Below, piece after piece: positions 1 through 64,000 of a stretch of DNA of 64,000 nucleotides. The DNA lies in the IMG/VR virus record IMGVR_UViG_3300011116_001007; one strand, written 5' to 3'. The notes beneath the pieces were generated by a model. That model saw only the letters and a list, made by a program, of their open reading frames with translations, was not told where the DNA came from and ran no database searches. Made by a program: the position numbers and the translations under genes. The stretch comes from a virus. Its lineage: Duplodnaviria; Caudoviricetes. Position 1 is the first letter of the stretch; each line of letters opens with the position of its first letter.

Positions 1-750
1 ACCAATAGCATTGTGCCAGATGCAATAGCATTCCGTATATTTCAAGACATGCGCGGCGTGCAGGCCACATATCGTATGACCACTGCCACTACCACAGTAT
101 TGACACAGCCACTCAGTGCCACAGACAACATAATGTATGTGGAAAATGTATCAGCACTGGGTCATCCCAATCTTGAACTGGGTGTGTTTGGAGTATGTAC
201 AGTGGATGGTGAACGCATCATGTACAGAGATATTGATGCAGCAACCAATACCATTGCGGGACTCATGAGAGGTACTGCTGGTACAGCCGCAGCTGACCAT
301 TTGGTAAATGCTGCTGTGTACAATCTCAGCCGCGGTAATTTATTACAAAGCAGCTATCAAGATTACATTGTGTCAGACACCAGCACTGGAGATGGGTCTA
401 CCACGGTGTTTTATGCACCAAGTATAAATGTCAATGATTTTGTTGACAGCAGCAGTGAAGCTCCTGCAATTGAAGTATATGTTGGCGGCACACGACAATA
501 TGCTTACAGTGACACAACTGCCACCAGCCAATACCGTTGGTTTGTGACAGATTTTGACCCATTGGCAGTGGATTTTGTTGTAGATAACACTGTGTATCCT
601 CCACTATTTGCCCCGGCTCCCAATGTAGAAGTCACAATATTGGTACGCCAGGGAGTGACCTGGTATCAACGCGGAGTTACCACACCCAGTGACGGAATTG
701 CTCTGCAAGATACTGACACTGTTGCTGCAAGGTTTTTACGTGGTTTATAA
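1..750 (+). CDS. C-terminal part of a large virion/baseplate-type structural protein (5' end outside window)
   Basis: Frame of ORF 13..750 is open back to base 1; Thr/Asp/Val-rich beta-type sequence; directly precedes structural genes. Confidence 0.55.
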   Translation, partial: TNSIVPDAIAFRIFQDMRGVQATYRMTTATTTVLTQPLSATDNIMYVENVSALGHPNLELGVFGVCTVDGERIMYRDIDAATNTIAGLMRGTAGTAAADHLVNAAVYNLSRGNLLQSSYQDYIVSDTSTGDGSTTVFYAPSINVNDFVDSSSEAPAIEVYVGGTRQYAYSDTTATSQYRWFVTDFDPLAVDFVVDNTVYPPLFAPAPNVEVTILVRQGVTWYQRGVTTPSDGIALQDTDTVAARFLRGL

Positions 751-769
751 ACAAGGTAAATAAAATATC

Positions 770-919
770 ATGCCAACTACAATGCCAAACAAACCAGCTG
801 CACCAGTACCAGCACCCAGAGTAAACAAACCCAACGAAAGTGGGTCAATTTCGGTACAAGCACACATGAGGATTTATGATCCCAAAACACAAAAAACCTA
901 TGTGGAGGGACGAGCATGA
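770..919 (+). CDS. 49-aa small protein (MPTTMPNKPAAPVPAPRVNKPNESGSISVQAHMRIYDPKTQKTYVEGRA), not in ORF track
   Basis: ATG 770, TGA 917-919 overlapping the next ATG (ATGA); TAAATA at 757-762. Confidence 0.7.
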   Translation: MPTTMPNKPAAPVPAPRVNKPNESGSISVQAHMRIYDPKTQKTYVEGRA

Positions 920-1521
920 TCACTCCTGGACTGTGCAAAATTGAAGGATTTGTCAAAATTCTTGACCCAAATTCAGGCGAAGTTCTAGTAGATAAAAAGA
1001 ATGCCATCCATTATGAAAACATTTCTATTGCCATGGCACAGACCTTGAGCAACAGAGACTTAGGTTATATCTATTTGATGGCATTCGGCAACGGTGGCAG
1101 TAGTGTTGATCCTACTGGGGTGATCACGTACCTGCCCCCAAATACCACAGGACAAAATGCCGATCTTTACAACCAAACTTACCAAAAAGTGGTAGATGAT
1201 AATTCCGCAGCAGACACTGATCCTGAAAACAACAAGATGACAGTGTTACACACATCTGGAAATCTATACACTGATATTTTGGTAAGTTGTTTGTTGGACT
1301 ACGGCGAACCTCCAACTCAGCAGGCCTTTGATAACTCAACCAACTTTAACGGTGAATATGTGTTTGATGAGTTGGGCCTCAAATCTTGGAACGGCTCAAC
1401 AGACAATCTTCGACTGATTACCCATGTGATTTTTCATCCAGTGCAAAAAAGTCTAAATCGTCAAATTCAGATAGACTACACGCTGAGAATTCAGACATTG
1501 AGTAATATCAATGCTGTATAA
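916..1521 (+). CDS. Putative baseplate/tail structural protein
   Basis: 201-aa ORF coupled to neighbours in the structural cluster; function inferred from context only. Confidence 0.5.
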   Translation: MITPGLCKIEGFVKILDPNSGEVLVDKKNAIHYENISIAMAQTLSNRDLGYIYLMAFGNGGSSVDPTGVITYLPPNTTGQNADLYNQTYQKVVDDNSAADTDPENNKMTVLHTSGNLYTDILVSCLLDYGEPPTQQAFDNSTNFNGEYVFDELGLKSWNGSTDNLRLITHVIFHPVQKSLNRQIQIDYTLRIQTLSNINAV

Positions 1522-1524
1522 ATA
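1517..1524 (+). promoter_or_regulatory. T4-type late promoter TATAAATA
   Basis: Exact T4 late consensus 25 nt upstream of the tail-fibre ATG. Confidence 0.6.
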
Positions 1525-1549
1525 TTGATAACAGGAACAGGTAATTCAA

Positions 1550-3562
1550 ATGGCATATACAATTAATTTAACTAACGGTACAATTTTTGCTACTGTCAAT
1601 GATGGCACCGTTAATAACGCTAGTAGCATGACGCTGGTGGGCAAAAACTATGCTGGGTATGGTGAATTTTTAGACGAAAACTTTATTCACCTGCTGGAAA
1701 ATAGCGCAAATACCACAGCCCCAGGGTCACCACTCACAGGACAATTATGGTGGGACAGCACCAATGCATTGATGAAAGTATATAACGGTACTGCTTTCAA
1801 AGTCATGACTGGATCTACCAGCGCAGCCAGCGCACCCAGCAATGTAATCACTGGCGATTTATGGTGGGACACAACCAATTCACAATTGAAAATTTACAAC
1901 GGAGCATCTTGGATCGTGGTTGGCCCAGCTTATACTTCTGCTGAAGGCACAGCCGGTGCCATTCCTGAAACAATCACTGACTCAGGAGCCACTCCGCACT
2001 ATGTGACCAGTCTGTATGTGAACAACACCCGAGTGGCCATTGTGAGTAAAGACGCTAATTTTACTCCATCTGCTCCTACTGTTACCACATTCCCTACCAT
2101 ATACAATGGTATCACTTTGTACAATACCAGTTCTCCAGTTTATGCAGGAACAGCAACCAATGCACAATTACTAGACAGCCTAGACAGCACTGATTTCATG
2201 CGAGCCACGGCCAACACATCAACCACTGGTACATTGGCAGTTTTGAACAATTTTGGATTTACTGTGGGCAGTGCCAATGTCTTTTCGGTAACTACAACTA
2301 CCACCGATGCCAACATTAGAAGCAACATTTCTAATGGTAATCTGGTAATGCAGGCCAACGTATCTGGTAATATATACAACGTAGCAAGAATAGTGGGCAG
2401 CACTGGTGTATTTGCAGTGTCAAATGCCATGACTGCCGGTACCACTGTGTCGGCTGTGGGCAATGTGACTGGTGGCAATATTGCCACAGCAGGGCAAGTC
2501 ACTGCCACTGCCAACATCACTGGTGGCAACATTATTTCGTCTGCTGCGGTATCAGGTGTTTCTTTGGTTTCTTCGGGCAACGTTGACAGTGGTAATCTGC
2601 GTACCGGAGGACAAATCAGTGCAGCAGGCAATATTACTTCAGCAGCCAACGTAGCAGGTACGTATTTTATTGGCAATGGTTCAGCATTGACAGGTTTGAG
2701 TTTGGGCGTGAGTGTTACCAAGTTTGTGAACGGTACCAGTGAAGGTAATGTTGGCACGTCGGGCGGCAATATAAACTTCAACGTGGGTGGTGTGAGCAAT
2801 GTGGTTGTGATTGATACCACCACTTTGTACGCCAATGTGCTCAGCGCACAGAGCATTACCAAATCAGGAACCAATGCCATTGGTAATATTGGATCCAGCT
2901 CCAGCTTCTTTAACACTGTGTTTGGTAACATTTACAACGGTACTGTGGTCAGTGTAGCAGGCAATGTCACTGGTGCTAATATCAATACTGGTGGGTTGGT
3001 CAGTGTTGGAACAACTGTAAATGCCACAGGCAACATCACTGGTGGTAATTTAATCACTGCTGGTTTGGTCAGTACTGCCAGCATTACCAAAACTGGTAGC
3101 AATGCAGTGGGCAATATTGGTAGTTCCAGCAACTATTTCAATCAGGTGTTTGCCACAGCTACCACTGCACTGTACGCCGACGTTGCTGAACGTTTTGCAG
3201 CTGATGAAGTACTAGAACCAGGAACTGTGGTTGAACTGGGCGGATCACAAGAAATTACTCGCGCTGTAACTGACCTAAGTGAAAATGTGTTTGGGGTTAT
3301 CAGTACCAGGCCAGCTTACACAATGAATGGTGGCGCCGGAGAAGATTCAACTCATCCAAAAGTTGCCATGACAGGTCGCGTTCCGGTCAACGTTGTTGGT
3401 ATAATACGCAAAGGCGATCGGCTAGTAGCCGCAGGAGCAGGCCTAGCAAGAGCAGCTCAGCTGGGCGAAGCCACAGCATTCAACGTGATTGGACGCAGTT
3501 TGGTAGATAAAAATACCACAGAACAAGGTACAGTTGAAGCCATTGTGACCATCAAAAACTAA
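1550..3562 (+). CDS. Tail fibre-like protein with GN(I/V)TGGN repeats and a C-terminal intramolecular-chaperone-like domain
   Basis: 670 aa, Gly/Asn/Thr/Ala rich, repeated GNITGGN motifs; C-terminal ADVAERF...PGTVVELGG...GRVPV...KGDRLV typical of fibre chaperone/peptidase tails. Confidence 0.7.
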   Translation: MAYTINLTNGTIFATVNDGTVNNASSMTLVGKNYAGYGEFLDENFIHLLENSANTTAPGSPLTGQLWWDSTNALMKVYNGTAFKVMTGSTSAASAPSNVITGDLWWDTTNSQLKIYNGASWIVVGPAYTSAEGTAGAIPETITDSGATPHYVTSLYVNNTRVAIVSKDANFTPSAPTVTTFPTIYNGITLYNTSSPVYAGTATNAQLLDSLDSTDFMRATANTSTTGTLAVLNNFGFTVGSANVFSVTTTTTDANIRSNISNGNLVMQANVSGNIYNVARIVGSTGVFAVSNAMTAGTTVSAVGNVTGGNIATAGQVTATANITGGNIISSAAVSGVSLVSSGNVDSGNLRTGGQISAAGNITSAANVAGTYFIGNGSALTGLSLGVSVTKFVNGTSEGNVGTSGGNINFNVGGVSNVVVIDTTTLYANVLSAQSITKSGTNAIGNIGSSSSFFNTVFGNIYNGTVVSVAGNVTGANINTGGLVSVGTTVNATGNITGGNLITAGLVSTASITKTGSNAVGNIGSSSNYFNQVFATATTALYADVAERFAADEVLEPGTVVELGGSQEITRAVTDLSENVFGVISTRPAYTMNGGAGEDSTHPKVAMTGRVPVNVVGIIRKGDRLVAAGAGLARAAQLGEATAFNVIGRSLVDKNTTEQGTVEAIVTIKN

Positions 3563-3575
3563 ACAGGAATAGACA

Positions 3576-4556
3576 ATGACTTATTCATCAGGCAGCTTGA
3601 TACAATCAGCAGACTACAACGGGTTTGTTGGTCCCACTGCCAGCGGCGGAACAGCCAACGCAAATGTCAACGATATTTGGGGTGCAGGATCAGGAGATAA
3701 AGGTTATGGGCAAACTGCTGTGTCTAACTCTAGTGTGGCTGGCACCATTACCGCTACACAATGGGCCAGCTTGGTCAACACCTTGAGCAGTTTGGGCAGC
3801 AAAACCAATACTACTATTACCACAAGAACAGCACCCACTGCTGGCGGCACAATTGGCATCTTGGCAGCACTCAACACTGATCTTACTGCGGTCACCACCA
3901 ATAGAAACAATGCAGTAAGTGTTGGCTCAACGTATTCATCTTGGACTGGCACCAATAGCAAAACTGCTGCCACATCGGGAGCAACTTGGACTATCACAAT
4001 TACCAACACTGTGACATTCGCTGATTCAGCCTCAGCTCGTTATTTTTTCAACGGCGGCGGCCTTATTTCTTTACTGAATGGTAAATCCAGTACAGGTGCA
4101 ACAGGAGATCCTCCATGGAACGCACTGGCCGCAGCCTGTGGTACCATTGTTTTTAGTGGAGCAGCAGCCAGTCATACCATTGCAGGTGTTGCATATACTG
4201 GAACTACCAAAATTGGCGGATCAGGAACCCCTACCACACTGAGCACCGCCACAGGATATTACGCATTGACCGCAGGCGCCGCTGCCACAATTATTTTCAA
4301 ACAATTTTCGGCAACTGCTCCTTACACTTCTAATTTCATACAGCACAGCGTGGCATTAAATGCTGGCGCAAACATACTGACATTTACCACACTATGGTCA
4401 GCCAGTGACGGTGATCCTATATCAGGAGGAACGGCTCCTACCGGTATTACCCCCGGCACTGCACCTTGCACTATTTGTTATTATGTTCCTCCTGCCACAA
4501 CCTACTTGCCCACTGCAAGTTGGGGAACTCCCACAGTGGCAGCCACCACAGCTTAA
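3576..4556 (+). CDS. Virion structural/fibre-associated protein
   Basis: 326 aa, extremely Thr/Ala/Gly/Ser rich, follows the tail fibre. Confidence 0.55.
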   Translation: MTYSSGSLIQSADYNGFVGPTASGGTANANVNDIWGAGSGDKGYGQTAVSNSSVAGTITATQWASLVNTLSSLGSKTNTTITTRTAPTAGGTIGILAALNTDLTAVTTNRNNAVSVGSTYSSWTGTNSKTAATSGATWTITITNTVTFADSASARYFFNGGGLISLLNGKSSTGATGDPPWNALAAACGTIVFSGAAASHTIAGVAYTGTTKIGGSGTPTTLSTATGYYALTAGAAATIIFKQFSATAPYTSNFIQHSVALNAGANILTFTTLWSASDGDPISGGTAPTGITPGTAPCTICYYVPPATTYLPTASWGTPTVAATTA

Positions 4557-4559
4557 CCA

Positions 4560-4579
4560 AAAGGGCCAATTGGCCCTTT
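4560..4579 (+). terminator. Perfect 20-bp palindrome AAAGGGCCAATTGGCCCTTT, probable terminator of the structural operon
   Basis: Self-complementary, followed by ACTTTT, immediately after stop 4556. Confidence 0.6.
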
Positions 4580-4605
4580 ACTTTTGATTGCGTATTGTGT
4601 ATAAT
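4577..4605 (+). promoter_or_regulatory. sigma70-type promoter TTTACT-17-TATAAT for the modification island
   Basis: -35 4577-4582, -10 4600-4605, ATG at 4612. Confidence 0.6.
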
Positions 4606-4611
4606 ACACAC

Positions 4612-4917
4612 ATGAACCCAGAAGATTTAATTGCTCATGCTCGCTCTAGATTCAATCACGAATCAGCTAAACGGTTACTCAAAGAAAAATATCAAGCCCG
4701 AATGCTGTTTGCTCATGCTGGAGGCATGTGGCGTGCTGGTCCTGAACTAGTAGTGTTGCTGGCCACAGTACCTCCGGGCAATGCAGTGATACTGGACTTG
4801 TACGACAATCCCATCCAGGTCAATCCTGAACAACTTCGCACCCTGGCTGTGCAATGCTGGCAAGAACAGATGAATGCCTGGTTACTAGAACACGAACAAG
4901 TGAACAAGCAACGATGA
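4612..4917 (+). CDS. Hypothetical protein (101 aa)
   Basis: ORF 4588..4917; ATG 4612 preferred because the upstream part overlaps the promoter. Confidence 0.65.
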   Translation: MNPEDLIAHARSRFNHESAKRLLKEKYQARMLFAHAGGMWRAGPELVVLLATVPPGNAVILDLYDNPIQVNPEQLRTLAVQCWQEQMNAWLLEHEQVNKQR

Positions 4918-5759
4918 CAACCGGTGCATTGATATTTGCATTTAACAATGAAAAAACAGACTATGTGGCTCTGGCAGCTTGGTCAGCTGCCAACATACAT
5001 AGACATCTTGACATTCCGGTAGCAGTGGTCACAGATAACGAACATCATCCTGCACTCGCAGCGTTTGATCAAGTGATCTTTGCAGAGCCATCATCGGGTG
5101 GAACCAGGAACTTTGAAGACTACGGTGCCACTGTGACCTGGCACAATGCCGGCCGGCCTGATGCATACAATCTCACACCGTGGCATAATACCTTGCTTTT
5201 AGATGCAGACTATATAGTGGCCAGTGATCAATTGAAACACATTTGTACCAATGGTAGAGATTTACAAGCCTACACAAGATCGACAGACATACATAACAAT
5301 CAAAATTTAGATCAGTTTGGCAATCCTGCCATGAGCATGCATTGGGCCACAGTAGTACAATTTCGTAAATGCACACAGGCCCGCTACACGTTTGATTGTA
5401 TGAACATGATCAAACAAAATTGGCAGCATTACAGAGACATCTATCATATTCACAGCAGTACATACCGCAACGACTACTCGCTAAGTATAGCAATAAACTT
5501 ATTGAATGGGCATGTACCACATATCAGCAACAACTCAATTGCCGGCGCATTGGTAAATGTGTACCCCAGCGATACGCTAACACAACTACATGAAGATTGT
5601 TATCGTGTGGCCTGGACTGATTCAAATAGAAAAAAACATCATGTGGATCTAGCAAACCAAGATTTACATGCCATGGGCAAAAGAGATTTAGAGGTCATAG
5701 TTGAAAATTACACAAGAGCAAGGCTACTTAATAACAGCCTGGAACTCAGCCACAGTTGA
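4914..5759 (+). CDS. GT-A-fold glycosyltransferase-like protein
   Basis: ATGA overlap at 4914; LLLDADY DxD motif, NDY and late His. Confidence 0.6.
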   Translation: MTTGALIFAFNNEKTDYVALAAWSAANIHRHLDIPVAVVTDNEHHPALAAFDQVIFAEPSSGGTRNFEDYGATVTWHNAGRPDAYNLTPWHNTLLLDADYIVASDQLKHICTNGRDLQAYTRSTDIHNNQNLDQFGNPAMSMHWATVVQFRKCTQARYTFDCMNMIKQNWQHYRDIYHIHSSTYRNDYSLSIAINLLNGHVPHISNNSIAGALVNVYPSDTLTQLHEDCYRVAWTDSNRKKHHVDLANQDLHAMGKRDLEVIVENYTRARLLNNSLELSHS

Positions 5760-6462
5760 TTACGTAGACTGCGCGAGATCATTGGTTCAAACATTAAAAC
5801 ATTGGCATCCAGATGCCAAAGTGTGCTTGGTCACGGATACAGATGTGTCTGATCGGTTGTTTGATCATGTGCAAGTAATCACACGTACCAATTTTGCCAA
5901 TCCCTATGCTGATGACTGGCAGGTGTTCTATCGATCACCATTTCGTGAAACTATTAAACTGGAAGCAGACATGTGGATTACCAGTTCAATCGATCACTGG
6001 TGGAATCTGTTTCGCAAACGTGATTTAGTGATCAGCACAGGTTGCAGAAACTGGCAAGATCAACACAGCACAGCAAGGCATTATCGTAAAATATTTGATG
6101 CAAATCATTTGCCTGATGTGTACAATGCTGTCACTTACTGGAGATTGAGTACCACAGCAAAAGAATTTTTTGATTTGACACGCAACATATTTGAGCACTG
6201 GACTGAATACCGCAAGCTATTGAAATTCCCAGATGAGACAGCATCAACAGATTTGGTCTACGCAATGGCAGCACAGATCATCGGACCCGAACTGGTAACT
6301 TTACCATTTGCTACATATCCCAAAATAGTTCACATGAAACGACATCATGCTGGTACACAAACAGAAAATTGGAAAAAAGAATTGATTTGGGAATGGGATC
6401 GCGGCAGTTTACGTGTGCAGACTTTAACACAATCAGGAGCGTTTCATTACCATGTCAAATGA
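5701..6462 (+). CDS. GT-A-fold glycosyltransferase-like protein, paralogue of the upstream gene
   Basis: TTG start; TIKLEADM acidic motif, STD, VHMK paralleling LHAMGK upstream. Confidence 0.55.
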   Translation: MKITQEQGYLITAWNSATVDYVDCARSLVQTLKHWHPDAKVCLVTDTDVSDRLFDHVQVITRTNFANPYADDWQVFYRSPFRETIKLEADMWITSSIDHWWNLFRKRDLVISTGCRNWQDQHSTARHYRKIFDANHLPDVYNAVTYWRLSTTAKEFFDLTRNIFEHWTEYRKLLKFPDETASTDLVYAMAAQIIGPELVTLPFATYPKIVHMKRHHAGTQTENWKKELIWEWDRGSLRVQTLTQSGAFHYHVK

Positions 6463-6802
6463 ACCCGTAACTGAACAAGAATTTTGGAGTATCTTGGCAG
6501 CCATGCCTGAATCTCAACCAGTTTTCTTTAGACTGTATCATGATGATCGCGGGCGTGTATTATTCTACAGCATGGAGGATGTTCCAGGTACATACATTGA
6601 AATTGATGCAGAAACTTTTGCGTTACAGTCCACAAACGTCAGAGTACAAGATGGCCGCCTGGTTGAAGTGGTCTGGATGACCAGTGAAAAACTTCAACCA
6701 ATGGAAACTGGTACACCCTGCCACCCCACAGACATAACCGTAATAGTTTCACCAAACGATCCGCACACCAAATGGAGCAAAAAAACACATGAACAAAATT
6801 GA
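6452..6802 (+). CDS. Hypothetical protein
   Basis: 116-aa ORF overlapping both neighbours. Confidence 0.65.
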   Translation: MSNEPVTEQEFWSILAAMPESQPVFFRLYHDDRGRVLFYSMEDVPGTYIEIDAETFALQSTNVRVQDGRLVEVVWMTSEKLQPMETGTPCHPTDITVIVSPNDPHTKWSKKTHEQN

Positions 6803-7712
6803 CACAGCAGATTTAGATTGCATTTATCTCACCTACGACGAGCCACAACGTGAAGAATTCTGGGTAAAGATCAAGAACATGATTCCGTGGGCCAAACGTG
6901 TGGATGGTGTTCGCGGGTCTGATGCAGCACACAAAGCCGCTGCTGCTGCCAGTGACACAGAACGTTTTATTTTGATTGATGGCGACAACTTGCCTTCTGC
7001 AGATTTTTTCAACAAAACATTGGAATTGCCCACAGCTGACTACGAGCAAGCAGTGTTCCGCTGGCGTGCTAGAAATCATGTCAACGGACTCATGTATGGC
7101 AATGGTGGCATCAGTAGTTGGACACGTGAATTTGTGAATGCCATGCGTACACACGAAGCCACTGATGGACGTACAGAAACACAAGTTGAGTTTTGCTTTG
7201 ATCCCTTGTACTGGGCCATGCATGATTGCTACAGCACAACATATCCAGCGCAATCACCGTTCCATGCTTGGCGTGCAGGATTCCGCGAAGGTGTAAAGAT
7301 GTGCCTGAACAAAGGTGCCAGACCCACAGTGGATGAATTTAAAAATCAAGTACTGCGTAATCTTGATCACCTGACCATATGGCACAACATTGGATCTGAC
7401 GTAGAAAACGGAGAATGGTGTATGGCCGGTGCAAGACAAGGCACATACATGACCATGCTGACCAACTGGGATTACACACTGGTGCAGGACTTTGATGCAC
7501 TGGCTGAAATTTGGGCCACGGTAAAAGATGGCCAGCCGAGAATACTAAGCAATCAACTAGGGCCAGAGATGGGTACACAGCTGGACCTGCCAATGGCCAT
7601 ATTGGAATCTGAGCAAAGTGCGTTTTTCAAATATCATTATCGATCAAACTGGTATAATCGCGGTGCTATGGTTCGAGAGATAGATGTGATCAGACAACAA
7701 GAAGGTTGGTGA
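6789..7712 (+). CDS. GT-A-like glycosyltransferase
   Basis: FILIDGDN DxD motif; homologous to the C-terminus of 27969..31949 (NxVNGLxYG, WRxxFRE). Confidence 0.6.
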   Translation: MNKIDTADLDCIYLTYDEPQREEFWVKIKNMIPWAKRVDGVRGSDAAHKAAAAASDTERFILIDGDNLPSADFFNKTLELPTADYEQAVFRWRARNHVNGLMYGNGGISSWTREFVNAMRTHEATDGRTETQVEFCFDPLYWAMHDCYSTTYPAQSPFHAWRAGFREGVKMCLNKGARPTVDEFKNQVLRNLDHLTIWHNIGSDVENGEWCMAGARQGTYMTMLTNWDYTLVQDFDALAEIWATVKDGQPRILSNQLGPEMGTQLDLPMAILESEQSAFFKYHYRSNWYNRGAMVREIDVIRQQEGW

Positions 7713-8614
7713 TGATTAAATTATCACCAGATAATTTAATTCAATATTTTACATTGCCTAATGTAAATACCACTGAGTCCTTGTTGGGAAAAAATCCGTA
7801 CGATATTGTCACAAGAGATTCTGACACACTACTGGTCACCATTGGGGATTCTTGGACTTGGGGCGCTGACCTTACCGCCAAACATATTGGGTTGCATATC
7901 GATCGTAATTGTGATGATAATTATCGATTAGATAATGTGTATGGCGGAGTACTTGCAGACTACTTGCAAGCAGACTTTTTAAACCTTGGCGAGCCTGGCT
8001 CTAGCAATTGGCACATAGCTCGTAAATTAGCAGAACTTGCTAACATATCACATGATCTAAGTTATCAAAAAATTATTATTATTTGCATTTTTACAGAAAC
8101 TGGTAGGGACTTCAATTCTCTCGACGATGTTACAATTGATTATCGTGATTGGTTAATTAATAATGTAGTAGATTACACAAGTTATTATGACTTTTTAAAA
8201 TTTGTAAATCAACAAATTTCAGCTAAAATAATCAAGTCTTTAACCAGTCTGAGTTCGGCATGCAAGATATACTTTGGAACCAACTTTGTAGACCCTATTG
8301 GATACGAACAATTACAAGAGTATTTTTTAGACTATTCTTGGTTAAAAATTATTTGTCAACGTAATAATCTTGCTTACATGCCTGATGCTTGTTATATGGT
8401 ATTTCCTTGGGTGATTGAAAAATTTGAATGTTTGTTTGATTTTGCACCCGAACTTGATCGTGATCAATGGTTAATTTGGATGTCAGAGTTGGCTGAGGAT
8501 GCCAATGTACGAGCAACATTATGTAAAAAAGATTCAGTAAACTTCAATCAGTTGTTGCATCCAACAGCATCAAATCATAGATATTTTGCCGAGTACCTGT
8601 TGACACAATTATGA
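7706..8614 (+). CDS. SGNH/GDSL-like hydrolase or acyltransferase
   Basis: IGDSWTWG, NLGEPGSSN, C-terminal LHP; true start may be GTG 7709 or ATG 7712. Confidence 0.55.
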   Translation: MVMIKLSPDNLIQYFTLPNVNTTESLLGKNPYDIVTRDSDTLLVTIGDSWTWGADLTAKHIGLHIDRNCDDNYRLDNVYGGVLADYLQADFLNLGEPGSSNWHIARKLAELANISHDLSYQKIIIICIFTETGRDFNSLDDVTIDYRDWLINNVVDYTSYYDFLKFVNQQISAKIIKSLTSLSSACKIYFGTNFVDPIGYEQLQEYFLDYSWLKIICQRNNLAYMPDACYMVFPWVIEKFECLFDFAPELDRDQWLIWMSELAEDANVRATLCKKDSVNFNQLLHPTASNHRYFAEYLLTQL

Positions 8615-9558
8615 TCAATCAATACACACTCAGTCTGGCCAATGATAAAATTTGGGCAATTGATCATCTGATAGGATTCTTAGTCCACAATCAAGGTAAA
8701 GATATTGTTTTACATGTTAATCCAGAAGCACACTGTCTATATTCTTGCGGACTATACGCCATATTAGAAAAGTTTCAATTTAACAGTGTGACTATTTTTA
8801 CAAACAATGTACTTGAAACTCATCCAACATATCAAATTAAATATCGTAACATCAATACATTTTTTAGTGATAGTAAAAAATACAATCTGAGTGCGTCTGG
8901 CAAATGGAATGAACAAAAAATATTTGGAGCGTTTTACGGCAGACCCACTGCCAATCGTCTTGGCATTGCCAGTTATCTATACTCAAAATACAACAATCAG
9001 AGCGAAATTCTGCTGGCATCAAGAGTTGATTTAGTTGACAGTCGGGTGACATTTGAATTGGATAAACTGTTTGAATACGACATCGACAGCATGTCGCGTG
9101 TTGCTTATCTAATTGAAAATTTTAATTTTGGTGGAATTGATTACACTCCAATGGGAAATTTGTTTACCTACGATACACCGTTAAACAGTTTGTATGAAAA
9201 TATTCTAGTAGACATCATCAGTGAACCAAATATTAAAGGAAATACATTTTTCCCTACAGAAAAATTAGTAAGGCCGGTGTTGTTGAAAAAACCATTTATT
9301 GCAATGGCTTCAAAAAATTACTTGGAGTATGTACGGCAAATGGGGTTTCATACGTTCAATGAGTTTTGGGACGAAACGTATGATGGATACGAAGGCAGTG
9401 AACGCTACTTAAAAATTTTATCATTAATAAGTACGTTGGCTTCTAAATCAAAAAAAGAATTGTATGATCTTTATAATTTCATGCAGTTTCAAATTGATCA
9501 CAATTACAATTTGATTGTTAATAAATTGTACACCAAAAAAATCACATTGATTAACTAA
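8611..9558 (+). CDS. GT10-like 'TEK-motif' glycosyltransferase-like protein (1 of 6)
   Basis: DIISE...FFPTEKLVRPVLLKKPF...GFHTF..FWDETYD. Confidence 0.5.
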   Translation: MINQYTLSLANDKIWAIDHLIGFLVHNQGKDIVLHVNPEAHCLYSCGLYAILEKFQFNSVTIFTNNVLETHPTYQIKYRNINTFFSDSKKYNLSASGKWNEQKIFGAFYGRPTANRLGIASYLYSKYNNQSEILLASRVDLVDSRVTFELDKLFEYDIDSMSRVAYLIENFNFGGIDYTPMGNLFTYDTPLNSLYENILVDIISEPNIKGNTFFPTEKLVRPVLLKKPFIAMASKNYLEYVRQMGFHTFNEFWDETYDGYEGSERYLKILSLISTLASKSKKELYDLYNFMQFQIDHNYNLIVNKLYTKKITLIN

Positions 9559-9563
9559 CCAGT

Positions 9564-10577
9564 ATGCCTACCACAATTTTTATAACAGGTATTGCAGGAT
9601 TTTTGGGTAGCCACCTAGCTGATCATTTTATCAGACTGGGATATCATGTCAAAGGAAATGATAATTTGATAGGTGGGTGCCAAAGTAATATTCCAGCCAA
9701 AGCAGAGTTTTATAACATCGACTGTAACAACTTGTCAGCATTGACCACTGCAATGACCAATGTAGATATTGTAGTTCATTGTGCTGCCACAGCATATGAA
9801 GGGCTAAGTGTGTTCAGCCCAAGTTTTGTAGTTAATAATGTCATGCAGGCCAGCACAAGTGTAATTTCGTCAGCTATACAAAATAAAGTCAAACGCATAG
9901 TGTATTGCAGCAGTATGGCCAGATACGGCAACCAGAAAACACCGTTTGTTGAGTCAATGACTCCCGCACCTGTTGATCCATACGGCATAGCCAAGGTGGG
10001 TGGGGAATTGATATTAAAAAATTTATGTGACATCAACGGCATTGAGTGGAATATTGCAGTACCACATAACATCATTGGTACTAGACAAAAATACGATGAC
10101 CCATTTCGAAATGTTGTTAGCATTATGATTAATCGATGCTTGCAAAATAAACCGCCGGTGATATACGGCAACGGCACCCAGAAACGATGTTTTTCGTATA
10201 TCGACGACTGCGTGTATTGCTTGATCAAGTTAGTGACTGACACCAACATCACAAGCCAAACTGTAAATATAGGCCCTGATGAAGAATTTGTGACTATTAA
10301 CGAGTTGGCTGCACTTGTGATGGAACTCACAGAGTACAATGGCACCCCGTTGTATGTTAATCCGCGACCACTGGAAGTATCACTTGCTACATGCAGTTCT
10401 GATCTTGCCAGGCAGTTGCTAGACTATAAAACATCAACAACCTTACGCGAAGCAGTAACCCAGACCATGAACGGTATAAAACAATCAGGAGTACGACCGT
10501 TTGATTACAAATTCCCAGTTGAAATTAACAACAGCTTGACTCCGATAACCTGGCATAATGAATACTTTAACAAATAA
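9564..10577 (+). CDS. NAD-dependent epimerase/dehydratase (extended SDR)
   Basis: ITGIAGFLG, SS, YGIAK (YxxxK), RCFSYIDD. Confidence 0.9.
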   Translation: MPTTIFITGIAGFLGSHLADHFIRLGYHVKGNDNLIGGCQSNIPAKAEFYNIDCNNLSALTTAMTNVDIVVHCAATAYEGLSVFSPSFVVNNVMQASTSVISSAIQNKVKRIVYCSSMARYGNQKTPFVESMTPAPVDPYGIAKVGGELILKNLCDINGIEWNIAVPHNIIGTRQKYDDPFRNVVSIMINRCLQNKPPVIYGNGTQKRCFSYIDDCVYCLIKLVTDTNITSQTVNIGPDEEFVTINELAALVMELTEYNGTPLYVNPRPLEVSLATCSSDLARQLLDYKTSTTLREAVTQTMNGIKQSGVRPFDYKFPVEINNSLTPITWHNEYFNK

Positions 10578-11964
10578 TAAAGGTGACGAGTCTGTAGACA
10601 ACAAGAGCCGGTTCCTTAACTCTGCTGAGCAAATGGCAGAGAACCTGGGCCCTGCACTATGTCTTGCCAAATGGAAACAGGTAAGTTTACATTTGCCCAC
10701 TGGATTAAATAACAGTTGCTACCATCCGCCGTTGCACTCTATATCCGTTGAAGATATTGGCCGCAATCCGGCAGCATTACACAATACAGATCATAAAAAA
10801 CAACAACGCAAGTTGATGTTAGCAGGCGAACGTCCAGCAGAGTGTCAGTATTGTTGGAACATGGAAGATCTAAGCAAACTCAGTGATCGACATTATAGAT
10901 CAGGCGAACCCTGGGCAGCAGTGGATTTTGAAAAAATAAAAAACTCAACTGGAGATGAACAAGATGTCGTACCGTCATATGTGGAAGTCAATTTTAACAA
11001 TGCCTGTAACCTTAAATGCAGCTATTGCAGTCCGCAGTTCAGCTCTAGCTGGCAACAAGAAATTGACCGCTACGGTGCCTTTCCTACTTTGGTTCCTCAT
11101 AACGCTCCTGAGCATTTTATCGGCCACCGCAGGCCTATTCCTGCCCGTGATCACAATCCTTACGTAGAAGCATTCTGGGCTTGGTGGCCCAGTCTATATC
11201 CTGAGCTCAAGCATTTCCGAATGACCGGCGGCGAGCCGCTGATGGATCGTAATACCTATCAAGTGTTTGACTATGTGCTGGACCATCCCAAGAGTGACTT
11301 GCATCTAGCTGTGACATCAAACTTCAGTGTAGAGCCCAAACTGTCTACCAAGTATTTTGATTATGTAAAAAGATTGTGCAATACTGATATTGAACATTTC
11401 ATGCAGTATGTGAGCCTTGACTCAGGCATAGGGCCTCAAGCTGAATACATACGCCACGGGTTAGACTTTGCTCGATTGCAGAACAATGTGGAAACATATC
11501 TTCGAGACATTCCATATCGCAACAGTCTCACTTTTATTGTGACCATGAACAATCTGGCAGTGACTGGATTCTTACCATTAATGCAATGGATCTTGGATCT
11601 ACGACGCAGACATAGTCAAACATATCAACGTGTGTGGTTTGATACACCTATACTGCGACAACCTGCCTGGCAAAGCCTACAAACATTGCCCGAAAGCTAT
11701 GCTGCAAAATTGGAACAAGCCCGCGACTTTATGTTGGAGAATCTAGAAACAGACGCTGATCCGTTTCACGGATTCAAAGACTATGAGGTGCAACGACTGG
11801 AACGTGATATTGCCTGGATGCGATCCTCTGCGCCGCAGCCCAGTGCAATGGCAGACTTTGCAAGATTTTTTAACGAACACGATCGCCGCAGAGGTACTGA
11901 CTTCAAGGCCACATTCCCAGAAATGATCACCTGGTGGAAACAATGCGGTCTACATGCTAGGTAA
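10558..11964 (+). CDS. Radical SAM protein with N-terminal Cys-rich (twitch/SPASM-like) domain (1 of 5)
   Basis: CNLKCSYC, TGGEP, CLAKW...CYH...CQYCW. Confidence 0.9.
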   Translation: MNTLTNNKGDESVDNKSRFLNSAEQMAENLGPALCLAKWKQVSLHLPTGLNNSCYHPPLHSISVEDIGRNPAALHNTDHKKQQRKLMLAGERPAECQYCWNMEDLSKLSDRHYRSGEPWAAVDFEKIKNSTGDEQDVVPSYVEVNFNNACNLKCSYCSPQFSSSWQQEIDRYGAFPTLVPHNAPEHFIGHRRPIPARDHNPYVEAFWAWWPSLYPELKHFRMTGGEPLMDRNTYQVFDYVLDHPKSDLHLAVTSNFSVEPKLSTKYFDYVKRLCNTDIEHFMQYVSLDSGIGPQAEYIRHGLDFARLQNNVETYLRDIPYRNSLTFIVTMNNLAVTGFLPLMQWILDLRRRHSQTYQRVWFDTPILRQPAWQSLQTLPESYAAKLEQARDFMLENLETDADPFHGFKDYEVQRLERDIAWMRSSAPQPSAMADFARFFNEHDRRRGTDFKATFPEMITWWKQCGLHAR

Positions 11965-13072
11965 TCACAAAGTCGTTGTGGATGAATGGGCCGAAGTTTG
12001 GGATCTCCTCAAACCCTATGCCGACGGCAGCTTCTGGCGCTGGAGTGATTTAACTCTTGATCCGTCGACTGTGTATATTGTTGGGCGAGTGGTGCTCAAA
12101 GAGAACTGGCAATCCATAACCGAATGGGCACACCAACATCCGGGAAAAATAGTGTTTTGCAATCCTGCTGAAGGATCTCAGACTATATTACTGCAACTGA
12201 AAAGATTGATGATTTCTGAGCAAATCAAATCAGGAGAAATATTGTTGCTGACCTCAGGAGATCTAGAATCTGGGTGGAACTATTGCAAGACTGATTGTTA
12301 TTTTTCCAACATTGTCGAATATCTTGAAAACATTGGCGCACACGAATCTTGGCCGCAAGTGTATCACAAAAAAAACAAACCATATGATTTTTTGTTTTTG
12401 AATGGACGCCTAAGGCCACATCGCAAATATCTAATAGATCAACTACGACAGAAGAAATTATTGGATCGAGCACTGTGGACCAACTTAGGCGAGCAAGTGG
12501 AAATGTCCTGGACCAGCACATTGTTAACCGAATCAAACGAGCCAGTTAGATTGTTGCCCGAGCAGTATGAGATACCTCGTGCCTTACCCAACATGTCAGA
12601 ATTGCCAACAGGATTTGTCAAACATCACCTGTTTGGAAACACCTGGGGCGATGCCATAGTCAATCCTGCGGCCTATGTGGACACGTCGTTTTCGTTGGTA
12701 ACAGAAACCATATTTGATTATCCGCACACATTCCGAACAGAAAAGATCTGGAAGCCCATGATCATGTGTCATCCATTTGTGGTGGCTGCCAACCGCGGCT
12801 ACTATCGAGACCTGCATAATGCAGGGTTTGAAACATTCGGCAACTTGATCGACGAGTCATTTGACCAGATTGACGATCCTACCGATCGTGCCAATAGAGT
12901 GGTTGCAGTTGTGAAAGATATATGCTATAATGGTGCTGAGGCTTTCTTAGAAGCTGCCAGAAGTGCATGTAAATACAACTATCAGCAACTTCGCGATCAC
13001 AACAAACAACAACGTGCTGCTCTGTCAGCTCAACTTGAGATTTATATAAATGCCAACACACACTATAGCTAG
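11954..13072 (+). CDS. GT10-like TEK-motif protein (2 of 6)
   Basis: SLVTET...FRTEKIWKPM...HPF...GFETF..LIDESFD. Confidence 0.5.
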   Translation: MLGNHKVVVDEWAEVWDLLKPYADGSFWRWSDLTLDPSTVYIVGRVVLKENWQSITEWAHQHPGKIVFCNPAEGSQTILLQLKRLMISEQIKSGEILLLTSGDLESGWNYCKTDCYFSNIVEYLENIGAHESWPQVYHKKNKPYDFLFLNGRLRPHRKYLIDQLRQKKLLDRALWTNLGEQVEMSWTSTLLTESNEPVRLLPEQYEIPRALPNMSELPTGFVKHHLFGNTWGDAIVNPAAYVDTSFSLVTETIFDYPHTFRTEKIWKPMIMCHPFVVAANRGYYRDLHNAGFETFGNLIDESFDQIDDPTDRANRVVAVVKDICYNGAEAFLEAARSACKYNYQQLRDHNKQQRAALSAQLEIYINANTHYS

Positions 13073-14105
13073 AACTTTCCCCACCAAATGGGTGTATGGT
13101 GAGTACGAAGAAAAAATACTACACAGTCTTTCAGCACAGATCGACAGTCGATTTCCTGATCAAAACAATTTAATTTTAAATTTTACCTGGCATGGGCCGT
13201 GGACTGATACCGAAGTTGACGACTATATCTCAACTGGCAAAAAGATTGATCAGTTGTTTATTGTGTGTACTGTGGATGGTTACCTAGGCACGTTGGATCA
13301 TTACATAAAACGATTAAAAGACACTGTTGGAGTTTCCACTGTGCATTGGGTGGGGAATTTTGAAAATAGTCCTTTTGAATTTAATTTTTTTGCCATAGTA
13401 TGCAGAGATCATTTCAAGAAGTACAACACACAAGATCTAATTCTGACTGATGTGAAACATGCATTTGTCAGTTACAATCGCAAACCTTATCCACACCGAT
13501 TAGAGTTTGTTCGAGAACTAGTGAATACCGGATTAAACAATCATGGCGTGATAACAATGGGTCGCAGTTTTCCCGGAGAAGACCACGGATTATTCATGAG
13601 CATAGGAGAGCGTGAAGAAGATTATGTAAAATATGGACATTGGTACGAGCCAGGAACAGAGTCAACTCCTCATGTGATTCCGCATGATCTTTTTAGCTTA
13701 CACAATTGGCCAGTGTGGCAACATCATTTTTTACATGTGACGGGAGCAACTATATTTCCTGATTATTTGCCGGTGTTTGTTAATCAGATACATTTTAAAC
13801 CCATTATTGGACTGCGTCCATTCATAATAAATGGACAGAGCAAGCAAAGTGCGTATCTCAGAAAACACGGATTCCGAACTTTTGAAAAATGGTTTCCTGG
13901 AACAGAAGTCAATACTTCACCGCCTGAGGCAGCAGAACAAAGTAAAAATCAATTGGTCAAGACCTTGCAAACCTTAGTAAAATTGTCGCCCACAGAAATG
14001 CTAGACATGTACCAAAGCATGCTGCCTGATTTGTTACACAACCGCCAGCGTTGGTTTGAGTGGGCAGATGAGCAGGCAGCGTTGGCAGAAAATATATTTC
14101 AATGA
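13050..14105 (+). CDS. GT10-like protein with degenerate TEK motif (3 of 6)
   Basis: FVSYNRKPYPHR...FVNQIHFKPIIGLRPF...GFRTF. Confidence 0.45.
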   Translation: MPTHTIARTFPTKWVYGEYEEKILHSLSAQIDSRFPDQNNLILNFTWHGPWTDTEVDDYISTGKKIDQLFIVCTVDGYLGTLDHYIKRLKDTVGVSTVHWVGNFENSPFEFNFFAIVCRDHFKKYNTQDLILTDVKHAFVSYNRKPYPHRLEFVRELVNTGLNNHGVITMGRSFPGEDHGLFMSIGEREEDYVKYGHWYEPGTESTPHVIPHDLFSLHNWPVWQHHFLHVTGATIFPDYLPVFVNQIHFKPIIGLRPFIINGQSKQSAYLRKHGFRTFEKWFPGTEVNTSPPEAAEQSKNQLVKTLQTLVKLSPTEMLDMYQSMLPDLLHNRQRWFEWADEQAALAENIFQ

Positions 14106-15448
14106 ATGATTTAGAATTTAAACACACAGTATTAGACCCTCTCTCAGCCAGTTTTTGTGCGGCAAAATGGTATAACGCAACCATTTGGTTAGGAAGTGGA
14201 CAGACCACAAGTTGTCATCACCCGCCAGCCCATTTAGTGGACGTATCTATGTTATCCGCTAACCCTAAGCTACTGCACAATACTCCACAAAAGAAAGAAG
14301 ATCGTCGCAAGATGATCAACGGGGAGCGTCCCCCTGGCTGTGAGTATTGCTGGAAGATTGAAGACATGGGTCGTGACGCTGTGAGCGACCGTGTGTATAA
14401 AAGTCGAATTTATCCTATAGAGGCATTAGATGAAGCATTTGAAACTCCGGCAACTACTGACGTTAACCTACGAACCCTTGAAATTGCATTTGACCGCACT
14501 TGTCAATTTGCTTGTAGCTATTGTAACCCTGCTTTTAGTAGCACTTGGGTTAACGATATACGAAAGAATGGACCTTATAACGGACTTGTTAGTGATGGTC
14601 GGAACCATTTTACTCACACTCACGATAGCAGCCAACTTTATAAATTCGGTCAAACTAATCCGTATGTGGAAGCATTCTTCCGATGGTGGGAAACAGACCT
14701 CCATCGAACACTACAAGAACTAAGAGTCACTGGCGGCGAACCACTGATGAGCGCCGAAACTTGGAAACTGATTGATTGGTTTCGGCATAATCCTGGCCGC
14801 AGCCAAACAAGATTAGCAATCAATTCAAATTTAGGCACAGCAGTAGACTTGGATCGATTGTTAGACAGCATCACAGGATTGGAAGTGGACATATACACAT
14901 CAAACGAAAGCATAGGCTTACAAGCTGAATACATCAGAGACGGACTGGTATGGGACGACTGGGCCAACAATGTAGAACGCCTGTTGGACTCGAGAAAGTT
15001 ACGTGGTATACATGTGATGAACACTATCAATGCCTTGTGCTTGGATACATTGGATCAGTTCTTGGAATGCATAATGAACTGGAAACTAGAATACGGTCGT
15101 GATGCTGTGAGTTTTACATTGAATATATTAAGATTCCCTAGCTTTCAGTCTCCACTGGTGTTGCCTGACAACCTGCGTATGGTATATCGACAACGCCTGA
15201 TCACATGGCTAGAACATTGGGCAGGTAGTGAGTTTTTACACGAACACGAACTCAATCATGTACAGCGCCTGATAGATTATTTGGATGTGGTCAAGACTCC
15301 TCATTCAGAAGCATTTGAAATGCCCAAATTGTTGAGCGACTTCAAACAGTTCTATACACAATACGATCAACGACGCGGCAAAGACTTTGGCCTGGCGTTT
15401 CCCACATTAAAACACTGGTATGACTCAATACAAATACAACAGCAGTGA
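14102..15448 (+). CDS. Radical SAM protein (2 of 5)
   Basis: CQFACSYC, TGGEP, CAAKW...CHH...CEYCW. Confidence 0.9.
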   Translation: MNDLEFKHTVLDPLSASFCAAKWYNATIWLGSGQTTSCHHPPAHLVDVSMLSANPKLLHNTPQKKEDRRKMINGERPPGCEYCWKIEDMGRDAVSDRVYKSRIYPIEALDEAFETPATTDVNLRTLEIAFDRTCQFACSYCNPAFSSTWVNDIRKNGPYNGLVSDGRNHFTHTHDSSQLYKFGQTNPYVEAFFRWWETDLHRTLQELRVTGGEPLMSAETWKLIDWFRHNPGRSQTRLAINSNLGTAVDLDRLLDSITGLEVDIYTSNESIGLQAEYIRDGLVWDDWANNVERLLDSRKLRGIHVMNTINALCLDTLDQFLECIMNWKLEYGRDAVSFTLNILRFPSFQSPLVLPDNLRMVYRQRLITWLEHWAGSEFLHEHELNHVQRLIDYLDVVKTPHSEAFEMPKLLSDFKQFYTQYDQRRGKDFGLAFPTLKHWYDSIQIQQQ

Positions 15449-16679
15449 TTTGGTACGTGCTACTGAACTCACAAACCGCGAGCAATTTTTGCTTGCCGAA
15501 TCAAAAACTTTTTGTATCTATCCTTGGATACATCTGCATGCTTACCCCACTGGAGAAGCATATCCTTGTTGCCATGCAGAAATGAAATATCCAGTGGGCA
15601 ATTGCAGAACCAATACATTGAATGAAATTTGGCAAGATAAACCCATGCAAAAACTACGGTCAGACATGTTGAATGAAACTGCCAATCCTGCATGCGGACG
15701 TTGTTACGAACAAGAACAATCAGGATTCTTTAGTGGCCGTAAAAGTGCAAATAAACATCACGGGCACCATGTTAAAAAATTAGAACAAAATCCTTTTGAA
15801 ATGACCTATTGGGATATACGATTCTCAAATCTTTGCAATTTAAAATGCCGTAGTTGTGGTCACATATTTTCAAGCCAATGGTATCAAGATCAAGCCAAAC
15901 TAGCCGGCGGCGACTGGAAAGCTCGTAATCCTGTGTTGAATTATGCAGGCCGTACAGAAACTGACATGTGGGAACAATTGTTACCTCATATAGATTATGT
16001 TGAACAGATCTATTTTGCCGGCGGCGAACCACTGTTGATGGAAGAGCACTATCGCATTTTGGATGAACTGGTTCGTCGAAAAAGATTTGACGTACGGTTA
16101 ATATACAATACCAATTTTACTCATACTGATTTAAAAGGTCAGAGTGTATTCAATTACTGGAAACAATTTGATAGCGTAGCAGTAGGTGCCAGCCTTGACG
16201 GGTCAGGGAAGTATGGTGAATATATACGCAAAGGAACAGACTGGCAGAAAGTTGAACAAAATAGAATTGAAATGTTGAATATCTGCCCTGATGTGGACTT
16301 TTATATCAGTCCCACACTCAGTATAATGAATGCTTGGCATCTGCCAGACTTTCACCGTGATTGGGTCAGCCGTGGTTTTATAAAACCACAAGATCTCAAT
16401 GTAAACATATTGCAAGATCCGTTGCATTATCGAATCGATATTGCTCCTGTGAAATACAAACAACGACTACGTGTAAAATATCAAGAACACATGGCATGGT
16501 TAGAAGGTCAGGATTCTTTGCAACGTGCTACTGAAGGCTTCAACTCAGCAATTAACTTTATGATGGCCACAGACAACACACATCTCATTGACACATTCTG
16601 GCGCAAAACACACGAACTTGATGCTATAAGAAATGAAAAACTACTAGATACAATTCCTGAACTTGAGGCATTGACATGA
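15420..16679 (+). CDS. Radical SAM protein (3 of 5)
   Basis: CNLKCRSC, AGGEP, CIYPW...PCC...CGRC. Confidence 0.9.
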   Translation: MTQYKYNSSDLVRATELTNREQFLLAESKTFCIYPWIHLHAYPTGEAYPCCHAEMKYPVGNCRTNTLNEIWQDKPMQKLRSDMLNETANPACGRCYEQEQSGFFSGRKSANKHHGHHVKKLEQNPFEMTYWDIRFSNLCNLKCRSCGHIFSSQWYQDQAKLAGGDWKARNPVLNYAGRTETDMWEQLLPHIDYVEQIYFAGGEPLLMEEHYRILDELVRRKRFDVRLIYNTNFTHTDLKGQSVFNYWKQFDSVAVGASLDGSGKYGEYIRKGTDWQKVEQNRIEMLNICPDVDFYISPTLSIMNAWHLPDFHRDWVSRGFIKPQDLNVNILQDPLHYRIDIAPVKYKQRLRVKYQEHMAWLEGQDSLQRATEGFNSAINFMMATDNTHLIDTFWRKTHELDAIRNEKLLDTIPELEALT

Positions 16680-17263
16680 ACAAAGGTCTTGCGCTAGGAT
16701 GTAGCCATACCGCCGGTGTAGGAATCAACTACTCTGATTGTTATGTAACTTTTTTAAGTCAGCACTATCAGACTACTATTAAAAATTTAGCAGTGCCTGG
16801 CGGCAGTCATGAACAAGTTGAAAGCAATCTAATAAATGAGATCAAAAATGATTGCCCAGATTTTGTAATAGTACAATGGCCAAATCCATTCCGGCGTACA
16901 ATTTGGAATGGCGAACGCTCAAATTTAGAAAATATAACAAATGCAAGTTCGGTGTTTAAGCAATTACTAAAGCTAGGGGAAAAAAATTTTTATACCCCGT
17001 GGATACAAAGCATTGTTACCTGTAACACTGTTTGCACTGTGGCCAAAGTACCAATTGTAAATATCATGTTAGAAAATCTTGAAGAACAATATTATTTAAA
17101 ATTAAAAAAAGAAGGTATTGTTTTACATGTGGATGAAAAACTTCCTGGAAAAACTTGGTTGTTTGATAGTGCTGCCAATGACAATATGCATCATAGTGCC
17201 CGGTGCCATAGAGCATGGGCCGATAGACTTGTAGGATTAATAGATGAAAATACCGCACGATAA
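16676..17263 (+). CDS. SGNH-like protein
   Basis: LGCSHT, NLAVPGGS, C-terminal DNMH. Confidence 0.5.
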   Translation: MNKGLALGCSHTAGVGINYSDCYVTFLSQHYQTTIKNLAVPGGSHEQVESNLINEIKNDCPDFVIVQWPNPFRRTIWNGERSNLENITNASSVFKQLLKLGEKNFYTPWIQSIVTCNTVCTVAKVPIVNIMLENLEEQYYLKLKKEGIVLHVDEKLPGKTWLFDSAANDNMHHSARCHRAWADRLVGLIDENTAR

Positions 17264-18455
17264 ATTTTGTGTTTTGCCTTGGATCAGTATCGAAGCCAGC
17301 CCAATTGGCACAGTACGACCCTGCTGTTTAGCCGATGATGAAATTGTGGACGACAACGGTGAAAAATTTCAACTGGCCACAGCAGACTTTGCTGACATAC
17401 AAAACAGCAATCACATGCGTGATTTGCGTGGAGATTTTTTAGCAGGAAAAAAACCTCAGACATGTCGTAAGTGTTGGAATGAAGAACGATCAGGCCGCAC
17501 AAGCAAACGTATGCACACATTAGATCGTCTAAAACATGTTCTCAAAGATCAAGAGTGGACCAGTGATGCTAAACCGCTGATGTTCCTGGATCTCAAGCTG
17601 GGTAATATCTGCAATCTCAAATGTAGAATATGCGGTTCATGGTCAAGTTCTCAATTTGCCAGTGAAGAAATTGCCTGGCTGCCCCGAGAGGAACAAAAAA
17701 CTAGTCACGCTTATCAGATGCTACGAGCTGGAGCCTGGCCCAAAGAAAACACACAATTCTGGACTCAGATTGATAGTGTATTGTCTGACATACGTTACAT
17801 TGAATTCACCGGCGGCGAACCTTTCATGATTGAACAACATTTTGACATGTTGCAAGGCATAGTAGATCGTGGTATTGCAGCTCAAGTAGAAATACACTAC
17901 AACACCAACGGCACACAATGGCCCGAGCGCGGACCAGAAATTTGGCGGCATTTTAAAACAGTAGAAGTGGCATTTAGTATAGACGATGTGGGGGCCAGAT
18001 TTGATTATCAACGCACCAACGCAGACTGGGCAGTGGTGTTAGACAATATTACAAGTTTTCAATATCTTAAAGATCAACTGCCCAACTTGCGGTTACAATG
18101 CTGTTCAACAGTGAATGTGTTCAATGTGCGTTACATTGATGAACTGGCACGCTGGATAGCCCTGCAACGGTTTGACTTTGTGTACTGGAACATGATGCAT
18201 GACGCCTGGTACTTTAGCATAGCCACTTTGCCCGACACTGCAAAAACACAAATTATTGCACACCTAGAATCGGCCAATGTGCCCGATCAATACCAAGACG
18301 AATTTGAGCGCATAGTAGATTTCATGCGTAACGGAGCATCCACCGACGGATTCATGACACGTATGAAGATAGCCGATCTAGACAGAAAACGCAATCAAGA
18401 TTTACGAACAGTGGCTCCTGAATTTGCACAGATAATAGAATACACAGGTCCATGA
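17244..18455 (+). CDS. Radical SAM protein (4 of 5)
   Basis: CNLKCRIC, TGGEP, CVLPW...PCC...CRKCW. Confidence 0.9.
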   Translation: MKIPHDKFCVLPWISIEASPIGTVRPCCLADDEIVDDNGEKFQLATADFADIQNSNHMRDLRGDFLAGKKPQTCRKCWNEERSGRTSKRMHTLDRLKHVLKDQEWTSDAKPLMFLDLKLGNICNLKCRICGSWSSSQFASEEIAWLPREEQKTSHAYQMLRAGAWPKENTQFWTQIDSVLSDIRYIEFTGGEPFMIEQHFDMLQGIVDRGIAAQVEIHYNTNGTQWPERGPEIWRHFKTVEVAFSIDDVGARFDYQRTNADWAVVLDNITSFQYLKDQLPNLRLQCCSTVNVFNVRYIDELARWIALQRFDFVYWNMMHDAWYFSIATLPDTAKTQIIAHLESANVPDQYQDEFERIVDFMRNGASTDGFMTRMKIADLDRKRNQDLRTVAPEFAQIIEYTGP

Positions 18456-19459
18456 CTGTTGTATTAATGTTTCCGGCCAGTCTGACGCCCTGGCACACTC
18501 AATGCATGCTGCAAGGATGTCCATTTGAGATTTTTGATCCAGATATCGAGTACCCAACCTCAACTGTATTTTTATACAACATGTATGGTCCTTACCAGGA
18601 ATATATCAAGCAACATCTTGATCAAGGGTACCGAGTCATATATGATGCCAAAAATGAACACTATGTGAATCCTGACAAACATTGGGTGCTGGACGAATTT
18701 GTGGCACATCCAGGTCAAGGAATGTTTTTGATATCCGGACATGAGCCACAAACAATTGCTGGAGTAACAATAGCAGCCACACCTTATTGGTATTGGATAA
18801 TTGACCAGACAGAGTTTAAAAAATTTGGATACGACCAGTATCGGTGGAACCCCACATACAAATTTGATTTTTTCATGCAGATAAGCCTGCCTAGAGTCGA
18901 CAGAGACGTGCTGTATGATATAATGGCGCCTGTGTTGCATCGCGGATTACACAGTTATCGCAGTCGTGGAATATTTTTGCCCAATGATGTTGACACAACA
19001 GCAGTACCGGATTGGCAACGATATACTAATTTTGATTGGATTGATCAATGCAATCTCACCGTGATAGTGGAAACTAACATCGACGACGCTACCATAACTG
19101 GAACCAGTATAACAAAAAATGATCAGTGGTTCTTGTGCGAAAAAACTTATAAACCTATTGCGTATGGCCATCCTTTTTTACAAGCAGGCACCTGCGGCAA
19201 TTTAAATTATGTACGGCAGCAAGGATTTGAAACTTTTCCCGAACTATGGGATGAAAGCTATAGCAATTTGCCACACTACACTGATCGCGTCCGTGCTATA
19301 ATGAGTATCATCCAATCATTTGACCCTGCTGCATTGTCAATGCCCATTGTTCGAGAAAAATTAAAATACAATCAAGCAAGATTTTTTGACAAAGAGTTAA
19401 CCGCAAAATTCCTAGCAGAAACCATCACAAATCCTATTATTGAGTTTGCCAATGACTAA
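18452..19459 (+). CDS. GT10-like TEK-motif protein (4 of 6)
   Basis: VIVET...FLCEKTYKPIAYGHPF...GFETF.ELWDESY. Confidence 0.5.
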   Translation: MTVVLMFPASLTPWHTQCMLQGCPFEIFDPDIEYPTSTVFLYNMYGPYQEYIKQHLDQGYRVIYDAKNEHYVNPDKHWVLDEFVAHPGQGMFLISGHEPQTIAGVTIAATPYWYWIIDQTEFKKFGYDQYRWNPTYKFDFFMQISLPRVDRDVLYDIMAPVLHRGLHSYRSRGIFLPNDVDTTAVPDWQRYTNFDWIDQCNLTVIVETNIDDATITGTSITKNDQWFLCEKTYKPIAYGHPFLQAGTCGNLNYVRQQGFETFPELWDESYSNLPHYTDRVRAIMSIIQSFDPAALSMPIVREKLKYNQARFFDKELTAKFLAETITNPIIEFAND

Positions 19460-20741
19460 ACCAGACACATTGTGCATGGCACCTTGGGTGCATACCTATC
19501 TCTCTCCGCAGACCGAGCGTCGCATGTGCTGTGCATCTAGAGAACCTGCACAAAATTTTGAACAATACATTGATACTGCATCAGGCACAGGTACTTACAT
19601 ACCAATCACCCTAGAACAGCATTGGAACAGTGATCACATGCGATCAGTCCGTCGCCGCATGATGGCTGGAGAACGCCTGTCTGAATGTGAAGTTTGCAAT
19701 GATCAGCTACTGAACACTGATGTTTACCGCACATATTTTTGGCAACTTTTTAAACATAAATATTCAGACGCAATGGCAGCTACCGGTAAAGATGGATTTT
19801 ATGAACCGTTGCCAGTGAGTTGGGATTATAGATTTAGTAACTTTTGTAATTTTAAATGTAGAACTTGCGGAGACATGTTGAGCAGTGCTTGGGAGTCAGA
19901 ACAAAAGACACACCGCATGGTCGACTGGAGCAATTCCAAAAACAACTGGATGCGTCCCGAAGTGCGAAAAAAGATCACTCAGTTCCAAGACAGTCAAATT
20001 GAGCAAGAGTTTAGCGATGCCGTAGAACAGCACAGAGTAGAAGAAGTATACTGGGTAGGCGGCGAACCCTTGATGTACGAACAGCACTGGCAGTACATGC
20101 AGCGCATAATAGAATTAGGGGACGGACCAAGAGTATATGCTAGATACAATACAAACTTATCAAGAGTGGATTATCGCGGGATCAACTTGTATCGCGATAT
20201 TTTGTCTGGGCTTAGGGATTGGCAGATATGTGCAAGTCTCGACGGCACAGGCCCAATTGGAGAATACATTAGAACAGGCCTTGACTATGATCAATGGCTT
20301 GAAAACTTCCGTGGAGCAATTGCAATCCAACGTCACCCACGTCAAGTCAGAATTGACTTTACGCTCACTCTGCCCGGAATGTTTGAAGTTGGCCCGATTA
20401 CAGAACTCGCTGGACAACTTGGCGTCGATGTCTTGGCCAAAGTGATCTTCTCATTCAGCCCTGACATTGTAATGAGCCCGTTGGCACTGCCTAGGCATTT
20501 GTTGCATCCGTGGTTGGATGAATTGATTGCCAAAACATCAGGTGCCATGCAGGCGGTATTGATGCAGTTAAAAAATCGACCCACTTTTGAAGAACAATGG
20601 CCGGATACCTATCAACAAAGTCTTGCCCAAGGTCGTGCTCGTGTGTTACAATTGGAACAGATAAGAACACAATCTGTAACAATGACTGATATCCTATCAG
20701 CCAGACCTGCGGTATTAAAATGGTGGATGAACATTGCTTAA
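19452..20741 (+). CDS. Radical SAM protein (5 of 5)
   Basis: CNFKCRTC, VGGEP, CMAPW...MCC...CEVC. Confidence 0.9.
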   Translation: MTKPDTLCMAPWVHTYLSPQTERRMCCASREPAQNFEQYIDTASGTGTYIPITLEQHWNSDHMRSVRRRMMAGERLSECEVCNDQLLNTDVYRTYFWQLFKHKYSDAMAATGKDGFYEPLPVSWDYRFSNFCNFKCRTCGDMLSSAWESEQKTHRMVDWSNSKNNWMRPEVRKKITQFQDSQIEQEFSDAVEQHRVEEVYWVGGEPLMYEQHWQYMQRIIELGDGPRVYARYNTNLSRVDYRGINLYRDILSGLRDWQICASLDGTGPIGEYIRTGLDYDQWLENFRGAIAIQRHPRQVRIDFTLTLPGMFEVGPITELAGQLGVDVLAKVIFSFSPDIVMSPLALPRHLLHPWLDELIAKTSGAMQAVLMQLKNRPTFEEQWPDTYQQSLAQGRARVLQLEQIRTQSVTMTDILSARPAVLKWWMNIA

Positions 20742-21771
20742 TTCAATTGAACTAGATTTACGAAGTGCAGACAACAAACTGCTGACTGTGTACGTTGATG
20801 TGTACGACAATAGCCTTGCACATAAATGGCTTGCAGCATTGACTCATCTGATTGATAACGAATATCATTTGGAAAAAAATTATTGTTGGCTAGGCTGGGT
20901 TGAAAGTGCTCGCTCCGTGGAATATATTTGTACTCAAATCAATTGCAGCATACATGCAATCAACGCAGCAGGACTGGGTTATGTAATACAAGATTTTTTT
21001 ACACCATCCAATACCACTACAGACGATGGAAAAATTGATCATGCACACATGAATCAATTACATAGTTATTTTGAAGATCTGCAAGGAGTGTCTGGAGCAA
21101 TGAGTCCATATTACAACATTGCTGACAATACCACAAGATGGCACATACGTCAATTGAACTTGCTGTGTCATGAACTAGAAAGTCTGGTGTTGAGTATTCG
21201 TAAATTAAAAACGGCACCCGAATGGCGCCGACCATCACAGTTGATGTGTTGGTTACAATCTCCAAGATTCTTGCTAGAACCAGAAGACTATGAACTGTTT
21301 GGTATTGACACAATCAATCGAGAATTAGGCGGTGTATATGTAGGAGTAAATAAAGCAGTAGGAAAACATCACTGGGAAGTTTTCAATGATGAAGGACGAG
21401 ACAGTCGAGTTGGCGAACTTGCTACCAGCACACTCAGATCTCAAACTGAAGCAGCTGGCGATTTTGATATTGAGTGGGCAAATAATCCTGGCGCCTTTCC
21501 GTGGCAAATCAAAATGCTTGGAGAATTCCGCACCTGGTTGATAAAAAATGGATTTGATCCTGATGATAAAACGTTGACCATTGGACATCCTAAAATCGCA
21601 CAAGTAGATTTGGTTCGCAGTTTTGGTACCACAGATTACAGTAAAATTTGGGAAAAAATATCAGCACATCTAGATGTGTATAAAATACGAACTGGAACAG
21701 TCGAAGCTACATACGACTATCGCTGGAGCGATGAGGACTATGATCAACAACAAATAAAGGAATTGTCATGA
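20734..21771 (+). CDS. Hypothetical protein (345 aa)
   Basis: Long ORF overlapping both neighbours; no motif recognised. Confidence 0.7.
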   Translation: MLNSIELDLRSADNKLLTVYVDVYDNSLAHKWLAALTHLIDNEYHLEKNYCWLGWVESARSVEYICTQINCSIHAINAAGLGYVIQDFFTPSNTTTDDGKIDHAHMNQLHSYFEDLQGVSGAMSPYYNIADNTTRWHIRQLNLLCHELESLVLSIRKLKTAPEWRRPSQLMCWLQSPRFLLEPEDYELFGIDTINRELGGVYVGVNKAVGKHHWEVFNDEGRDSRVGELATSTLRSQTEAAGDFDIEWANNPGAFPWQIKMLGEFRTWLIKNGFDPDDKTLTIGHPKIAQVDLVRSFGTTDYSKIWEKISAHLDVYKIRTGTVEATYDYRWSDEDYDQQQIKELS

Positions 21772-21869
21772 ACTGGATTAAAAATTTATGGAACAGAATC
21801 ACATTAGAAATTCGCTATCGTAAAAAACTACGAGAACTTCGCAAGCGCGACCCATTCATCTACAAATGA
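21768..21869 (+). CDS. 33-aa basic peptide MNWIKNLWNRITLEIRYRKKLRELRKRDPFIYK, not in ORF track
   Basis: ATGA overlaps at both ends (21768-21771 and 21866-21869). Confidence 0.65.
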   Translation: MNWIKNLWNRITLEIRYRKKLRELRKRDPFIYK

Positions 21870-23344
21870 ACTATTTGGGAATATCTGCTGGGTTTCACGA
21901 TGCAGCCGTCAGCGTGATCAGTCATGACGGCAACATCTTGTTTGCTGCTCACAGTGAACGATATAGCAAAAACAAGCATGATAAAAATCTCTGTAAAAAT
22001 TTATTGTTGGATGCAATGGATTACACAGACCCTAGCCAGATTGAGTATCACTATTACGAACGTCCCTGGGTCAAGGCCATGCGACAATTACGCAGTGGCG
22101 AAGGTTTTAAATGGCCCACCTGGAATAGATTGCTAGGAAATTCTTACAATTTCTTAGACCAACCTCAAATACACACTCATGCTCATCACTTGTGTCATGC
22201 AGCCGCAGGGTTTCAGACCAGTCCCTTCGAAGATGCCACTGTAGTGGTGATTGATGCCATTGGAGAGTTTGATACTATCACTATCTGGGACGCTTGGTAT
22301 GATTTCTCAACAGGTAAAGCTGAATACAAAAAGTTGTGGAGCATGAAGTATCCAAACAGCATTGGTTTATTCTATTCGGCAATGACCAAAAGAGTTGGGC
22401 TACGACCGCTTGATGAAGAATACATTCTAATGGGCATGGCAGCGTATGGAAAACCCATACATCTAAAGGATATGATAAATCAGTTGGTGGACAGCAAAGA
22501 TATATTCACTTTCAAGCAGAATCTACACATAGGTGTTGATGAAGATTTCTTAAAAGATGCTGACAATTACAACATCGCTAGTACGTCTCAAGAGTTGGTA
22601 GAACACATGATCTCTAGAGTAATGAGCAAAGCTAGAATGATAGGTTCTAGTAAAAATCTAGTATACGGTGGTGGAGTAGCGTTGAATTGTTTAGCAAACA
22701 GATTATTGGGGAACTTTTATGAAAAAATTTGGATCATGCCCAACCCCGGCGACGCCGGCAACAGCCTTGGCGCAGCGTGTCTGGGGTACGGTGCAAAAGT
22801 CAATTGGCGTGACTGTTTCTTGGGTCATAATATTCCTGGTGATTATCCTGTTAATTCCATTCTTGATGTATTACTCACTGACAAAATTGTTGGTGTGGCT
22901 AGTGGCCGAGCGGAGTTTGGGCCCAGGGCACTAGGCAATCGCAGCTTGTTGGCAGACCCAAGAGGCAACAAAATAAAGGATCAGGTGAATGAAATCAAAC
23001 GCAGACAAAAATTCAGACCCTTTGCTCCGGTTATTCTTGAGGAGTATGTTGATCAATATTTTGATATGCCTCGTCATTGGCACAACAGTAGGTATATGCA
23101 AGTGGTCGGTACTTGCAGGAATCCTGAGTTGTTTCCTGCTATTGTTCATCACGACGGCACTAGTCGTATACAAACTGTACCCAACGATGGAAGCGGAATT
23201 CGACAACTATTGGAAAAGTGGCATTTTATGACCGGCTGCCCGATGCTATTAAATACCAGTCTAAACATACGCAATGAGCCCATGGTCAATGACCGTACAG
23301 ATGCTGATAGATTTGAAAAATTATACAAAATAAAAGTGTGCTAA
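21866..23344 (+). CDS. Carbamoyltransferase, NodU/CmcH/TobZ family
   Basis: GISAGFHDAA, ERYSKNKH, HHLCHA, DAIGE, GGVALN, EFGPRALGNRS, LLNTSLN. Confidence 0.92.
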   Translation: MNYLGISAGFHDAAVSVISHDGNILFAAHSERYSKNKHDKNLCKNLLLDAMDYTDPSQIEYHYYERPWVKAMRQLRSGEGFKWPTWNRLLGNSYNFLDQPQIHTHAHHLCHAAAGFQTSPFEDATVVVIDAIGEFDTITIWDAWYDFSTGKAEYKKLWSMKYPNSIGLFYSAMTKRVGLRPLDEEYILMGMAAYGKPIHLKDMINQLVDSKDIFTFKQNLHIGVDEDFLKDADNYNIASTSQELVEHMISRVMSKARMIGSSKNLVYGGGVALNCLANRLLGNFYEKIWIMPNPGDAGNSLGAACLGYGAKVNWRDCFLGHNIPGDYPVNSILDVLLTDKIVGVASGRAEFGPRALGNRSLLADPRGNKIKDQVNEIKRRQKFRPFAPVILEEYVDQYFDMPRHWHNSRYMQVVGTCRNPELFPAIVHHDGTSRIQTVPNDGSGIRQLLEKWHFMTGCPMLLNTSLNIRNEPMVNDRTDADRFEKLYKIKVC

Positions 23345-24022
23345 ATGAATCATAAAAAATTTAAACTCTACGAGAAAAAAGCCTTGAAGACTGTGTACTC
23401 TGAACAAGGCGGCAGTTTTCACAATGTGGTAATTGAAACCCATGCAAAAAGTTTCTTACCAAAATTAAATGTCAACCCAGATTCACTGATTGTGGACATT
23501 GGCTGCGGCCCCGGCGAGTTCATGCAAACGGCTCGGGATCAAGGTTACAACAATCTACTTGGTGTAACCCTCAGCAAAGAAGATATCAAAGTTTGTAATA
23601 AACTAGGATTTAAAACATTGAACTCGGACATGAGTGACCTTGCACTGGATGACAACAGCGTTGATCTCATCTGGTGTAGACATGCAATAGAACACAGCCC
23701 TTATCCGTTGTTTACACTGTACGAATTTCATAGAGTGCTCAAAGATCAGGCCATGGCGTTTATTGAAGTACCTGCACCAGACAATGATCGTGTGTTCATA
23801 CATGAAAACAACCCCAATCACTACAGCATCCTGGGCGAAAGAATGTGGCAAGGATTGTTTTACAAATCAGGATTTGACGTTGTGAGTTTTCATCACTACA
23901 ACATGACCACTGAAGTCATTGTTGTTCCTGAACGGTCTTATTTGTTTGTGATTAAAAAATCAACTGAAAGTCTAGCAGAAAAATTCTTACGAGATTTTGA
24001 ACTCAAAATCTCAGACGATTGA
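23345..24022 (+). CDS. Class I SAM-dependent methyltransferase
   Basis: VDIGCGPG motif I, SVDLIWCRHAIEHSP. Confidence 0.85.
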   Translation: MNHKKFKLYEKKALKTVYSEQGGSFHNVVIETHAKSFLPKLNVNPDSLIVDIGCGPGEFMQTARDQGYNNLLGVTLSKEDIKVCNKLGFKTLNSDMSDLALDDNSVDLIWCRHAIEHSPYPLFTLYEFHRVLKDQAMAFIEVPAPDNDRVFIHENNPNHYSILGERMWQGLFYKSGFDVVSFHHYNMTTEVIVVPERSYLFVIKKSTESLAEKFLRDFELKISDD

Positions 24023-24696
24023 CTTGGATGATTCATAACACCAAAAAGTTTTGGAATGACGAAAAATTGTGTCGTCCCTTTGCTTATTCAAACACAATCA
24101 CTCATAATTACAGTCAAAGCGATCAAGATATCTGGGTGTTGAGCATGCTGGACGGGCTACACGACGGTACCTATCTTGACATAGGAGCTGGCTGGCCCGA
24201 GCACATAAGCAACACAGCATTATTAGAACTACAATTTGGCTGGCGCGGTGTCAGTTTAGATTACCAAGATATGTATCCAGACATGTGGGCAGCAGCCGGA
24301 CGAAAATCATTTGTTAAAGGAGATGGGCGGACTGTAGATTTTGATCAGTTGTTATCAGACATGCCACTAGTGATTGATTATCTTTCCATTGATTGTGATC
24401 CAGGTCGGACCACATTTGAAATTTTGCAACGTATGCCTTGGGACCGATATAAATTTCGTTTGATCACATTTGAACACGAATGCTATGCAGAAGGGCCAGA
24501 AATCAAACATGCAAGTAGAAATTTTTTATGGTCACAAGGGTACCAGTTGGTAGTAAACAACATAAGTGAGAACGGCATTGCAATCGATTATGAAGATTGG
24601 TGGGCACACCCTGATCTAATAGATACCGATCGTCAGAGACTGCATGAATTAGTGGATGAATCAGTCAAAGACTATCGGCATTATCTTTACAAGTAA
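24019..24696 (+). CDS. FkbM-like methyltransferase
   Basis: SQSDQD, YLDIGA, SNT, IDYLSIDCD, ITFEH. Confidence 0.7.
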   Translation: MTWMIHNTKKFWNDEKLCRPFAYSNTITHNYSQSDQDIWVLSMLDGLHDGTYLDIGAGWPEHISNTALLELQFGWRGVSLDYQDMYPDMWAAAGRKSFVKGDGRTVDFDQLLSDMPLVIDYLSIDCDPGRTTFEILQRMPWDRYKFRLITFEHECYAEGPEIKHASRNFLWSQGYQLVVNNISENGIAIDYEDWWAHPDLIDTDRQRLHELVDESVKDYRHYLYK

Positions 24697-25724
24697 GTTT
24701 CTAATCCGCCGCGACGTCGTATATCTTGTGTACAACAACTGATGCCGCCGTCCCAGAAATAGCTATGTCGTAGCTCACTGATAATTGGTTCAATCTGGTG
24801 TTTACGGCAATAGTCAAACACTTCCTTGTTGTATGCACTAAAGATCACATGGTTCTCGTCTAGTACCAAGCAATTGACATCGAACACAGTTTCGGCCACA
24901 AAGCCAGTCCACTTGGTTAGGTAGGTGTTGACAAATTCAGTAAATTCAGCAGTAGGTGTTTGCCCTTGCACATACCATGCGCCTGGCGATTGTTCATATT
25001 TGAATTTGCCCACTTCCATAGCAGCCCAGATACTGCTGTCCCAGATCTTACACACATCCCAGCCAGGAAAGTCTGCAGCCAGATTTAAATTTACATCATG
25101 CTTGCTGCTCAACAACACTCCTGGTTTGAGAATAGCAAACACAGCATCTCCATGGCCGTCAGTGATTGCTTCATGCACTCGATACTCGGTGCCTAACACA
25201 TTGTCTATGATCCAGCGCGATTGTTCTGGTTTGAGAAAATCACTGTTGTCAAAGAACACATCACGACCCACACGCACAATACACGATGCTGATGCTTGAT
25301 TCAATATGCAGTCTGGATCCCAATGACTGCCGTGTGGATTGATCACGCTGCCCGGTTGTGCAGTTTCATACTCTTGGCATAAGCTATCTAATTCTTGCAT
25401 TGGCAGCACACGCAGCAATTGATCGCCCAGAGTGATCTGCCAATCTCTTGGAGTAAGCGGAGGCAGCGGAGCACCACCACCTTCAGTTTGATGCCATACA
25501 AAACTGTCTTTGTTGGGCAGGTCGGGCCGCCGCACACAAGCACCAAATTGTTCTATGGTCTTGGAGAGGTTGGCCAAATCTTCTTCCGTTTCAGCTAAGA
25601 TTTGTTGTAGTTGATTTCGAACTTGTGCATTTTCGATAAAATCAAAATAGTCCGGAGTGTATGCACGGCCAACGATTACTTCTTCAAGTGGTTGCCAGCT
25701 GGTATAAGAATTAATAATGTTCAT
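24687..25724 (-). CDS. Amidinotransferase-superfamily protein (glycine/inosamine-phosphate amidinotransferase-like)
   Basis: N-terminal SWQPLEEVIVG, TPRD, DGHGD, C-terminal GGISCCTQD nucleophile motif. Confidence 0.75.
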   Translation of the reverse strand: MNIINSYTSWQPLEEVIVGRAYTPDYFDFIENAQVRNQLQQILAETEEDLANLSKTIEQFGACVRRPDLPNKDSFVWHQTEGGGAPLPPLTPRDWQITLGDQLLRVLPMQELDSLCQEYETAQPGSVINPHGSHWDPDCILNQASASCIVRVGRDVFFDNSDFLKPEQSRWIIDNVLGTEYRVHEAITDGHGDAVFAILKPGVLLSSKHDVNLNLAADFPGWDVCKIWDSSIWAAMEVGKFKYEQSPGAWYVQGQTPTAEFTEFVNTYLTKWTGFVAETVFDVNCLVLDENHVIFSAYNKEVFDYCRKHQIEPIISELRHSYFWDGGISCCTQDIRRRGGLETYL

Positions 25725-26889
25725 AAAGTTGAGTGAGTAAAGTATTTAATCTATCCGTTTTTTTGCTTAAAAATAACTGTTGATTGTGCTCAATGTCAGC
25801 TCGACATTGCTCAAACATTTGTGGTAAGTAAGGCCTTGCTTGTTGTATTGATGCCAATAATTTTTGCCATCTTGCAGTGGAATTGGTTTCCAAATCGTAT
25901 GAATTGTCTAGCACATGGTCAAATGTTTTGTAACCCAACTCTCGTAAGGTTTGCAAACTGCCTGCACATCCGGCTATGAAAAACATCTGACCATGTTTGA
26001 TTGGTTTAAAAGTTTTTTCAGTTAAAAAAACGCCACCACTTTGATCAGCATCAAAGTGTGTTTCCACTATGATATTACAATAGCTATTGGTATGATAGTT
26101 AGGCTCAGTCTGGCTGTGATCATTGCGTTGTTGATTTGTTAATGCGTCGGCAAAGTAAGGTGCCTGTTCTAAGAATTGTTCAGTGGCTGACCGTAACTCC
26201 ATTAGTAAATCAATCTCGATGGGATTATCGTTGTCAAGACTACCAGTTTCGCAATAACTCCAGAGGCTGTTGTTCAACAGTGATTGCCGATGTAAGTCAG
26301 CCATTATAGTAGCCCGCCAACTTTTATGCAATCTAGTCAACACTGTAAAATCGTATGGTCTTGGATCATGATGTACAGCCAGTGCTGCCACGTTCAAATT
26401 GCGTTGGTAATACCACAGTTCAAAATCAGTAAAATACACAAACCCAGGAAGTTTTGCAGCAGCAGTATTGGCACTGACAAAACGATAACAGTCAGCAGGC
26501 ATAAGGTGATCTTCGGCCAACTGATCTAGTCGGTGTTTTATACGTTCGGGGTTGTCACCTTCGTGATAGCAAAACAAAATTTGTAACCGATCTTCACGAA
26601 GTTTTTTACGAATTTCTGGAGTCAACAGTGAAAAATAATCAATAGCAAAATCAAAAAAACCCAGTGCTATTGGATAGTAAGCATTGTCGGGCAACGGATC
26701 ATTGATGTTATAGATGTTGATCCTGACACCATGATAATCGCAGTATTCCTGCAATCTCAAAGGAATTGTGCAAGGATAATGCGATTCAAATTCTCGCCAT
26801 TCCTGGGTGTACGGTTGTGCCTGCCATGTTGCCAATGCAGGATATATTTTACCGTTAATTGTCTGATCCGCAACTAAGTTCAATTCCAT
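25711..26889 (-). CDS. GT10-like TEK-motif protein (5 of 6)
   Basis: NIIVETH...FLTEKTFKPIKHGQMF...GYKTF...LDNSYD; start MELNLV at 26889 preferred. Confidence 0.5.
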   Translation of the reverse strand: MELNLVADQTINGKIYPALATWQAQPYTQEWREFESHYPCTIPLRLQEYCDYHGVRINIYNINDPLPDNAYYPIALGFFDFAIDYFSLLTPEIRKKLREDRLQILFCYHEGDNPERIKHRLDQLAEDHLMPADCYRFVSANTAAAKLPGFVYFTDFELWYYQRNLNVAALAVHHDPRPYDFTVLTRLHKSWRATIMADLHRQSLLNNSLWSYCETGSLDNDNPIEIDLLMELRSATEQFLEQAPYFADALTNQQRNDHSQTEPNYHTNSYCNIIVETHFDADQSGGVFLTEKTFKPIKHGQMFFIAGCAGSLQTLRELGYKTFDHVLDNSYDLETNSTARWQKLLASIQQARPYLPQMFEQCRADIEHNQQLFLSKKTDRLNTLLTQLYEHY

Positions 26890-27970
26890 CCAACATCTCC
26901 TGTAGCTCTTTCCACAACACAGCTTCAAATCCGCCATTGTAAAAATGATTCCAATTGTGTTCAATGACTTCTTGCGCCATGTCAAATAGATCTTGTTTGC
27001 CCTGTGTTGGCAATTCGTCTAGGCTGCGTAACAAGCTGGCAATGCGAGCAATACGATCTTGGTCGTCGGCTTGATCATAACTTTCGTCCCATATGTGTCC
27101 AAATGTACGGAATCCATAACTACGCAAATATTCGAGACTGCCCCGGGTGCCTACTATAACAAATGGCATGCCTAATGCAATAGGTTTGAATGTTTTTTCA
27201 GTTAGATGCCATCGTCGTCCAGTGGCAACAGTTTCGGTCACTAGATATAACAAACTTTCGGCAGACTCGTCAAACAGACTCAACCAGCAACTGTGCATGG
27301 GATGATCAGACTCGTTGGCAAAATTTATAGGCAATGATTGTGCAGAAAATACTTGTTCAATGTCTGGATACTTAGATTTCAATGGTGCTATTGCATCTAA
27401 AATGTCAATATTCTCTGCCGGACATGTTGCGGGGCAAGAAATATTGTTGTTGGTCATATTGTTTTTGAATATGTGATACAACATTTCTAACCGATGTTGT
27501 CGTTCTCCGGCTATGATACGATTGGGGGATATGAATGTTTTAGTGATCTTTCGTTGTTGAATTGGCTGAATCAAAAAAGTTTTGTTGTATCCGCGATACC
27601 AATCTAATGCAGCCCATCCATGGAAAAAATAGTAATAATTTTTCCATCCGTACCGGGCACACACTGTATCCACTGTATCACTATCACGCTCGCTGGTGCA
27701 GATGGCTCCGGCACTTGTCCACTTGTAATTAATATCGTTTGTATATTCTCTAACACGGTCGAATGTTGCGGTGTGTATGTTCAAATGAATAGGCTCTTGG
27801 TCAAAAAAGAATATATAATTGTGTTCGCGTATGTCGTTTCTGCCGTACGTGATCACACTGTCAGGATCACTTCTTCCAAATGGATCACATGCTAAAATGC
27901 GGGCGCCTGGACGATTATGTTTAATCCAAGGCCAAAAAGTATTATTATAAATCTCGTCTATTCTTATCAT
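26855..27970 (-). CDS. GT10-like TEK-motif protein (6 of 6)
   Basis: YLVTET...HLTEKTFKPIALGMPF...GFRTF..IWDESYD. Confidence 0.5.
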   Translation of the reverse strand: MIRIDEIYNNTFWPWIKHNRPGARILACDPFGRSDPDSVITYGRNDIREHNYIFFFDQEPIHLNIHTATFDRVREYTNDINYKWTSAGAICTSERDSDTVDTVCARYGWKNYYYFFHGWAALDWYRGYNKTFLIQPIQQRKITKTFISPNRIIAGERQHRLEMLYHIFKNNMTNNNISCPATCPAENIDILDAIAPLKSKYPDIEQVFSAQSLPINFANESDHPMHSCWLSLFDESAESLLYLVTETVATGRRWHLTEKTFKPIALGMPFVIVGTRGSLEYLRSYGFRTFGHIWDESYDQADDQDRIARIASLLRSLDELPTQGKQDLFDMAQEVIEHNWNHFYNGGFEAVLWKELQEMLDGIELSCGSDN

Positions 27971-30900
27971 GTTTGATGTATTTTATTCCGGAACCCGGCC
28001 CAATTTGTTTGCACACGAGCAGGCAGTGGAGTCTGTTGAGCAAGCACAGCAGATGAGCCGCACTCGTTTTTTCTGGTTTGTAAATTACTTATCTGACTAT
28101 ACTGGTTTTGATTTTCTTTGGGAACCTGTGCCTTGGCAGGCACATCAACGACATGCCTGGTTTGATCAATATCAGATTGATGCAGGTGTGTACCTTGTGC
28201 CCAAAGATGGATATACAGACACAAACTATCATGTTGATCACGTGATACACAGACTGCCCAACGTTGATTTTTGGCACATACCCAAATGGATTGATCCTGC
28301 TAGTATAAACTATAGATGGGCTCCTAATCCTACAGATCCTCCTTACATATACGAGTTTCCTGTAGAATGGGATTGGGATAGGGCAGGTGGTCCTGAATAT
28401 AGAATTCCGGGAGCAACAGAACGCAAGTACATGGATGTGTTTGTTACTCGTACACAGTCAGATCGACAAGACTGGCAAGTACACGACAATGTAGACTGCA
28501 ACGACCCGGTATTCAACTGGCATCCAAATCCATTTGATCCACCGATGATATATGTTTTTGGCAATCAACACTGGCCTGCAGAAATACGTGCCAGTGTAGA
28601 ATATCATGTGCCTGGTGCCACTGTAAAAAAATACATGGATAACATTCGAACTGTGCGATTGCCCAGCAAGGATCAGTTCACGTGTTTATATCCTTGTAAT
28701 TTTGATTGGTCGTGGGAACCAGACCCGGGCAGCCCGCCCTACATCTATGTGTTTGGCAATCAATGGTGGTCAGCTGAAAAAATGCCCACGGTAGAATATC
28801 ACATGCTTGGTGCAACAGAACGCAAGTATATGACTCAGCCTGCATGTTTATTGCCTGCATACGAAAATTGGGTCATCCCCAGCACAGTGGACTATAACAG
28901 CGTGGATTTTTCTTGGCAACCTGATCCAGGAGACACACCATACATCTATGAGTTTGCCACACAATGGCAACCCAATGGAGGTGCTGTGTATAATGTACCC
29001 GGTGCAACAGAACGCAAGTATGTGGACATACAGCACTGTAGATTGTCTGACACAATAAACTGGACAGTACCTGACTATGTCGACCCTGACAGTGTTGATT
29101 ACTCTTGGCACCCAGACAACACAGAACAACCATACATCTATGAGTTTGCCACACAATGGCAACCCAATGGAGGTGCTGTGTATAATGTACCCGGTGCAAC
29201 AGAACGCAAGTATGTGGACATACAGCACTGTAGATTGCCCAATAAATCTGCTTTTAAATTGCTGGAATACATTGACAAATTTGATTATTCGTGGCATCCG
29301 GACAACACAGAGCCAGCCTACAACTATGTGTTTGGCAATCAGCATTGGCCAGGCACAGACATGCCCACGGTCATGTATGAAATGTCTGGCAGCACTCATA
29401 AAAAATTTGTGGATAGTCCAGTTGCTCGGCTAGGCAGTTGTATGGGCAACTGGAGAATGTTTGAAGACATTGACGACGGTGTCTGGGATTGGACCTGGCA
29501 GCCAAACCCCCAGGATCCGCCTTACATTTATGCGTTTGGTAATCAATGGAATCCACCAGAGTACAAGGTCAGCATACAGTATGAAGTAGAGGGTGCTACT
29601 GAAATCAAGTACATGGATCAACGCACACGCAGACTTCCGCAGCCGCAATTATTTGGACATAATTTAGCAGTAAGTGAGTTTGATTATTCTTGGGAACCAA
29701 ATCCGTTTGATCCACCGATGATGTATGTGTTTGGCAACCAATGGAACTCGGCTGTGCTAGAACCCACAATAGTGTACAATGCTGGCGGCACTGAGATCAA
29801 GTACGTCGATGACATCATAGCCAAAGTAGCACAAGATATGAGTGCATGGGAATCATTGGATGACATTGAAGAATTTGATTACTCTTGGAGACCTGATCCT
29901 ACGGATCCTGCTTATATCTATGTGTTTGGTAATCAATGGCTTACCCCAGAACAACGCCCTGCACTAAGATACTGTGTAGCAAACGCAACAGAAATCAAAT
30001 ACATGGATCATCCGCGAGCAAAACGTCGTGGTGATCACACACGCTTTGTTCAACATTATCCTGTGGCATTTGATTGGTCGTGGGAACCCGAACCTGGTAG
30101 CCCACCTTATAATTATGTGTTTGGTAATCAGTACTACAGTGCAGAAGTCATGCCCACGGTTGAATACCGCATGAGCACAGCCACCGAACGCAAATACATG
30201 GATATCCCTGCACAGTTATTACCCAATCGTAGCGATCATTGGCACATGCTTGTTGACTGTGAATGGGACTATACTTGGAGACCTGAACCAGGAAGTCCAC
30301 CTTACATCTATGTGTTTGGCAATCAATGGTGGTCGTCTGAAAAGATGCCCACTATGGAGTATCACATGCCCGGTGCCACAGAACGCAAGTACATGTCCGC
30401 ACCTTTGGCAAACTTGTTGATTGACATGACCAATTGGCATGTGCCCGAACATGTTGATGTAACTGACATGGATTTTTCTTGGGTCCCAGACCCAGGCGAA
30501 CCTCCTTACATATACCAGTTTGCCACACAACATCAAAAGACTGGTGGACCGCAGTATCGAATGCCCAATGCAATTGAATTCAAGTATGTGGACATGATGC
30601 GAGCCGAAGTTAAAAAAGAAGCCGCACCTGTGTTTGAAATTGATCATTTAGATAACAATGCAGGCCAAATTCCCAACGTGATCAAGAAGATTCGTTATTT
30701 TGACAACTACCGTGATACCCTGATACGCTTGGCCAAAAGTCTGGTAGGTGAATACGAGCATGTGTGGGTATGTTCCAGTATTTGTGATTATACCAACTTT
30801 GACTTTTCGTGGCACCCAGAAATCTGGCAGAGCACCATGCTGCATGTGTTTGCTAGCGATGAACAGAAATTTGGTGACACGTTCTACATGCATGTGCCTA

Positions 30901-31949
30901 GCTTTGCTGAACGCGCCGAGAAGAAACAGTTATTGGAGTGGTACAGTGTAAACTACGTGTCGCGACGTCAGGTGCCACGCAGACGCATGCCTGTTATAGA
31001 ACACAATCATGACAGTCAACTTGAAGCAGTCAAGTCAATTGAATGGGCAGGCCCACTGGCATTGTTCACTACCAACGGTGAACCTATGACTATTCCAGCT
31101 GTGAATTTATGGCGCTCAGAAACCAAAACAGTAACACCACTGAGTCTGGGAGCAGGTGCAGTTGTCGTTCCAAAGTCTGCTGTACCATACATCAAAACAC
31201 AATTGTATGATTATCCATATATTGACAAAACACATCGTAACCATCAACAAGACCCACTGTCAGACGTGATTTTCATCAGTAACGGTGAAACCATGGCTGA
31301 TACAAATTGGAATCAATTACAGTCATTATGCCCAAGAGCCAAACACAGTAATGGTGTCAATGGTAGAGAAGCTGCATACAAAACAGCAGCAATGCTGAGC
31401 AACACTCCTTGGTTTTTTGCTGTGTTTGCCAAGACTGAGGTGTTACCAACATTCAAATTTGATTATCAACCCGATCGTATGCAACAACCCAAACACTATA
31501 TTTTTCACAGCAAAAATCCAGTCAACGGGTTAGAATACGGTGCTATGAATATCAACTTGTACAATCGACAGTTGGTATTAGATACTGCACCAGGCATTGA
31601 TTTTACATTGAGTGAAGCACACGAAGTAGTTCCTATCTGTGCTAGCATATCAAGATTCAATACTGATCCGTGGGTGACCTGGCGTAGTGCATTTAGAGAA
31701 GTTCTGAAACTACAACGAGAAGTTGATCTGGGTGCCGATGTAGAGATACAGTATCGCCTTAACATATGGCTTACAACAGCACAAGGTGAGAATGCCAATT
31801 GGTGTCTGCAAGGTGCTGCTGACGCACAAACTTACTACACCGCAGTCAACGGAGATTATGAAAAACTGTTATTGAGTTTTGATTGGGCTTGGTTGCAAGA
31901 CTATTACTATAGTTTGTACCACCAACGCCCTTGGTTAGAATCTGTCTAA
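27969..31949 (+). CDS. 1326-aa protein: 12 tandem ~64-68-aa Trp/Pro/Tyr-rich repeats plus a degenerate GT-A-like C-terminal domain
   Basis: Repeat consensus D(Y/W/F)SWxP(D/E/N)PxxPPYIYxF(GN/AT)QW...(V/E)Y...GATE(R/I)KY; C-terminus aligns with 6789..7712. Confidence 0.8.
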   Translation: MFDVFYSGTRPNLFAHEQAVESVEQAQQMSRTRFFWFVNYLSDYTGFDFLWEPVPWQAHQRHAWFDQYQIDAGVYLVPKDGYTDTNYHVDHVIHRLPNVDFWHIPKWIDPASINYRWAPNPTDPPYIYEFPVEWDWDRAGGPEYRIPGATERKYMDVFVTRTQSDRQDWQVHDNVDCNDPVFNWHPNPFDPPMIYVFGNQHWPAEIRASVEYHVPGATVKKYMDNIRTVRLPSKDQFTCLYPCNFDWSWEPDPGSPPYIYVFGNQWWSAEKMPTVEYHMLGATERKYMTQPACLLPAYENWVIPSTVDYNSVDFSWQPDPGDTPYIYEFATQWQPNGGAVYNVPGATERKYVDIQHCRLSDTINWTVPDYVDPDSVDYSWHPDNTEQPYIYEFATQWQPNGGAVYNVPGATERKYVDIQHCRLPNKSAFKLLEYIDKFDYSWHPDNTEPAYNYVFGNQHWPGTDMPTVMYEMSGSTHKKFVDSPVARLGSCMGNWRMFEDIDDGVWDWTWQPNPQDPPYIYAFGNQWNPPEYKVSIQYEVEGATEIKYMDQRTRRLPQPQLFGHNLAVSEFDYSWEPNPFDPPMMYVFGNQWNSAVLEPTIVYNAGGTEIKYVDDIIAKVAQDMSAWESLDDIEEFDYSWRPDPTDPAYIYVFGNQWLTPEQRPALRYCVANATEIKYMDHPRAKRRGDHTRFVQHYPVAFDWSWEPEPGSPPYNYVFGNQYYSAEVMPTVEYRMSTATERKYMDIPAQLLPNRSDHWHMLVDCEWDYTWRPEPGSPPYIYVFGNQWWSSEKMPTMEYHMPGATERKYMSAPLANLLIDMTNWHVPEHVDVTDMDFSWVPDPGEPPYIYQFATQHQKTGGPQYRMPNAIEFKYVDMMRAEVKKEAAPVFEIDHLDNNAGQIPNVIKKIRYFDNYRDTLIRLAKSLVGEYEHVWVCSSICDYTNFDFSWHPEIWQSTMLHVFASDEQKFGDTFYMHVPSFAERAEKKQLLEWYSVNYVSRRQVPRRRMPVIEHNHDSQLEAVKSIEWAGPLALFTTNGEPMTIPAVNLWRSETKTVTPLSLGAGAVVVPKSAVPYIKTQLYDYPYIDKTHRNHQQDPLSDVIFISNGETMADTNWNQLQSLCPRAKHSNGVNGREAAYKTAAMLSNTPWFFAVFAKTEVLPTFKFDYQPDRMQQPKHYIFHSKNPVNGLEYGAMNINLYNRQLVLDTAPGIDFTLSEAHEVVPICASISRFNTDPWVTWRSAFREVLKLQREVDLGADVEIQYRLNIWLTTAQGENANWCLQGAADAQTYYTAVNGDYEKLLLSFDWAWLQDYYYSLYHQRPWLESV
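28937..29237 (+). repeat. Exact 109-bp direct repeat (28937-29045 and 29129-29237), period 192 bp
   Basis: Base-by-base identity inside repeat units 4 and 5 of the large ORF. Confidence 0.9.
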
Positions 31950-32897
31950 ATAAGGTTGTGACAGCAACCAATCAAGATATTCGGGAATACCTTGTTCAAT
32001 GTCTATAGTGGGATTCCATCCAGTGAGTTCGCGTAGTTTGTTACTGTTTAATGTATCACGATTTGGATAAAAGCTATCGTGCGGCAAACAATCAATCTTG
32101 CTGGGAATACGATGTTGTATAAGTTCTGCAGCTTCTAAAATACGTCGACCATTACCTCTTGTGCAATTAAAAATTTCATTGGCACATGCAGCATGAGTTG
32201 CAGCAGTAGCAAAAGCATCAGCAACATCGGTGACCCAGGAAAAATCTAATCGATTTTCGGGACCATGCACTTGTATTTGACCTTGAGTAAGTGCAGCCAC
32301 TGCCATTTTTGATATCACCCGCACCACAGTATCTCTTGTGCCGTATAATGCACTGGGTCTTAGAATACTGTATTCTAATCCATGTTCCTTGTGCCAAATT
32401 TTACACATTTGTTCGCATTGCAGTTTATAACTGCCGTACAAGGTCAATGGATTACACACAGCAGTTTCGGTAGGAGCAGACGAACCAAATTCTCCATACA
32501 CCATGCTGCTGCTGGCCAGTACAAATCTTTTCACATGATGTTTGACACATAGATCCAATGCTATAGCCGTGGCAGTGATCATGTTTTCTGTAGCGTCAAT
32601 TACATTGCGTTTGACCATCTTGGCATTGGGATATGTTGCCAAATCAATTGCCACATCAAACGACTGTGTTTCAAACACAGACTGCATGAATTTGAGATCC
32701 GTAACATCACCAAATGCAAAATTATGAGCTGGCATATGTGTTAGACGTTGTTCAAGTATGGGATTGTATTCCCAATCAGGATAGTCTCCATAGGTATGAT
32801 GCCGGTCCACTACTGTGATGCTGTGTCCTTGGTCTGCCAGCACCTTGGCTGTGTGATGACCAATAAAACCATGACCGCCCAATATCAATATGTTCAT
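31935..32897 (-). CDS. NAD-dependent epimerase/dehydratase
   Basis: LGGHGFIG, ASSSMVYG, YGSYK. Confidence 0.88.
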   Translation of the reverse strand: MNILILGGHGFIGHHTAKVLADQGHSITVVDRHHTYGDYPDWEYNPILEQRLTHMPAHNFAFGDVTDLKFMQSVFETQSFDVAIDLATYPNAKMVKRNVIDATENMITATAIALDLCVKHHVKRFVLASSSMVYGEFGSSAPTETAVCNPLTLYGSYKLQCEQMCKIWHKEHGLEYSILRPSALYGTRDTVVRVISKMAVAALTQGQIQVHGPENRLDFSWVTDVADAFATAATHAACANEIFNCTRGNGRRILEAAELIQHRIPSKIDCLPHDSFYPNRDTLNSNKLRELTGWNPTIDIEQGIPEYLDWLLSQPYLDRF

Positions 32898-33925
32898 TGT
32901 AGTATTTTTCCTATATGTTCTACTTCTGCATCAGTCAATGTGTGTTGATTTGGCACACTAAAACTGATTTTGCTGAGACGATCACTGTTGGTTGCAACAC
33001 CCGGGTATAAGTATTCTTGGTGAATCGGTAGTTGATAATGAACAGCACATTCTATTCCTGCATTGCGTAATTCAACTACAGTTTGATCTCTTAGATCACT
33101 TTGGAATACCAGTTTACTGTAGGTGTGTTGTTGTAGATGTTGTTGCATGCCTGATTGATATTTACTACGTTCTATTAAATATTGAGCAATTTTGTTTCTA
33201 CGTGTTTGCCAGGTGTTAGAATGATCTAATCCAGACCATATGCAGGCCGCTTCAAAACTACTGATCATACTGTTAAGTCCAGGATCGATAGCATGATCTG
33301 AGTTGCGATTCTTACCATGTAATCGCAACAGTCTGCATGATTCAGCAACAGCATCACTGTCAGTGAGCACAGCACCTCCACTGCCCCAGCTGCTGATAGG
33401 TTTGCTTGGAGCAAAACTTACACAGCCAACTACCCCATTTTTGGCACTCCAGCAGGTACCGTTGTGACTTTCTAGACTTTGTGCAGCATCGCTGATCAAT
33501 GGAATTTTCAATTGATTTAACGACTCCCAATGACTCATGTTACCAAATATATCAACAGCCACCACAGCAGCACAATCAGAAATTTTGCCAACGTCAATAC
33601 AATAGTCATTGCCAACATCTATAGGTACAACTTGATGTCCGGCACGTGCCACTGCATGTGCAGTAGCAGTAAATGTATAACTGCTCACTGCCACACGAGA
33701 CTGCGGAGGAAGATTCAATGACTTAACAGCTAAAAATAATGCATCAGTGCAACTGGCAGTGGTCACACAATGTTTACGTCCATACTGTTGAGCCAGTCTC
33801 TGTTCTAATTTTTTTATCAACTGACTATTCTGAGCCAGTCCTTGTGCATGATCTTGTTCAACCAGGTGCCATACCTGTTCGCGTATGGTTCTCCAGTTTA
33901 AACTATTTTGAAATAAAGATATCAT
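32894..33925 (-). CDS. DegT/DnrJ/EryC1/StrS PLP-dependent sugar aminotransferase
   Basis: TASCTDAL, TFTATA, DAAQS, SFAPSKP (Schiff-base Lys), GGAV. Confidence 0.88.
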   Translation of the reverse strand: MISLFQNSLNWRTIREQVWHLVEQDHAQGLAQNSQLIKKLEQRLAQQYGRKHCVTTASCTDALFLAVKSLNLPPQSRVAVSSYTFTATAHAVARAGHQVVPIDVGNDYCIDVGKISDCAAVVAVDIFGNMSHWESLNQLKIPLISDAAQSLESHNGTCWSAKNGVVGCVSFAPSKPISSWGSGGAVLTDSDAVAESCRLLRLHGKNRNSDHAIDPGLNSMISSFEAACIWSGLDHSNTWQTRRNKIAQYLIERSKYQSGMQQHLQQHTYSKLVFQSDLRDQTVVELRNAGIECAVHYQLPIHQEYLYPGVATNSDRLSKISFSVPNQHTLTDAEVEHIGKILQ

Positions 33926-33926
33926 A

Positions 33927-34547
33927 CTAAAAATAATTGTTTACCACAGTAAATGCTTCGGCTAACACTTGCTGATTACGCTGGGCCCAATATTGGTTGG
34001 TCACACGTACATGTTCTATATCTTCAAGACCAAGATAACTGTTATAACATTTCAACAAAGTTTTTTTAAATTCCCATTGATCTGATATGTCTACAAACAA
34101 ATTTGGCTGAGTAGAATAGTGATGGCAATAGGGCCATTGATGCATAATCCAAACTTGTTTGGCCAACTTCTTTACTATGGGCCATACCAAATGATAAGTG
34201 TTAACATGGTCTTGATGGCTGTCTTCAAAATTTGGTATGATAGCAATGTCACAAGATTCCAACAACAGAGACAATCTAGACATAGTCACATTGTCTCTTA
34301 CCAAATTAGGTCGACCATTGCTGTGTAAATCAGTATCAAACACACGAAGTTCAAATTTTGAATTTTGATAACTACAATCTAACTCTGCTTGTACTACTGA
34401 TTGGTCACGCCCTGGGCGATCCTCTGAACTGGGACGCACAGTGATTACAGAGATTATCTCAGCACCTTGTTCTTGAAATTTTTTCAGTGTTCCTGAACAT
34501 GCAATTTCAACATCATCAGGATGCGGAGAAATTACCAATATTTTCAT
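33927..34547 (-). CDS. PIG-L/LmbE family N-acetyl deacetylase
   Basis: SPHPDDVE and DSHQDH metal motifs. Confidence 0.85.
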   Translation of the reverse strand: MKILVISPHPDDVEIACSGTLKKFQEQGAEIISVITVRPSSEDRPGRDQSVVQAELDCSYQNSKFELRVFDTDLHSNGRPNLVRDNVTMSRLSLLLESCDIAIIPNFEDSHQDHVNTYHLVWPIVKKLAKQVWIMHQWPYCHHYSTQPNLFVDISDQWEFKKTLLKCYNSYLGLEDIEHVRVTNQYWAQRNQQVLAEAFTVVNNYF

Positions 34548-35524
34548 CGACGATTCCAGTAAAGGCTACTTTTAAACCAGGCCAGGTAATTATCAAATCC
34601 TTCTGCTACATCAACTTTGGGATCATATCCTAACACAGCTCTAGCACGATCAATATTCAACGCACCGCGTGATGGAAAGTCTGCGTCTTTATCACGCAAT
34701 TCAATTGTGCCATTGGCTACAATTTTAACAATCATCTCAGCAGCCTGTGACAAGCTCACGCTGTGGCTTTTTGTGATGTTGAAAGTTTGATTAGCAGCAG
34801 CAGGGATTAGTGCAGCAGCCACAACACCATCGGCAGCATCATCCACATAGGTAAAGTCTAATGTTTCGTTTGCTCCGTTAACTTTAAGCACTCCGCCGCG
34901 CATTGCTGTGAGCATGAATTTTGATACGACGCGGTCTTCCACGTCCAAGGGGCCATATACAGCACTAGGCCTAAGTATAACATAATCAAAACATCCCCTA
35001 CGATTGTAGTCTTTAACAAGGTCTTCTCCTGCAAGTTTCATAATGCCATATTGTCCTTGTGGACGGCATACAGCGTCTTCGGTCACATCATTGGCAAAGT
35101 CACCATACACCATTGAGCTTGAAATGTAAACAACTCGTTTCACATGGTGTTTTTTGGCACTCTCAAGTATGTTGATCAAGCCTTCCATCATGACTCTAGC
35201 ACCCCATGCAGGGTTGGCATTTACAACTTTCTGTCGAGGAAAGCTGGCCATATGGATCACTACATCAGGCTGTTCAATTTCAAATATGTCATTGATAGTT
35301 TCTCTATCACAGATGCTTTGAGTATACATGTGCAAAGGCGACTGCTTTATTTTCTTCAGTCGCTCACCAATCAAATAATCAAGTTCACTTTGAGGAATCA
35401 TTCCATACGTGGTTTGATTATCAACAACGGATACTGTGTGTGATTGATCTTGTAGTCTTTTGACCACATTGTGCCCAATCAGTCCAAGCCCGCCTGTGAC
35501 TAGTATTTTCATTGTCTTGTCCAT
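34544..35524 (-). CDS. NAD-dependent epimerase/dehydratase
   Basis: VTGGLGLIG, SSSMVYG, YGIMK, LDFTYVDD. Confidence 0.9.
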   Translation of the reverse strand: MDKTMKILVTGGLGLIGHNVVKRLQDQSHTVSVVDNQTTYGMIPQSELDYLIGERLKKIKQSPLHMYTQSICDRETINDIFEIEQPDVVIHMASFPRQKVVNANPAWGARVMMEGLINILESAKKHHVKRVVYISSSMVYGDFANDVTEDAVCRPQGQYGIMKLAGEDLVKDYNRRGCFDYVILRPSAVYGPLDVEDRVVSKFMLTAMRGGVLKVNGANETLDFTYVDDAADGVVAAALIPAAANQTFNITKSHSVSLSQAAEMIVKIVANGTIELRDKDADFPSRGALNIDRARAVLGYDPKVDVAEGFDNYLAWFKSSLYWNRR

Positions 35525-35805
35525 TTCAATTTATAAAACATGTAAACTTTTTCATCCATCACAGTAAATTTACCAGGGCGATCCCAGTAGCAACCATCTG
35601 CAAATTTTCCTGGCGGTCCGTATGTTTTTTCTAACCACCGATACTCTTCGTCCTTGAGATTTCCGGCTACATGCAAATATGTTGGAACAAATTCTGTACC
35701 GTTCCAGATCTGTTTTTTCACAGGAGGACGAGGAACTGCTACATCTCGTTCGTCTATGTATTCAATCATTCGTTCGTGTATGAATTCAGATTTTGGTGTT
35801 AACAT
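35509..35805 (-). CDS. Hypothetical protein
   Basis: 98-aa ORF overlapping neighbours in operon. Confidence 0.6.
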   Translation of the reverse strand: MLTPKSEFIHERMIEYIDERDVAVPRPPVKKQIWNGTEFVPTYLHVAGNLKDEEYRWLEKTYGPPGKFADGCYWDRPGKFTVMDEKVYMFYKLKWTRQ

Positions 35806-36124
35806 ATTTTAGTTTGTAAAACGTTTGGTCTGATTCTTTCATGCGTGCCATGATAACAAACTCAAATCCGTATGTCATATGATCAACTGTGCGTACCCAC
35901 CAAGGAGGTTCCACAGCATGCTCCATCACAAACTTACCAGCTTCGGTTTGTTGCCATTCGTATATGGGCTGAGCAGCGTACAGCACAGGATCTTCTACAT
36001 CTCCCAAGAGAAATCGATGCACTGGCAAGTCAGATATTGTCACAGCCTGGCCATTGACTATCTTGGTCCGTCGTGGTTTGCTGTGTTTGTTATGTTCTCG
36101 ATCTAGATCGCGTAAAATGGTCAT
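35786..36124 (-). CDS. Hypothetical protein
   Basis: 112-aa ORF; TTGCAT...TATACT promoter-like sequence just upstream. Confidence 0.6.
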   Translation of the reverse strand: MTILRDLDREHNKHSKPRRTKIVNGQAVTISDLPVHRFLLGDVEDPVLYAAQPIYEWQQTEAGKFVMEHAVEPPWWVRTVDHMTYGFEFVIMARMKESDQTFYKLKYVNTKI

Positions 36125-36150
36125 GTGCTAGTATAGCACGCCGTTTGATT

Positions 36151-36816
36151 TTATGCAACTAAATTGGTAGCCATTGGAAAGATTTGAGCAATTACTTGAG
36201 CACATGCCACTGCCACTTGTTGATGTTCTCGTTGTGTGCCATTGGCACTGCGTAACTGAATGAAGTGTATCCAACTGCGTAGTGTGCCATTCATGTACAG
36301 TCTACTGACTGTGTTGCCTTCGGGCAATATGGCTCTGGCTTGTTCTTTGGCTATGCCTAATTCTATAGCCCTGGTATAGTGTTTGCGTGACAAATCTATT
36401 ACTTCTTGTTGAGCACTATCCCACCACAGTGCTAGATCTTCATCTGATGATTCTATACTGTTTTGTCTGTTTCGAGTGTCTTGTAATCTAGCGGCTCGCC
36501 GTACAAAGCTGAGATCCTGCGTTGGATCAGCATAACGTTGGCTGAACTCTTGGAAGCTGAAACTTCTGTGTCTGAGAATTTGTCTTGCAATATCTCTTGT
36601 GGTGGTAATTTCAATACAAGCTGAGACCATTTCGAGTGGGCTCCAGTGTTGGTGTTCAACGAGGTATTGAATAAGTCTTTCTGAAGTTTCTGTGTTGAAT
36701 TGATTGGAGGGATTGCTAACACGGGCACAGTATGCAATGAGATCTTGTGCATTTTCAATTCCCATGCTAGCAAATTCTTCAGTTGGCTGGCTGTGACTGA
36801 GCAGTCGGACATTCAT
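36151..36816 (-). CDS. thyX: Flavin-dependent thymidylate synthase
   Basis: RHRSFSFQEFSQRY ThyX motif, HWSPLE, AKEQAR, LRSWIHF. Confidence 0.95.
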   Translation of the reverse strand: MNVRLLSHSQPTEEFASMGIENAQDLIAYCARVSNPSNQFNTETSERLIQYLVEHQHWSPLEMVSACIEITTTRDIARQILRHRSFSFQEFSQRYADPTQDLSFVRRAARLQDTRNRQNSIESSDEDLALWWDSAQQEVIDLSRKHYTRAIELGIAKEQARAILPEGNTVSRLYMNGTLRSWIHFIQLRSANGTQREHQQVAVACAQVIAQIFPMATNLVA

Positions 36817-37115
36817 AGGTCTTTTAATAGCTTGTCTGTTTCTGGCTGCACCATGTTGGCCACAGCACTAACGTCAACCACAAAGTCAACGTCACGAACC
36901 GAGTCACCTAGATCGGTCAGAGTACGATTGAGAGCAATTTCAATTTGGTCTGTGTCCAGGCCCTGGCGCCGTAGTGTTTGTAAGTTAATGGTTTTTTGTT
37001 TGCGACCATCAATTTTTATAACAACCTTCTTGATACACTCAAGTGGCACTTCGGTCATTGACACTTCGTTGATAATATGTTCCCATCGGTCAAGAAACTC
37101 ATCACTGAACGGCAT
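36813..37115 (-). CDS. Hypothetical protein
   Basis: 100-aa ORF with ATGA-type coupling to thyX. Confidence 0.65.
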   Translation of the reverse strand: MPFSDEFLDRWEHIINEVSMTEVPLECIKKVVIKIDGRKQKTINLQTLRRQGLDTDQIEIALNRTLTDLGDSVRDVDFVVDVSAVANMVQPETDKLLKDL

Positions 37116-37845
37116 CTGAAGTCACTGGCTTGGCTTTTGCAGGACGACCTTTTTTTGGAGCAGTTGTTACAGCCACAACAGGCGGAGCAACAGGTATTTC
37201 AGCAGGGCCATTTTTTACACCGGGGTACATGCGTTGTGCATCTTTCTTCATGCGAGCAGCTTCTGAGATCATGCTCTTGGCTTCAATCTCCATGCGTTTG
37301 GCCTGAGACAACATATTGTGAGCCAATGTTTTATCATCTAATGCACCATTTGAGCTGGCCATTAATGGAGCCACAGGCGGCGTTACTGGCCCACGTTCTT
37401 GGCTGCGTTTGTATTCAGCTTCGGCCTTGCGCTTCTGTGCAGGATCCACAAACCCAGTATTTTTGTCAATTTCTTGTAGACGTTTGAGAGCAGCGTCTCC
37501 AGATTCCATCTCACGAATGATCTTGTTCATCTCATCCAGCTTGACTGAGCTTTGGCTAGTGGGTGTCACAATGATCTGTGCAGTGGGTACTTTCTTGATC
37601 ATGCCTTCTTTGTGCAATGCTTCCAATTGTGCGCGGCCATCGGGCAACAAGTTTCTGTGTAACACTTCGCTCAATTGTGTAGCTGCCTGACCAGGCGCAC
37701 TTTCTAATGTGGCCATAATGCTGTTATGGATATGTGTGGGCAATGTGTCTGGATAAATCACAAGGCACATGTGCTCCTCATTTGGCACTTCTCTGAATAA
37801 TATAGCAACCTTGCGATCACCGTGACGTCCGATATGTTTAAGCAT
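37102..37845 (-). CDS. Hypothetical protein with coiled-coil and basic tail
   Basis: Start MLKHIG at 37845 after GGAG Shine-Dalgarno. Confidence 0.65.
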   Translation of the reverse strand: MLKHIGRHGDRKVAILFREVPNEEHMCLVIYPDTLPTHIHNSIMATLESAPGQAATQLSEVLHRNLLPDGRAQLEALHKEGMIKKVPTAQIIVTPTSQSSVKLDEMNKIIREMESGDAALKRLQEIDKNTGFVDPAQKRKAEAEYKRSQERGPVTPPVAPLMASSNGALDDKTLAHNMLSQAKRMEIEAKSMISEAARMKKDAQRMYPGVKNGPAEIPVAPPVVAVTTAPKKGRPAKAKPVTSDAVQ

Positions 37846-38041
37846 TTTGCTCTCCTTGTGGATTTGGTTGCTCGGGAACAGGAGCAGGGGCACTGGATGC
37901 TGCTAAGAAAGCAGAGAGTTTTTCGTATATTCCTCCCACCAGCGTCATCTCATTGCCACGTATGGCTCCGCGAGTGATCACTGTGTCCAGTATAACTTTG
38001 ATTGACGCTAGGTCAGCAATGGTTAGTTGTTTGTCGTTCAT
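37838..38041 (-). CDS. Small hypothetical protein
   Basis: 67 aa; TAAATA 5 nt upstream of ATG. Confidence 0.6.
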   Translation of the reverse strand: MNDKQLTIADLASIKVILDTVITRGAIRGNEMTLVGGIYEKLSAFLAASSAPAPVPEQPNPQGEQNA

Positions 38042-38058
38042 GTAGATATTTACAAAAG

Positions 38059-38092
38059 AAAACCTCCTAAGATAAATTTCTTAGGAGGTTTT
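38059..38092 (-). terminator. Intrinsic terminator after the vWA gene
   Basis: 14-bp perfect inverted repeat AAAACCTCCTAAGA / TCTTAGGAGGTTTT. Confidence 0.75.
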
Positions 38093-38109
38093 GGCTAAAT
38101 TTGTTTTGA

Positions 38110-39414
38110 TTATTCGGCGTCGTCGTAGTAGGCATATTGTCCCCAGGGCGGAACAATGGTTGTGGTACCGTGCAAGATCCAAACAGTATCAGCATAGTTC
38201 TCATCGCCCCAGCTGCCCCAGGGATAACCGTCAGTAAACACAACCAGGCGTTTGGGTTCGATCTCGTTGTCTTTTAGGTATCTAAAAATTGCATCAAAAT
38301 CAGTACCACCACCACCTTGTACTTCGTAATCTCGGATATCATCCAAATTCTCCGAATCATACTGTTGCGGATTGTAGCATTCGGTATCGAATGTCACAAC
38401 ATGGATTTTGTAAGCAGGAAACGATTCCATGATACTAGCAGTCTCGCTCAAGATATCCTTGAGCATGCTCTCGTTCATTGAGCCCGAAGCGTCGATAAAC
38501 AGTGCAATATCAATCATGGGATCCAGCTTCATGCCAGGCATCACAGCATCCATGTGCCAACCTTTACGGCTGGCTCGCATCCAGGTGTAGTCACTCTTGA
38601 TTGTGCTCTCCAATTGCATACGCAACAGTTCGCGCCAGTTCATCTTGGGCTCAGTGAGATCTTGGATTATGCGCTTGACACCGGCAGGAATATTGCCAGC
38701 ACCATCCACAGTAGAAGCAGCCGCCAGCATGGCTTCTTTGATTTCATCGCGGATAGCTCTGCGTTCTTCTTCACTCAGTTTAGGACGTCCTTTGCCTTCG
38801 CCTTCTCCGTCGCCTTCACCTTCGCCATCGCCTTCGCCATCCAAATGCTCGTCGATCATCTTGTCAATGAGATCACTCATGTTGATCTTTTTAGCATTCT
38901 TCATCAAGTCGTCGTACACTTCTTCTGAGCTCATGCCATCGTACTTGACATCGTACAATGCAGGCACTGTGGTAATCAGCTCGCCTACTTTGTGTTTGAC
39001 CAAATCTGCATTCACACAGAAGTCGTTAGCGATATTCCAAATCTGCGGATCGCGTTCGCCACGACGTCCAAAATGGTCATAAACACAATGCAACACTTCG
39101 TGACCAAACAAGAATTCAATCTCTTTGGTCTTGAGCATTTTGATAAAGCGACTGTTGTAATAAAAATTACGACCATCTGTTGCCGCAGTACCGCACCATT
39201 CATCGGCATTGACCAATTTCAAACGTGTGGCAAGATTGCCAAAGAAACTGGCCTTGAGCAACAGACCTACACGGGCTGTGACTAATTTCTCACGTACCTC
39301 GTTGTCTATCTTAGGGTCAGTGGGTCCAAGTAGATTTTTGTACTTGTCGGATTCTTTTTTGTTATTGGTGGTGCCAGCTGTGGCATACAGTACATTGGGA
39401 TTGAAAAATTGCAT
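38110..39414 (-). CDS. HExxH metallopeptidase-like plus vWA domain protein (DUF2201 type)
   Basis: HEVLH, acidic GEG linker, MIDAS DASGSM and GGGTDF MIDAS motifs; AAGGAG SD before ATG 39414. Confidence 0.8.
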   Translation of the reverse strand: MQFFNPNVLYATAGTTNNKKESDKYKNLLGPTDPKIDNEVREKLVTARVGLLLKASFFGNLATRLKLVNADEWCGTAATDGRNFYYNSRFIKMLKTKEIEFLFGHEVLHCVYDHFGRRGERDPQIWNIANDFCVNADLVKHKVGELITTVPALYDVKYDGMSSEEVYDDLMKNAKKINMSDLIDKMIDEHLDGEGDGEGEGDGEGEGKGRPKLSEEERRAIRDEIKEAMLAAASTVDGAGNIPAGVKRIIQDLTEPKMNWRELLRMQLESTIKSDYTWMRASRKGWHMDAVMPGMKLDPMIDIALFIDASGSMNESMLKDILSETASIMESFPAYKIHVVTFDTECYNPQQYDSENLDDIRDYEVQGGGGTDFDAIFRYLKDNEIEPKRLVVFTDGYPWGSWGDENYADTVWILHGTTTIVPPWGQYAYYDDAE

Positions 39415-39441
39415 GACTACTCCTTTTTTGGACATACGTGT

Positions 39442-39470
39442 ATTATAGCACTGGTGCCAATACCGGTCAA
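39442..39470 (-). promoter_or_regulatory. sigma70-type promoter TTGACC-17-TATAAT
   Basis: Same architecture with exact 17-nt spacer at 41244-41272, 41783-41811, 42120-42148, 43312-43340, 53140-53168, 55137-55165, 55234-55262. Confidence 0.75.
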
Positions 39471-39476
39471 CCAGCA

Positions 39477-39770
39477 CTAGAGATATTTAAGTTGGAACCA
39501 AGATAATGCTGACTCGTTGTAAAAGTCTAGGTGAATTTGGTGTTGTAAATATCCTCTAGGAACAATATCATCTCCTTGGTGATTTTTATTGACAGTGATC
39601 CATTGATTATGATTTCGAATTGTGAAACCTAATTCACGTTTCAGTACCCAGGATATAGCAATTGTAGATCCGTACTCAGATAATATCTTTTGCCATATGC
39701 TATCCCAATAGTCAGTATCATTAAAAATAACAAGATTGGGCTTGACTACAATTTTTTTCTCTGTTGTCAT
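39477..39770 (-). CDS. Hypothetical protein
   Basis: 97 aa; C-terminus (E..LSWFQL) resembles the neighbour. Confidence 0.6.
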   Translation of the reverse strand: MTTEKKIVVKPNLVIFNDTDYWDSIWQKILSEYGSTIAISWVLKRELGFTIRNHNQWITVNKNHQGDDIVPRGYLQHQIHLDFYNESALSWFQLKYL

Positions 39771-40090
39771 ACATCACGGACATGGCTCAATTGAAACCAA
39801 GCCAGTTCTTTGTCCGAATTTACATATATTCGATAATTTTTATATTGAGTTGTAAATGCCCAGTGAAAGTTTATATCGTTGTCCTGCACCCGCGACAGGC
39901 CAGCCAACTTTTGTTGCACTTCTGCTTCTTGACTCCAACCAAAGTTGGTATTGAACCAACGACGAGCACGATCAAAGTCCAACGCGCCAGTGCCAGTGCT
40001 AGCCCAAGACGCTTTACTGAACTCAATTGAGTATTTGTAAATCTTGTAATGACGATGGCGTCGATCCAATTTGATTATTTCGTATTTCAT
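39767..40090 (-). CDS. Hypothetical protein
   Basis: 107 aa; C-terminus DKELAWFQL. Confidence 0.6.
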   Translation of the reverse strand: MKYEIIKLDRRHRHYKIYKYSIEFSKASWASTGTGALDFDRARRWFNTNFGWSQEAEVQQKLAGLSRVQDNDINFHWAFTTQYKNYRIYVNSDKELAWFQLSHVRDV

Positions 40091-40095
40091 AATTG

Positions 40096-40121
40096 AAAAC
40101 GGGCCCGGAGGCCCGTTTTTT
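40096..40121 (-). terminator. Terminator hairpin after the AAA ATPase
   Basis: AAAACGGGC...GCCCGTTTT inverted repeat. Confidence 0.6.
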
Positions 40122-41211
40122 AGTTGCCGCTTTGCAGGATGTATTTGCCAAATCGTTTGTGAAACTCATCAAAGTGTTTCATCTTGGTTGGCAAAAATGG
40201 CAAGTCGTATGTGGTCAACGCAATACGAGCACCCATCACAGTCAGCTCAGTCTCAAAGTTATTCATCATGTAGCTGAGGAAGTTGTCAGCCATTTCGTGG
40301 AACTTCTTCTGTTCCACTTTTTTCTCCACTGCATCTTTCAGCTCGTAGCACATGGAAATAACCAGACTGTACATGGCACTGACTTCTTTGAGATTCAAAT
40401 CCTTGACTTTGCCACTCAAGATATCTTCAGGCTTGGGCATGCGTCCTGCCACCTTGCGGTGTGCCATAAACTTTACTGCAAGTCCTTCACCGACTGTGCC
40501 TGCTACCAAGTTGGTAATGGTATCGTCGTCGCCGTCGTCATCTTCCAACAATTCGCTAACGAATGTCCAGGTACGCGGAGTAGCGAATGCACGGCTTGAG
40601 CTCTTGGCATCAAAGTCGTACAGGTCTTGCTTGGCAAAACTCAAGTAACCCACAACGTCTTTGTGGATGTTGTTGAGCACAGCCCATTGTTGCCAGCTAG
40701 AAAAGTCCACCTTCATCTCTTGATGCAAGAAACGATTTGCCAGTGGCGTGGGCATACGGAACGTTACACCTTTGTCGCTTTCGCGGTTGCCAGCAGCCAC
40801 CATCACTACATTCTTGGGCAAGCGATATTTGCCAATGCGACGGTTGAGAATCAACTGATACGCCGCTGACTGAACACTGGGCGCGGCACTGTTCAGCTCG
40901 TCCAAGAACAAGACCACAATAGGATACTGACTGGCCATTTCTTCATCGGGCAGTTCCACGGGAGGAGCCCAATCCATCTTGCCCGAGTCCTTGTTGTAGA
41001 ACGGAATACCACGGATGTCAGTGGGCTCCATCTGTCCCAGGCGCAGGTCGATCATGAGACCGCCTAGTTCGTTAGTGATACCTTCAACCAATTCGCTCTT
41101 GCCAATACCCGGAGGGCCCCACAAGAACAACGGACGTTGAACTTTGAATGCTTTGAGCAGGCTCTTGCGAGCTTGATTAGAAGTAACTGTGCGTGCGTCT
41201 GAAACTGCCAT
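40120..41211 (-). CDS. MoxR-like AAA+ ATPase
   Basis: GPPGIGKS Walker A, LFLDELN Walker B, AAGNR, LANRF. Confidence 0.88.
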   Translation of the reverse strand: MAVSDARTVTSNQARKSLLKAFKVQRPLFLWGPPGIGKSELVEGITNELGGLMIDLRLGQMEPTDIRGIPFYNKDSGKMDWAPPVELPDEEMASQYPIVVLFLDELNSAAPSVQSAAYQLILNRRIGKYRLPKNVVMVAAGNRESDKGVTFRMPTPLANRFLHQEMKVDFSSWQQWAVLNNIHKDVVGYLSFAKQDLYDFDAKSSSRAFATPRTWTFVSELLEDDDGDDDTITNLVAGTVGEGLAVKFMAHRKVAGRMPKPEDILSGKVKDLNLKEVSAMYSLVISMCYELKDAVEKKVEQKKFHEMADNFLSYMMNNFETELTVMGARIALTTYDLPFLPTKMKHFDEFHKRFGKYILQSGN

Positions 41212-41276
41212 AAAATGTTCCTTAGTTATGTTGCGATGTGTTTATTGTAGCAGACTGTGAATTTCCAGTCAACTGT

Positions 41277-41489
41277 TTATTTCTGTGTAATGGTGGTCTT
41301 GAACAAGATGCCGCATAGGGTGCTGATACCCCAAGCCTGAATCCAACCAATCTCTCGGATGCCTGTTACTGCGGGCATTAAGCATTCATTCCACAGGATC
41401 ATCACCGGCCAACTTAGGAGGAAGGAGATGAACAGCAAGGTAACAATGCTGACTACCATTGCGGTGAGTGCCACAATTAGATTTTTCAT
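41277..41489 (-). CDS. Small membrane protein
   Basis: Two hydrophobic segments; GGAG SD. Confidence 0.6.
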   Translation of the reverse strand: MKNLIVALTAMVVSIVTLLFISFLLSWPVMILWNECLMPAVTGIREIGWIQAWGISTLCGILFKTTITQK

Positions 41490-41490
41490 A

Positions 41491-41757
41491 TCACTCTCCT
41501 GTGTAGAATTCGTAGATCTTGACGCTGGGATCCAACTTCTGCAGTTCTTGTGCAGCCGTTGACAACACCTTGTGACGGTGTTGAACTTCTGCGCGAGATA
41601 GTTCGCCATCGCAGGTCAAGTTCTCTGGGCTGAGGTCTGCATCCAGTGCGTCAGCCACACGCTGGCGACCTTGGGCAGTTTGGATCTCAAACTGCTCGCC
41701 TTTGAAAATGGCGTTCCAGCGATTCTTACGGTCAATGTATGCTTGCAATGCTTTCAT
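41491..41757 (-). CDS. Hypothetical protein
   Basis: Start MKALQ after promoter 41783-41811 and GGAG SD. Confidence 0.65.
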   Translation of the reverse strand: MKALQAYIDRKNRWNAIFKGEQFEIQTAQGRQRVADALDADLSPENLTCDGELSRAEVQHRHKVLSTAAQELQKLDPSVKIYEFYTGE

Positions 41758-41816
41758 ATCAGCTCCTTGTTGCGATGTGTTTATTATAGCAGTTTGGACA
41801 ATACCGGTCAACCGTT

Positions 41817-42089
41817 TTAAACGGCTTCCAGCATGTTGGCAGGCACATTCCAGCGATTCACGGGCGTCTTGACCAGCACAAATTTCAGCTTGACTTTTTC
41901 CACTTGGCCCACGTAAGTGATACCGTTTTTGGTGCTGGTGAACTTCACACGATCACCCACTGCAAAACTGCGAACTTTGGACTTGGTCAGCTGGCTGCGA
42001 GCATATTTCACAGCATCAATAATGGAACTCAGTTGGTCGTTACTAAATGACCCAGTGATGATTGCAGTGTTAATTGCGGTGATATCCAT
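41817..42089 (-). CDS. Hypothetical small beta-barrel (SH3/KOW-like) protein
   Basis: FAVGDRVKF motif; GGAG SD and promoter upstream. Confidence 0.55.
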   Translation of the reverse strand: MDITAINTAIITGSFSNDQLSSIIDAVKYARSQLTKSKVRSFAVGDRVKFTSTKNGITYVGQVEKVKLKFVLVKTPVNRWNVPANMLEAV

Positions 42090-42242
42090 TTGAAACTCCT
42101 TTTTGCTGAACATGTGTGTATTATAGCAGTTCGGGCAATAGCGGTCAACCAGAATATTGTGGGTTTTTTGCAACAAAATCCAGGTATTTTGGGCAAAAAA
42201 ATACGGGAAATTCTGTTGTTTTTACACAACAAAATCTCCCGT

Positions 42243-42719
42243 TTAAATGTACCAAATTTCTCGAAATCCTTCTTCCAAAGTGGGCTCTTCCCAATTGGCA
42301 ATCATATGATCAACTACTGCTTCGGGGATTATTTTCCCAGAATCATATCGATTTTGTAGTCGCCGATCCAATTCATCACGCGGCGGTGTACGGAATACCA
42401 CAGCAATGGCATAGTACTCGGGCAACATGTTGAACTTCTTTCGACGACTTGCCGCAGTGGTCGAAGTTTGATCCCACACAATATCTTGACTGGCTTCACG
42501 AGCATGCACTACATCGCCGGTCATGTGCTCCACACATTTGGGCATGACTTCTTTGAAAACTTCGCTGTAGGTCTTGCCTGCACTTTTTGCAAACTCTTCT
42601 ACATAACGATCTGTGGAAATGTATGCAGCTTCTTGCAGCCAAGTTTGATCAGAATGCCAGGTACTTTTTCCACTACCTGGCACTCCAACCAAAACGTACA
42701 ATTTACATTGTCGGTCCAT
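42243..42719 (-). CDS. P-loop kinase (polynucleotide-kinase/AAA_33-like)
   Basis: GVPGSGKST, ISTD, VWDQT..SRRKK. Confidence 0.75.
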   Translation of the reverse strand: MDRQCKLYVLVGVPGSGKSTWHSDQTWLQEAAYISTDRYVEEFAKSAGKTYSEVFKEVMPKCVEHMTGDVVHAREASQDIVWDQTSTTAASRRKKFNMLPEYYAIAVVFRTPPRDELDRRLQNRYDSGKIIPEAVVDHMIANWEEPTLEEGFREIWYI

Positions 42720-43293
42720 TACCGTTCCTAAATCCAATTTCCCCACCTTCTTCAACAATGCGTTTTTGCACATCTTCAAACAAGATAGGAGCAAAGTCTG
42801 TGTGCTCTACACATACACAATGATAGCGTGGATCAACAACCTTGGTCACAAATTCACCAGCAGCAGGCCCTGCCTTCATTACTCTGTTGGCATGCAAGTG
42901 TCCGTGAATGTTCACACCAAAGCGACCCAACGATTCCTCGTGGATGGGTATGTGACTCAAGATCATTCCGTTCATCACATGGTATGCACGTAACTCGCGA
43001 AAGTGTTCACGGTACTCATCATCTCGAAAGATGTCATGATTACCGCGGATCAAAACTTTGTCACCGTTCAACCTACGCATGATACCTAAGGACTTGCGGT
43101 TGATAACAACATCGCCTAAATGGTATACCTTGTCTGTGGGCCGGACACGTTCGTTCCAGGCCTTGACCATGGCCTCGTCCATTTCCTCAGGCGTGTCCCA
43201 AGGACGTAATTTGGTCACACCGTCGTTGCGAGTGAAATGGCACACACCTTTGTGTCCAAAGTGTGTGTCTGATACTAAAAATACTGATGGCAT
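42703..43293 (-). CDS. Calcineurin-like metallophosphoesterase
   Basis: SDTH, LGD, GNHD, SH, HGHLH. Confidence 0.88.
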   Translation of the reverse strand: MPSVFLVSDTHFGHKGVCHFTRNDGVTKLRPWDTPEEMDEAMVKAWNERVRPTDKVYHLGDVVINRKSLGIMRRLNGDKVLIRGNHDIFRDDEYREHFRELRAYHVMNGMILSHIPIHEESLGRFGVNIHGHLHANRVMKAGPAAGEFVTKVVDPRYHCVCVEHTDFAPILFEDVQKRIVEEGGEIGFRNGNGPTM

Positions 43294-43346
43294 AATGTCC
43301 TCTTTGTGTGTATTATACAACAATGAACATTACTGGTCAACCAAAA

Positions 43347-43601
43347 TCAATAGTGTTTTGATCGACGTCGCGGCGCAATGTCTTGCTGTTTGTATAGATA
43401 ATCCATTGTGATTTTTCCTGCTTCGATCTCCAACAGGGCTGTGACTGCAGGACCATAACGAGTTGGCACTTGGGCAGGATCGCCGCGCATGAGTTCTCGC
43501 ATGCGTCTAGAAGCAATCAATACCAGATTGTATCGGCTGCCGATTGCAAGTGCTGCGGCCTGGCTAGTGAGTCCGGCGGTGCGTTCAAGTAGTACGTTCA
43601 T
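43347..43601 (-). CDS. rpoZ: RNA polymerase omega-subunit-like protein
   Basis: SRYNLVLIASRRMREL...P...ALLEIEAGKI matches the recalled RpoZ pattern (R-F/Y-x-L-V-x-x-A-x-x-R-A-R ... A-L-x-E-I-x-x-G). Confidence 0.7.
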   Translation of the reverse strand: MNVLLERTAGLTSQAAALAIGSRYNLVLIASRRMRELMRGDPAQVPTRYGPAVTALLEIEAGKITMDYLYKQQDIAPRRRSKHY

Positions 43602-43882
43602 TCTTCATCCTTTGTTGATAATCCGTTGCTGTGTCGATCTCTGATGTCTTCTACGTTTTGATCAAATCTCTTTTGTTGTATAGTTGGCTCCCCAAAAACT
43701 TTTTCTCTTGAACAAAGCAAACACTTTGGATTGCCACAATCCATGGCATGCTGCTTGGCAAACTTATGTGGTTGGCTTATGTCCGAGCCAGCAGCTTTGG
43801 CAATCTTGGTTTGTTTTTTAATAGCATTTTCGTCTTTGAGTAAACGCTTAGAGTGTTTGAATCGGTCTTGTTCGGTGCTCAT
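43598..43882 (-). CDS. Hypothetical basic protein with CxxxxC
   Basis: 94 aa; promoter-like sequence upstream. Confidence 0.6.
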   Translation of the reverse strand: MSTEQDRFKHSKRLLKDENAIKKQTKIAKAAGSDISQPHKFAKQHAMDCGNPKCLLCSREKVFGEPTIQQKRFDQNVEDIRDRHSNGLSTKDEE

Positions 43883-43917
43883 GATGCTATTATATAGCAG
43901 ATTTAGTTAGTTGTCAA

Positions 43918-43992
43918 TGGTCTCGCTGCCCAGAATCGAACCAGGATTTGAGTCTTAGGAGGACCCCGTTCTATCCATTGAACTACAACGAG
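43918..43992 (-). tRNA. tRNA-Arg(CCT)
   Basis: Cloverleaf, loop ctCCTaa, encoded CCA. Confidence 0.88.
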
Positions 43993-43994
43993 AT

Positions 43995-44069
43995 TGGCCG
44001 GCCCTGAGAGGATCGAACTCCCACCTCCGGGTTCGAAGCCCGGAATGATATCCATTTCACCAAAGGCCG
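43995..44069 (-). tRNA. tRNA-Arg(TCG)
   Basis: ccggg-ctTCGaa-cccgg, CCA. Confidence 0.9.
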
Positions 44070-44073
44070 AGAT

Positions 44074-44147
44074 TGGTGCTCCTAACAAGAATCGAACTTG
44101 TATCTCATCCTTACCAAGGATGTGTTCTGCCATTTAACTATAGGAGC
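44074..44147 (-). tRNA. tRNA-Thr(GGT)
   Basis: catcc-ttGGTaa-ggatg, CCA. Confidence 0.92.
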
Positions 44148-44218
44148 AAATAGAAAAACCCTGCCGTGTCTAGTGACATTAAAAGAGGTCACAAGCCAGA
44201 GGGCAGGGCCGTGTTGTC

Positions 44219-44293
44219 TGGAGCGGAATATCGGGTTCGAACCGATGGCCTAAACGTTGGCAACGTTTCGCTCTACCACTGAGCTAATCCCGC
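44219..44293 (-). tRNA. tRNA-Gly(GCC)
   Basis: aaacg-ttGCCaa-cgttt, CCA. Confidence 0.92.
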
Positions 44294-44303
44294 AAAATTT
44301 CTA

Positions 44304-44876
44304 TTACAATAACCCTTCAGCAGTCAACACATTGACTATGTCTTGCCCAAGCTCAATTTCGGTACGCACATTGAGATCCAACAATTCGTCTTGTAATTTT
44401 TGTTTGTTCTTCTTGCCTAGCACAACCGCAGTTCGGAAACCAGCCAGGTCTTCGGCAGTGAATATAGAAGTGTCTACTGTGGAATCGTGACCGTAGTACA
44501 GGCTGCGACCTTCGTCTTTGCGATTGCGAAGTTTTTCTAATTTACCAGCCACAACCTCTACACTTTCACGAACACTTTTACCAGACATGTCTAGATAAAA
44601 CTGTATTTTCTTTTCAAGCGATGCAATATCTGCCAACTTGTCATTGATGTTGGCCTGATGATTGGCGCGGCTCACAGACTTGCGGATATCGTACAGGCTG
44701 TTTAACAAACTGGTCTGACGATCTTGTTTGGCCACAAAATCTAGGCGTAATTTTGCAATTGCATCTTCGGCAATTTGGAATTCGTTGACTTTGACTTCGG
44801 TGTCAAATTTGATGCCTTTTAATGCATCCTGGATGGCCAATTGTAATGCATTGGCTTTGCGTAGATTGATTTTCAT
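44304..44876 (-). CDS. Hypothetical coiled-coil protein (190 aa)
   Basis: Long helical ORF between tRNAs, preceded by a ~280-nt non-coding leader. Confidence 0.7.
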   Translation of the reverse strand: MKINLRKANALQLAIQDALKGIKFDTEVKVNEFQIAEDAIAKLRLDFVAKQDRQTSLLNSLYDIRKSVSRANHQANINDKLADIASLEKKIQFYLDMSGKSVRESVEVVAGKLEKLRNRKDEGRSLYYGHDSTVDTSIFTAEDLAGFRTAVVLGKKNKQKLQDELLDLNVRTEIELGQDIVNVLTAEGLL

Positions 44877-44884
44877 AATTTCTT

Positions 44885-45160
44885 TCTTTCAACAATAAAA
44901 CAACAAGGGTGGCAAGACCCGAATCAAGTCACAGACTATGCAATTCGCAATGCTCAAAATACAATGCACAATCCACAGTGGCCTGCGTATGCCCGGTTAT
45001 CAAAGTGCAAATGTCTATAATATGTCCGGTTCACACAAGCACGATCCAAGTTGCCTTGGAGGTCAGAGTTAATTCAGCTTTGGAAGCCGATGCTGGCATG
45101 AAGCCAACAGTTTGTCTGTTCTAATCTATCCTGATCTTGCCTGCCAGTTTGCACTGACAA
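44885..45160 (-). ncRNA. Candidate structured 5' leader/ncRNA
   Basis: Follows a TTGACA-18-TAAAAT promoter; UCCAAG-GCAA-CUUGGA and UGUUGGC/GCCAGCA hairpins; two crossing long-range helices. Confidence 0.4.
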
Positions 45161-45203
45161 AAACTATTTTACACAAAACAGTCAACGCTGTCAACTGTTT
45201 TGG

Positions 45204-45674
45204 TCAGGCTGCTTTCAAACCTTTCAGTCGGTCAGCAGCATACGAAGCAGCAAATGCCTGTGGCTTCACAAAAGGTATCACGTTGCAAGTGCCTTTGATG
45301 TAGCCAATGGCCTGTGAAATAACACAGCTGGATCCGTGCATTTCGTCTGGGTTGATGTCAAGATGTACTTCAACATCACGACCTTCCAGCACGTCGGCCA
45401 GTTTGAGATACAGTTCGGACACCTTGTACACTTCGGTCATGAGACGCATGGCTGGCTTGCCTGGCTTTGCGTCGTACACACGTTCGCGATGTACTTCACC
45501 AAACAGTTTGCATCCGTTGTTGCCGTTGATGTGTACCACAATGGCCAACACATAGTCGGCCCACCATTCACCATCGATCTTGATTCTTTCACTGTCGCAA
45601 CCAATGTAGATACGTGTTTCTGGTGTTTGTGCTTGAATAAATTCAGACACTTGTTTTAAATCTAATTTTTTCAT
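45204..45674 (-). CDS. RNase H-like protein (YkuK/DUF458 type)
   Basis: YIGCDS, E, VHLDIN, terminal AD acidic residues. Confidence 0.7.
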   Translation of the reverse strand: MKKLDLKQVSEFIQAQTPETRIYIGCDSERIKIDGEWWADYVLAIVVHINGNNGCKLFGEVHRERVYDAKPGKPAMRLMTEVYKVSELYLKLADVLEGRDVEVHLDINPDEMHGSSCVISQAIGYIKGTCNVIPFVKPQAFAASYAADRLKGLKAA

Positions 45675-45688
45675 AAGTTTCTTCTAGG

Positions 45689-46117
45689 TTAGAAGTCCTC
45701 GGTGATCAATTCTAAATCAGTTAACCGTCCTGAATCTTCTTTGTTGTACCTTACGCTACCACCATAATAACCGTTGTGGCTGTTACGCACTTCAAGGTCA
45801 ATGTAGCCACGGTTGGTGCGGATAGTCCAGAACGCATCTTGTACCACTTCGCATCCATCTTCGTCGCTGCGATTGTCGCCCCAGCCCTTGTCCTCCACAG
45901 CCAGCACTTCTACCCCGCGCAACAGGTCAAAGCTGTTGCCCTCGCCTAAGATATTTACGCCAGTCACATGGTTGAACCATACAGAATTGCAGCAGTCATT
46001 TTCAGTGTCAAAACGATAGCGACGCCCAGAGATGTCACGAAACACCAGGCTCCACTTGTCGTTGCCTATGAACAAGCCATTGATGCGCTTGCCTACTAAT
46101 ACATTAAATTCACTCAT
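45689..46117 (-). CDS. Hypothetical protein (DCC...HNGYYG)
   Basis: 142-aa ORF with AAGGA SD. Confidence 0.65.
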   Translation of the reverse strand: MSEFNVLVGKRINGLFIGNDKWSLVFRDISGRRYRFDTENDCCNSVWFNHVTGVNILGEGNSFDLLRGVEVLAVEDKGWGDNRSDEDGCEVVQDAFWTIRTNRGYIDLEVRNSHNGYYGGSVRYNKEDSGRLTDLELITEDF

Positions 46118-46142
46118 AGCTTGTCCTTTCTTTTAAATTGTT

Positions 46143-46221
46143 TGGTACCCCGGGCGAGAGTCGAACTCGCAGAACTCTTCCTTTTGAGAGAAGCGACTTT
46201 GCCAGATTTGTCCACCGGGGC
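46143..46221 (-). tRNA. tRNA-Leu(CAA), short variable loop
   Basis: cttct-ctCAAaa-ggaag, CCA; no variable arm. Confidence 0.85.
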
Positions 46222-46228
46222 ATATTCT

Positions 46229-46303
46229 TGGTGGATGAGACAGGGCTCGAACCTGTGACCCTCAGCATGTCGAGCTGATGCACTACCACTGTGCTACACA
46301 TCC
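46229..46303 (-). tRNA. tRNA-Val(GAC), atypical C33
   Basis: tcagc-tcGACat-gctga, CCA. Confidence 0.8.
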
Positions 46304-46307
46304 AAAT

Positions 46308-46399
46308 TGGTACCAGCGGAGAGGATCGAACTCTCTCAAGAACGCTAATCTGGCGCTAAAAGGCTTATAAGACCTCTCTGACTCCCAAGTCTCGCTGGT
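46308..46399 (-). tRNA. Non-canonical tRNA with TAT anticodon (Ile-AUA reader?) and long variable region
   Basis: ACCAGCG/CGCTGGT acceptor, 1-nt connector, GAC-ttggga-GTC D arm, ctTATaa loop, GAGAG-ttcgatc-CTCTC T arm, CCA. Confidence 0.7.
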
Positions 46400-46404
46400 A
46401 TGTA

Positions 46405-46668
46405 TTAACCAGTGCGATGTATCAAATGGTAACCAAACTGCGTTTGCACAGGTTGGCTGATTGAACCCACAGCAGTTGCCAAGGTGGCATCTTCAAATGG
46501 TCGGACCATCTGTCCTGATCCAAACTCGCCAAGGTCTCCACCGCGTTCGCCACTGGGGCATGTGCTGTGTGCTCGTGCCAGGTCGGCAAAACTTGCACCT
46601 TCATTTAGTTTGTTTTTCAGTGACACCGCTTCGTTGAGTGTTTTTACCAAAATGTGACTTGCTTTCAT
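46405..46668 (-). CDS. ppiC: Parvulin-type peptidyl-prolyl isomerase
   Basis: [19 protein letters not shown]...[22 protein letters not shown]. Confidence 0.92.
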
Positions 46669-46691
46669 TCTCTTGCTTCCTTATAAAAAAT

Positions 46692-46835
46692 TGGTGGAGA
46701 ACATCTTTGAGGTATCCCCTACGAAGCAGATCACTGCTCACCTGTTACATCGCTATCGTGTACTATTACCTGCCCTAAGGGTTAGCTAGCTACCTTAGCG
46801 ACTCATACTGGATAATGTAACTTATCCGCTGTTCT
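46692..46835 (-). ncRNA. ~144-nt CCA-terminated structured RNA candidate
   Basis: Starts right after tRNA-Pro CCA; AGAACA/TGTTCT terminal stem then CCACCA; internal hairpins GGATAA/TTATCC, CTAAGG/CCTTAG, GCAG/CTGC. Confidence 0.5.
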
Positions 46836-46912
46836 TGGTCGGAGTACAAGGATTCGAACCTTGGACCCCCTGGTCCCAAACCAGGTGCGCTACCAGACTG
46901 CGCCACACTCCG
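46836..46912 (-). tRNA. tRNA-Pro(TGG)
   Basis: cctgg-ttTGGga-ccagg, CCA. Confidence 0.95.
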
Positions 46913-46914
46913 AA

Positions 46915-47163
46915 TTATTCTGCTTGCTTCTTCAATCTCATGCCCACAAACGTGCCACAGAATGCGCCCAATGCAGCTGGCACCAGTAACATGTGATCGG
47001 TTGTGTAGTTGATAACCACAAATGCTCCCAGGATAGTAACAACCACAGACCACGAGCTGGCAAGCATGGCCCGGCCATCTGCTACTGCTCTTAGATAGTA
47101 TGTGTAAAAAATATCTATGCAGAACAGGGCAAAAAATGTTGTTATGTATTCAATCATATTCAT
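46915..47163 (-). CDS. Small membrane protein
   Basis: 82 aa, three hydrophobic segments. Confidence 0.65.
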   Translation of the reverse strand: MNMIEYITTFFALFCIDIFYTYYLRAVADGRAMLASSWSVVVTILGAFVVINYTTDHMLLVPAALGAFCGTFVGMRLKKQAE

Positions 47164-47237
47164 GGTACCTGGTCACGGTTTCGAACCGCGGACCCTCTCG
47201 GTGTAAACGAGATGCTCTCCCCCTGAGCTAACCAGGC
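47163..47237 (-). tRNA. tRNA-Val(TAC)
   Basis: tctcg-ttTACac-cgaga, CCA. Confidence 0.93.
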
Positions 47238-47396
47238 AAAAATTTGTGACAGACAACTTTTCCTATTATACTCCGCCTGTCAGGGAGAGTCTTTGTAAAA
47301 ATTAGGGCACAACCTCTCCGATCGTTGAGTGCGTGAGATCTTTGTTGTTTAAAGTTGGCATAACGACTTTCTGTACAGAAGCCAACTCCCTAAAAC

Positions 47397-47470
47397 TGGA
47401 GCGGGGTAGGAGAATCGAACTCCTGACTTTAGCTTGGAAGGCTAAGGTAATACCATTTTACGAACCCCGC
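47397..47470 (-). tRNA. tRNA-Gly(TCC)
   Basis: ttagc-ctTCCaa-gctaa, CCA. Confidence 0.93.
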
Positions 47471-47539
47471 ATATTTTTTGATATTAGACAATCTACATTA
47501 TAGACTTACTTATATTGCCTGTCAACTGCTATCTGATTA

Positions 47540-48451
47540 TTAGTTTTCCAAATAGTCGGGTAGATTGTTATCTCTAGCCCAGCGATTGTACGCATCAACA
47601 CACTGCACAAAATTTATCACAATCTGCCTCTTGTCCGCCGGAGTGGTAGATTTGATAGGAATGGTATCAAGCATGACTTGATCACTGCACATGATTGACA
47701 ATGTGTTATCAATTGCCTCAACGGCCGAAATCATGTCTGCATCAAATTCTGGATCAATGTTTTTGCTAATCTCATAATGGTACTGTGTGTACTCGGCAAT
47801 ACTGATGCCATATTTTTGTTTGATTGTTTGTTGGGTGGGAAAATATCGGCACAGCACTGCATCAATATCACTTGACAACTCTTCGTACAACAACGGAACA
47901 AATCCGGGAAATGTGTTACTTAACCAATTGCGATAGTCGAGATATCGTTGTGATTGTTGTATAACAATATCTGTGTCAACTTCAAATCTTTTATCTCCAT
48001 ACAAGCGCACACGATCTTTGGCACTGTGTACGTTGTTGATCTGCTGTGATGCCGGGCGGTCAGTGCAGCGTCGCACAGCATAACTCAATGCATAATCAAA
48101 AATATTGTCTCGTATGCTACCAAACACTGTGAAATTATTGCGTAAGTATTCTGTAAATAATTCTTGTTGTGATTTGGTTTCGCTGCGATTCAGCCAATGG
48201 TCATAGGCCAATCGCACCAGTACAGGATTAGCACTGGATGACAACAACCCAGACAACTCATCAAAACTCTGTGTATTGACGTCGGCCCATTTTTTTATCA
48301 AATAGCCTTGCTCCCCAACACCTATTCCATTTAGCAATTCATGCGGATTGACAAGATTAGGTTGTATCAGTTCTCTAATCCAGAAAGTGGCTGCTCTTTG
48401 AAAATAAGTAGACCCTGATCCAAATGATGCAATTAACAAAACGTTTTTCAT
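47540..48451 (-). CDS. Sulfotransferase-fold-like protein (tentative)
   Basis: N-terminal FGSGSTYFQ resembles a PSB loop; RDN and LLYEEL motifs. Confidence 0.4.
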   Translation of the reverse strand: MKNVLLIASFGSGSTYFQRAATFWIRELIQPNLVNPHELLNGIGVGEQGYLIKKWADVNTQSFDELSGLLSSSANPVLVRLAYDHWLNRSETKSQQELFTEYLRNNFTVFGSIRDNIFDYALSYAVRRCTDRPASQQINNVHSAKDRVRLYGDKRFEVDTDIVIQQSQRYLDYRNWLSNTFPGFVPLLYEELSSDIDAVLCRYFPTQQTIKQKYGISIAEYTQYHYEISKNIDPEFDADMISAVEAIDNTLSIMCSDQVMLDTIPIKSTTPADKRQIVINFVQCVDAYNRWARDNNLPDYLEN

Positions 48452-49344
48452 TCGTAAATTTTTCTCAAAGTGTTTTGGGCTGAGATTGGTATCAAGTCTT
48501 GATACGATATCTTTACATCATGAGACAAACACAGGAGGGCCAAGTCTCGTGCTCGTGCCCGGGTGCTGTTGTTTTCCAATGACTGCCCTAGTATTATTTC
48601 AACTAAGAAATCATGCTGAATCAGTGCATCGGGATGTGGGTCAGAGTGTACACATTCTAAATATTCTTGTGTACACTGCCGAGCAGTCTTGTACTCCCAT
48701 AGTCCTTGATAAGATTTTGGATCCTGTGGATCCTTTGGTGGCATAAAAAACCGGTTCCAGTCAATAAGAGACAACAGATTGGAAACTGCTGGAATCTTTA
48801 ATATTTCACTTGCAGTGTTCAATTCAATTGAGGAAAGTTGATTGCAACTATCCCAACGATATTTCCAGGAATCAATGGTCACAGTAGGCCTAACATCAAA
48901 CCAAGGATTTTGCCAAAACACCATGTGATAACGACACCCAATCTGATTCAACAGATGTTGGATTTGGTATATGGTAGAAAAATTATCCACGATCATGTGT
49001 GTAAGACTTGTTTCGTGATCAGGGTGTGTGCGATATAATCCGCGCCAGGGCACTGGAGAGCATTCTAGTCTTCCAGCAGCTGGAAAGAATCCTTGACAAT
49101 CGTGCTGATCAACCCAGTCTTGGTCGTACCATGTTGTGACACGATTGCTGCCACTCAGCATGATGATCACAGTATCGTCCTGGGTGATATCTTTTGATCT
49201 TGACAACAGTTCCCAATACTGTGTTTGATTGCTGCGTCCGGGCCAGGCCAGGTTGATAACAGTGTCTGTGGAATATTCGCTCAACCAATCGCTCCAGGTA
49301 TGCCAATACCATTTTGTAAAACTACATCCTAATGTATAAATCAT
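48448..49344 (-). CDS. SGNH-like protein
   Basis: Start MIYTLGCSFT at 49344; NLAWPGRSN; C-terminal DPHP. Confidence 0.55.
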   Translation of the reverse strand: MIYTLGCSFTKWYWHTWSDWLSEYSTDTVINLAWPGRSNQTQYWELLSRSKDITQDDTVIIMLSGSNRVTTWYDQDWVDQHDCQGFFPAAGRLECSPVPWRGLYRTHPDHETSLTHMIVDNFSTIYQIQHLLNQIGCRYHMVFWQNPWFDVRPTVTIDSWKYRWDSCNQLSSIELNTASEILKIPAVSNLLSLIDWNRFFMPPKDPQDPKSYQGLWEYKTARQCTQEYLECVHSDPHPDALIQHDFLVEIILGQSLENNSTRARARDLALLCLSHDVKISYQDLIPISAQNTLRKIYE

Positions 49345-49358
49345 AATGAACTGTCTTT

Positions 49359-49433
49359 TGGTAGCCGGTGATGGTTTCGAACCATCGACCCTCGCCTTAT
49401 CAAGACGATGCTCTCCCCCTGAGCTAACCGGCC
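49359..49433 (-). tRNA. tRNA-Ile(GAT)
   Basis: tcgtc-ttGATaa-ggcga, CCA. Confidence 0.93.
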
Positions 49434-49570
49434 ATGATAATATATAGGTGCTCTCTGCGGCGCTTGAATCCACGGTAGCCCTGCTCTTCCTGGCACTTCT
49501 TCACACGCCGCGGGCTAGTGAAGGTTGGTGTTGTTCCAGTGTAGCTACTACAGAAAGCATTTATATGATA

Positions 49571-49659
49571 ACCATATGGAAACACACTAAAAGTAATCTA
49601 ACATACAAGAGCGCCGTGCGAACGTATGCTAAAAGGTATCTAATGTGTTTGCATATGGT
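49571..49659 (-). repeat. 18-bp-stem hairpin cassette 1 (ACCATAT.x.AAACACA family)
   Basis: Arms 49571-49588 and 49642-49659; one mismatch at stem position 9. Confidence 0.75.
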
Positions 49660-50551
49660 GAAAGGACTGAGAATACATCCTCTCCAACAACACCTCGGAC
49701 ATTATTGTACACCTTGCGAGTATACTTTCTTCCGACTTCCACCCGGCCCTATTTCTAGGTATCCTGGTCTGCTGTCAGCATCGCCGTTTAGAGACAGGCA
49801 GTAGTCTTGACGCTGTATGCTATTCTACGCTTTCTATTCCGTTGACCTTGCGAGCCATTCAAGTGCGCTAACACCTTACGAAACTTCCTGCATAAACTAA
49901 TGTCACCTTGCGAGCTTCATTAGACTTGGTTCTCTTGCGAGCCAAGTATTAGATGCTTTTCACATACAACCGAGTCAGTCTTTGCGTTTTAATCGTTAGA
50001 AGGAGTTGAACCTTCAGTCTATTTCTTAAAAGGAAATCGGCCTACCATTAGCCTATAACTGAACCTACTGCGATGTGCTGACTCAGTTGCTGCATACTCT
50101 TTTGGAATACACAATACAACACACCACGTACCTTTTGTCTTGCGAACTACTCAGTCGTCTTTTGCGATCGGTGTGTCCCCGCCTTTCGACAGACCCACTA
50201 ACCACTCAAACTGCATACGAGCCCTTGGGTGCAACCCCTCGGACAAATACGCTACCCTTTCTCATACTAATTAACTGGACTGGTTTAGTTGTGAAGTCAG
50301 CACCACCTGTTACTTTCCATCGACTCAAGTTCCCCTTGCGGGCTTGTAAATCAACGTTCTTTCCACAACATCCAGCGTCATTGTTACAACCACCGGTCTT
50401 ATCAGTGATCGCTACCTCACGGTAGTGAGCAGGCTTGCTTAAACGAACTATCTCTAGCGGAGTTATGTAGGCATACCTCCTTTGGCTGTGTCACCACAGT
50501 TATTCTTCATAAACCAGCAAGCTGGCTTATAGGACGTTAAACCGCCCTTGA
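49657..50551 (-). ncRNA. ~900-nt large structured RNA, GOLLD-like candidate
   Basis: No credible CDS; own promoter; six C-GCAA-G tetraloops plus other GNRA loops; 5'/3' helix AAGGGC/GTCCTT; embedded tRNA module. Confidence 0.65.
49992..50062 (-). tRNA. tRNA-Lys(TTT)-like module embedded in the large RNA, no encoded CCA
   Basis: ATTTC-ctTTTaa-GAAAT, GAAGG-ttcaact-CCTTC, D arm with AATGGTA; acceptor stem has a bulge. Confidence 0.6.
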
Positions 50552-50557
50552 AATCTT

Positions 50558-50586
50558 ATTGTAGCATCAAAGTTGATCCTTGTCAA
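50558..50586 (-). promoter_or_regulatory. sigma70 promoter TTGACA-17-TACAAT driving the large RNA
   Basis: -35 50586-50581, -10 50563-50558. Confidence 0.75.
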
Positions 50587-50596
50587 CTTGAGTTTT

Positions 50597-50680
50597 ACCA
50601 TATAGAAACACACTAGCCTGCAGGACTACTAATAGCTCACGGGTACGCCGCTACTACTAGGTAATGTGTTTTTATATGGT
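50597..50680 (-). repeat. 18-bp-stem hairpin cassette 2
   Basis: 5' arm starts with the ACCA of tRNA-Lys(TTT); mismatch at position 9. Confidence 0.75.
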
Positions 50681-50752
50681 AGGACCGCCCGGATTCGAAC
50701 CGGGAACTGGCGGATTAAAAGTCCGCTGTGATAACCATTTCACCACGATCCC
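50677..50752 (-). tRNA. tRNA-Lys(TTT)
   Basis: gcgga-ctTTTaa-tccgc, CCA. Confidence 0.93.
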
Positions 50753-50756
50753 ATGT

Positions 50757-50831
50757 TGGTCCCTCTACCGAGATTTGAACTCGGACGTCACGGATTAAGA
50801 GTCCGGCATGCTGCCTTAACATCTTAGAGGG
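50757..50831 (-). tRNA. tRNA-Lys(CTT)
   Basis: ccgga-ctCTTaa-tccgt, CCA. Confidence 0.88.
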
Positions 50832-50925
50832 TTGGTATGTAAAATTGTCTTTCACGTGCCAACCCGGACCTACATGGGATCTGGATTGACACTAGCGTTT
50901 AGCACGTTTCATGTCATGTTTCCTT

Positions 50926-51186
50926 TTAAATGTGTTCTTTGTTGAGTCGAGCTCGAGCCGCAGTAGCAAATTCGCTAAAGTTGCCGCACTTGTCTTCCCA
51001 CCGCAACATACTACGGCAAGTGTAACTGATGTCACGCTTGTTCAAGCATACTGCTTCTTGATTGAGTTCACCGTTGACATACACACGGCAGTGATAGTTG
51101 CCGTCAATATTGCGAACAGTTACTTCGTGATCTACTTCGCCCAGGATACAACGCTGGATGCGAACTAGTTGTTTGTATCGTTCCAT
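50926..51186 (-). CDS. Hypothetical protein
   Basis: Start MERYKQ after AAAGGAG SD. Confidence 0.65.
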   Translation of the reverse strand: MERYKQLVRIQRCILGEVDHEVTVRNIDGNYHCRVYVNGELNQEAVCLNKRDISYTCRSMLRWEDKCGNFSEFATAARARLNKEHI

Positions 51187-51205
51187 ACGTTCTCCTTTGA
51201 AAAAT

Positions 51206-51279
51206 TGGTGCCCCACGACAGAATCGAACTGCCATCACAGGATTACAAAACCAGTGTACTGCCATTGTACTAGTAGGGC
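51206..51279 (-). tRNA. tRNA-Thr(TGT), imperfect anticodon stem
   Basis: Loop ttTGTaa, T-T mismatches in stem, CCA. Confidence 0.8.
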
Positions 51280-51286
51280 GTGATTG

Positions 51287-51451
51287 TTAGGATGTCTTTG
51301 ATCTTTTGTCTATAGCACGTTGAATCTTGGCTCGGTGCTTGGGCCTGGCACTCTCCAACATCTTGGTGAGTTGAGCAACATTCAGCGGTCCCAGTCTGGG
51401 TTTGCCACTGTGATGCTTCATGGGATCGTTGCTTGTGTTAAATGATGACAT
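51287..51451 (-). CDS. 54-aa basic protein (MSSFNTSNDPMKHHSGKPRLGPLN...), not in ORF track
   Basis: AGGA SD, ATG 51451, TAA 51287. Confidence 0.5.
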   Translation of the reverse strand: MSSFNTSNDPMKHHSGKPRLGPLNVAQLTKMLESARPKHRAKIQRAIDKRSKTS

Positions 51452-51470
51452 TTTGTTTCCTAAATTAAAT

Positions 51471-51546
51471 TGGCTCCTCAGCGTGGGATCGAACCACGGA
51501 CATCTTGATTAACAGTCAAGTGCAACTACCGCTGTGCTACTGAGGA
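51471..51546 (-). tRNA. tRNA-Asn(GTT)
   Basis: cttga-ctGTTaa-tcaag, CCA. Confidence 0.93.
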
Positions 51547-51553
51547 ATAAACT

Positions 51554-51643
51554 TGGCGGAACGACTGAGACTCGAACTCAGAACCCGGATTACGCCGAGC
51601 GACAGATTAGCAATCTGCTCTAATACCATTATAGGACCGTTCC
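51554..51643 (-). tRNA. tRNA-Ser(GCT)
   Basis: gcaga-ttGCTaa-tctgt, long variable arm, GCCA. Confidence 0.92.
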
Positions 51644-51683
51644 GTGAAAATACTTATGCTGTATCGACAGCATATAAAAAACT

Positions 51684-51757
51684 TGGCGTACCCACTAGGA
51701 CTCGAACCTAGACTGACGGTTTTGGAGACCGCGATGCTGCCATTACACTATGGATAC
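51684..51757 (-). tRNA. tRNA-Trp(CCA)
   Basis: gcggt-ctCCAaa-accgt, GCCA. Confidence 0.92.
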
Positions 51758-51760
51758 ACA

Positions 51761-51835
51761 TGGTGGTTGTGGTTGGCATCGATCCAACCTCCTCGCCTTA
51801 TGAGGGCGGTACGCATCCATCTACGTCACACAACC
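51761..51835 (-). tRNA. tRNA with CAT anticodon (Met or Ile2), atypical T loop ATCGATG
   Basis: ctCATaa loop, GGTTGTG/CACAACC acceptor, CCA. Confidence 0.8.
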
Positions 51836-51840
51836 AAAAC

Positions 51841-51917
51841 TGGGGTGTCTGATGGGGATCGAACCCACGCATGTCGGAATCACAACCCGAGGCCTTAACC
51901 ACTTGGCGACAGACACC
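51841..51917 (-). tRNA. tRNA-His(GTG)
   Basis: tcggg-ttGTGat-tccga, G-1 opposite C73, CCA. Confidence 0.93.
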
Positions 51918-51927
51918 ATATAACAAA

Positions 51928-52004
51928 TGGTACCACCTGAGAGATTCGAACTCCCAACCCCCGGATTCGTAATCCAGTGCTCTATCCAATTGAGCCAAGG
52001 CGGT
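51928..52004 (-). tRNA. tRNA-Arg(ACG)
   Basis: ctgga-ttACGaa-tccgg, CCA. Confidence 0.92.
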
Positions 52005-52053
52005 AAAAAACTGTCCAGGGACGAAGCCGTCAAAGGGCTGTATGGACTTGACT

Positions 52054-52131
52054 TGGAGTAGCGGGTGAGATTTGAACTCACGGTTTTTGGGATTTGCAAT
52101 CCCATGCATTGGGCCACTCTGCCACCGCTAC
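52054..52131 (-). tRNA. tRNA-Cys(GCA)
   Basis: tggga-ttGCAaa-tccca, U73, CCA. Confidence 0.93.
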
Positions 52132-52138
52132 ATGTTGT

Positions 52139-52214
52139 TGGTGCAACCTGTAGGAATCGAACCTACTTCAACGGCTCTTCAGGCCGCCGCTATGACCACA
52201 TCAGCTAAAGTTGC
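52139..52214 (-). tRNA. tRNA-Phe(GAA)
   Basis: gcggc-ctGAAga-gccgt, CCA. Confidence 0.9.
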
Positions 52215-52215
52215 T

Positions 52216-52289
52216 TGGCAGGGACACTAGGGATCGAACCTAGGCTAACAGAGTCAAAGTCTGTTGTGCTACCATTACACAATGTCCCA
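52216..52289 (-). tRNA. tRNA-Gln(TTG)
   Basis: acaga-ctTTGac-tctgt, GCCA. Confidence 0.9.
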
Positions 52290-52296
52290 ACAAAAC

Positions 52297-52372
52297 TGGT
52301 GGAGGATAACGGATTCGAACCGTTTGCTCCTGGTTGCAAACCAGGTGTGTTAGCCAAGTATACCAATCCCCC
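52297..52372 (-). tRNA. tRNA-Ala(TGC)
   Basis: cctgg-ttTGCaa-ccagg, G3:U70, CCA. Confidence 0.93.
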
Positions 52373-52476
52373 GAAAAAAACACAACATAGACGCTCTGCT
52401 ACTGGGCAGACTAGGATTACGCCTTCTATGTTGTTTTGTATAGAGGTGCCGTAATCGAAGCTCTCTATACAATAAC

Positions 52477-52560
52477 TGGTGGAGACAGATGGATTCGAAC
52501 CACCGCGCTATTAAGAACAGATTTACAGTCTGTCGCAATCGACCACTCTGCCATGTCTCC
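52477..52560 (-). tRNA. tRNA-Tyr(GTA)
   Basis: acaga-ctGTAaa-tctgt, variable arm, CCA. Confidence 0.93.
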
Positions 52561-52784
52561 AAAATTGTTACACACTCTTGCGAATGTGTGTATTAAAACA
52601 GACTGTATGCTGTGGGAATAACATTTCTGTCAAGCGACCAGCAACGGATACGCAATCTGTTTTAATACGCTCGGATTTTTTTATGTACAAGAACATAAGC
52701 CATCCCCGAGGCCGCCCGTTTGCCCATGTTTTAAGTGCAGGCTAGGTCCACGTTACCTATTCACACTATTCAACTCTACAAAAT

Positions 52785-52814
52785 GAAAAACCCCGGAGTT
52801 TTTAGTTCCGGGGT
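52785..52814 (-). terminator. Intrinsic terminator of attenuator-like unit 1
   Basis: ACCCCGGA/TCCGGGGT stem followed by TTTTC ATTTT. Confidence 0.75.
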
Positions 52815-52839
52815 CCTTTTGGGTATGTCTTGATACTTG

Positions 52840-52965
52840 TTACAGTATATGACTCCTCAAGGACCCGCGGGCTCCTGGAAATGTATTCACGCGACCATAG
52901 CCACGCGCCCAGGTACTTGCCTGATGCATGGGTTTAATCAACAGTGAACAGATTTGCGTTTTCAT
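52840..52965 (-). CDS. 41-aa putative leader peptide 1 (MKTQICSLLIKPMHQASTWARGYGRVNTFPGARGSLRSHIL)
   Basis: ATG 7 nt after the -10 box of promoter 52973-53001; overlaps the antiterminator strand. Confidence 0.5.
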   Translation of the reverse strand: MKTQICSLLIKPMHQASTWARGYGRVNTFPGARGSLRSHIL

Positions 52966-52972
52966 AGTATCA

Positions 52973-53001
52973 ATTATACGTTATATATCTTAAGAAGTCA
53001 A
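52973..53001 (-). promoter_or_regulatory. sigma70 promoter TTGACT-17-TATAAT
   Basis: Near-consensus boxes, exact spacer. Confidence 0.8.
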
Positions 53002-53046
53002 CCTCTTAAAATATCTTGTGTTGTATTTATACAACACAGGTTAAAA

Positions 53047-53125
53047 TGGATGCGGAGGATGGATTTGAACCACCGATCTGAAGCTTATGAGACTTCCGGG
53101 GACGACCGAACTCCCCCACTCCGCT
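53047..53125 (-). tRNA. tRNA-Met(CAT), initiator-like 1:72 mismatch
   Basis: gaagt-ctCATaa-gcttc, A1:A72 mismatch, CCA; lacks the three G-C anticodon-stem pairs. Confidence 0.8.
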
Positions 53126-53184
53126 GCATGTATTTATCTAGTATAACACCATTGTTTTTAGTGGTCAACTGATTTTGGTAAAAT

Positions 53185-53276
53185 TGGCGGAAGACGGAGG
53201 AGTCGAACCCCATCCCTGTTAAGAGAACCTGGTTTTCAAGGCCAGTCGCAGGACCATCCCCGCTGCATCATCTTCC
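53185..53276 (-). tRNA. tRNA-Ser(TGA)
   Basis: ctggc-ctTGAaa-accag, long variable arm, GCCA. Confidence 0.9.
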
Positions 53277-53281
53277 TGAAT

Positions 53282-53366
53282 TGGTACGAGTGGCCGGACT
53301 CGAACCGGCACGCCATTACGACCTCAGATTTTAAGTCTGATGCGGCTACCATTACGCCACACTCGC
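53282..53366 (-). tRNA. tRNA-Leu(TAA)
   Basis: tcaga-ctTAAaa-tctga, variable arm, CCA. Confidence 0.93.
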
Positions 53367-53375
53367 TTTTTTGAT

Positions 53376-53451
53376 TGGTGCCCCAGGGGAGACTCGAACT
53401 CCCAGAATTTGGTTTCTAAGACCAACATGGCTACCGTTACATCACCGGGGC
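53376..53451 (-). tRNA. tRNA-Leu(TAG), short variable loop
   Basis: ttggt-ctTAGaa-accaa, CCA; no variable arm. Confidence 0.85.
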
Positions 53452-53456
53452 TGATA

Positions 53457-53679
53457 TTGAATTTGCAAGTAGTAGCACCACACTATTGCTACCATTCCCC
53501 CGAATTAACAAGCTCGAGCGGGGTTCGGTACGTCACTTGGGATACAGGTCCAGTACAGTCTCCGTTGCAGACCTCCGCAGTTGCCCGCGGGTGGGAGTTG
53601 AACCCATTAACCTTCTACTATAAAGTACCTTCGAAGAATACAGTATAGCGTGACTTTCTCTTGCTGACACTTACAAAAC
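53457..53679 (-). ncRNA. T-arm-containing ncRNA family, copy A
   Basis: Shares five sequence blocks and the terminal stem with 54495..54680. Confidence 0.65.
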
Positions 53680-53771
53680 TGGGCCTCTGAGAGTGGAATT
53701 GAACCACCAAGGTTTTTGGAACCTTTTTGACCTACTAGTAAGGACGACTTTACCGATTCGTCTACTCAGAG
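53680..53771 (-). tRNA. Degenerate type-II tRNA-like element with central CTA (amber-like) triplet
   Basis: CTCTGAG/CTCAGAG acceptor, GAC-gaatcggtaaa-GTC D arm, loop taCTAgt, AAGGTT/AACCTT variable arm, GGTGG-ttcaatt-CCACT T arm, CCA. Confidence 0.55.
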
Positions 53772-53777
53772 ATAACT

Positions 53778-53851
53778 TGGTGTGTGGGGGTGGGTTCGCT
53801 CACCCTTTCACTGACATACATCAGCACCGTCACTAATCCGGCTCTCACACA
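53778..53851 (-). ncRNA. tRNA-shaped mimic with degenerate loops, CCA end
   Basis: TGTGTG/CACACA acceptor, GCCG/CGGT, GCTGA/TCAGT and GGGTG/CACCC arms; no TTC. Confidence 0.5.
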
Positions 53852-53856
53852 TAAAA

Positions 53857-53899
53857 GGTGGATAACAGATGCCGTAGCATCCGCTTCTCCATAACTTGG
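53857..53899 (-). repeat. 43-bp direct repeat, also at 54683-54725 (2 mismatches)
   Basis: GGTGGATAACAGATGCCG(T/C)AGCA(T/C)CCGCTTCTCCATAACTTGG; follows tRNA-Asp and tRNA-Glu respectively. Confidence 0.85.
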
Positions 53900-53971
53900 C
53901 GGTCTCAAGGGGTAACGATCCCCTTCTTCAACAGTGACAGTGTTGTGTGCGTCCATGAACACTTTGAGACC
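53897..53971 (-). tRNA. tRNA-Asp(GTC), atypical T loop ATCGTTA
   Basis: caaca-ctGTCac-tgttg, GCCA. Confidence 0.85.
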
Positions 53972-54165
53972 AAATAAGGACAAGCTACTGGTTTCCACAC
54001 CAGCCCTTGATTGAGCGGTTACTCTGTCCATCTTTTTTATCTGGTATCTGTGTGCAGAAAGATAACTGCCTATCAGATTCAGGATTGCTCCGCTAACGGT
54101 CTTCTGCCACCGGACCTCTATCGCTAGTCAAACGCTACTTTAACGAAAGTAGTAACGGGATTCTT

Positions 54166-54280
54166 ACCATATAGGAACACACTACGTATCTTAGTCACGT
54201 GTAGTTTTGGAGGGCTACACTACAGACCCAAATAGTTAGACCGCGAATCTAACCCAACCTGGAGTATGTTCTTATATGGC
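54166..54280 (-). repeat. 18-bp-stem hairpin cassette 3
   Basis: Arms 54166-54183 and 54263-54279; 5' arm begins with the CCA of the upstream tRNA mimic. Confidence 0.7.
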
Positions 54281-54353
54281 AAACTCATTGCGGACAGGAT
54301 TCGAACCTGCATCACCCACTAAGGGCATCCTAACCACTAGAAGACCGCGAGTT
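54277..54353 (-). ncRNA. tRNA mimic with truncated anticodon arm and bulged, extended acceptor stem
   Basis: D loop CTAGTGGTT, GCCC-ttagt-GGGT, GCAGG-ttcgaat-CCTGT, AACTC-GCGG/CCGC-aat-GAGTT, GCCA. Confidence 0.55.
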
Positions 54354-54401
54354 CCTGAGGGCAATTACTCCCCAGCACGGATGCTACCTGCAGATAACAT
54401 T

Positions 54402-54484
54402 ACCATATAGGAACACACTTTAGTAAGCCCTACGCATCCGACAAAGTTGTCACGCATCCAAAGCAAAATGTGTTTTTATATAAT
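54402..54484 (-). repeat. 18-bp-stem hairpin cassette 4
   Basis: ATTATATAAAAACACATT / AGTGTGTTCCTATATGGT, G-U pairs at the base. Confidence 0.7.
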
Positions 54485-54494
54485 ACCATATAAA

Positions 54495-54680
54495 TTGAAT
54501 TTGTAAGTAGCAGCACCTCACTCATTGCTACCATTCTACCTGTATTTTCTGTGAAGCCGCGGACAGGATAGAGGTACGTAGTAATAGTAGCTACTTAGCA
54601 GTTGCCATGTTGCCGGACTCGAACCGTTGCCTCATAAGGTTTTCGACGCCTTACTTTCACTACATCTACACTTACAAAAC
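54495..54680 (-). ncRNA. T-arm-containing ncRNA family, copy B
   Basis: See copy A; T arm CGG-TTCGAGT-CCG. Confidence 0.65.
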
Positions 54681-54722
54681 TTGGTGGATAACAGATGCCG
54701 CAGCACCCGCTTCTCCATAACT

Positions 54723-54797
54723 TGGTAGAGCATAGCGGAGTCGAACCGCTCTTAGTGGACTGAAAACCCACTGTCCTAACCGATAGACGAATGCTCC
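54723..54797 (-). tRNA. tRNA-Glu(TTC)
   Basis: gtggg-ttTTCag-tccac, CCA. Confidence 0.9.
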
Positions 54798-54803
54798 ATG
54801 ATT

Positions 54804-55041
54804 CACTATATGAAAACACAATTATACAGGAACTTTGCTGATAAAATCTAATCTAGCTATGATTAGACCAATCGCCGTCATTACTGCCTACCTGTTTCGT
54901 CTTCCTCATCTTCATGGCCTAAGCCACTGATTCAGCATCTTGTAAGTGGAGGAGTAGCCAGCCACGGCGGGGCTCAAACCCATAATCCTATCACTCACCT
55001 AACGATGTAGGTAACCTGTATAATTGTGTTTACATATAGTG
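54804..55041 (-). repeat. Hairpin cassette 5 with 27-bp arms enclosing 184 nt
   Basis: CACTATATG(A/T)AAACACAATTATACAGG inverted repeat at 54804-54830 and 55015-55041. Confidence 0.8.
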
Positions 55042-55267
55042 CTCAGAACTGAATCTGAGTACACTATACAAAATCAAATTTTTAACGAACTTGCTGCACT
55101 GTGTCGATGCACTGTGCTGCTTTCTAACTAGTCTCTAGTATAACACCAAGTGCGATACTGGTCAACCGGTTTTGTAAAGCCCTACAATTTGGAAGGACTT
55201 TACAAATCTTGCTGTTTTTCCCTACTTGCCGCTATTGTAGCAGTTGGGCAATTAGTGGTCAACCACC

Positions 55268-55294
55268 AAAAAAAAACCCGCCTAGTTGGCGGGT
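55268..55294 (-). terminator. Intrinsic terminator of attenuator-like unit 2
   Basis: ACCCGCC-aacta-GGCGGGT followed by a long T run. Confidence 0.8.
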
Positions 55295-55316
55295 CTTTCG
55301 TGAAATTTGTGTAGTA

Positions 55317-55415
55317 TCAAATATCACTAGGCCCGCTGAAGTCATAATCCAGCGCCTCACTCGCATAGTTGAGTGAGGGTATCTCTCGGGACAGTTGGGC
55401 TTGTTGCATAATCAT
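55317..55415 (-). CDS. 32-aa putative leader peptide 2 (MIMQQAQLSREIPSLNYASEALDYDFSGPSDI)
   Basis: ATG 5 nt after the -10 box of TTGCTT-17-TATAAT (55421-55449); internal CCTCACTC/GAGTGAGG hairpin. Confidence 0.45.
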   Translation of the reverse strand: MIMQQAQLSREIPSLNYASEALDYDFSGPSDI

Positions 55416-55537
55416 AGTGTATTATATATGCCTATTGACAAAAAAGCAATTGTTTTCGGCAATTTTCATCAGATAATTATTTCTTCGTAATCTTCCCGAC
55501 CACAACCGCATTCTGGGCAAGTGAATGTGTCACGACG

Positions 55538-55729
55538 TTAGGCCATTTTATCAATGTTTTGCCCTGGACGATTCATGCGACGATTGATTTCGATGCGATG
55601 GGCTTCTTCGACCTGGTGTTGAAATTTTGCTCGAGCAGCTTCTTGTACTTTTTCCTGATGCTGTTGGTCCACGTGTTTTACGTCTTGAAGCCTGTGCAGT
55701 TGATTGTTGTATGCTGTGTCAATTTTCAT
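55538..55729 (-). CDS. Small hypothetical protein
   Basis: 63 aa; TAAATA 5 nt upstream of ATG. Confidence 0.6.
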   Translation of the reverse strand: MKIDTAYNNQLHRLQDVKHVDQQHQEKVQEAARAKFQHQVEEAHRIEINRRMNRPGQNIDKMA

Positions 55730-55740
55730 ACTGTTATTTA

Positions 55741-55986
55741 CTAATCCATTGGAACCAGTTTTTTTATATCTTTGTGACGGACCACTATGATGCGGTGAAT
55801 CTTTTGTTCAAATTGAATTGGCAAATCTAAATGTATTGAGATTCGTGGGCCAGTGTTGTCAATCACAGTGTCGTTGCCCACACTGCCCACAAATGGTATT
55901 TTGTTCCAGTGGCCAAACACACGATCGCCGATCCAGTACTTGGGTCGATAGCCAATGCTGTCAAAGTATTCAGTTTGCTTGCCCAT
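55741..55986 (-). CDS. Hypothetical protein
   Basis: Start MGKQTEY; PKYWIGDRVFG. Confidence 0.55.
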   Translation of the reverse strand: MGKQTEYFDSIGYRPKYWIGDRVFGHWNKIPFVGSVGNDTVIDNTGPRISIHLDLPIQFEQKIHRIIVVRHKDIKKLVPMD

Positions 55987-56393
55987 TATTTTGTTCTTTC
56001 GGCAATGTTTTTGTAGCCTGCCCAACTGGGATGAATACCATCAGGTTGTAATCTGTTGATTTCTAAAACAGTATCTCCAAACCCAGCAGCAACTTCCCGT
56101 ATACGGGCTTGTATATCAGGGTTGATAGCCGGCAATATCCAAAATACTCGTTTGGCTCTTACTGCCAATCGTATTCTTGATATTTCTTCTAGAGTTTTTA
56201 CGCCCCGATGATCATTGGATCCCAAGCTGATTATCACTGTTTCGGCCACAAGATTGTTACCTTGATCTTGTTCTAGATATTCTTTGCGCCACTGCCAGCT
56301 GTTGATACCTCCACGAGCATGGGCCACGCATTCGGGTCTGAACTGATGTGTACCTACAGCAATGCTGTCGCCTAAAATCATACAGTCAATCAT
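55986..56393 (-). CDS. SGNH/GDSL hydrolase
   Basis: ILGDSIAVG, G, LGSND, DGIHP - all four SGNH blocks. Confidence 0.8.
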   Translation of the reverse strand: MIDCMILGDSIAVGTHQFRPECVAHARGGINSWQWRKEYLEQDQGNNLVAETVIISLGSNDHRGVKTLEEISRIRLAVRAKRVFWILPAINPDIQARIREVAAGFGDTVLEINRLQPDGIHPSWAGYKNIAERTK

Positions 56394-56424
56394 GTTGAGT
56401 TGTCCTTTAATACTTATTATAAAC

Positions 56425-56449
56425 AAAAAAGGTTGCCTAAGCAACCTTT
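56425..56449 (-). terminator. Intrinsic terminator
   Basis: AAAGGTTGC-ttag-GCAACCTTTTTT. Confidence 0.65.
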
Positions 56450-56635
56450 CTGGTCAAGACCTGCAATGCCTTGGCTCGGGCCACAGCCAGTCTAACTAAC
56501 ACATGGTCAGACAATTCATCTTGATCGTGGTCATGACATTGATCATTGCATGGTATTAGACTGGGACGACGATATGCCACATGAAGATCAATATCGTTAT
56601 ATCCATCATCGTCGCTGTCGTCTATTTCGTCTGGA

Positions 56636-56866
56636 TTACTTCTTTGCAGGCTCAGCTGTTTTTGTTTCGACCTTGGCAGCAGGTGCTTCACTTTTGACAG
56701 GCGTTGCCTTGGCTTCTACCTTGCAAGTCTTGTCTTTAGCAGGATCACATTTTGCAGCAGCAGCAGGTGCAGCGGCACTGGCAGCAGGTGCGGCAGTCTT
56801 GGCAGGCTCGGTGGCAAAAGCAGCAGTTGCTACCAAAGTAGCGATAACAGTAGCGATGGTTTTCAT
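56636..56866 (-). CDS. Secreted Ala/Lys/Pro-rich small protein
   Basis: Signal peptide MKTIATVIATLVATAAFA, AxA cleavage site, Cys pair. Confidence 0.7.
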   Translation of the reverse strand: MKTIATVIATLVATAAFATEPAKTAAPAASAAAPAAAAKCDPAKDKTCKVEAKATPVKSEAPAAKVETKTAEPAKK

Positions 56867-57124
56867 TTAGAGTTCCTTTAGGTTAATGAAATTTATGCCG
56901 GACATTGTCAGTTCGACGACATGGTGTACTGCGCCTCTCATCACAATTGGATTGTCTCCAATCATAACTGGTGGGAAAATACTGTTCCTGAAACGGTTCG
57001 GTTTTATCCGCTTTTGTTTCATAGTCATCAAGTTGTTTTTTGTCTTGCATACATATATAACGCGGTAGCCCAGCATCACGTTGACACAAGCCAAAAAGAA
57101 ACCCGCCAAAGCGGGTTCTGAATT

Positions 57125-57410
57125 TCTGTTACGAGGTATGTCTTACCCTAAGCGGCGTTTAGGCTGCTAATGCGAACAGTTCGTCGTTTGCGTTTATAGA
57201 TTTTCTTCTTTTTACAAGGTTGCTCTTGTGCTGTCCACTCTGTTACTCTTTACTCTGTCGAAACCAGGGCAGGCCCATCAAAAGAACTATCGACTAACAT
57301 TCCCCCACATACTGCATTTCTGGTGTGGCTAATGCAAAAGTTCTTTTGGTGGACCTGGCGGGAGTCGAACCCGCGTCCAGAACACTTTTCTCTTTGCTTC
57401 ATACAGCAAT
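57125..57410 (-). ncRNA. ssrA: Circularly permuted (two-piece) tmRNA; tag ANDELFALAA at 57159-57191
   Basis: Acceptor piece GCGGG-TTCGACT-CCCGC-CAGGTCC-ACCA (ends 57347) lies upstream of the coding piece starting GGGCCTG...TTCGAC (57276); terminator 57094-57120. Confidence 0.88.
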
Positions 57411-57419
57411 AACTTTTAT

Positions 57420-57725
57420 TTATCGTTGATAGCAATTACGCTCACGGTAAATCTGACCATCCGGCATCTGAATTTCTCTCCACGCTGTGCAAATGGTCTG
57501 GGGTTGTGGTACAATCACTTGCTCACGTTGAACCACAACTGGTTGTGGCTGGTTAGCATTGGCAATTACTGCTCCAGCAATACCACCAATGATCAATGGG
57601 CCAATCCAGTCATTTCTTTGTTCAACAATAACAGGTCGGTTGTCCCAATGTCGATGATCATGACGCCATTGTGCTTGGGCTGCGGTTGCTGCTAGTAATG
57701 CAATTACCAATAATACTTTTTTCAT
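57420..57725 (-). CDS. Secreted/membrane small protein
   Basis: Signal peptide, GGIAGAVIA helix; AGGAG SD. Confidence 0.7.
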   Translation of the reverse strand: MKKVLLVIALLAATAAQAQWRHDHRHWDNRPVIVEQRNDWIGPLIIGGIAGAVIANANQPQPVVVQREQVIVPQPQTICTAWREIQMPDGQIYRERNCYQR

Positions 57726-57775
57726 AACTTATCTCCTATACATATATAACGCACAAGATATGCATTTAGTTGACA

Positions 57776-57967
57776 TCATTGGATAACCAAGTGCCCTGTG
57801 GCATACATAATGGCCATCACCGGCCCTGCGATGTGTTCACCAATTTCATACAACGCCCACACAGTTAGTGCCACTGCCCACCAAGGATTCGATTCTGCTT
57901 TCTTGCCCAACCACATGAAGAAACGTCCATGTGCTTGACCAATTTTGTTTGCTAGTCGTACTATCAT
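57776..57967 (-). CDS. Small membrane protein
   Basis: 63 aa, hydrophobic. Confidence 0.55.
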   Translation of the reverse strand: MIVRLANKIGQAHGRFFMWLGKKAESNPWWAVALTVWALYEIGEHIAGPVMAIMYATGHLVIQ

Positions 57968-57972
57968 CGCAA

Positions 57973-58068
57973 TTACTTGCTGCGCTTACGCACATAGGCC
58001 TTAGCAGCTCGTTTGGCCATGGTTTTCAAGCTCTTGGGTCGCGGGGTTGTTGTTTTACGTGTTGCCAT
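57973..58068 (-). CDS. 31-aa highly basic peptide MATRKTTTPRPKSLKTMAKRAAKAYVRKRSK, not in ORF track
   Basis: AAGAGG SD, TAAATA upstream. Confidence 0.55.
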   Translation of the reverse strand: MATRKTTTPRPKSLKTMAKRAAKAYVRKRSK

Positions 58069-58091
58069 AGTGTTACCTCTTAAAAAAATAT

Positions 58092-58481
58092 TTAGCTAAC
58101 TTCTTCATCGTATGGTTGCACCATCCAGCCGATGGCAAACAGATCCTGCCGTATTTCGTCAGTGACCACGCTTTCGCCCACATAGCCTTTGGTTCCGTCA
58201 GCATCACCATTGCCCAGTCCATCTCCTATGCCTGAGCAGTACCAGTCCATGTAATCGCCTTCATTTCGCAAGCGGGAGATCAAGCCGCCGGCACTGCGCC
58301 ATGAGCATGACCAGTATTCATTTTTCAGCAAGGACCATACTTCGTTTTTTTGAAACACATTGTTGCACATGGCTGCATAAAGATTCTGTGCGTAGTTCTC
58401 ACTGTCTCGCACTTTTTGCAACATCCAGGTACATGTTTGAATGTCCTGCTCTAGGTCATAGTCAACTGTGTTTTTTTTCAT
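58092..58481 (-). CDS. Hypothetical protein (NLYAAMCNN...WSCSWR...DWYCSG)
   Basis: Start MKKNTV at 58481; the longer ORF call overlaps a tRNA. Confidence 0.7.
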   Translation of the reverse strand: MKKNTVDYDLEQDIQTCTWMLQKVRDSENYAQNLYAAMCNNVFQKNEVWSLLKNEYWSCSWRSAGGLISRLRNEGDYMDWYCSGIGDGLGNGDADGTKGYVGESVVTDEIRQDLFAIGWMVQPYDEEVS

Positions 58482-58486
58482 AAATC

Positions 58487-58561
58487 TGGTCCGGCGTAAC
58501 AGAATCGAACTGCTATTTAGGGAGTAGAAATCCCCTGTATTATCCATTATACGAACGCCAG
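58487..58561 (-). tRNA. tRNA-Arg(TCT)
   Basis: gggga-ttTCTac-tccct, CCA. Confidence 0.88.
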
Positions 58562-58566
58562 TTGTT

Positions 58567-58643
58567 TGGTGGGACCTGAGTGATTCGAACACTCCACCCA
58601 GCGATTATGAGTCGCTTGCTCTAACCTAATGAGCTAAGGTCCC
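58567..58643 (-). tRNA. tRNA with CAT anticodon (Ile2-like or Met)
   Basis: agcga-ctCATaa-tcgct, GGGACCT/AGGTCCC, CCA. Confidence 0.9.
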
Positions 58644-58695
58644 TAAGCTATAGTATAGCAGGAAAACTATTTATGGTCAATTGATTTTTAGCTCT

Positions 58696-59073
58696 TTATG
58701 TAGTCTTTAGGTATTTCAAAAACCGTTTCAAATCACCGTACAATGCATACATGGTAGCTTCCTGGCTGCCATACATTATTATTTGAGGTTGTTTTTTAGA
58801 CAGCATTTTTTTGCCCATTATGATAAAATATGGACAAGTGAGTTTGTTGTTCAACAATATCAACTGTCCCGGCCCTATTTCAAAATCAGTGTCAAATGAC
58901 CAAGATTCTATTTCCAGTTGGATCATGATTGCGTGTCCTTCCCAACTCAATCGTAACCCACTGTCTTCTCGAATATCTTGCCACCATTCTTTCAAGGCCC
59001 CATCTTCGGTTGGCCGGTCATCATCGGGCAGTTGTCGCAGCAGTTGCCGAGTGTAGTAAAGTTTATTTGACAT
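58696..59073 (-). CDS. Hypothetical protein
   Basis: 125-aa coupled ORF. Confidence 0.6.
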   Translation of the reverse strand: MSNKLYYTRQLLRQLPDDDRPTEDGALKEWWQDIREDSGLRLSWEGHAIMIQLEIESWSFDTDFEIGPGQLILLNNKLTCPYFIIMGKKMLSKKQPQIIMYGSQEATMYALYGDLKRFLKYLKTT

Positions 59074-59359
59074 CGGGGTATACTTGTGACCCCTGAGTTA
59101 GCAAGACCACCGTGAACTTGTCAGTTTTAAATTGAGTGTTCAGCTTGCGGGACAAATTTTTAGCATGTCCTGGGTTGCTAAAACTTACCTTTTTGTACTT
59201 GGGCCCAGGGTACTGTGTGAGCATGTGACTGGTTTTGAGATTGATGGGTTTGGCATCATAAAACACTGCCCACACTCCTTCACTTGCTAAAACTTGTTCT
59301 GTTTTGTAAGTTACTTTGTTGGTGTGTTCAATCAACACCTGTGGACGTGGCCTGCTCAT
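59063..59359 (-). CDS. Hypothetical protein
   Basis: Start MSRPRP; TAAATA 5 nt upstream. Confidence 0.65.
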   Translation of the reverse strand: MSRPRPQVLIEHTNKVTYKTEQVLASEGVWAVFYDAKPINLKTSHMLTQYPGPKYKKVSFSNPGHAKNLSRKLNTQFKTDKFTVVLLTQGSQVYPDVK

Positions 59360-59379
59360 AGCATTATTTATCACATAAT

Positions 59380-59592
59380 CTATGTAGATTTAAAACTTCC
59401 ACCATCAAGTTCTATCGAAACAGCTTCGTTTTTGCCAGCAGCAGGAGATCGCATGGCGTCCAAAGTCAGCAGCAGTTTGGTTATGTCTGCATGCAGATCT
59501 TTGGCATCTCTCATGGTCATAGTGAAATCACGTTGATTGCGTGATTCGTGTGCTTTGATACTGTCTACAAAACGATTTATGTGCAAGCTCAT
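59380..59592 (-). CDS. Small hypothetical protein
   Basis: 70-aa coupled ORF. Confidence 0.6.
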   Translation of the reverse strand: MSLHINRFVDSIKAHESRNQRDFTMTMRDAKDLHADITKLLLTLDAMRSPAAGKNEAVSIELDGGSFKST

Positions 59593-59593
59593 A

Positions 59594-59956
59594 CTAGTTC
59601 TTTCTCAAAAATTGTTCTAGTTCGGGTGGTTTCCAACCGTCAGGCTTGAGCACTTTGCCATCTTCACGTTTGCGTACTTTGCCGGAGTCATGATCAATTT
59701 TGGCAAAGTTACTACGCATGACTTCGATCCAGGCGCGCTCGCCATCAGCACCCATGCTGTGTATGGCACCAATTGTGACAACCAGGATGTCAATCAAGGC
59801 ATCCAGTGTGTCTACATCAGTGTCAGCATCTTGTAGTTCTTCAAACTCTTCTGCAATCAACTCGATGTACATGTCAAATTGTGCTTGATCTCCTGTGACA
59901 CTTTGGTCGCAGGCCAGCATGAATTTTTCTTGGTCTTTAAATACATTGGTAGTCAT
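59594..59956 (-). CDS. MazG-like/PRA-PH-type NTP pyrophosphohydrolase
   Basis: LIAEEFEEL, DALIDILVV, EVMRSN..K, REDGKVLKP. Confidence 0.8.
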   Translation of the reverse strand: MTTNVFKDQEKFMLACDQSVTGDQAQFDMYIELIAEEFEELQDADTDVDTLDALIDILVVTIGAIHSMGADGERAWIEVMRSNFAKIDHDSGKVRKREDGKVLKPDGWKPPELEQFLRKN

Positions 59957-60396
59957 GGTGTTCCTTTGGCAACAGCTTCTTCTTTGTTGTGATACGGGCC
60001 TTGATAGCTGTATCGTTGTAGTGTGATCAGTTTGGGATTTTGTACCATCTTCCAGGCTCGATGTTTTTTGACATAGTACCATCCGGCAGCAAACCAACTC
60101 TTGCTGTTTTCTTCTTGTGTGAACAACGGCAGTCGATGTTGTATGTCCCACATGGCATTGAATACTTTTTGTCCAGTATCGTATCCGTACACTTGATTTT
60201 CAGGATTGGGTCGGATTTCAACAGCCGGTACAAACTCAATGTCTCGATCCATCATCTTGATGGTCTTGTATTTTTTTACTGTGTTGCTGATTTTAACAGT
60301 ATAACCATCGTCCTGTGCTTCAATTTGCCCAACCTTGAGATTGTCTTTTTTAAGTATCCAATAGCGGTCAGCTATTACTGGCATTGCTAATATCAT
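59953..60396 (-). CDS. Hypothetical protein
   Basis: 147-aa coupled ORF. Confidence 0.6.
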   Translation of the reverse strand: MILAMPVIADRYWILKKDNLKVGQIEAQDDGYTVKISNTVKKYKTIKMMDRDIEFVPAVEIRPNPENQVYGYDTGQKVFNAMWDIQHRLPLFTQEENSKSWFAAGWYYVKKHRAWKMVQNPKLITLQRYSYQGPYHNKEEAVAKGTP

Positions 60397-61390
60397 CTAG
60401 TTCTCCTGTGTATGTTTTGTTCAACCAGCGACCAATACTGTCTGCAGATTCGCTGAGTTTGACCAAATCGTATTTGCCGCAAAATCGCAAGAAGTGTGTG
60501 CCCACTTGGCCTACATCCTTGTGACTGATCTGTTCACGGATGGCTGTGTCTACCAACAGTTTGATCTCATCAGGTTGAGCAGTAAGATCGATCAAGGTGC
60601 GATTGCGTTCGTAATCGTCTAGCACACGATGTTCAGCACCTTCGTGGTCGGTCCAACGTTGGAGCATGAGATTGTTCCAAGAATATCCGCGTTTGTCTCG
60701 ATCAGCAAACGCTTCACGGAGACCAACTTTGTTCTTTGTGCCTTTTTCACGAACTCCTGGATATGCACTAAACACATTGTCTGAGCTGTCGCCACGCATG
60801 CACTTCTCAAACAGCAGCCAGGCTGGATCAGGGATGGTCTTTGGCTGTTTGGTTTTTTTATCTTTGACAGCATTGCCCTTGGCATCAAATATGCCTTCTA
60901 GTGTGATCAGTTCGTCTGTGATGCCATTGAACTGCTGGACATTGGGCGCGATCAGTTGCACAAAATCAGTGTCCGAACTGACCACTATGTGTTCGTCCTG
61001 AGGGTGCAAGGCAATCCATCGCGCAATCACATCATCTGCTTCGGCCTGGGCATGACGTATTACACTGCAATTGGTCTTGTTGCCGAGGTATTGTGTCAGC
61101 TCATCGTAGGTTTCCCAAAACAGCTTGTCTTCCTCAGCTTCGATCTCGGTCATTTTGCCACGTGCCACAGCACGATTGGCCTTGTATGGCTTGTAATGGT
61201 CTTTGCGCCAGCTGCGACCTTCTAGTGCAAATACCACATGATCAGCATCAAATCTGCGAGCCACTTTGTTTACTGCCATCAGTGTCACATGCAATGCAAA
61301 CCCCAGTTTGGTCCACGAGTCTGATGCACGGTGAGCACTGTGCCGTGCTCGGAAAAACATGTTGGCTGTGTCAATCAGTAGGTATTTCAT
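60368..61390 (-). CDS. 5'-3' exonuclease/flap endonuclease (T4 RNase H-like)
   Basis: LLIDTAN, SWRK..Y..YKANR, EADDVIA, SSDTDF.QL, GDSSDN. Confidence 0.9.
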   Translation of the reverse strand: MKYLLIDTANMFFRARHSAHRASDSWTKLGFALHVTLMAVNKVARRFDADHVVFALEGRSWRKDHYKPYKANRAVARGKMTEIEAEEDKLFWETYDELTQYLGNKTNCSVIRHAQAEADDVIARWIALHPQDEHIVVSSDTDFVQLIAPNVQQFNGITDELITLEGIFDAKGNAVKDKKTKQPKTIPDPAWLLFEKCMRGDSSDNVFSAYPGVREKGTKNKVGLREAFADRDKRGYSWNNLMLQRWTDHEGAEHRVLDDYERNRTLIDLTAQPDEIKLLVDTAIREQISHKDVGQVGTHFLRFCGKYDLVKLSESADSIGRWLNKTYTGELDDISNASNS

Positions 61391-62102
61391 CAAGGTCCAA
61401 TAGTTGGTGCTGTTTGATGTATTGTAACAGATATTTGCCCCAAAAGCAATGGGCTTGTTTGCCAAAATGATAAGATTTTGGATTTACATAGTCAAATCCG
61501 TTGTTTTTGAGCACATGATCGTAGCTTGATTGGGCATTGTATGGATCTAAATAACAGTGGTTCCAAACTTTGGGGTCTTGAGCCAAATCACTGAATGTGC
61601 TGTTGCCATTGAAGAACAGATGCTTTACACCTTTTCTGGAGAGATACTGATGCAATTTCCATGCCATGTCGTGACTGGCTCTGGTGCAGGCACCATAGTC
61701 TATGTCAATGATATATTGACGATATCGCTGTTCCAGTTCAGCTGGCACATGATCCACACCTGATGCATTCACTTGATACCATGTGCCATCATGAAACCAT
61801 TCTTGTCTTTCCCAGGTGCTCCATTGTATCAGCATGAATGTATCTGCCAACAGGTCAGGATTGGATTGCACCCATTCAACAGTTGTTCGGTAAATTCGAG
61901 CATTACTACCGCCAGATTGGCTTTGATTGATTCGTTCGCAGCCCAGCAATCGAGCCAGTTCGGCACCAAAACTTACCGCTTCGTTGTCAGGATGTGGATG
62001 CTTTCCTTGTCCCCAGAAGCGACCGTCATCCTCAGCCCAGCCATACGATACTTCAGCTTCGGCGCCAGCTGCGTGGCTGTCGCCATTGATGTACAATATC
62101 AT
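61371..62102 (-). CDS. SGNH-like protein
   Basis: INGDSHA, NQSQSGGSN, C-terminal HF. Confidence 0.55.
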   Translation of the reverse strand: MILYINGDSHAAGAEAEVSYGWAEDDGRFWGQGKHPHPDNEAVSFGAELARLLGCERINQSQSGGSNARIYRTTVEWVQSNPDLLADTFMLIQWSTWERQEWFHDGTWYQVNASGVDHVPAELEQRYRQYIIDIDYGACTRASHDMAWKLHQYLSRKGVKHLFFNGNSTFSDLAQDPKVWNHCYLDPYNAQSSYDHVLKNNGFDYVNPKSYHFGKQAHCFWGKYLLQYIKQHQLLDLDEIPTD

Positions 62103-62575
62103 TTTTGTGACAACACTTTGTGACTCTCGGCCGCCGCCACACGTCGACGCAGGCTTGAACTAGAGAATGAATGATCACGACCATTAAATACCAGTTCAAT
62201 GCCTCTTCGGGAACCTTCATCTCGACCAGTGAAATCTTTGTCACAATATTCCACACCCAAGATACGTACATCCACAGGCAGGATCAACAACAGGTCAATA
62301 AGATCTTGTTCAGTTTGATACACCACAACTTCGTCTACATAACGACATGCAGCCAATTGTATTTGTCGTTCCACCACGCTCTGTACAGGATGATTTTTGG
62401 TATCCGGGCGATCTATAGTAGGATCAGTCTGCAAGCCTGCAATCAAGTAGTCACAATGATTTTTAGCTTCACTCAGCATGGCAATATGCCCGGCATGCAG
62501 CATGTCAAAAGTTGAGAACGTGATGCCTATGCGCTTGCCTTCAGACTTGAGTTGTTTAATGTGATTGAATATCAT
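62099..62575 (-). CDS. Cytidylyltransferase, HxGH family (TagD/RfaE-like)
   Basis: FSTFDMLHAGH, QTDP, ER, YVDEV, SSSSLR. Confidence 0.85.
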   Translation of the reverse strand: MIFNHIKQLKSEGKRIGITFSTFDMLHAGHIAMLSEAKNHCDYLIAGLQTDPTIDRPDTKNHPVQSVVERQIQLAACRYVDEVVVYQTEQDLIDLLLILPVDVRILGVEYCDKDFTGRDEGSRRGIELVFNGRDHSFSSSSLRRRVAAAESHKVLSQK

Positions 62576-62823
62576 TCTTTGTATATTGGGTTGGGAAATT
62601 CTAGTTCAAAGATGTGATAAGAATTGTATGCACTATCGGTGTCTCTAAGAATCTCTAATGTACGGCTGTACTCAGCTTCTTGCAGTGTCGTATACATACC
62701 TGTGCCAACAGCAGTAGTACCAGTGTTGGTGCCAACAGATAAAATATACAAACTTTTATTGGTTGACATTTTCAACAGTTGGTAGATCTTTATGGTCTTT
62801 GGAGGCGCTAGTCCTTGCATCAA
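62572..62823 (-). CDS. Hypothetical protein
   Basis: 83-aa coupled ORF. Confidence 0.5.
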   Translation of the reverse strand: MMQGLAPPKTIKIYQLLKMSTNKSLYILSVGTNTGTTAVGTGMYTTLQEAEYSRTLEILRDTDSAYNSYHIFELEFPNPIYKE

Positions 62824-63230
62824 CTTATCTCGCTGCGGCCATCGCCGATGTTTCTTGACTGTACATACACTCCAGAATTCTTGATAGCTTGTTCTTGTTC
62901 CCAGGTCTCCATGACCACATGTCTACATACATTTTGGAACCAACGGTCCACTATGTCAGAATCGGCATCATCTTTTTTGATCATGTAACCTGCCTTGACC
63001 AATCGCGCCACAAAGATCTCATTCCAGTCTAGTTCGAACGCACCTTGATGCAGGTTGTTGGGATCCACATCCATACGCAACACAGCCACATACGGCTCGT
63101 TGGCTTCGGTAGCCAGTTGTTTAGCAGACTTGGGTTCTTCCCTGGGCGCTCGAACTTTAGGTGCAGCTGGTGCTACTTTTGGCTCAGGTGCCAGTGTTGC
63201 TTTTTTTCGAAAAATATCAAGTAATCCCAT
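62820..63230 (-). CDS. Hypothetical protein
   Basis: 136-aa ORF, GAGG SD. Confidence 0.65.
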   Translation of the reverse strand: MGLLDIFRKKATLAPEPKVAPAAPKVRAPREEPKSAKQLATEANEPYVAVLRMDVDPNNLHQGAFELDWNEIFVARLVKAGYMIKKDDADSDIVDRWFQNVCRHVVMETWEQEQAIKNSGVYVQSRNIGDGRSEIS

Positions 63231-63231
63231 A

Positions 63232-63705
63232 TCAATCCTCTTTTATTTCCATCCAAGTATGGTCGCCCATGTATTTTACCTGTGCCACATACTCATAATC
63301 TTCTGGCGCGGCGCTACTCCAACCATTTGGCCCAGTAGGCACCAGCAACATTTTTTCTCGCCTTTTCTCCCACACCAACCAATAACATCTACCCATTACC
63401 AGTTTGAATTGGAACTCTGCACCGTGTACCGCATCTGTTATCTCTAATCTGCGTTTGATCTGCTGGGCTTGATCTTCTAGCACATGTACCAAAGCCATTA
63501 TGCGATCATACTCTTGCTGGGCATACATCCTGGCATGATTGATCATGAGATCCTTCTGCTCAGTGACAGGGATCAAATCAAACTTGGGACCACTGCTTTC
63601 AGTAGCATAAGGAGTCACATTCCTGTTTAAGAATGGAACAAGTGCTCCTGTACTGGTGCTATCGTAGCTGTTGCGTCCTTTGATTAGATTTGATTTGTCA
63701 GTCAC
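63232..63705 (-). CDS. Hypothetical protein (DUF2452-like)
   Basis: GTG start at 63705 avoids the overlap with QueE; AEFQFKLVMG..Y. Confidence 0.6.
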   Translation of the reverse strand: MTDKSNLIKGRNSYDSTSTGALVPFLNRNVTPYATESSGPKFDLIPVTEQKDLMINHARMYAQQEYDRIMALVHVLEDQAQQIKRRLEITDAVHGAEFQFKLVMGRCYWLVWEKRREKMLLVPTGPNGWSSAAPEDYEYVAQVKYMGDHTWMEIKED

Positions 63706-63709
63706 TCTG

Positions 63710-64000
63710 TCAGGTGCCCCATTCGTTTTTAAACAATGGAACTTGTAGTCGGTCACTGTATCGTAATCCATGTTTCATTGCCAACAGTGCTACATTACGA
63801 TTGTTCATTGCATAAACACTTTCTACACCGCCCACTGGCATTAGATAAACGTGTCCTGTAAATCCAGCATTACGATATTCAACAATGGCACGTTCAGCAT
63901 CCACAAAGTCTTGTTCTGTGGCAATAACAAACTTCAAATATGCTGTGCCATACTCTTCATACTCGAATACACATTCAGGTTTGATAGCATCCGACCACAG
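63710..64000 (-). CDS. queE: C-terminal part of a 7-carboxy-7-deazaguanine synthase-like radical SAM protein (5' end outside window)
   Basis: Open to window edge: LWSDAIKPE...LKFVI...VYLMPVGG...YSDRLQVPLF, matching the QueE C-terminal pattern (KFV, YLMP, RLH/Q). Confidence 0.65.
   Translation of the reverse strand: MWSDAIKPECVFEYEEYGTAYLKFVIATEQDFVDAERAIVEYRNAGFTGHVYLMPVGGVESVYAMNNRNVALLAMKHGLRYSDRLQVPLFKNEWGT

Follow-up and report, generated by a model that had tools for sequence, protein, structure and literature searches.

A divergent viral subfamily of putative amidinotransferases in a probable glycan gene island of lake jumbo phages

The amino-sugar and amidinotransferase genes of the window, by which we mean the whole stretch of 64,000 nucleotides, are genuine and intact. 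Together, however, they do not make up a single pathway dedicated to a streptomycin-like product. The best explanation is that they form the distal third of an island with which the phage assembles a glycan from NDP-sugars and modifies it. This island of about 31 kb contains glycosyltransferase and radical-SAM genes, extends from about 4900 to 35524 and adjoins the tail genes. The genome from which the window comes is itself only a fragment, of 103 kb; the phages which have the locus are freshwater (lake) jumbo phages of 317–364 kb.

We will start with the layout of the genes (Table 1). The original prediction grouped five minus-strand genes: two SDRs, a PIG-L deacetylase, a DegT aminotransferase and an amidinotransferase, here called AT1. 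All five are present with their motifs intact, and the SDR, DegT, PIG-L, carbamoyltransferase, GT-B and amidinotransferase-fold genes are intact and conserved in order, as judged from sequence and fold. Since an identical gene order is found in dozens of relatives, the clustering is not due to chance. However, the five genes are not contiguous: 6.2 kb with two TEKTFKP GT-B genes on the minus strand and a gene for 1326 amino acids on the plus strand separate AT1 from the SDR, DegT and PIG-L genes, and the proposed set is one end of the island. A carbamoyltransferase and two methyltransferases were also described as facing these genes. The carbamoyltransferase and the first methyltransferase are found, while the second one has only a SAM-motif-like sequence, with no match in Pfam, PHROG or NCBIfam. 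The third SDR is in positions 9564–10577, in the segment which starts directly after the tail genes; a second amidinotransferase paralogue is located outside the window. The 1326-aa protein has a C-terminal domain related to window positions 6789–7712, and the start codons of its gene and of the second TEKTFKP paralogue overlap in a CATG palindrome.

Table 1. Genes of the island in the window
Feature	Position	Strand	Basis
AT1, 345-aa pentein, amidinotransferase branch, divergent viral subfamily	24687..25724	-	sequence + fold
TEKTFKP-motif protein, GT-B fold; probable start 26889	25711..26985	-	AF2 + VIA
Second TEKTFKP GT-B-like paralogue	26855..27970	-	
1326-aa protein, aromatic/proline-rich repeats, interrupts minus-strand run	27969..31949	+	
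SDRa, extended SDR, cassette B	31935..32897	-	GxxGxxG, SSS, YxxxK; no dehydratase Asp-Glu pair
DegT-B, PLP aminotransferase, cassette B	32894..33925	-	DAAQ + SFxxxK kept
PIG-L/LmbE metal-dependent de-N-acylase, cassette B	33927..34547	-	HPDD + HQDH kept
SDRb, extended SDR	34544..35524	-	sequence motifs
NodU/TobZ/CmcH-type O-carbamoyltransferase	21866..23344	+	profile
Class I SAM methyltransferase	23345..24022	+	Methyltransf_11 E 5e-17
Putative second methyltransferase; overlaps AT1 3' end by 10 nt	24019..24696	+	motif only
Rest of island: five radical-SAM genes (N-terminal twitch family), four more TEKT paralogues, SGNH-like genes, third SDR	4914..21771	+	

Profile and fold place AT1 in the amidinotransferase branch of the penteins and not in the ADI or DDAH branch, in agreement with its original assignment. 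The AF2 model (pLDDT 90, pTM 0.91) has the five-module alpha/beta propeller of the penteins, with a Foldseek E of 5e-22 and a VIA Z of 30.9. The AGAT/StrB1-type amidinotransferases have VIA Z values of 30.0–30.9 (rmsd 2.6–3.5 A, 284–292 aligned), versus 25 for ADI and 20–22 for DDAH. Profile E values are 1e-32 to 1e-37 for amidinotransferases and 0.3 for DDAH. AgD (agmatine deiminase) and PAD are also more distant than the transferases, both in sequence and in fold. StrB1, the L-arginine:inosamine-phosphate amidinotransferase (PDB 1bwd; Z 30.8, rmsd 3.2 A, 288 aligned), is tied with human AGAT (1jdw), HsvA (5wpi) and SxtG (6u1r), and its structural identity with AT1 is only 24%.

The catalytic Cys and His and both guanidinium Asps, also present in StrB1, are D94, H191, D193 and C330 in AT1 (D170, H303, D305 and C407 in AGAT). 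They are found in 120/120 orthologues and in 108 of 115 distant members of the subfamily (27–46% identity). These four residues are the pentein core, common to hydrolysis and transfer (PMC6447857). The Asp-His-Cys triad of AGAT (D254/H303/C407) is incomplete: the predicted active site has the fold and the four core residues of an amidinotransferase, but the triad Asp, Asp179 in StrB1, is Ser145 in AT1. It is a Ser in all 120 orthologues, and the position is acidic in only 21 of the 115 distant members. The same Asp is conserved in AGAT, StrB1, CyrA/AoaA and Amt1 (PMC3684758). Because of this replacement AT1 belongs to a separate subfamily, in which E278, R319 and F323-W324-D325 (FWDG motif) are invariant. 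The FWDG motif and a large subfamily-specific insertion, of about 30–40 residues, also distinguish AT1 from StrB1. The Arg which follows the PGxxxxN strand in AGAT (Arg322), in StrB1 and in the phage StrB1-like enzyme is Asp210 in AT1; HsvA and SxtG do not have Arg either. Unlike AGAT, HsvA and SxtG, the subfamily is almost wholly viral: a close copy was found in one of 185,579 prokaryote genomes, on a phage-like contig. It contains hundreds of 50%-identity clusters, missed by Pfam and NCBIfam.

AT1 had been described as StrB1-type, which the comparisons do not support. In phmmer it shows no preference for StrB1 (E 1.5e-12) over AGAT (1e-14). A StrB1-like gene is found elsewhere in the genome in 5/5 complete relatives; one such paralogue (L092) has E 2e-61 with StrB1 versus 3e-29 with AGAT. 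In a tree from which StrB1 itself was left out, the AT1 and StrB1-like clades are separated at 100/100. With its own clade and no StrB1 preference, AT1 was rejected as a StrB1 orthologue. There are two distinct amidinotransferase types in these phages, lumped together by annotation, and the StrB1-like paralogue is a better candidate than AT1 for the amidination of amino sugars.

The neighbourhood of AT1 was compared in 80 loci of relatives. The first TEKTFKP gene is beside it in 79 of them and the second one in 78. The carbamoyltransferase is a fixed neighbour (76/80), in support of the original reading. A DegT-type aminotransferase was also rightly linked to the locus: a full-length DegT occupies the slot in 56 of 58 informative loci and in every complete relative checked. 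In one phage population (L046, L048) AT1 is present with no DegT in the slot, but its contig is only 18% complete. Other genes are optional, namely the class I SAM methyltransferase (4/80) and the putative second one (1/80). Cassette B (PIG-L, DegT-B and SDRa) is the rarer version and swaps with a commoner one from another DegT clade, DegT-A, of which SDRb is the usual partner. This swapping is independent of AT1 phylogeny: the seven rows with cassette B require seven changes, with a mean of 6.7 after shuffling, no AT1 residue is diagnostic of cassette B, and one AT1 with 99% identity sits beside the other DegT clade. The claim that all these genes are one pathway is not supported by these data. 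In loci picked by DegT-B and not by AT1, identity is 81–89% for AT1, 63–75% for thyX and 59–64% for the carbamoyltransferase; AT1 thus appears to be under strong selection. A Gfo/Idh/MocA (StrI-like) dehydrogenase is sporadic (3/80 other loci), its best model being UDP-GlcNAc 3-dehydrogenase. Paralogues of the AT1 subfamily are inserted between SDRb and DegT (L019, L051) or between a mini-DegT and an SDR (L084), while other members (AT2, L091, L094, P0128) have surroundings without sugar genes.

DegT-B is a member of the DegT/DnrJ/EryC1/StrS family (PF01041 above cut-off, E 1e-54), with its PLP Asp (D146) and Schiff-base Lys (K175) invariant in 24 homologues. Its closest solved relatives are 8e75, an unnamed DegT, and WbpE (E 1e-33), the best named match. 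The locus resembles the WbpB/WbpE and GnnA/GnnB pathways for 3-amino-NDP-sugars, as the relatives encode a nucleotide-sugar dehydrogenase and in some of them a UDP-GlcNAc 3-dehydrogenase-like gene comes after DegT. It differs from them in that no score comes near the equivalog cut-offs, the dehydrogenase is missing from most relatives and no acetyltransferase partner was identified here. The PIG-L protein has the HPDD and second His metal ligands of the PIG-L/LmbE de-N-acylases. UDP-hexuronate and UDP-glucose 4-epimerases are among the top solved matches of SDRb. NDP-sugar 4,6-dehydratases have a Thr/Ser-Asp-Glu catalytic motif; SDRa and SDRb were rejected as such enzymes, since both read SSSMVYG and score far under the RmlB and LegB cut-offs. 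The TEKTFKP protein (pLDDT 94) has the two Rossmann-like domains of a GT-B fold, and GT-B enzymes fill nearly all of its best 50 VIA rows over the whole length; no Pfam GT matches any of 80 members. Its best row, T4 beta-glucosyltransferase (Z 12.7, rmsd 5.6 A, 273 aligned), is tied with a GT10 alpha-1,3-fucosyltransferase (Z 11.8).

It is quite possible that AT1 transfers an amidino group to an amine of a glycan which the phage builds; that this amine is the product of the neighbouring DegT is more doubtful. The first step would be oxidation to a keto-NDP-sugar, for which an SDR and a twitch radical-SAM enzyme are candidates, as is the Gfo/Idh/MocA dehydrogenase in the few relatives which have one. 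DegT would aminate this sugar, probably at C3, and the PIG-L of cassette B would strip an N-acyl group to leave a free amine. The sugars would be joined into a polymer or attached by the GT-B enzymes, and O-carbamoyl groups would come from the carbamoyltransferase. Arginine, or another compound with a guanidino group, may donate its amidino group to Cys330 of AT1, whose Cys-His pair would work without the Asp that usually orients it; the group would then pass to an amine of the glycan or its precursor. The addition is probably a positively charged guanidino group, on a glycan bound to the virion or infected-cell surface and not on a free aminoglycoside. Fold and profile of AT1, its conserved core residues and strong selection, its fixed neighbours (two GT-B-like genes and the carbamoyltransferase), the DegT in the slot, the paralogues among SDR/DegT genes and the UDP-GlcNAc 3-dehydrogenase-type gene added in three loci all support this reading. 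It is weakened by the triad Ser, by AT1 not tracking the DegT cassette, by the loci without DegT and the members away from sugar genes, and by the StrB1-like paralogue, the better candidate. The wider proposal, of a large virus-specific subfamily with a rewired active site which guanidinylates amino sugars together with the StrB1-like enzyme and swappable cassettes, to give a cationic variable surface glycan, is only tentative.

AT1 could also be an active amidinotransferase with a non-sugar acceptor, as in HsvA, AmtA and SxtG. The glycan might bear an amino acid, a polyamine or an aminoalkyl group which accepts the amidino group, or the acceptor might be a small peptide, or a lysine or the N-terminus of a protein. 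DegT would then provide an ordinary amino or acetamido sugar. The lack of co-variation with the cassette and the paralogues away from sugar genes favour this possibility, as does Asp210, since HsvA and SxtG use non-carboxylate amines as acceptors (PMC12371840). However, Asp210 does not discriminate, because amino sugars too count among the non-carboxylate amines; furthermore AT1 itself always stays with the GT-B pair and its invariant aromatics (W222, W272, F323, W324) could stack on a sugar ring. We consider it unlikely. A hydrolase derived from an amidinotransferase is less probable still; it would act on a guanidino group, for example one which the StrB1-like paralogue has added, and leave either an amino group or a ureido (N-carbamoyl) group. 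The altered triad, a core which serves both reactions and a canonical StrB1-like enzyme which makes a second transferase unnecessary agree with it, but AT1 is far closer to the transferases than to the hydrolases and its insertion could keep water from the intermediate. A catalytically dead AT1, with a binding or virion role, is hardly credible: the triad Asp is missing, and a subfamily member of cyanophage S-SCSM2R, ORF266, was detected in the virion proteome (PMC12801897), but the core residues persist in distant members, and the authors of that study accept that an abundant protein may have been carried over.

The remaining alternatives concern more than AT1 itself. In DNA hypermodification a base would be the substrate of the GT-B enzymes, and this base or its sugar would be decorated further by the carbamoyl-, amino- and amidinotransferases. 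The top structural match of the TEKT protein, the adjoining thyX and the folE/queD-type genes in relatives, one of which has an AT1-subfamily paralogue among them, are consistent with it. The two-domain CmcH/NodU carbamoyltransferase (E 1e-33 to 1e-48) resembles TobZ, NodU, NovN and a phage enzyme which acts on 5hmC; such 5hmC enzymes co-occur with thymidylate-synthase-type hydroxymethylases (PMC8670742). No such hydroxymethylase (PF00303) is found in five near-complete relatives, with the control matched in 10/14; a TET/JBP profile has no match in them either, but its control matched nowhere. Here the flanks are GT-B and radical-SAM genes, the island abuts the tail genes and in G002 is some 50 kb away from the folE region, and six GT-B paralogues suggest an oligosaccharide. 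Hypermodification is thus very improbable. Slightly more remote is the strict pathway originally proposed, in which SDRa/SDRb, PIG-L, DegT, AT1, the carbamoyltransferase and both methyltransferases make a streptidine/bluensidine-like guanidino-carbamoyl cyclitol or a free aminoglycoside-like unit. Every enzyme class is within 14 kb, with a DegT near AT1 as in the streptidine branch, where the chemistry has a precedent (PMC13707489). But inositol-1-phosphate synthase, Gfo/Idh/MocA (StrI-type) dehydrogenase and APH-type kinase (PF07994, PF01408, PF01636) are absent from the phage genes of five relatives (89–100% complete; control profiles matched), although the host could supply them. WbpE and other NDP-sugar enzymes are far nearer to DegT than the 2-deoxy-scyllo-inosose aminotransferases are (E 2e-12), though the scyllo-inositol transaminase 7b0d has E 8e-32. 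Finally, cassette and methyltransferases are optional and AT1 is not StrB1-like.

If the glycan reading is true, widespread lake jumbo phages use relatives of antibiotic-biosynthesis enzymes to make glycans with guanidino and carbamoyl groups, and gain a cationic, variable surface; a limited literature search found no demonstrated guanidinylated phage glycan and no report of such a surface. Whatever its substrate, a subfamily which keeps the pentein core without the triad Asp of the characterised amidinotransferases compared is a testable question of enzymology. The swap of two unrelated DegT cassettes is a natural experiment on which sugar varies. It would be rash to read these phage genes as "antibiotic synthesis". 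That name was used for genes of S-SCSM2R, among them ORF305/306/309; a short DegT and a radical SAM enzyme lie there with an "inosamine amidinotransferase", surrounded by glycosyltransferases (PMC12801897). As far as the accessible part of that report goes, it is a published precedent for the gene content, from annotation only and in a different phage group, and mentions neither two amidinotransferase types, nor the active-site change, nor a carbamoyltransferase. In our comparison its ORF266 falls in the AT1 subfamily (29% identity, E 1e-23), while ORF309 groups with the StrB1-like clade.

The five minus-strand genes of the original prediction (two SDRs, a PIG-L deacetylase, a DegT aminotransferase and an amidinotransferase) are all present with intact motifs. 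The carbamoyltransferase and one of the two methyltransferases said to face them are also borne out, but the second methyltransferase has no profile match at all. The observation is real; its interpretation as an aminoglycoside-like pathway is right only in part. The set is interrupted: two genes for GT-B-like proteins with a TEKTFKP motif (TEKT) and a large plus-strand gene lie between the amidinotransferase, which we call AT1, and the SDR, DegT and PIG-L genes.

Features of the island (window positions, except for AT2)
Feature	Position	Strand	Size
Whole island	~4900 to before thyX at 35524		
ORF coupled to the carbamoyltransferase	21768-21869		33 aa
AT1	24687-25724	-	345 aa
First TEKT gene	25711-26985	-	
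Second TEKT gene	26855-27970	-	
Common CATG	27967-27972		
Large gene	27969-31949	+	1326 aa
SDRa	31935-32897	-	
DegT-B	32894-33925	-	
PIG-L	33927-34547	-	
AT2, paralogue of AT1 outside the window	L001:3699-4928 (record G000)		409 aa

A 103-kb virus record (G000) matches the window as a near-identical, though not identical, assembly: the two differ by about 30 substitutions scattered over the first 38 kb, with small frame shifts close to 38.8 and 46.8 kb. The close relatives are phage genomes of 317–364 kb from public viral metagenomes, several of them complete; from the source datasets we read them as freshwater in origin. The island begins directly after the baseplate and tail genes, and the amidinotransferase/DegT set forms its distal part. 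It has five radical-SAM genes, six TEKT-motif paralogues, SGNH-like genes, three SDRs and one carbamoyltransferase; the single radical-SAM gene tested scores above the cut-off of N_Twi_rSAM (NCBIfam). Glycan tailoring is very probably its role. The short ORF coupled to the carbamoyltransferase has no match in Pfam; gene calls in four relatives (L140–L143) include it at the same position and with identical length.

AT1 and AT2 have no match in Pfam or NCBIfam, and PHROGs gives just a family of unknown function. AT1 does match solved amidinotransferases by sequence, with profile E-values of 1e-32 to 1e-37 versus 0.3 for DDAH. The structure prediction proposed for this protein gave a model with pLDDT 90, closer to the transferases (Z 30–31 versus AGAT, StrB1, HsvA and SxtG) than to arginine deiminase (25) or DDAH (20–22). 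Profile and fold are nearest to amidinotransferases, so that the deiminase or DDAH activity set as a refutation is disfavoured by ancestry, which is no proof of the reaction.

The pentein core (D94, H191, D193, C330) is retained in 120/120 close AT1 orthologues and in 108 of 115 distant members. At the third triad position all 120 orthologues have Ser145, and just 21 of the 115 distant members have an acidic residue; the AGAT residue there, Asp254, is conserved across the characterised enzymes (PMC3684758). The subfamily has its own near-invariant residues, E278, N284, R319 and F323-W324-D325, and an insertion ahead of the last module. An ungapped extension of the phmmer alignment suggested that E278 corresponds to AGAT Ser355; we rejected this, as hhalign puts E278 in an 8-residue insertion. 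For AGAT we assume the numbering D170/D305 and the usual role of Arg322.

The label StrB1-type suits these phages as a group, yet it does not describe the amidinotransferase of the window: AT1 shows no preference for StrB1 in sequence searches, and a separate StrB1-like gene is found elsewhere. The five near-complete relatives have two to four amidinotransferase genes each, one of which is StrB1-like (about 305 aa, intact triad, E 2e-61 with StrB1 versus 3e-29 with AGAT; for instance L092:1498-2424). It adjoins a putative 2-oxoglutarate oxygenase (172–190 aa, called by motif, the profile search giving no match) in all five genomes and a nucleotide-sugar dehydrogenase in four. A TEKT gene is also found near it. 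We did not find the StrB1-like gene in the window's own 103-kb fragment. A midpoint-rooted tree, with StrB1 itself left out, separates these enzymes from the AT1 subfamily with full support.

The cultured cyanophage S-SCSM2R has a related gene content. Its report describes a short DegT, a radical SAM gene and an 'inosamine amidinotransferase' as antibiotic genes of unclear purpose, and places a second amidinotransferase in the virion proteome (PMC12801897). This second protein groups within the AT1 subfamily; ORF308/309 is the pair of StrB1-like enzyme and oxygenase found in our phages. New here are the division of the amidinotransferases into two types, the change in the triad and a DegT cassette independent of AT1.

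The AT1 subfamily matches 688 clusters (50% identity) at E 1e-3 and 141 at 1e-30; these counts include fragments, and the weak end probably includes canonical enzymes. It is nearly all viral: a feature search of the atlas gave solely unnamed viral clusters, and a single-protein search of prokaryote genomes gave one match, in a Haliscomenobacter MAG (L122, NZ_JBBAKG010000003.1). This 148-kb contig has the phage's gene order; it is probably phage DNA binned with the MAG and offers a weak hint of the host at best. The genomic contexts of distant members are mostly short unannotated contigs. AT2, 35–37% identical to AT1, has a DUF6875-like gene on one side and, on the other, a 148-aa gene and then DUF6614. 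It is optional, missing at the same site in G002; in L127, L129 and L137 a further paralogue lies one gene downstream. Another, in L090, adjoins adenylylsulfate-kinase-like and sulfotransferase-like genes, assigned by eye.

Our survey of the genes around AT1 covered 80 viral loci, among them truncated ones and near-duplicates. The fixed neighbours are the TEKT genes (79 and 78 loci), the carbamoyltransferase (76 loci) and the large gene (68 loci); the two methyltransferases are found in 4 and 1. The slot before the large gene is informative in 58 loci: 54 have a different DegT clade (DegT-A, usually with SDRb), 25–33% identical to that of the window, two have the trio PIG-L/DegT-B/SDRa and two lack DegT. 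A targeted search showed that this trio is a stable cassette, found in the same slot in seven cases including the window; SDRb is retained in four of them and lost in three. In loci picked through DegT-B, AT1 identity is 81–89% and exceeds that of thyX. The AT1 of the window shares 99% identity with one whose locus carries the other DegT, and no position in AT1 tells the two cassette types apart. Mapped on the AT1 tree, the 7 cassette rows require 7 changes, against a mean of 6.7 after shuffling. AT1 is independent of cassette type: either the two cassettes yield one common acceptor, or AT1 makes no use of what DegT produces. In one locus with a more diverged AT1 (65%; L148, G007) the slot holds a pair of full-length DegT genes from different clades. 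All five near-complete relatives also have a half-size DegT (about 200 aa), flanked by folE and an SDR; in at least two of them queD-type genes are close by, and G002 has an AT1-subfamily gene inserted there. The analysis gave no firm tie between this half-size DegT and 7-deazaguanine chemistry.

The best named solved match of DegT-B is WbpE, which we take to be a 3-aminotransferase of NDP-hexuronates. SDRb has UDP-hexuronate and UDP-glucose 4-epimerases among its top matches, both SDRa and SDRb lack the dehydratase Asp-Glu pair, and three relatives carry an extra Gfo/Idh/MocA gene, scored best by the model for UDP-GlcNAc 3-dehydrogenase. The cassette points to amino-NDP-sugar chemistry, with all scores under equivalog cut-offs. 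One TEKT protein was modelled (pLDDT 94) and has a GT-B fold; its best structural matches, which tie, are T4 beta-glucosyltransferase and alpha-1,3-fucosyltransferase; Pfam and NCBIfam searches of TEKT proteins gave no match.

Genes, folds and residues are observed, and the island most likely makes a decorated glycan. NDP-sugars would be oxidised and then aminated by DegT, with N-acyl removal in the cassette of the window; the GT-B enzymes would assemble the sugars, the glycan would be O-carbamoylated, and AT1 may transfer an amidino group, through a thiouronium intermediate on Cys330, to an amine carried by the glycan or by its precursor. That AT1 amidinates an amine on this glycan is the leading reading, a serious possibility short of being probable. 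Two observations speak for some link between DegT and AT1: nearly every locus has a full-length DegT, and in two settings subfamily paralogues have inserted themselves among SDR and DegT genes. Other paralogues, away from sugar genes, speak against it. It is doubtful that the DegT of the window itself provides the acceptor.

A non-sugar amine as the acceptor of AT1 is rather unlikely. AT1 as a hydrolase is less probable still, as its fold and profile place it on the amidinotransferase side, and a dead enzyme hardly deserves belief, with the core residues retained. Phage carbamoyltransferases acting on DNA are accompanied by a hydroxymethylase (PMC8670742); we found none in the near-complete relatives, and DNA modification by the island is very unlikely. 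A search for TET/JBP enzymes gave no match in the five near-complete relatives, and its control gave none either. A strict aminoglycoside product is highly improbable: the inositol synthase, dehydrogenase and kinase of streptidine synthesis (PMC13707489) were not found in the five near-complete relatives.

In 64 of 67 loci a common CATG holds the starts of both the second TEKT gene and the large gene, which run in opposite directions from it, so that the TEKT-TEKT-AT1 trio has no upstream intergenic DNA. Its promoter must be inside the large gene, or transcription must read through from upstream; a promoter scan remained at chance level (47 found, 41.6 expected). The gap between AT1 and the carbamoyltransferase is hypervariable (L003–L082): FkbM-like methyltransferases (24 copies), extra radical-SAM genes in two clusters of 18 and 14, and SGNH-like and oxygenase-like genes come and go, as families assigned by eye.

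Follow-up and report, generated by a model that had tools for sequence, protein, structure and literature searches.

The locus analysed here raises two related questions: which RNA is encoded by a block of about 0.9 kb that follows a near-consensus promoter and is bare of credible genes, and whether the tRNA-shaped element embedded in that RNA is a tRNA gene or a part of the RNA itself. The window, by which we mean the whole 64-kb stretch of DNA that was analysed, is part of a virus contig in IMG/VR that measures 102,964 bases. Since CheckV rates this contig of ~103 kb as only ~30% complete, it is a fragment of a jumbo phage. The phage is large, uncultured and of freshwater origin, and its GOLLD RNA gene is located inside an array of 33 tRNA genes.

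Of the 35 ARAGORN calls on the 64-kb window, which all share one strand, 33 are free tRNA genes, one is the embedded module and one is a tmRNA, which according to the Rfam and ARAGORN scans of the window is of the two-piece type. The GOLLD locus lies within this run of 33 tRNA genes and the tmRNA. A tRNA-array setting was likewise found in 10 out of 10 relatives scanned, and the scans of 104 records (the window and the fetched loci) gave 1,406 tRNA calls altogether. The Pfam scan of ten neighbouring ORFs revealed generic phage replication and repair domains only, and hence offers no pointer to the function of GOLLD. The presence of a tRNA(CUA) in the array brought up the idea of amber recoding; it was rejected, as reading TAG as a sense codon lengthens the ORFs less than reading TGA or TAA does. 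Between positions 49657 and 50552 all ORFs of the minus strand are at most 40 aa long, in agreement with the original prediction that the region contains no credible coding sequence, and the two ORFs of 116-118 aa on the plus strand of the same interval are without support.

Family membership and extent of the RNA

The original prediction proposed either a member of the GOLLD family or a new class of RNA of comparable size, to be told apart by a search with the Rfam models of GOLLD and ROOL. The search decided for the first option. The GOLLD model (RF02032) matches positions 50127-49664 of the minus strand with 202.4 bits (gathering score 150, E = 1.1e-55), the match covers model positions 1-416 of 416 and is not truncated, and a rescan of the parent record gave the same match with E = 4.1e-59, while ROOL RNA (RF03087) has no match at the gathering score anywhere in the 64-kb window. 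In the cmscan alignment nine of the ten pairs of the 10-bp long-range helix of the Rfam GOLLD consensus are formed, with few non-canonical flags, and ten relatives scored with the same model reach 192-212 bits. The model score, the long-range pairing, the size, often above 800 nt in the family, together with a structured 5' domain, and the phage setting in a tRNA cluster are all those of a GOLLD RNA. The RNA is a regular representative of a family already known, and there is nothing categorically new about the locus; it probably belongs to the lake-derived group after which the family was named. The features discussed below are collected in Table 1.

Table 1. Features of the GOLLD locus, in coordinates of the 64-kb window
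Feature	Position	Strand	Basis and remarks
Whole conserved GOLLD unit, ~895 nt	49657..50551	-	Conservation edges, blastn relatives, RNA-library contigs
5' domain, clade-specific half, ~13-14 helices	50128..50551	-	RNAalifold covariation
Conserved GOLLD 3' domain	49664..50127	-	Rfam RF02032, model positions 1-416, 202.4 bits
tRNA-like linker module, anticodon loop CUUUUAA (UUU)	49991..50062	-	ARAGORN; Rfam tRNA
Linker-closing pseudoknot helix (6 bp), 5' strand	50078..50083	-	Partner 49973-49978; covariation
Linker-closing pseudoknot helix, 3' strand	49973..49978	-	Non-nested covarying stack
Sigma70-type promoter with TG extension	50558..50586	-	TTGACA-17-TACAAT; predicted start near 50551-50548
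Trailing hairpin cassette, directly 3' of GOLLD	49571..49659	-	Fold and conservation in relatives
Second copy of the hairpin cassette	50597..50680	-	Between tRNA-Lys(UUU) (50677-50752) and the GOLLD promoter

Relatives were collected by searching IMG/VR with a degenerate pattern derived from the 3' domain; at least 120 contigs matched, and 120 loci were fetched. In blastn comparisons, 92 of the 120 fetched loci match the window RNA at 66-91% identity, and most of these matches cover the 904-nt query from positions 1-4 to ~898. Some of the 28 loci without a blastn match are chance hits of the pattern; among the GOLLD loci in this remainder, some possess modules with other anticodons, and many have linkers that are not tRNA-like. 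When 37 sequences (the window and 36 relatives) are aligned together with flanks of 150 nt, their identity to the window is 0.14-0.36 as far as ~50550, where it rises abruptly to 0.81, and from there down to 49657 it stays at 0.6-0.95. Because conservation rises at ~50550 and holds to 49657, with sharp edges at ~50551 and 49657, we delimit the unit to ~895 nt, which bears out the length that had been proposed. The clade, with over 90 near-full-length relatives in public viromes, constitutes a rich set for comparative analyses.

At least a part of the stretch occurs in 20 public runs from 15 studies, which are mostly lake, river and freshwater metagenomes and include six metatranscriptomes. Four RNA libraries of lake or freshwater samples, each from a different study, contain contigs that tile positions 49688-50541 with a summed word depth of tens to hundreds; these are assembled contigs from relatives at least 85% alike, devoid of information on ends and strand, and may include carried-over DNA. 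The silence of the flanks was considered as a control for DNA carry-over and set aside as weak, as the flanks are not conserved among the relatives either.

The 5' half of the RNA (425 nt) has no family match in Rfam. This result fits the literature, in which GOLLD is described as a universally conserved 3' region combined with a less conserved 5' region (PMC12286853). The covariation among homologues for which the original prediction called is evident in this 5' domain: from 33 sequences, RNAalifold predicts 114 pairs in the region 50553-50128, of which 71 exhibit compensatory double changes. In this set of pairs 98.9% of the alignment cells are paired, compared to 35-44% if the partners are slid by 1-3 columns, and the same displacement reduces the number of compensatory pairs from 71 to 10-22. 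Pairing also joins the start and the end of the 5' domain (columns 76-77 with 451-452). The full-length alignment of 53 sequences contains four non-nested covarying stacks. The stack that closes the linker as a pseudoknot (50083-50078 with 49978-49973) displays double changes in 5, 3 and 20 of the 53 sequences at three of its pairs, and covaries also in the Sinorhizobium phage Phosso. The thermodynamic folding of 896 nt yields -279.7 kcal/mol (z = -3.1 versus shuffled sequences).

As to the loops, the six minus-strand CGCAAG motifs that had been listed are present at exactly the places given for them (49713, 49847, 49907, 49934, 50139 and 50335). Counting both strands, the 64-kb window contains the hexamer 31 times, which predicts ~0.2 copies for one strand of a 0.9-kb segment, as opposed to the 6 seen. 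Not all of the loops listed as GNRA are tetraloops: according to covariation, the motif at 50139 forms a 5-nt loop, CGCRA, and at ~50165 CGCAAA makes up one strand of a helix plus a junction. Conserved palindromic loops suited for self-kissing contacts were sought and none were found; the contacts described for GOLLD mostly join different loops.

Ends of the RNA and the flanking hairpin cassettes

The promoter proposed upstream of the RNA is confirmed at the sequence level: TTGACA (50586-50581) and TACAAT (50563-50558) are separated by a 17-nt spacer and accompanied by a TG extension, with 11 out of 12 positions agreeing with the consensus. From this near-consensus element, 6 nt upstream, the host RNA polymerase would be expected to start transcription of the RNA. 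A corresponding element (TTGACA/TTGACT-17-TAYAAT) precedes the conserved block by 5-6 nt in 9 of the 36 relatives, and a promoter match within 110 nt upstream is present in 12 of the 37 sequences. In the other relatives, what comes before GOLLD is a hairpin cassette or a tRNA-like element of ~85 nt that escapes the tRNA calls, followed by a conserved UAAGAAU; in three of six other relatives examined, a similar promoter is found ~200 nt upstream, ahead of the tRNA-like element. Since only about one third of the relatives have the promoter directly upstream, an abutting dedicated promoter is thus one of several arrangements and not a fixed feature of the clade, and many relatives must obtain the 5' end of the RNA through processing.

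A closing helix between the two ends of the RNA (AAGGGC/GUCCUU) and a 3'-terminal ACCA had been put forward as further support for the GOLLD assignment. Neither serves that purpose, and the membership in the family is unaffected by their loss. Each arm of the supposed helix pairs locally and covaries there. The 5' arm, AAGGGC, forms a local hairpin with 50535-50531, the inner pairs of which covary (C-G, U-A and G-C at columns 13/22; A-U and G-C at columns 14/21). The GUCC of the 3' arm is the closing strand of the terminal hairpin of the Rfam model, with a 3-bp stem that covaries among the relatives (GGA/UCC, GCG/CGC, GCA/UGC, AGG/CCU and ACG/CGU) next to an invariant 5' GGG. The ACCA is indeed present in the window (49659-49656), but it is not a meaningful end: the lower stem of the trailing hairpin begins with these four bases. 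A tRNA-like end was rejected also because the motif is not conserved, as most relatives have CCAC-UAUUC(U) at this place.

The hairpin directly downstream of GOLLD consists of a 7-8-bp lower stem, a 1x1 mismatch, a nearly invariant AAACACA/UGUGUUU box and a variable interior; in the window it folds with -36.5 kcal/mol (z = -8.3) into a stem of ~21 bp that lacks a U tract. It follows GOLLD in 30 of 32 aligned sequences examined, and in all 30 the lower stem comprises seven perfect base pairs, despite the occurrence of 10 sequence variants of this stem and interiors that range from 10 to 80 nt. The second copy in the window (Table 1) takes the ACCA of tRNA-Lys(UUU) into its lower stem, and three further copies are located at 54.2-55.0 kb, which makes five in all. 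Judging from the sequence, the trailing hairpin would mark the 3' boundary of the RNA. Because it has no U tract, we consider it most likely to be a processing site for a double-strand-specific enzyme that would separate RNA units, rather than a terminator. This role is proposed by analogy with the RNase III sites of T7 early transcripts.

A tRNA-shaped module in the linker

The predicted cloverleaf of a tRNA-Lys(UUU) without CCA was recovered by ARAGORN (49991-50062), and the Rfam tRNA model (RF00005) matches it with 53.4 bits, over model positions 4-67 only. Its D, anticodon and T arms are of the canonical type, with GG in the D loop, UUCAACU in the T loop, and U33 and A37 in the anticodon loop. 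The acceptor stem has only 4 bp (positions 4-7 with 66-69), since at positions 1-3 the facing bases are U.U, C/A and A.G, and the module has no CCA, as opposed to 33 out of 33 free tRNAs of the window. The module occupies the linker that is single-stranded in the Rfam GOLLD model, with the first hairpin on one side and the long-range helix on the other, which is where embedded tRNAs have already been described (PMC12286853, PMC12990946). A free tRNA-Lys(UUU) is called by ARAGORN at 50677-50752, 615 nt upstream of the module. A recent origin of the module by copying of a free phage tRNA was considered and rejected: its best identity is ~0.6, to tRNAs of unrelated anticodon. Contigs from the RNA libraries bridge both junctions of the module with the surrounding RNA (e.g. 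49694-50084, 49853-50091, 49923-50166 and 49646-50142). Given the missing top three acceptor pairs, the lack of CCA, the anticodon shared with the free tRNA-Lys(UUU), and the contigs across the junctions, we read the module as a putative permanent part of the RNA and not as a tRNA gene that is cut out.

All 82 relatives with an extractable linker possess the module, in 63 distinct versions, and every stem of it covaries. The anticodons of the 63 distinct modules are GUU (Asn; 33), UUU (Lys; 14), CUU (Lys; 6), UGU (2), UCU (2) and six singletons, one of them AUU; in 54 of the 63 (86%), a 7-nt loop of canonical form thus presents NUU. ARAGORN recognizes 50 of the 63 modules, with 4-8 acceptor pairs and no CCA in any of the 50, and leaves 13 uncalled. 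The median best identity between a module and the free tRNAs of the same locus is 0.63, the best-matching tRNAs being of unrelated anticodon, and in 15 of the 20 loci that have at least 20 tRNAs one of the free tRNAs has the anticodon of the module.

The module and the scaffold that surrounds it have different histories. The scaffolds of two loci (L018 and L117) are 99.9% identical, with modules that share 61% identity, whereas in another pair (L098 and L014) the relation is inverted, with 74% for the scaffold and 95% for the module; over 666 pairs, the correlation between module identity and scaffold identity is 0.39. The sequences that flank the module are nearly invariant parts of the scaffold. 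Because the two histories disagree, we conclude that the module is exchanged as a cassette between these linker anchors, independently of the scaffold. One pair of RNA-library contigs, in which a diverged module of the same length is embedded between matching flanks, fits such an exchange. As far as the GOLLD literature that we searched goes, neither the exchange of cassettes nor the difference in CCA between the module and the free tRNAs has been shown before. The clade is characterized by a module that is obligatory, limited mostly to NUU anticodons, without the features needed for charging, and swapped as a cassette. That the module is constrained to NUU, duplicates free tRNAs and is swapped as a unit suggests that its anticodon arm is read by some factor.

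The reading that competes with a permanent module is that of a stored tRNA-Lys gene, which would be excised by RNase P and a 3' nuclease, receive its CCA from the CCA-adding enzyme and decode AAA and AAG late in infection, as in the "inhibited storage" idea (PMC12990946). The cloverleaf of the window is complete, with canonical D, T and anticodon loops, the relatives nearly always have a sense anticodon in a 7-nt loop, and by virtue of G-U pairs some of them (L080 and L015) can form 7-8 acceptor pairs. Two distant GOLLDs (L032 and L118) go further and have a module with a full acceptor stem, followed by CCA. Because of these full or potentially full stems and the CCA, we conclude that a real tRNA is, or was, released in parts of the GOLLD family. 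For the window, however, we regard storage as unlikely. Apart from the four acceptor pairs, the mismatches at positions 1-3, and the absence of the CCA that all 33 free tRNAs encode, a free tRNA-Lys(UUU) is already available nearby; the flanks of the module are nearly invariant scaffold, with the pseudoknot just beyond, and so are not free for acceptor pairing; and both junctions are bridged by contigs from the RNA libraries. Moreover, in Mycobacterium aubagnense, where the GOLLD RNA has been seen by Northern blot, no transcript of the internal pseudo-tRNA by itself was seen (PMC6582537).

Possible function and comparison with known systems

GOLLD has been known since 2009, and its ability to build a cage from RNA alone since 2025. 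Cryo-EM has revealed that two GOLLD RNAs form hollow cages free of protein, one of 14 chains in the case of env-38 (833 nt; PDB 9MEE), and one of 12 chains in the case of Streptococcus agalactiae (PMC12286853, PMC12990946). The GOLLD linker faces the lumen of the cage (PMC12286853). From membership in the family and from these two structures, it is to be expected that 12-14 copies of the window RNA would build a protein-free cage, in which the linkers and their tRNA-like modules would face the lumen. We consider it very probable that the locus as a whole is best explained by a GOLLD RNA of ~895 nt that would start at the promoter, be bounded by the hairpin, hold the tRNA-shaped module permanently in its linker, and assemble into such a cage.

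It is tempting to ask what a cage lined with tRNA look-alikes could do. We give an even chance to the idea that these caged, multivalent look-alikes engage, during infection, some factor of the host or the phage by which both the body of the tRNA and the NUU anticodon loop are recognized. A more specific proposal is that the 12-14 NUU anticodon arms of each cage would soak up an anticodon nuclease, or another tRNA-directed enzyme of defence or modification, in which case the swapping of cassettes would track the specificity of the host. The predominance of NUU among the distinct modules (86%, with UGU in two more) is in line with this proposal, as the targets of the PARIS nuclease AriB, namely Lys(UUU), Asn(GUU) and Thr(UGU), make up the same set of anticodons (PMC12409363). 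So are the redundancy of the modules with the free tRNAs and their replacement independently of the scaffold, as in the two pairs of loci described above. This support is correlative, however, and Lys and Asn tRNAs are common in the tRNA sets of phages for reasons of codon usage. A direct match to the UAAU motif of the E. coli AriB determinant (U36-A-A-U39) was looked for and is absent, as the module has G39 (PMC12409363). In addition, a linker that faces the lumen would hinder the access of proteins unless they are admitted through pores (PMC12286853), and the GOLLD of Xanthomonas phage BUDD has no module. Since U39 of the E. coli determinant is missing here, we keep the soaking-up of a nuclease or modification enzyme as a doubtful reading.

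In a related and similarly doubtful scenario, the GOLLD cage would be a delivery frame, in which 12-14 lumenal arms of the NUU (Lys/Asn) type would capture or occupy a tRNA-directed host factor. Examples would be PrrC- or PARIS-like anticodon nucleases, or class IIb synthetases or modification enzymes that read U35, and recombination at the invariant linker anchors may allow the phages to exchange the bait. If true, this would be the first function for GOLLD.

The idea of a new RNA class that merely resembles GOLLD, or of two independent RNAs (a 5' RNA and a GOLLD 3' domain), draws on the facts that the Rfam model spans just the 3'-terminal 464 nt and that the 5' 425 nt have no family match, but it is highly improbable, as variability of the 5' domain has itself been described for GOLLD (PMC12286853, PMC12990946), all 92 loci keep both halves side by side and conserved together, and contigs from the RNA libraries span the boundary between the domains (e.g. 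50109-50276 and 50062-50183).

Returning to the reading as a single GOLLD RNA, its resemblance to the GOLLDs of env-38 and S. agalactiae is extensive: all share a full-length match to the model, a length of ~0.9 kb, a conserved 3' domain combined with a variable yet structured 5' domain, many loops of the GNRA type, a phage tRNA island, and a linker between the domains, with the cage being predicted only in the case of the window RNA. Two differences stand out. The freshwater clade fills the linker with a tRNA-shaped module (82/82), while for env-38 the only description of the linker is that of a disordered loop, and the clade of the window has a conserved hairpin cassette directly 3' of the RNA, of which we found no description in the literature. 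The large phage and prophage RNA ROOL (RF03087) also resides near tRNA islands and assembles into a cage that has a disordered internal linker, but its sequence and fold are unrelated.

A closer parallel for the module is offered by the GOLLD of Mycobacterium and Mycolicibacterium, which lies in horizontally acquired tRNA arrays and contains an internal pseudo-tRNA (PMC6582537; Morgado 2020 via PMC12990946). In the J13/15 GOLLD the linker is reported to hold a tRNA-Phe that points inward (Morgado 2020, as cited in PMC12990946). The arrangement is the same as in the window, with a tRNA-like element in the linker of a GOLLD inside an array of more than 30 tRNA genes, and no transcript of its own has been seen for the Mycobacterium element (PMC6582537). 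The differences are in the anticodon (Lys(UUU) in the window and NUU in its clade generally, versus tRNA-Phe in J13/15), in the host, and in the context of a lytic jumbo phage.

Among cultured phages, we identified unannotated GOLLD genes in the Sinorhizobium phage Phosso (PV764938.1; Rfam score 186.6 bits), in the Xanthomonas phage BUDD (181.9 bits; without a module) and in the Xanthomonas phage X1. Compared to the window RNA they exhibit 66-71% identity, over parts of the 3' domain only. In Phosso the linker is closed by the same pseudoknot and holds a module with a truncated stem, the anticodon of which, UCU, is different. The observations made on the freshwater clade narrow the hypotheses worth testing, and Phosso, with the module, and BUDD, without it, are cultured phages that can be used as test systems.

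The GOLLD block and the hairpin cassettes

One contig from X19, a public RNA-library run whose assembled contigs match the stretch, joins window position 49555 to 50757 with 89 other letters between them. It comes from a relative in which tRNA-Lys(UUU), both hairpin cassettes and GOLLD are missing, so the block behaves in its entirety like an indel. The five cassettes of the window have in common a lower stem that covaries, a 1x1 mismatch and a nearly invariant AAACACA/UGUGUUU-type box, and their interiors are unrelated to one another. In three of the five, the RNA unit before the cassette contributes its NCCA as the start of the lower stem; the cassettes appear to punctuate the RNA island. 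Placed between cassettes are two elements with a tRNA T arm, called neither by ARAGORN nor by Rfam tRNA, which are possibly non-canonical tRNA-like RNAs.

Coordinates of the RNA features (L-numbers are fetched loci)
Feature	Location	Strand	Details
Hairpin cassettes (five)	window 49571-49659, 50597-50680, 54166-54280, 54402-54489, 54805-55040
T-arm element	window ~54285-54400	-	T arm GGUUCGAAUCC
T-arm element	window ~54600-54660	-	T arm GGUUCGAGUCC
tRNA, anticodon CUA	window 53680-53772	-	93 nt; ARAGORN, label 'Pyl'
Two-piece (permuted) tmRNA, betaproteobacterial type	window 57097-57459	-	phage-encoded; Rfam + ARAGORN
Region with the conserved tRNA-like element directly before GOLLD	L042:8441-8640, L098:1207-1400, L113:10270-10461, L103:7150-7346, L005:6134-6330, L031:6997-7190		element ~85 nt
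GOLLD gene, Sinorhizobium phage Phosso	PV764938.1 (L122) ~33533-34001		186.6 bits
GOLLD gene, Xanthomonas phage BUDD	ON758385.1 (L123)		181.9 bits

tRNA-like elements, suppressor tRNA and tmRNA

In six relatives, the element preceding GOLLD combines an acceptor-like GCACACA/GUGUGC with a T arm; ARAGORN calls it only in L098, as tRNA-Leu, and a sigma70-type promoter lies upstream of it in half of them. The window is without this element, and its promoter abuts GOLLD instead. In the tRNA array of one relative, at L103:5559-5751, there is a match to a group I intron (52.7 bits vs the gathering score of 50).

The long variable arm and encoded CCA of the CUA tRNA make it a putative amber suppressor. 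TAG terminates only 3 of the 54 ORFs of at least 150 aa. Reading TAG as sense lengthens the ORFs no more than reading TGA or TAA likewise, and therefore this ORF-length test gives no sign of amber recoding. The tmRNA, which lies within the tRNA island and encodes the tag ANDELFALAA, is also found in the relative L113; its type hints at a betaproteobacterial host for the window phage.

GOLLD in cultured phages

In the records of the cultured phages Phosso and BUDD, the GOLLD genes fall where no feature is annotated.

What the first reader, a model, noticed from the sequence alone, without database searches (positions are those of the whole stretch)
49571..55041. Five hairpin cassettes with a conserved 18-bp stem, invariant mismatch at position 9 and unrelated inserts
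Seen at 49571-49659, 50597-50680, 54166-54280, 54402-54484 and 54804-55041: stem ACCAUAU(A/G)xAAACACAUU / AGUGUGUUUx(U/C)AUAUGGU. All five are unpaired at position 9, and there are compensatory changes (C-G to U-A in copy 5, A-U versus G-C at position 8, G-U in copy 4). Inserts are 47-184 nt and unrelated to each other. In three copies the 5' arm begins with the (N)CCA end of the preceding tRNA or tRNA-like RNA, so the precursor buries the CCA in a duplex. Two copies bracket the GOLLD-like RNA. Inference: a processing or protein-binding scaffold (RNase III-like site) that releases variable small RNAs or controls 3'-end maturation, i.e. a dispersed repeat/variable-cargo RNA system.
Basis: partly seen in the sequence, partly recalled or inferred. 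Interest (0 to 1): 0.8.

Follow-up and report, generated by a model that had tools for sequence, protein, structure and literature searches.

The report
Clamp-stem small RNAs in phage tRNA arrays
The five hairpins are real members of a widespread, apparently undescribed family of phage small RNAs that sit between tRNA genes; a nearly invariant 19-base-pair stem, which starts on the CCA end of the preceding tRNA, encloses freely exchangeable inserts, and what binds or cuts that stem is unknown.

Summary
Five inverted-repeat pairs lie at the stated coordinates, and two diverged copies (52590-52668, 49436-49570) were missed. All lie on the minus strand with 33 tRNAs, a GOLLD RNA and a permuted tmRNA.

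The same stem (ACCAUAU-NN-AAACACAUUN / NAGUGUGUUU-NN-AUAUGGU) recurs in about 230 hairpins on about 130 IMG/VR phage contigs. It always points the same way as the tRNAs. Diverged copies occur in the cultured Synechococcus phage BUCT-ZZ01. Bacterial genomes gave only scattered single hits.

- **Stem:** G·U pairs outnumber A·C 95 to 7, and positions 8, 17 and 19 covary.
- **Position 9:** the mismatch is not invariant; it is paired in half the family.
- **Junctions:** 123 hairpins begin exactly at N73-CCA of a tRNA, 69 of them tRNA-Lys(UUU). 59 end in the first 2-3 bases of the next tRNA.
- **Inserts:** median 50 nt, about 144 unrelated types, never inverted, some with covarying helices.
- **Partners:** no Rfam match, and no phage-encoded RNase III, Ro or Y1 transposase.

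Best reading: small RNAs excised by tRNA-processing enzymes that share a sequence-specific handle. The partner and the function remain unknown.

Earlier notes of this scan describe similar stem-and-insert hairpin RNAs in other phages' tRNA clusters. One first-reader note on another genome appears to describe this same stem.

The parts
49571..49659 (-). Clamp hairpin copy 1 (19-bp stem, C.C at position 9, 51-nt insert). Its ACCA directly follows the 3' end of the GOLLD RNA.
   Evidence: MFE -36.5, z -8.3; R1: 61 bits on the minus strand, 46 on the plus. The insert family covaries with L111, L106 and L009.
50597..50680 (-). Clamp hairpin copy 2 (A.C at position 9, 46-nt insert). Its first four bases are A73-C74-C75-A76 of tRNA-Lys(UUU).
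   Evidence: 63.5 bits on the minus strand, 54 on the plus. The same insert occurs in L025 and L276 with different bases at positions 8-9.
54166..54280 (-). Clamp hairpin copy 3 (GCCA start, 77-nt branched insert), behind a tRNA-like RNA with a T arm.
   Evidence: 42.5 bits. A homologous insert is in L076.
54402..54484 (-). Clamp hairpin copy 4 (AUUA start with two U.G pairs, A.C at positions 9 and 10, 45-nt insert). It stands directly behind a solitary 3'-arm-like stretch at 54485-54500.
   Evidence: 42 bits. A homologous insert is in L122.
54804..55041 (-). Clamp hairpin copy 5, the long type (27-bp stem, U-A at position 3, U.U at position 9, about 184-200-nt insert). It is the first RNA of the block that starts with tRNA-Glu.
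   Evidence: eleven homologues, each 2-8 nt ahead of tRNA-Glu or tRNA-Asp, with inner helices that covary. RNA-library contigs at 99-100% identity cover the insert in three runs.
52590..52668 (-). Diverged sixth member (16-bp stem GUAUUAAAACAGAUUG / CAGUCUGUUUUAAUAC, without the ACCA/UGGU extension), at the head of the block that starts with tRNA-Tyr.
   Evidence: repeat I5; R1: 28 bits, E 8e-5, model positions 5-80; z -5.3.
52570..52589 (-). Mini-hairpin ACACAUUC-GCAA-GAGUGUGU. It is the inner box of the clamp stem closed by a tetraloop, right behind the sixth member.
   Evidence: The same composite recurs in at least 25 related loci, with covarying loop-closing pairs.
49436..49570 (-). Diverged seventh member, in tandem behind copy 1 and abutting tRNA-Ile(GAU). 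Its stem is AUCAUAUAA-AUGCUUUCUG / CAGAGAGCAC-CUAUAUAUUAU, with an internal loop at the equivalent of positions 9-10.
   Evidence: the insert is 82% identical to the insert of hairpin L067:1745. One search gives the fold.
50677..50752 (-). tRNA-Lys(UUU), whose A73-CCA forms base pairs 1-4 of copy 2.
   Evidence: Family-wide, 69 of 111 tRNA-Lys(UUU) genes are followed this way.
49664..50590 (-). GOLLD RNA with an embedded tRNA-Lys-like module, flanked by copy 2 on its 5' side and copy 1 on its 3' side.
   Evidence: RF02032, 202 bits, covering 49664-50127. The 5' limit near 50590 is my estimate. An abundant RNA contig of a relative stops at about 49661-49664.
54281..54400 (-). tRNA-like RNA with a T arm, not called by ARAGORN. 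Its ...AAUGAGUUU-GCCA end runs into copy 3.
   Evidence: The same junction occurs in L072 and L013.
54723..54797 (-). tRNA-Glu(UUC), 6 nt downstream of copy 5.

Best explanation
The hairpins are genes for a family of phage small RNAs, which I call clamp-stem RNAs. They are transcribed as part of the polycistronic tRNA-array precursor.

**Anatomy.** Each has a nearly invariant 19-bp terminal helix made of two conserved boxes: ACCAUAU/AUAUGGU and AAACACAUU/AGUGUGUUU. A free 2-bp window (positions 8-9) separates the boxes. The helix closes an exchangeable insert, typically 40-70 nt.

**Shown.**
- The helix is selected in a single strand of tRNA sense.
- Its first four bases are the N73-CCA of the upstream tRNA or of another helix-plus-CCA RNA.
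- Its last three bases are often G1-G2-U3 of the next tRNA.

**Inferred mechanism.**
- The host tRNA-maturation machinery defines the ends. RNase P cuts before the next tRNA, leaving ...AUAU-3'. Maturation of the CCA end of the upstream tRNA frees 5'-UAU....
- This releases a tRNA-sized RNA whose two ends are locked in a 15-16-bp helix and so resist exonucleases.
- Until it is cut, the helix hides the upstream CCA. This applies mainly to tRNA-Lys(UUU), Glu(UUC) and Gln(UUG).
- The sequence conservation of both boxes across phages whose neighbouring proteins are only 40-70% identical implies a sequence-specific partner that reads the stem. That partner is a protein or nuclease, most likely of the host.
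- The inserts would be the variable working parts.

The partner and the biological role are not known.
For: **The family is real and phage-specific.**
94 of them hold paired arms.
- 1423 tRNAs lie in 93 of the 120 sources held (119 loci plus the window).
- The same pattern in 596 Gb of bacterial genomes gave only single hits, apart from one 1.5-kb MAG contig.
- Rfam has no match, at the gathering score or at E up to 5.

**The fold is single-stranded and in tRNA sense.**
- Oriented by the tRNAs, positions 1, 3 and 12-15 show 95 G.U pairs against 7 A.C.
- Position 17 is U.G 112, C-G 34, U-A 17 and never C.A.
- On 34 hairpins with unrelated inserts, 95.4% of cells pair, against 28-57% when the partner is slid. 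The covariation score is 0.212 against 0.111 for shuffles (0 of 500 reach it).
- Model R1 scores the minus strand 8-16 bits above the plus strand.

**The junctions are exact.**
- 82 of 164 hairpins in the first set, and 123 of 230 in both sets, overlap the upstream tRNA by exactly 4 nt. All 123 read NCCA.
- 59 end in the first 2-3 nt of the next tRNA.
- Behind non-tRNAs the hairpin follows another helix plus ACCA, or another hairpin. There CC relaxes to CU or UU.

**The inserts behave like working RNA.**
- There are 144 clusters among 230 hairpins.
- Inserts are never inverted: 0 antisense matches against 256 sense matches.
- The median length is 50 nt, and only 5 of 216 are 15 nt or shorter.
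- Inner helices covary in the copy-5 family and the copy-1 family.
- RNA-library contigs cover the copy-5 insert in three runs at 99-100% identity. An abundant GOLLD contig stops at the edge of the hairpin.

**Divergence of the carrier phages.** Co-located proteins have median identities of 40-70%.

**Background.** RNase P and 3' trimming downstream of an encoded CCA are the established route for polycistronic tRNA transcripts (PMC2190699).
Against: - No RNA ends were mapped. The only expression data are assembled contigs, which cannot show ends or strand.
- No partner was found. RNase III, TROVE/Ro and Y1 transposase are absent from 23 large records. The co-located PF04308 RNase H-like gene is missing from three complete genomes that carry hairpins.
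- Most inserts are not unusually stable folds: median z is -0.5, and only 13% fall below -2. Many could therefore be passengers.
- G.T pairs also stabilise single-stranded DNA, so the strand asymmetry alone does not prove RNA.
- A structured leader next to an RNase P site usually slows cleavage, so excision by the standard enzymes is assumed, not shown.
- The bias towards tRNA-Lys(UUU) is confounded by shared ancestry of the arrays.
Confidence: 0.5

Rival explanations
1. The stem is mainly a cis-acting processing or insulating element for the flanking tRNAs. It would be a double-strand RNase site (host RNase III or Mini-III type), or a 3'-trailer hairpin that sequesters the CCA and sets the order of maturation. 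The inserts would be tolerated passengers in its loop.
For: - The stem is fused exactly to the CCA end and to the 5' end of the next tRNA.
- Five hairpins have only a 3-12-nt loop, so the stem can stand alone. A mini-hairpin made of the inner box alone is conserved ahead of tRNAs.
- Most inserts fold no better than shuffles, and 88 of 144 insert clusters are singletons.
- RNA contigs over copy 5 cover the insert but hardly the canonical arms.
Against: - Only 2% of hairpins lack a sizeable insert. Deletion would be expected to shrink neutral loops.
- Some inserts keep covarying helices across phages.
- Inserts are strictly orientation-specific.
- Most tRNAs in the same arrays are matured without any such stem. 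Complete genomes carry only 1-5 copies beside 25-35 tRNAs.
- A generic double-strand RNase site does not need a near-invariant sequence.
- No phage RNase III was found.
Confidence: 0.25
2. A DNA-level mobile or recombination element. Either a MITE- or REPIN-like hairpin spread by a transposase or homing endonuclease, or an attC-like folded site for shuffling tRNA cassettes. Its arms would be the enzyme's recognition sites.
For: - Conserved inverted arms enclose wholly variable centres of variable length, with a frequent mismatch in the arm, much as in attC sites.
- Identical inserts sit behind different tRNAs, for example Glu or Pro, and Thr or Tyr.
- A relative carries the copy-1 arms with a different insert. 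Another relative has a single 89-nt segment where the window has copy 1, GOLLD, copy 2 and tRNA-Lys(UUU).
- HNH-type genes are common in these arrays.
- G.T asymmetry would also fit a folded DNA strand.
Against: - Orientation relative to the tRNAs is strict: 112 to 0 at position 17.
- There are only 1-5 copies per complete genome, all inside the tRNA array.
- No Y1 transposase occurs in 23 records.
- No insert is ever inverted between the inverted arms.
- The outer 4 bp follow the upstream RNA's CCA, which is an RNA-end feature.
- The R-box consensus of attC sites (GTTRRRY) is absent from the arm sequence. I did not search these records for an integrase.
Confidence: 0.1
3. Phage Y RNAs: the stem is a binding site for Ro60/Rsr, as in YrlA RNAs whose second domain mimics tRNA.
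For: - The layout is the same: terminal stem, variable module, several paralogues.
- 14 of 211 inserts carry a T-arm-like stem-loop.
- YrlA RNAs occur in phages (PMC4201824).
Against: - Rfam gives no Y_RNA or YrlA hit even at E up to 5.
- The Rsr motif GNCGAAN0-1G described in PMC4201824 is absent from the stem.
- No TROVE protein occurs in the window's contig or in 23 large records.
Confidence: 0.03

Closest known systems
Phage T4 small stable RNAs rnaC and rnaD (species 1 and 2), in the T4 tRNA cluster
   Same: They are small non-coding RNAs encoded among phage tRNA genes on the tRNA strand, directly behind a tRNA (T4 tRNA-Arg). One ends in CCA and the other carries a T arm. Their function is unknown after 50 years (PMC3014915).
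   Different: They have no common terminal stem. T4 rnaC and rnaD do not fold as clamp hairpins, and model R1 finds nothing in the T4 tRNA region. There is no constant-stem, variable-insert design.
Bacterial and phage Y RNAs (YrlA/Yrn1; PMC4201824)
   Same: The 5' and 3' ends pair into a long conserved stem that serves as a protein handle. The rest of the RNA is a variable module, sometimes tRNA-like, and there are several paralogues per genome.
   Different: The Rsr-binding motif, Rfam similarity and a TROVE/Ro60 gene are all absent. Clamp-stem RNAs are fused to the ends of tRNAs, which Y RNAs are not.
RNase III processing stems (rRNA operon stalks, phage T7 R sites) and Mini-III sites
   Same: Long duplexes in polycistronic precursors that bring together the flanks of an RNA to be excised. 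T7 sites share a common shape with an internal loop.
   Different: The stem sequence here is nearly invariant across divergent phages. The natural cut points are offset by 1 bp. The duplex encloses diverse small RNAs rather than bracketing one product. No cleavage data exist and there is no phage RNase III gene.
REPIN/BIME elements and integron attC sites
   Same: Imperfect inverted repeats with conserved ends, a variable centre and characteristic unpaired bases. They fold in one strand.
   Different: Copy number is low, orientation is strict, the location is only inside tRNA arrays, and no RAYT/Y1 transposase was found. The outer pairs are defined by an RNA 3' end.
HDV-like theta ribozymes downstream of phage tRNAs
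   Same: An RNA element placed directly 3' of a phage tRNA and implicated in forming that tRNA's 3' end.
   Different: The conserved bases here are all Watson-Crick paired in a plain helix. No conserved unpaired core or pseudoknot exists and the interior is not conserved, so a ribozyme is unlikely.

Membership tests
Y RNA / YrlA (Rfam Y_RNA and YrlA families) | Match to the Rfam covariance models | tested here: not met
   cmscan of 49300-55300 at E up to 5 lists no Y RNA family over any hairpin.
Y RNA / YrlA (Rfam Y_RNA and YrlA families) | Rsr/Ro60-binding motif GNCGAAN0-1G near the 5' end (PMC4201824) | tested here: not met
   The 5' arm consensus is ACCAUAUNNAAACACAUU and holds no such motif.
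Y RNA / YrlA (Rfam Y_RNA and YrlA families) | A TROVE-domain (Ro60) gene in the same genome, usually adjacent | tested here: not met
   PF05731 is absent from the window's contig and from 23 large records, 12 of them at least 90% complete. The controls were positive. A host Ro60 cannot be excluded.
RNase III / Mini-III processing site | Continuous double-strand RNA of about two helical turns | tested here: met
   A 19-bp stem, often extended by helices of the insert.
RNase III / Mini-III processing site | Staggered cleavage of both strands that leaves 2-nt 3' overhangs | not testable with these tools
   Only assembled RNA contigs were available. The ends implied by the flanking tRNAs are offset by 1 bp (my geometry).
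REPIN / MITE mobilised by a Y1 (RAYT / IS200-type) transposase | A cognate Y1 transposase in the genome | tested here: not met
   PF01797 is absent from 23 records, with positive controls.
REPIN / MITE mobilised by a Y1 (RAYT / IS200-type) transposase | Many dispersed copies in both orientations | tested here: not met
   1-5 copies per complete genome, all in the tRNA array. Orientation is 112 to 0.
Integron attC site | R''/R' boxes (RYYYAAC ... GTTRRRY) | tested here: not met
   The arm consensus lacks the R-box sequence.
Integron attC site | An integron integrase in the same genome | not tested
   I did not search these records for an integrase.
Phage tRNA-cluster small stable RNAs (T4 rnaC/rnaD type) | Non-coding RNA encoded within a phage tRNA cluster, on the tRNA strand, contiguous with tRNAs | tested here: met
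Phage tRNA-cluster small stable RNAs (T4 rnaC/rnaD type) | Sequence or structure homology to T4 rnaC/rnaD | tested here: not met
   R1 finds nothing in the T4 tRNA region, and the T4 RNAs fold differently.
Small self-cleaving ribozyme 3' of a tRNA (HDV-like/theta, hatchet) | A conserved unpaired catalytic core or pseudoknot | tested here: not met
   All conserved positions lie in a plain helix. The interiors share nothing. Rfam ribozyme models give no hit.

The most novel reading that the evidence does not exclude
The clamp stem is the constant handle of a modular RNA display system of freshwater phages. One sequence-specific partner, a host or phage protein, recognises the two conserved boxes. 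The swappable inserts are diverse effector modules such as decoys, aptamers or antisense loops.

The inserts turn over quickly because they take part in phage-host conflict. The attachment to tRNA-Lys(UUU), Glu(UUC) and Gln(UUG) would tie the system to anticodon-nuclease defences such as PrrC or PARIS. From general knowledge, these are the mnm5s2U34 tRNAs that anticodon nucleases prefer.

The evidence does not exclude this: 54 insert types sit behind tRNA-Lys(UUU), insert length is maintained, and orientation is strict. The evidence does not show it either. I found no mimicry of the tRNA-Lys anticodon loop.
Probability: 0.2. Interest if true: 0.9.

Novelty: new variant of a known kind. Interest (0 to 1): 0.7.

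Why it matters
Phage tRNA arrays are usually read as lists of tRNAs. This shows that a large group of freshwater phages, with genomes from 160 kb to jumbo size, also uses them to express a family of tRNA-sized RNAs. These share a sequence-invariant stem, carry more than a hundred different inserts, and are joined base-for-base to tRNA ends.

- **For annotation:** it adds an RNA family that Rfam lacks, and a calibrated model (R1) to find it.
- **For biology:** it poses a concrete, testable question about what reads the stem. It also links the element to tRNA-Lys(UUU), a tRNA central to anticodon-nuclease defence and counter-defence.
- **For experiments:** a cultured carrier exists, Synechococcus phage BUCT-ZZ01 on S. 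elongatus PCC 7942. Its copies are diverged and score more weakly with R1 (20-30 bits).
- **For engineering:** a natural scaffold that tolerates inserts of 3-210 nt is of practical interest.

Tried and rejected
- **Rfam.** No family matches the hairpins at the gathering score or at E up to 5.
- **Cultured phages by DNA similarity.** BLAST of the region and of one hairpin against 50,697 cultured phage records found nothing useful. The low-complexity filter may hide the A/U-rich arms. A protein-guided route did find BUCT-ZZ01.
- **Y RNA reading.** Rejected.
- **Phage-encoded RNase III and Y1 transposase.** Both absent.
- **PF04308 RNase H-like protein as an obligate partner.** Rejected. It is present in 16 of 23 records and missing from three complete genomes that carry hairpins. 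Only 41 of 80 PF04308 loci hold a canonical hairpin within the flanks. Some loci I had scored as hairpin-negative turned out to carry diverged stems, so a presence/absence profile is unsafe.
- **Inserts as antisense to the phage's own genes.** No match beyond chance in the 103-kb contig.
- **Inserts as tRNA fragments.** Only 3 of 203.
- **Inserts as mimics of the tRNA-Lys anticodon loop.** CUUUUAR is not enriched, and ASL-like 7-nt loops are essentially only T loops.
- **A common insert architecture.** None: inserts hold 1 to 6 hairpins.
- **Ribozyme reading.** Rejected, because there is no conserved unpaired core.
- **Literature.** Searches on phage tRNA arrays and hairpins, GOLLD, T4 rnaC/rnaD, BUCT-ZZ01, S-CRM01 and tRNA-cluster processing found no description of this stem.

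Full report
**1. What is in the window**

All RNA genes of the region lie on the minus strand. ARAGORN tRNAs between 43.9 and 58.6 kb. Rfam finds a GOLLD RNA at 49664-50127 (202 bits). A permuted tmRNA lies at 57068-57439.

The arm motif ACCATATRNAAACACA matches ten times within 49571-55041, as five inverted pairs. It matches nowhere else in the 102,964-base IMG/VR contig that holds the window. CheckV puts that contig at about 30% of a genome. The motif gives 17 matches at up to 3 mismatches, against 7.05 expected, and no shuffle reaches 17.

Read on the minus strand, each pair folds as 5'-ACCAUAUxxAAACACAUUN ... NAGUGUGUUUxxAUAUGGU-3'. Four of the folds are far more stable than shuffled sequence.

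- Position 3 is U-A in copy 5.
- Position 8 is A-U or G-C.
- Copy 4 has U.G pairs.
- Position 9 is unpaired in all five copies.

**2. It is a large family**

94 of them carry plus/minus arm pairs 50-300 nt apart. These loci are tRNA arrays: 1423 tRNAs lie in 93 of the 120 sources held, that is the 119 loci plus the window.

The same pattern in 596 Gb of bacterial and archaeal genomes gave only isolated single hits. The one exception is a 1.5-kb contig binned with a Planktophila MAG. This serves as a negative control and marks the element as phage-specific.

A second set of 80 loci was fetched through a co-located protein and added 66 hairpins. Together this makes 230 hairpins on 132 loci.

Sequencing runs that hold the window's DNA come from river, lake and sediment samples.

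The carriers are divergent. Co-located protein families have median pairwise identities of 40-70%. Complete records range from 162 to 367 kb. Complete genomes hold only 1-5 copies, all within the tRNA array.

**3. The stem is selected in a single strand of tRNA sense**

Orienting each hairpin by its neighbouring tRNAs gives the following counts.

| Position | Observed pairs |
|---|---|
| 1, 3, 12-15 | 95 G.U against 7 A.C |
| 8 | A-U 71, U-A 69, G-C 14 |
| 9 | G-C 63, A.C 58, A-U 16, C.A 8, C.C 8, U.U 6 |
| 17 | U.G 112, C-G 34, U-A 17, never C.A |
| 19 | all four Watson-Crick types |

- On an alignment of 34 hairpins with unrelated inserts, 95.4% of cells pair. When the partner is slid the figure is 28-57%.
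- Six pairs show double changes. The covariation score is 0.212 against 0.111 for shuffles, and 0 of 500 shuffles reach it.
- A covariance model built from that alignment (R1) scores the window's copies 8-16 bits higher on the minus strand than on the plus strand.

So position 9 is a hot spot for mismatches, not an invariant mismatch. Positions 8-9 differ even between hairpins that share the same insert. The stem is best described as two conserved boxes separated by a free 2-bp window.

G.T pairs would also favour a folded DNA strand. Three observations make RNA the simpler reading: the strict co-orientation with transcription, the fusion to RNA ends described next, and the RNA contigs.

**4. 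Fusion to tRNA ends**

- In 123 of 230 hairpins the first four bases are the discriminator plus CCA of an ARAGORN-called tRNA. All 123 read NCCA: 109 ACCA, 13 GCCA and 1 UCCA.
- Hairpins behind other things relax to ACUA, AUUA or GCUA, which still pair through U.G.
- Where no tRNA precedes, the hairpin follows one of four things: a small helix ending in ACCA, a tRNA-like RNA with a T arm, the GOLLD 3' end (in both GOLLD loci, the window and L111), or another hairpin in tandem with 0-1 nt between.
- At the other end, 59 hairpins finish with the first 2-3 bases of the next tRNA. That tRNA is usually GGU... of a tRNA-Met(CAU) or a tRNA-His. A further 44 lie 0-8 nt ahead of a tRNA.

So the ACCA belongs to the upstream RNA, and the hairpin proper runs from U5 to U(-1).

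The base before the RNase P site is U. From general knowledge, U is the residue bacterial RNase P prefers at that position.

The two natural cuts are after A76 and before G1. They are offset by one base pair in the duplex. This does not match the 2-nt overhang of RNase III. An RNase III-type cut that shared the lower site would leave one extra U on the upstream tRNA.

**5. Which tRNAs**

Of the 123 tRNA-attached hairpins, the upstream tRNA is:

| Upstream tRNA | Hairpins attached |
|---|---|
| tRNA-Lys(UUU) | 69, which is 62% of the 111 such genes in the loci |
| tRNA-Glu(UUC) | 16 |
| tRNA-Gln(UUG) | 7 |
| tRNA-Lys(CUU) | 0 of 34 genes |

From general knowledge, Lys(UUU), Glu(UUC) and Gln(UUG) are the three tRNAs that carry mnm5s2U34. 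They are also the classic targets of anticodon nucleases.

The bias is confounded by shared ancestry of the arrays. Even so, the Lys-hairpin link persists with different downstream neighbours, and 54 different insert clusters sit behind tRNA-Lys.

**6. The inserts**

- The 230 hairpins fall into 144 insert clusters, 88 of them singletons.
- Identical inserts occur behind different tRNAs. Many different inserts fill the same slot: 13 types in Lys>Met and 13 in Lys>His.
- Inserts never appear inverted: 0 antisense matches against 256 sense matches.
- The median length is 50 nt (interquartile range 41-69). Only 5 of 216 are 15 nt or shorter, so a sizeable insert is maintained.
- Their GC content is 51%, against 28% in the arms.
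- The median folding z-score is only -0.5, and 13% fall below -2. Topologies range from one to six hairpins.
- 14 of 211 have a T-arm-like stem-loop, and only 3 of 203 resemble a tRNA in sequence.
- Some insert families are clearly constrained. The long type (copy 5) has eleven homologues at the head of tRNA-Glu/Asp blocks, with two inner helices that show 4-6 compensatory changes each. The copy-1 type keeps its basal helix, with one compensatory swap there, while the apical part differs between members.
- I found no complementarity of the window's inserts to the rest of the contig and no mimicry of the tRNA-Lys anticodon loop.

**7. Expression**

Four metatranscriptome runs could be laid only as assembled contigs.

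- Contigs at 99-100% identity cover the copy-5 insert in three runs (54791-55007, 54818-54975, 54822-55011). Two of the three stop at or just inside the inner edge of the canonical 3' arm, and none reaches the canonical 5' arm.
- A GOLLD contig of depth 468, from a relative, ends within a few bases of the start of copy 1.
- One contig of a relative keeps the copy-1 arms but carries a different insert, 99 nt instead of 60 nt.
- Another contig replaces copy 1, GOLLD, copy 2 and tRNA-Lys(UUU) with 89 other letters.

This fits transcription, processing near the stem and exchange of inserts. Contigs cannot prove ends or strand.

**8. Further members and relatives**

- R1 finds a diverged sixth member at 52591-52667 (28 bits, E 8e-5). 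It heads the block that starts with tRNA-Tyr.
- Directly behind it lies a mini-hairpin, ACACAUUC-GCAA-GAGUGUGU, which is the inner box alone. The same composite recurs in at least 25 related loci with covarying loop-closing pairs.
- A seventh, diverged member lies at 49436-49570. It stands in tandem behind copy 1 and touches tRNA-Ile. Its insert is 82% identical to that of hairpin L067:1745.
- Arrays that my pattern scored as negative carry stems with the same outer box and a different inner box. The family is therefore broader than the pattern.
- The cultured Synechococcus phage BUCT-ZZ01 (ON615601) has the same kind of array: 27 tRNAs and a permuted tmRNA. R1 hits lie at L329:7957-8045 (30 bits, E 2e-5, three bases past the 3' end of tRNA-Lys(UUU)) and at L329:2519-2627.
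- The T4 tRNA region has no R1 hit.

**9. Partners sought**

In 23 large records, 12 of them at least 90% complete, there is no RNase III, no TROVE/Ro60 and no Y1 transposase. Controls were positive in each search.

The genes most often found beside the hairpins are a calcineurin-type phosphoesterase, a PF04308 RNase H-like protein, HNH-type proteins and an RpoZ-like protein.

PF04308 is absent from three complete genomes that carry hairpins, so it is not an obligate partner. A host factor remains the most likely reader of the stem.

**10. Comparison with known systems**

- The nearest precedent in kind is the pair of T4 small stable RNAs rnaC and rnaD. They sit in the T4 tRNA cluster and their role is still unknown (PMC3014915). 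They lack the clamp stem.
- The nearest in design are Y RNAs, but every defining feature I tested failed.
- RNase III stalks, REPIN/BIME elements and attC sites share single features only.
- Six literature searches found no description of this stem.
- Earlier notes of this scan describe similar stem-and-insert hairpin RNAs in other phages' tRNA clusters, including coliphage N4. One first-reader note on another genome appears to describe this same stem beginning on the CCA of tRNA-Lys(UUU). I treated these as leads and tested only the T4 comparison and the Y-RNA comparison myself.

**11. Verdict**

This is an RNA-level constant-stem, variable-insert system that captures the upstream CCA.

The invariant mismatch and the RNase III assignment are not supported. 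Whether the inserts are released as working small RNAs remains open.

I rate it a new variant of a known kind, phage tRNA-cluster small RNAs, with high interest. The family is large, precisely built, unannotated and open to experiment.

Noticed in passing
window 50747-50762 and 50866-50881: A 16-nt inverted repeat (94% complementary) brackets tRNA-Lys(CUU) at 50757-50831. Its downstream arm overlaps the first bases of tRNA-Lys(UUU). This is a long-range leader/trailer stem around a whole tRNA, distinct from the clamp stem.
   Followed up: no
window 53457-53680 and 54490-54680 (minus strand): Two copies of an unannotated RNA of about 200 nt with a T arm. The bins at 53521-53721 and 53923-54123 have by far the highest summed contig depth in two lake metatranscriptomes (about 6,000-12,000). 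The depth may partly come from other organisms' conserved tRNA-like sequence.
   Followed up: no
window 53856-53896 and 54682-54722 (minus strand): Small helices ending in ACCA lie directly behind tRNA-Asp and tRNA-Glu. Related helix-plus-ACCA units often precede clamp hairpins in other loci, for example gccgg-attttgtaa-ccggc-a|ACCA in L056, L083 and L094.
   Followed up: partly
window 53680-53772 and 53189-53276 (minus strand): ARAGORN calls a 93-nt tRNA with a CUA anticodon, labelled Pyl, which is a possible amber suppressor. Rfam gives a sub-threshold tRNA-Sec-like hit (36.8 bits against a cut-off of 47) at 53189-53276. BUCT-ZZ01 also has a CUA tRNA.
   Followed up: no
window 57068-57439 (minus strand); L329:14068-14486: A permuted (two-piece) tmRNA with tag ANDELFALAA. 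BUCT-ZZ01 has one with tag ANDETFSMALAA. From memory, the tags resemble betaproteobacterial ones, although BUCT-ZZ01 is recorded as infecting Synechococcus elongatus. The host of the window's phage is unknown.
   Followed up: no
window 45204-45674 and 42706-43323 (minus strand): A PF04308 (DUF458, RNase H-like) gene sits inside the tRNA array, and a calcineurin-type phosphoesterase sits at its edge. These are the two proteins most often found beside clamp hairpins, in 23 and 24 of 96 loci. At least 407 viral contigs encode a PF04308 relative.
   Followed up: partly
L017:6941-7138 and L009:926-1123: Group I introns (Rfam, 57-64 bits) lie inside related phage tRNA arrays.
   Followed up: no
window 49991-50062 within GOLLD: A relative's abundant GOLLD contig replaces the embedded tRNA-Lys-like module with 65 other letters (run X17, record 8). 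The module inside GOLLD therefore seems exchangeable too.
   Followed up: no
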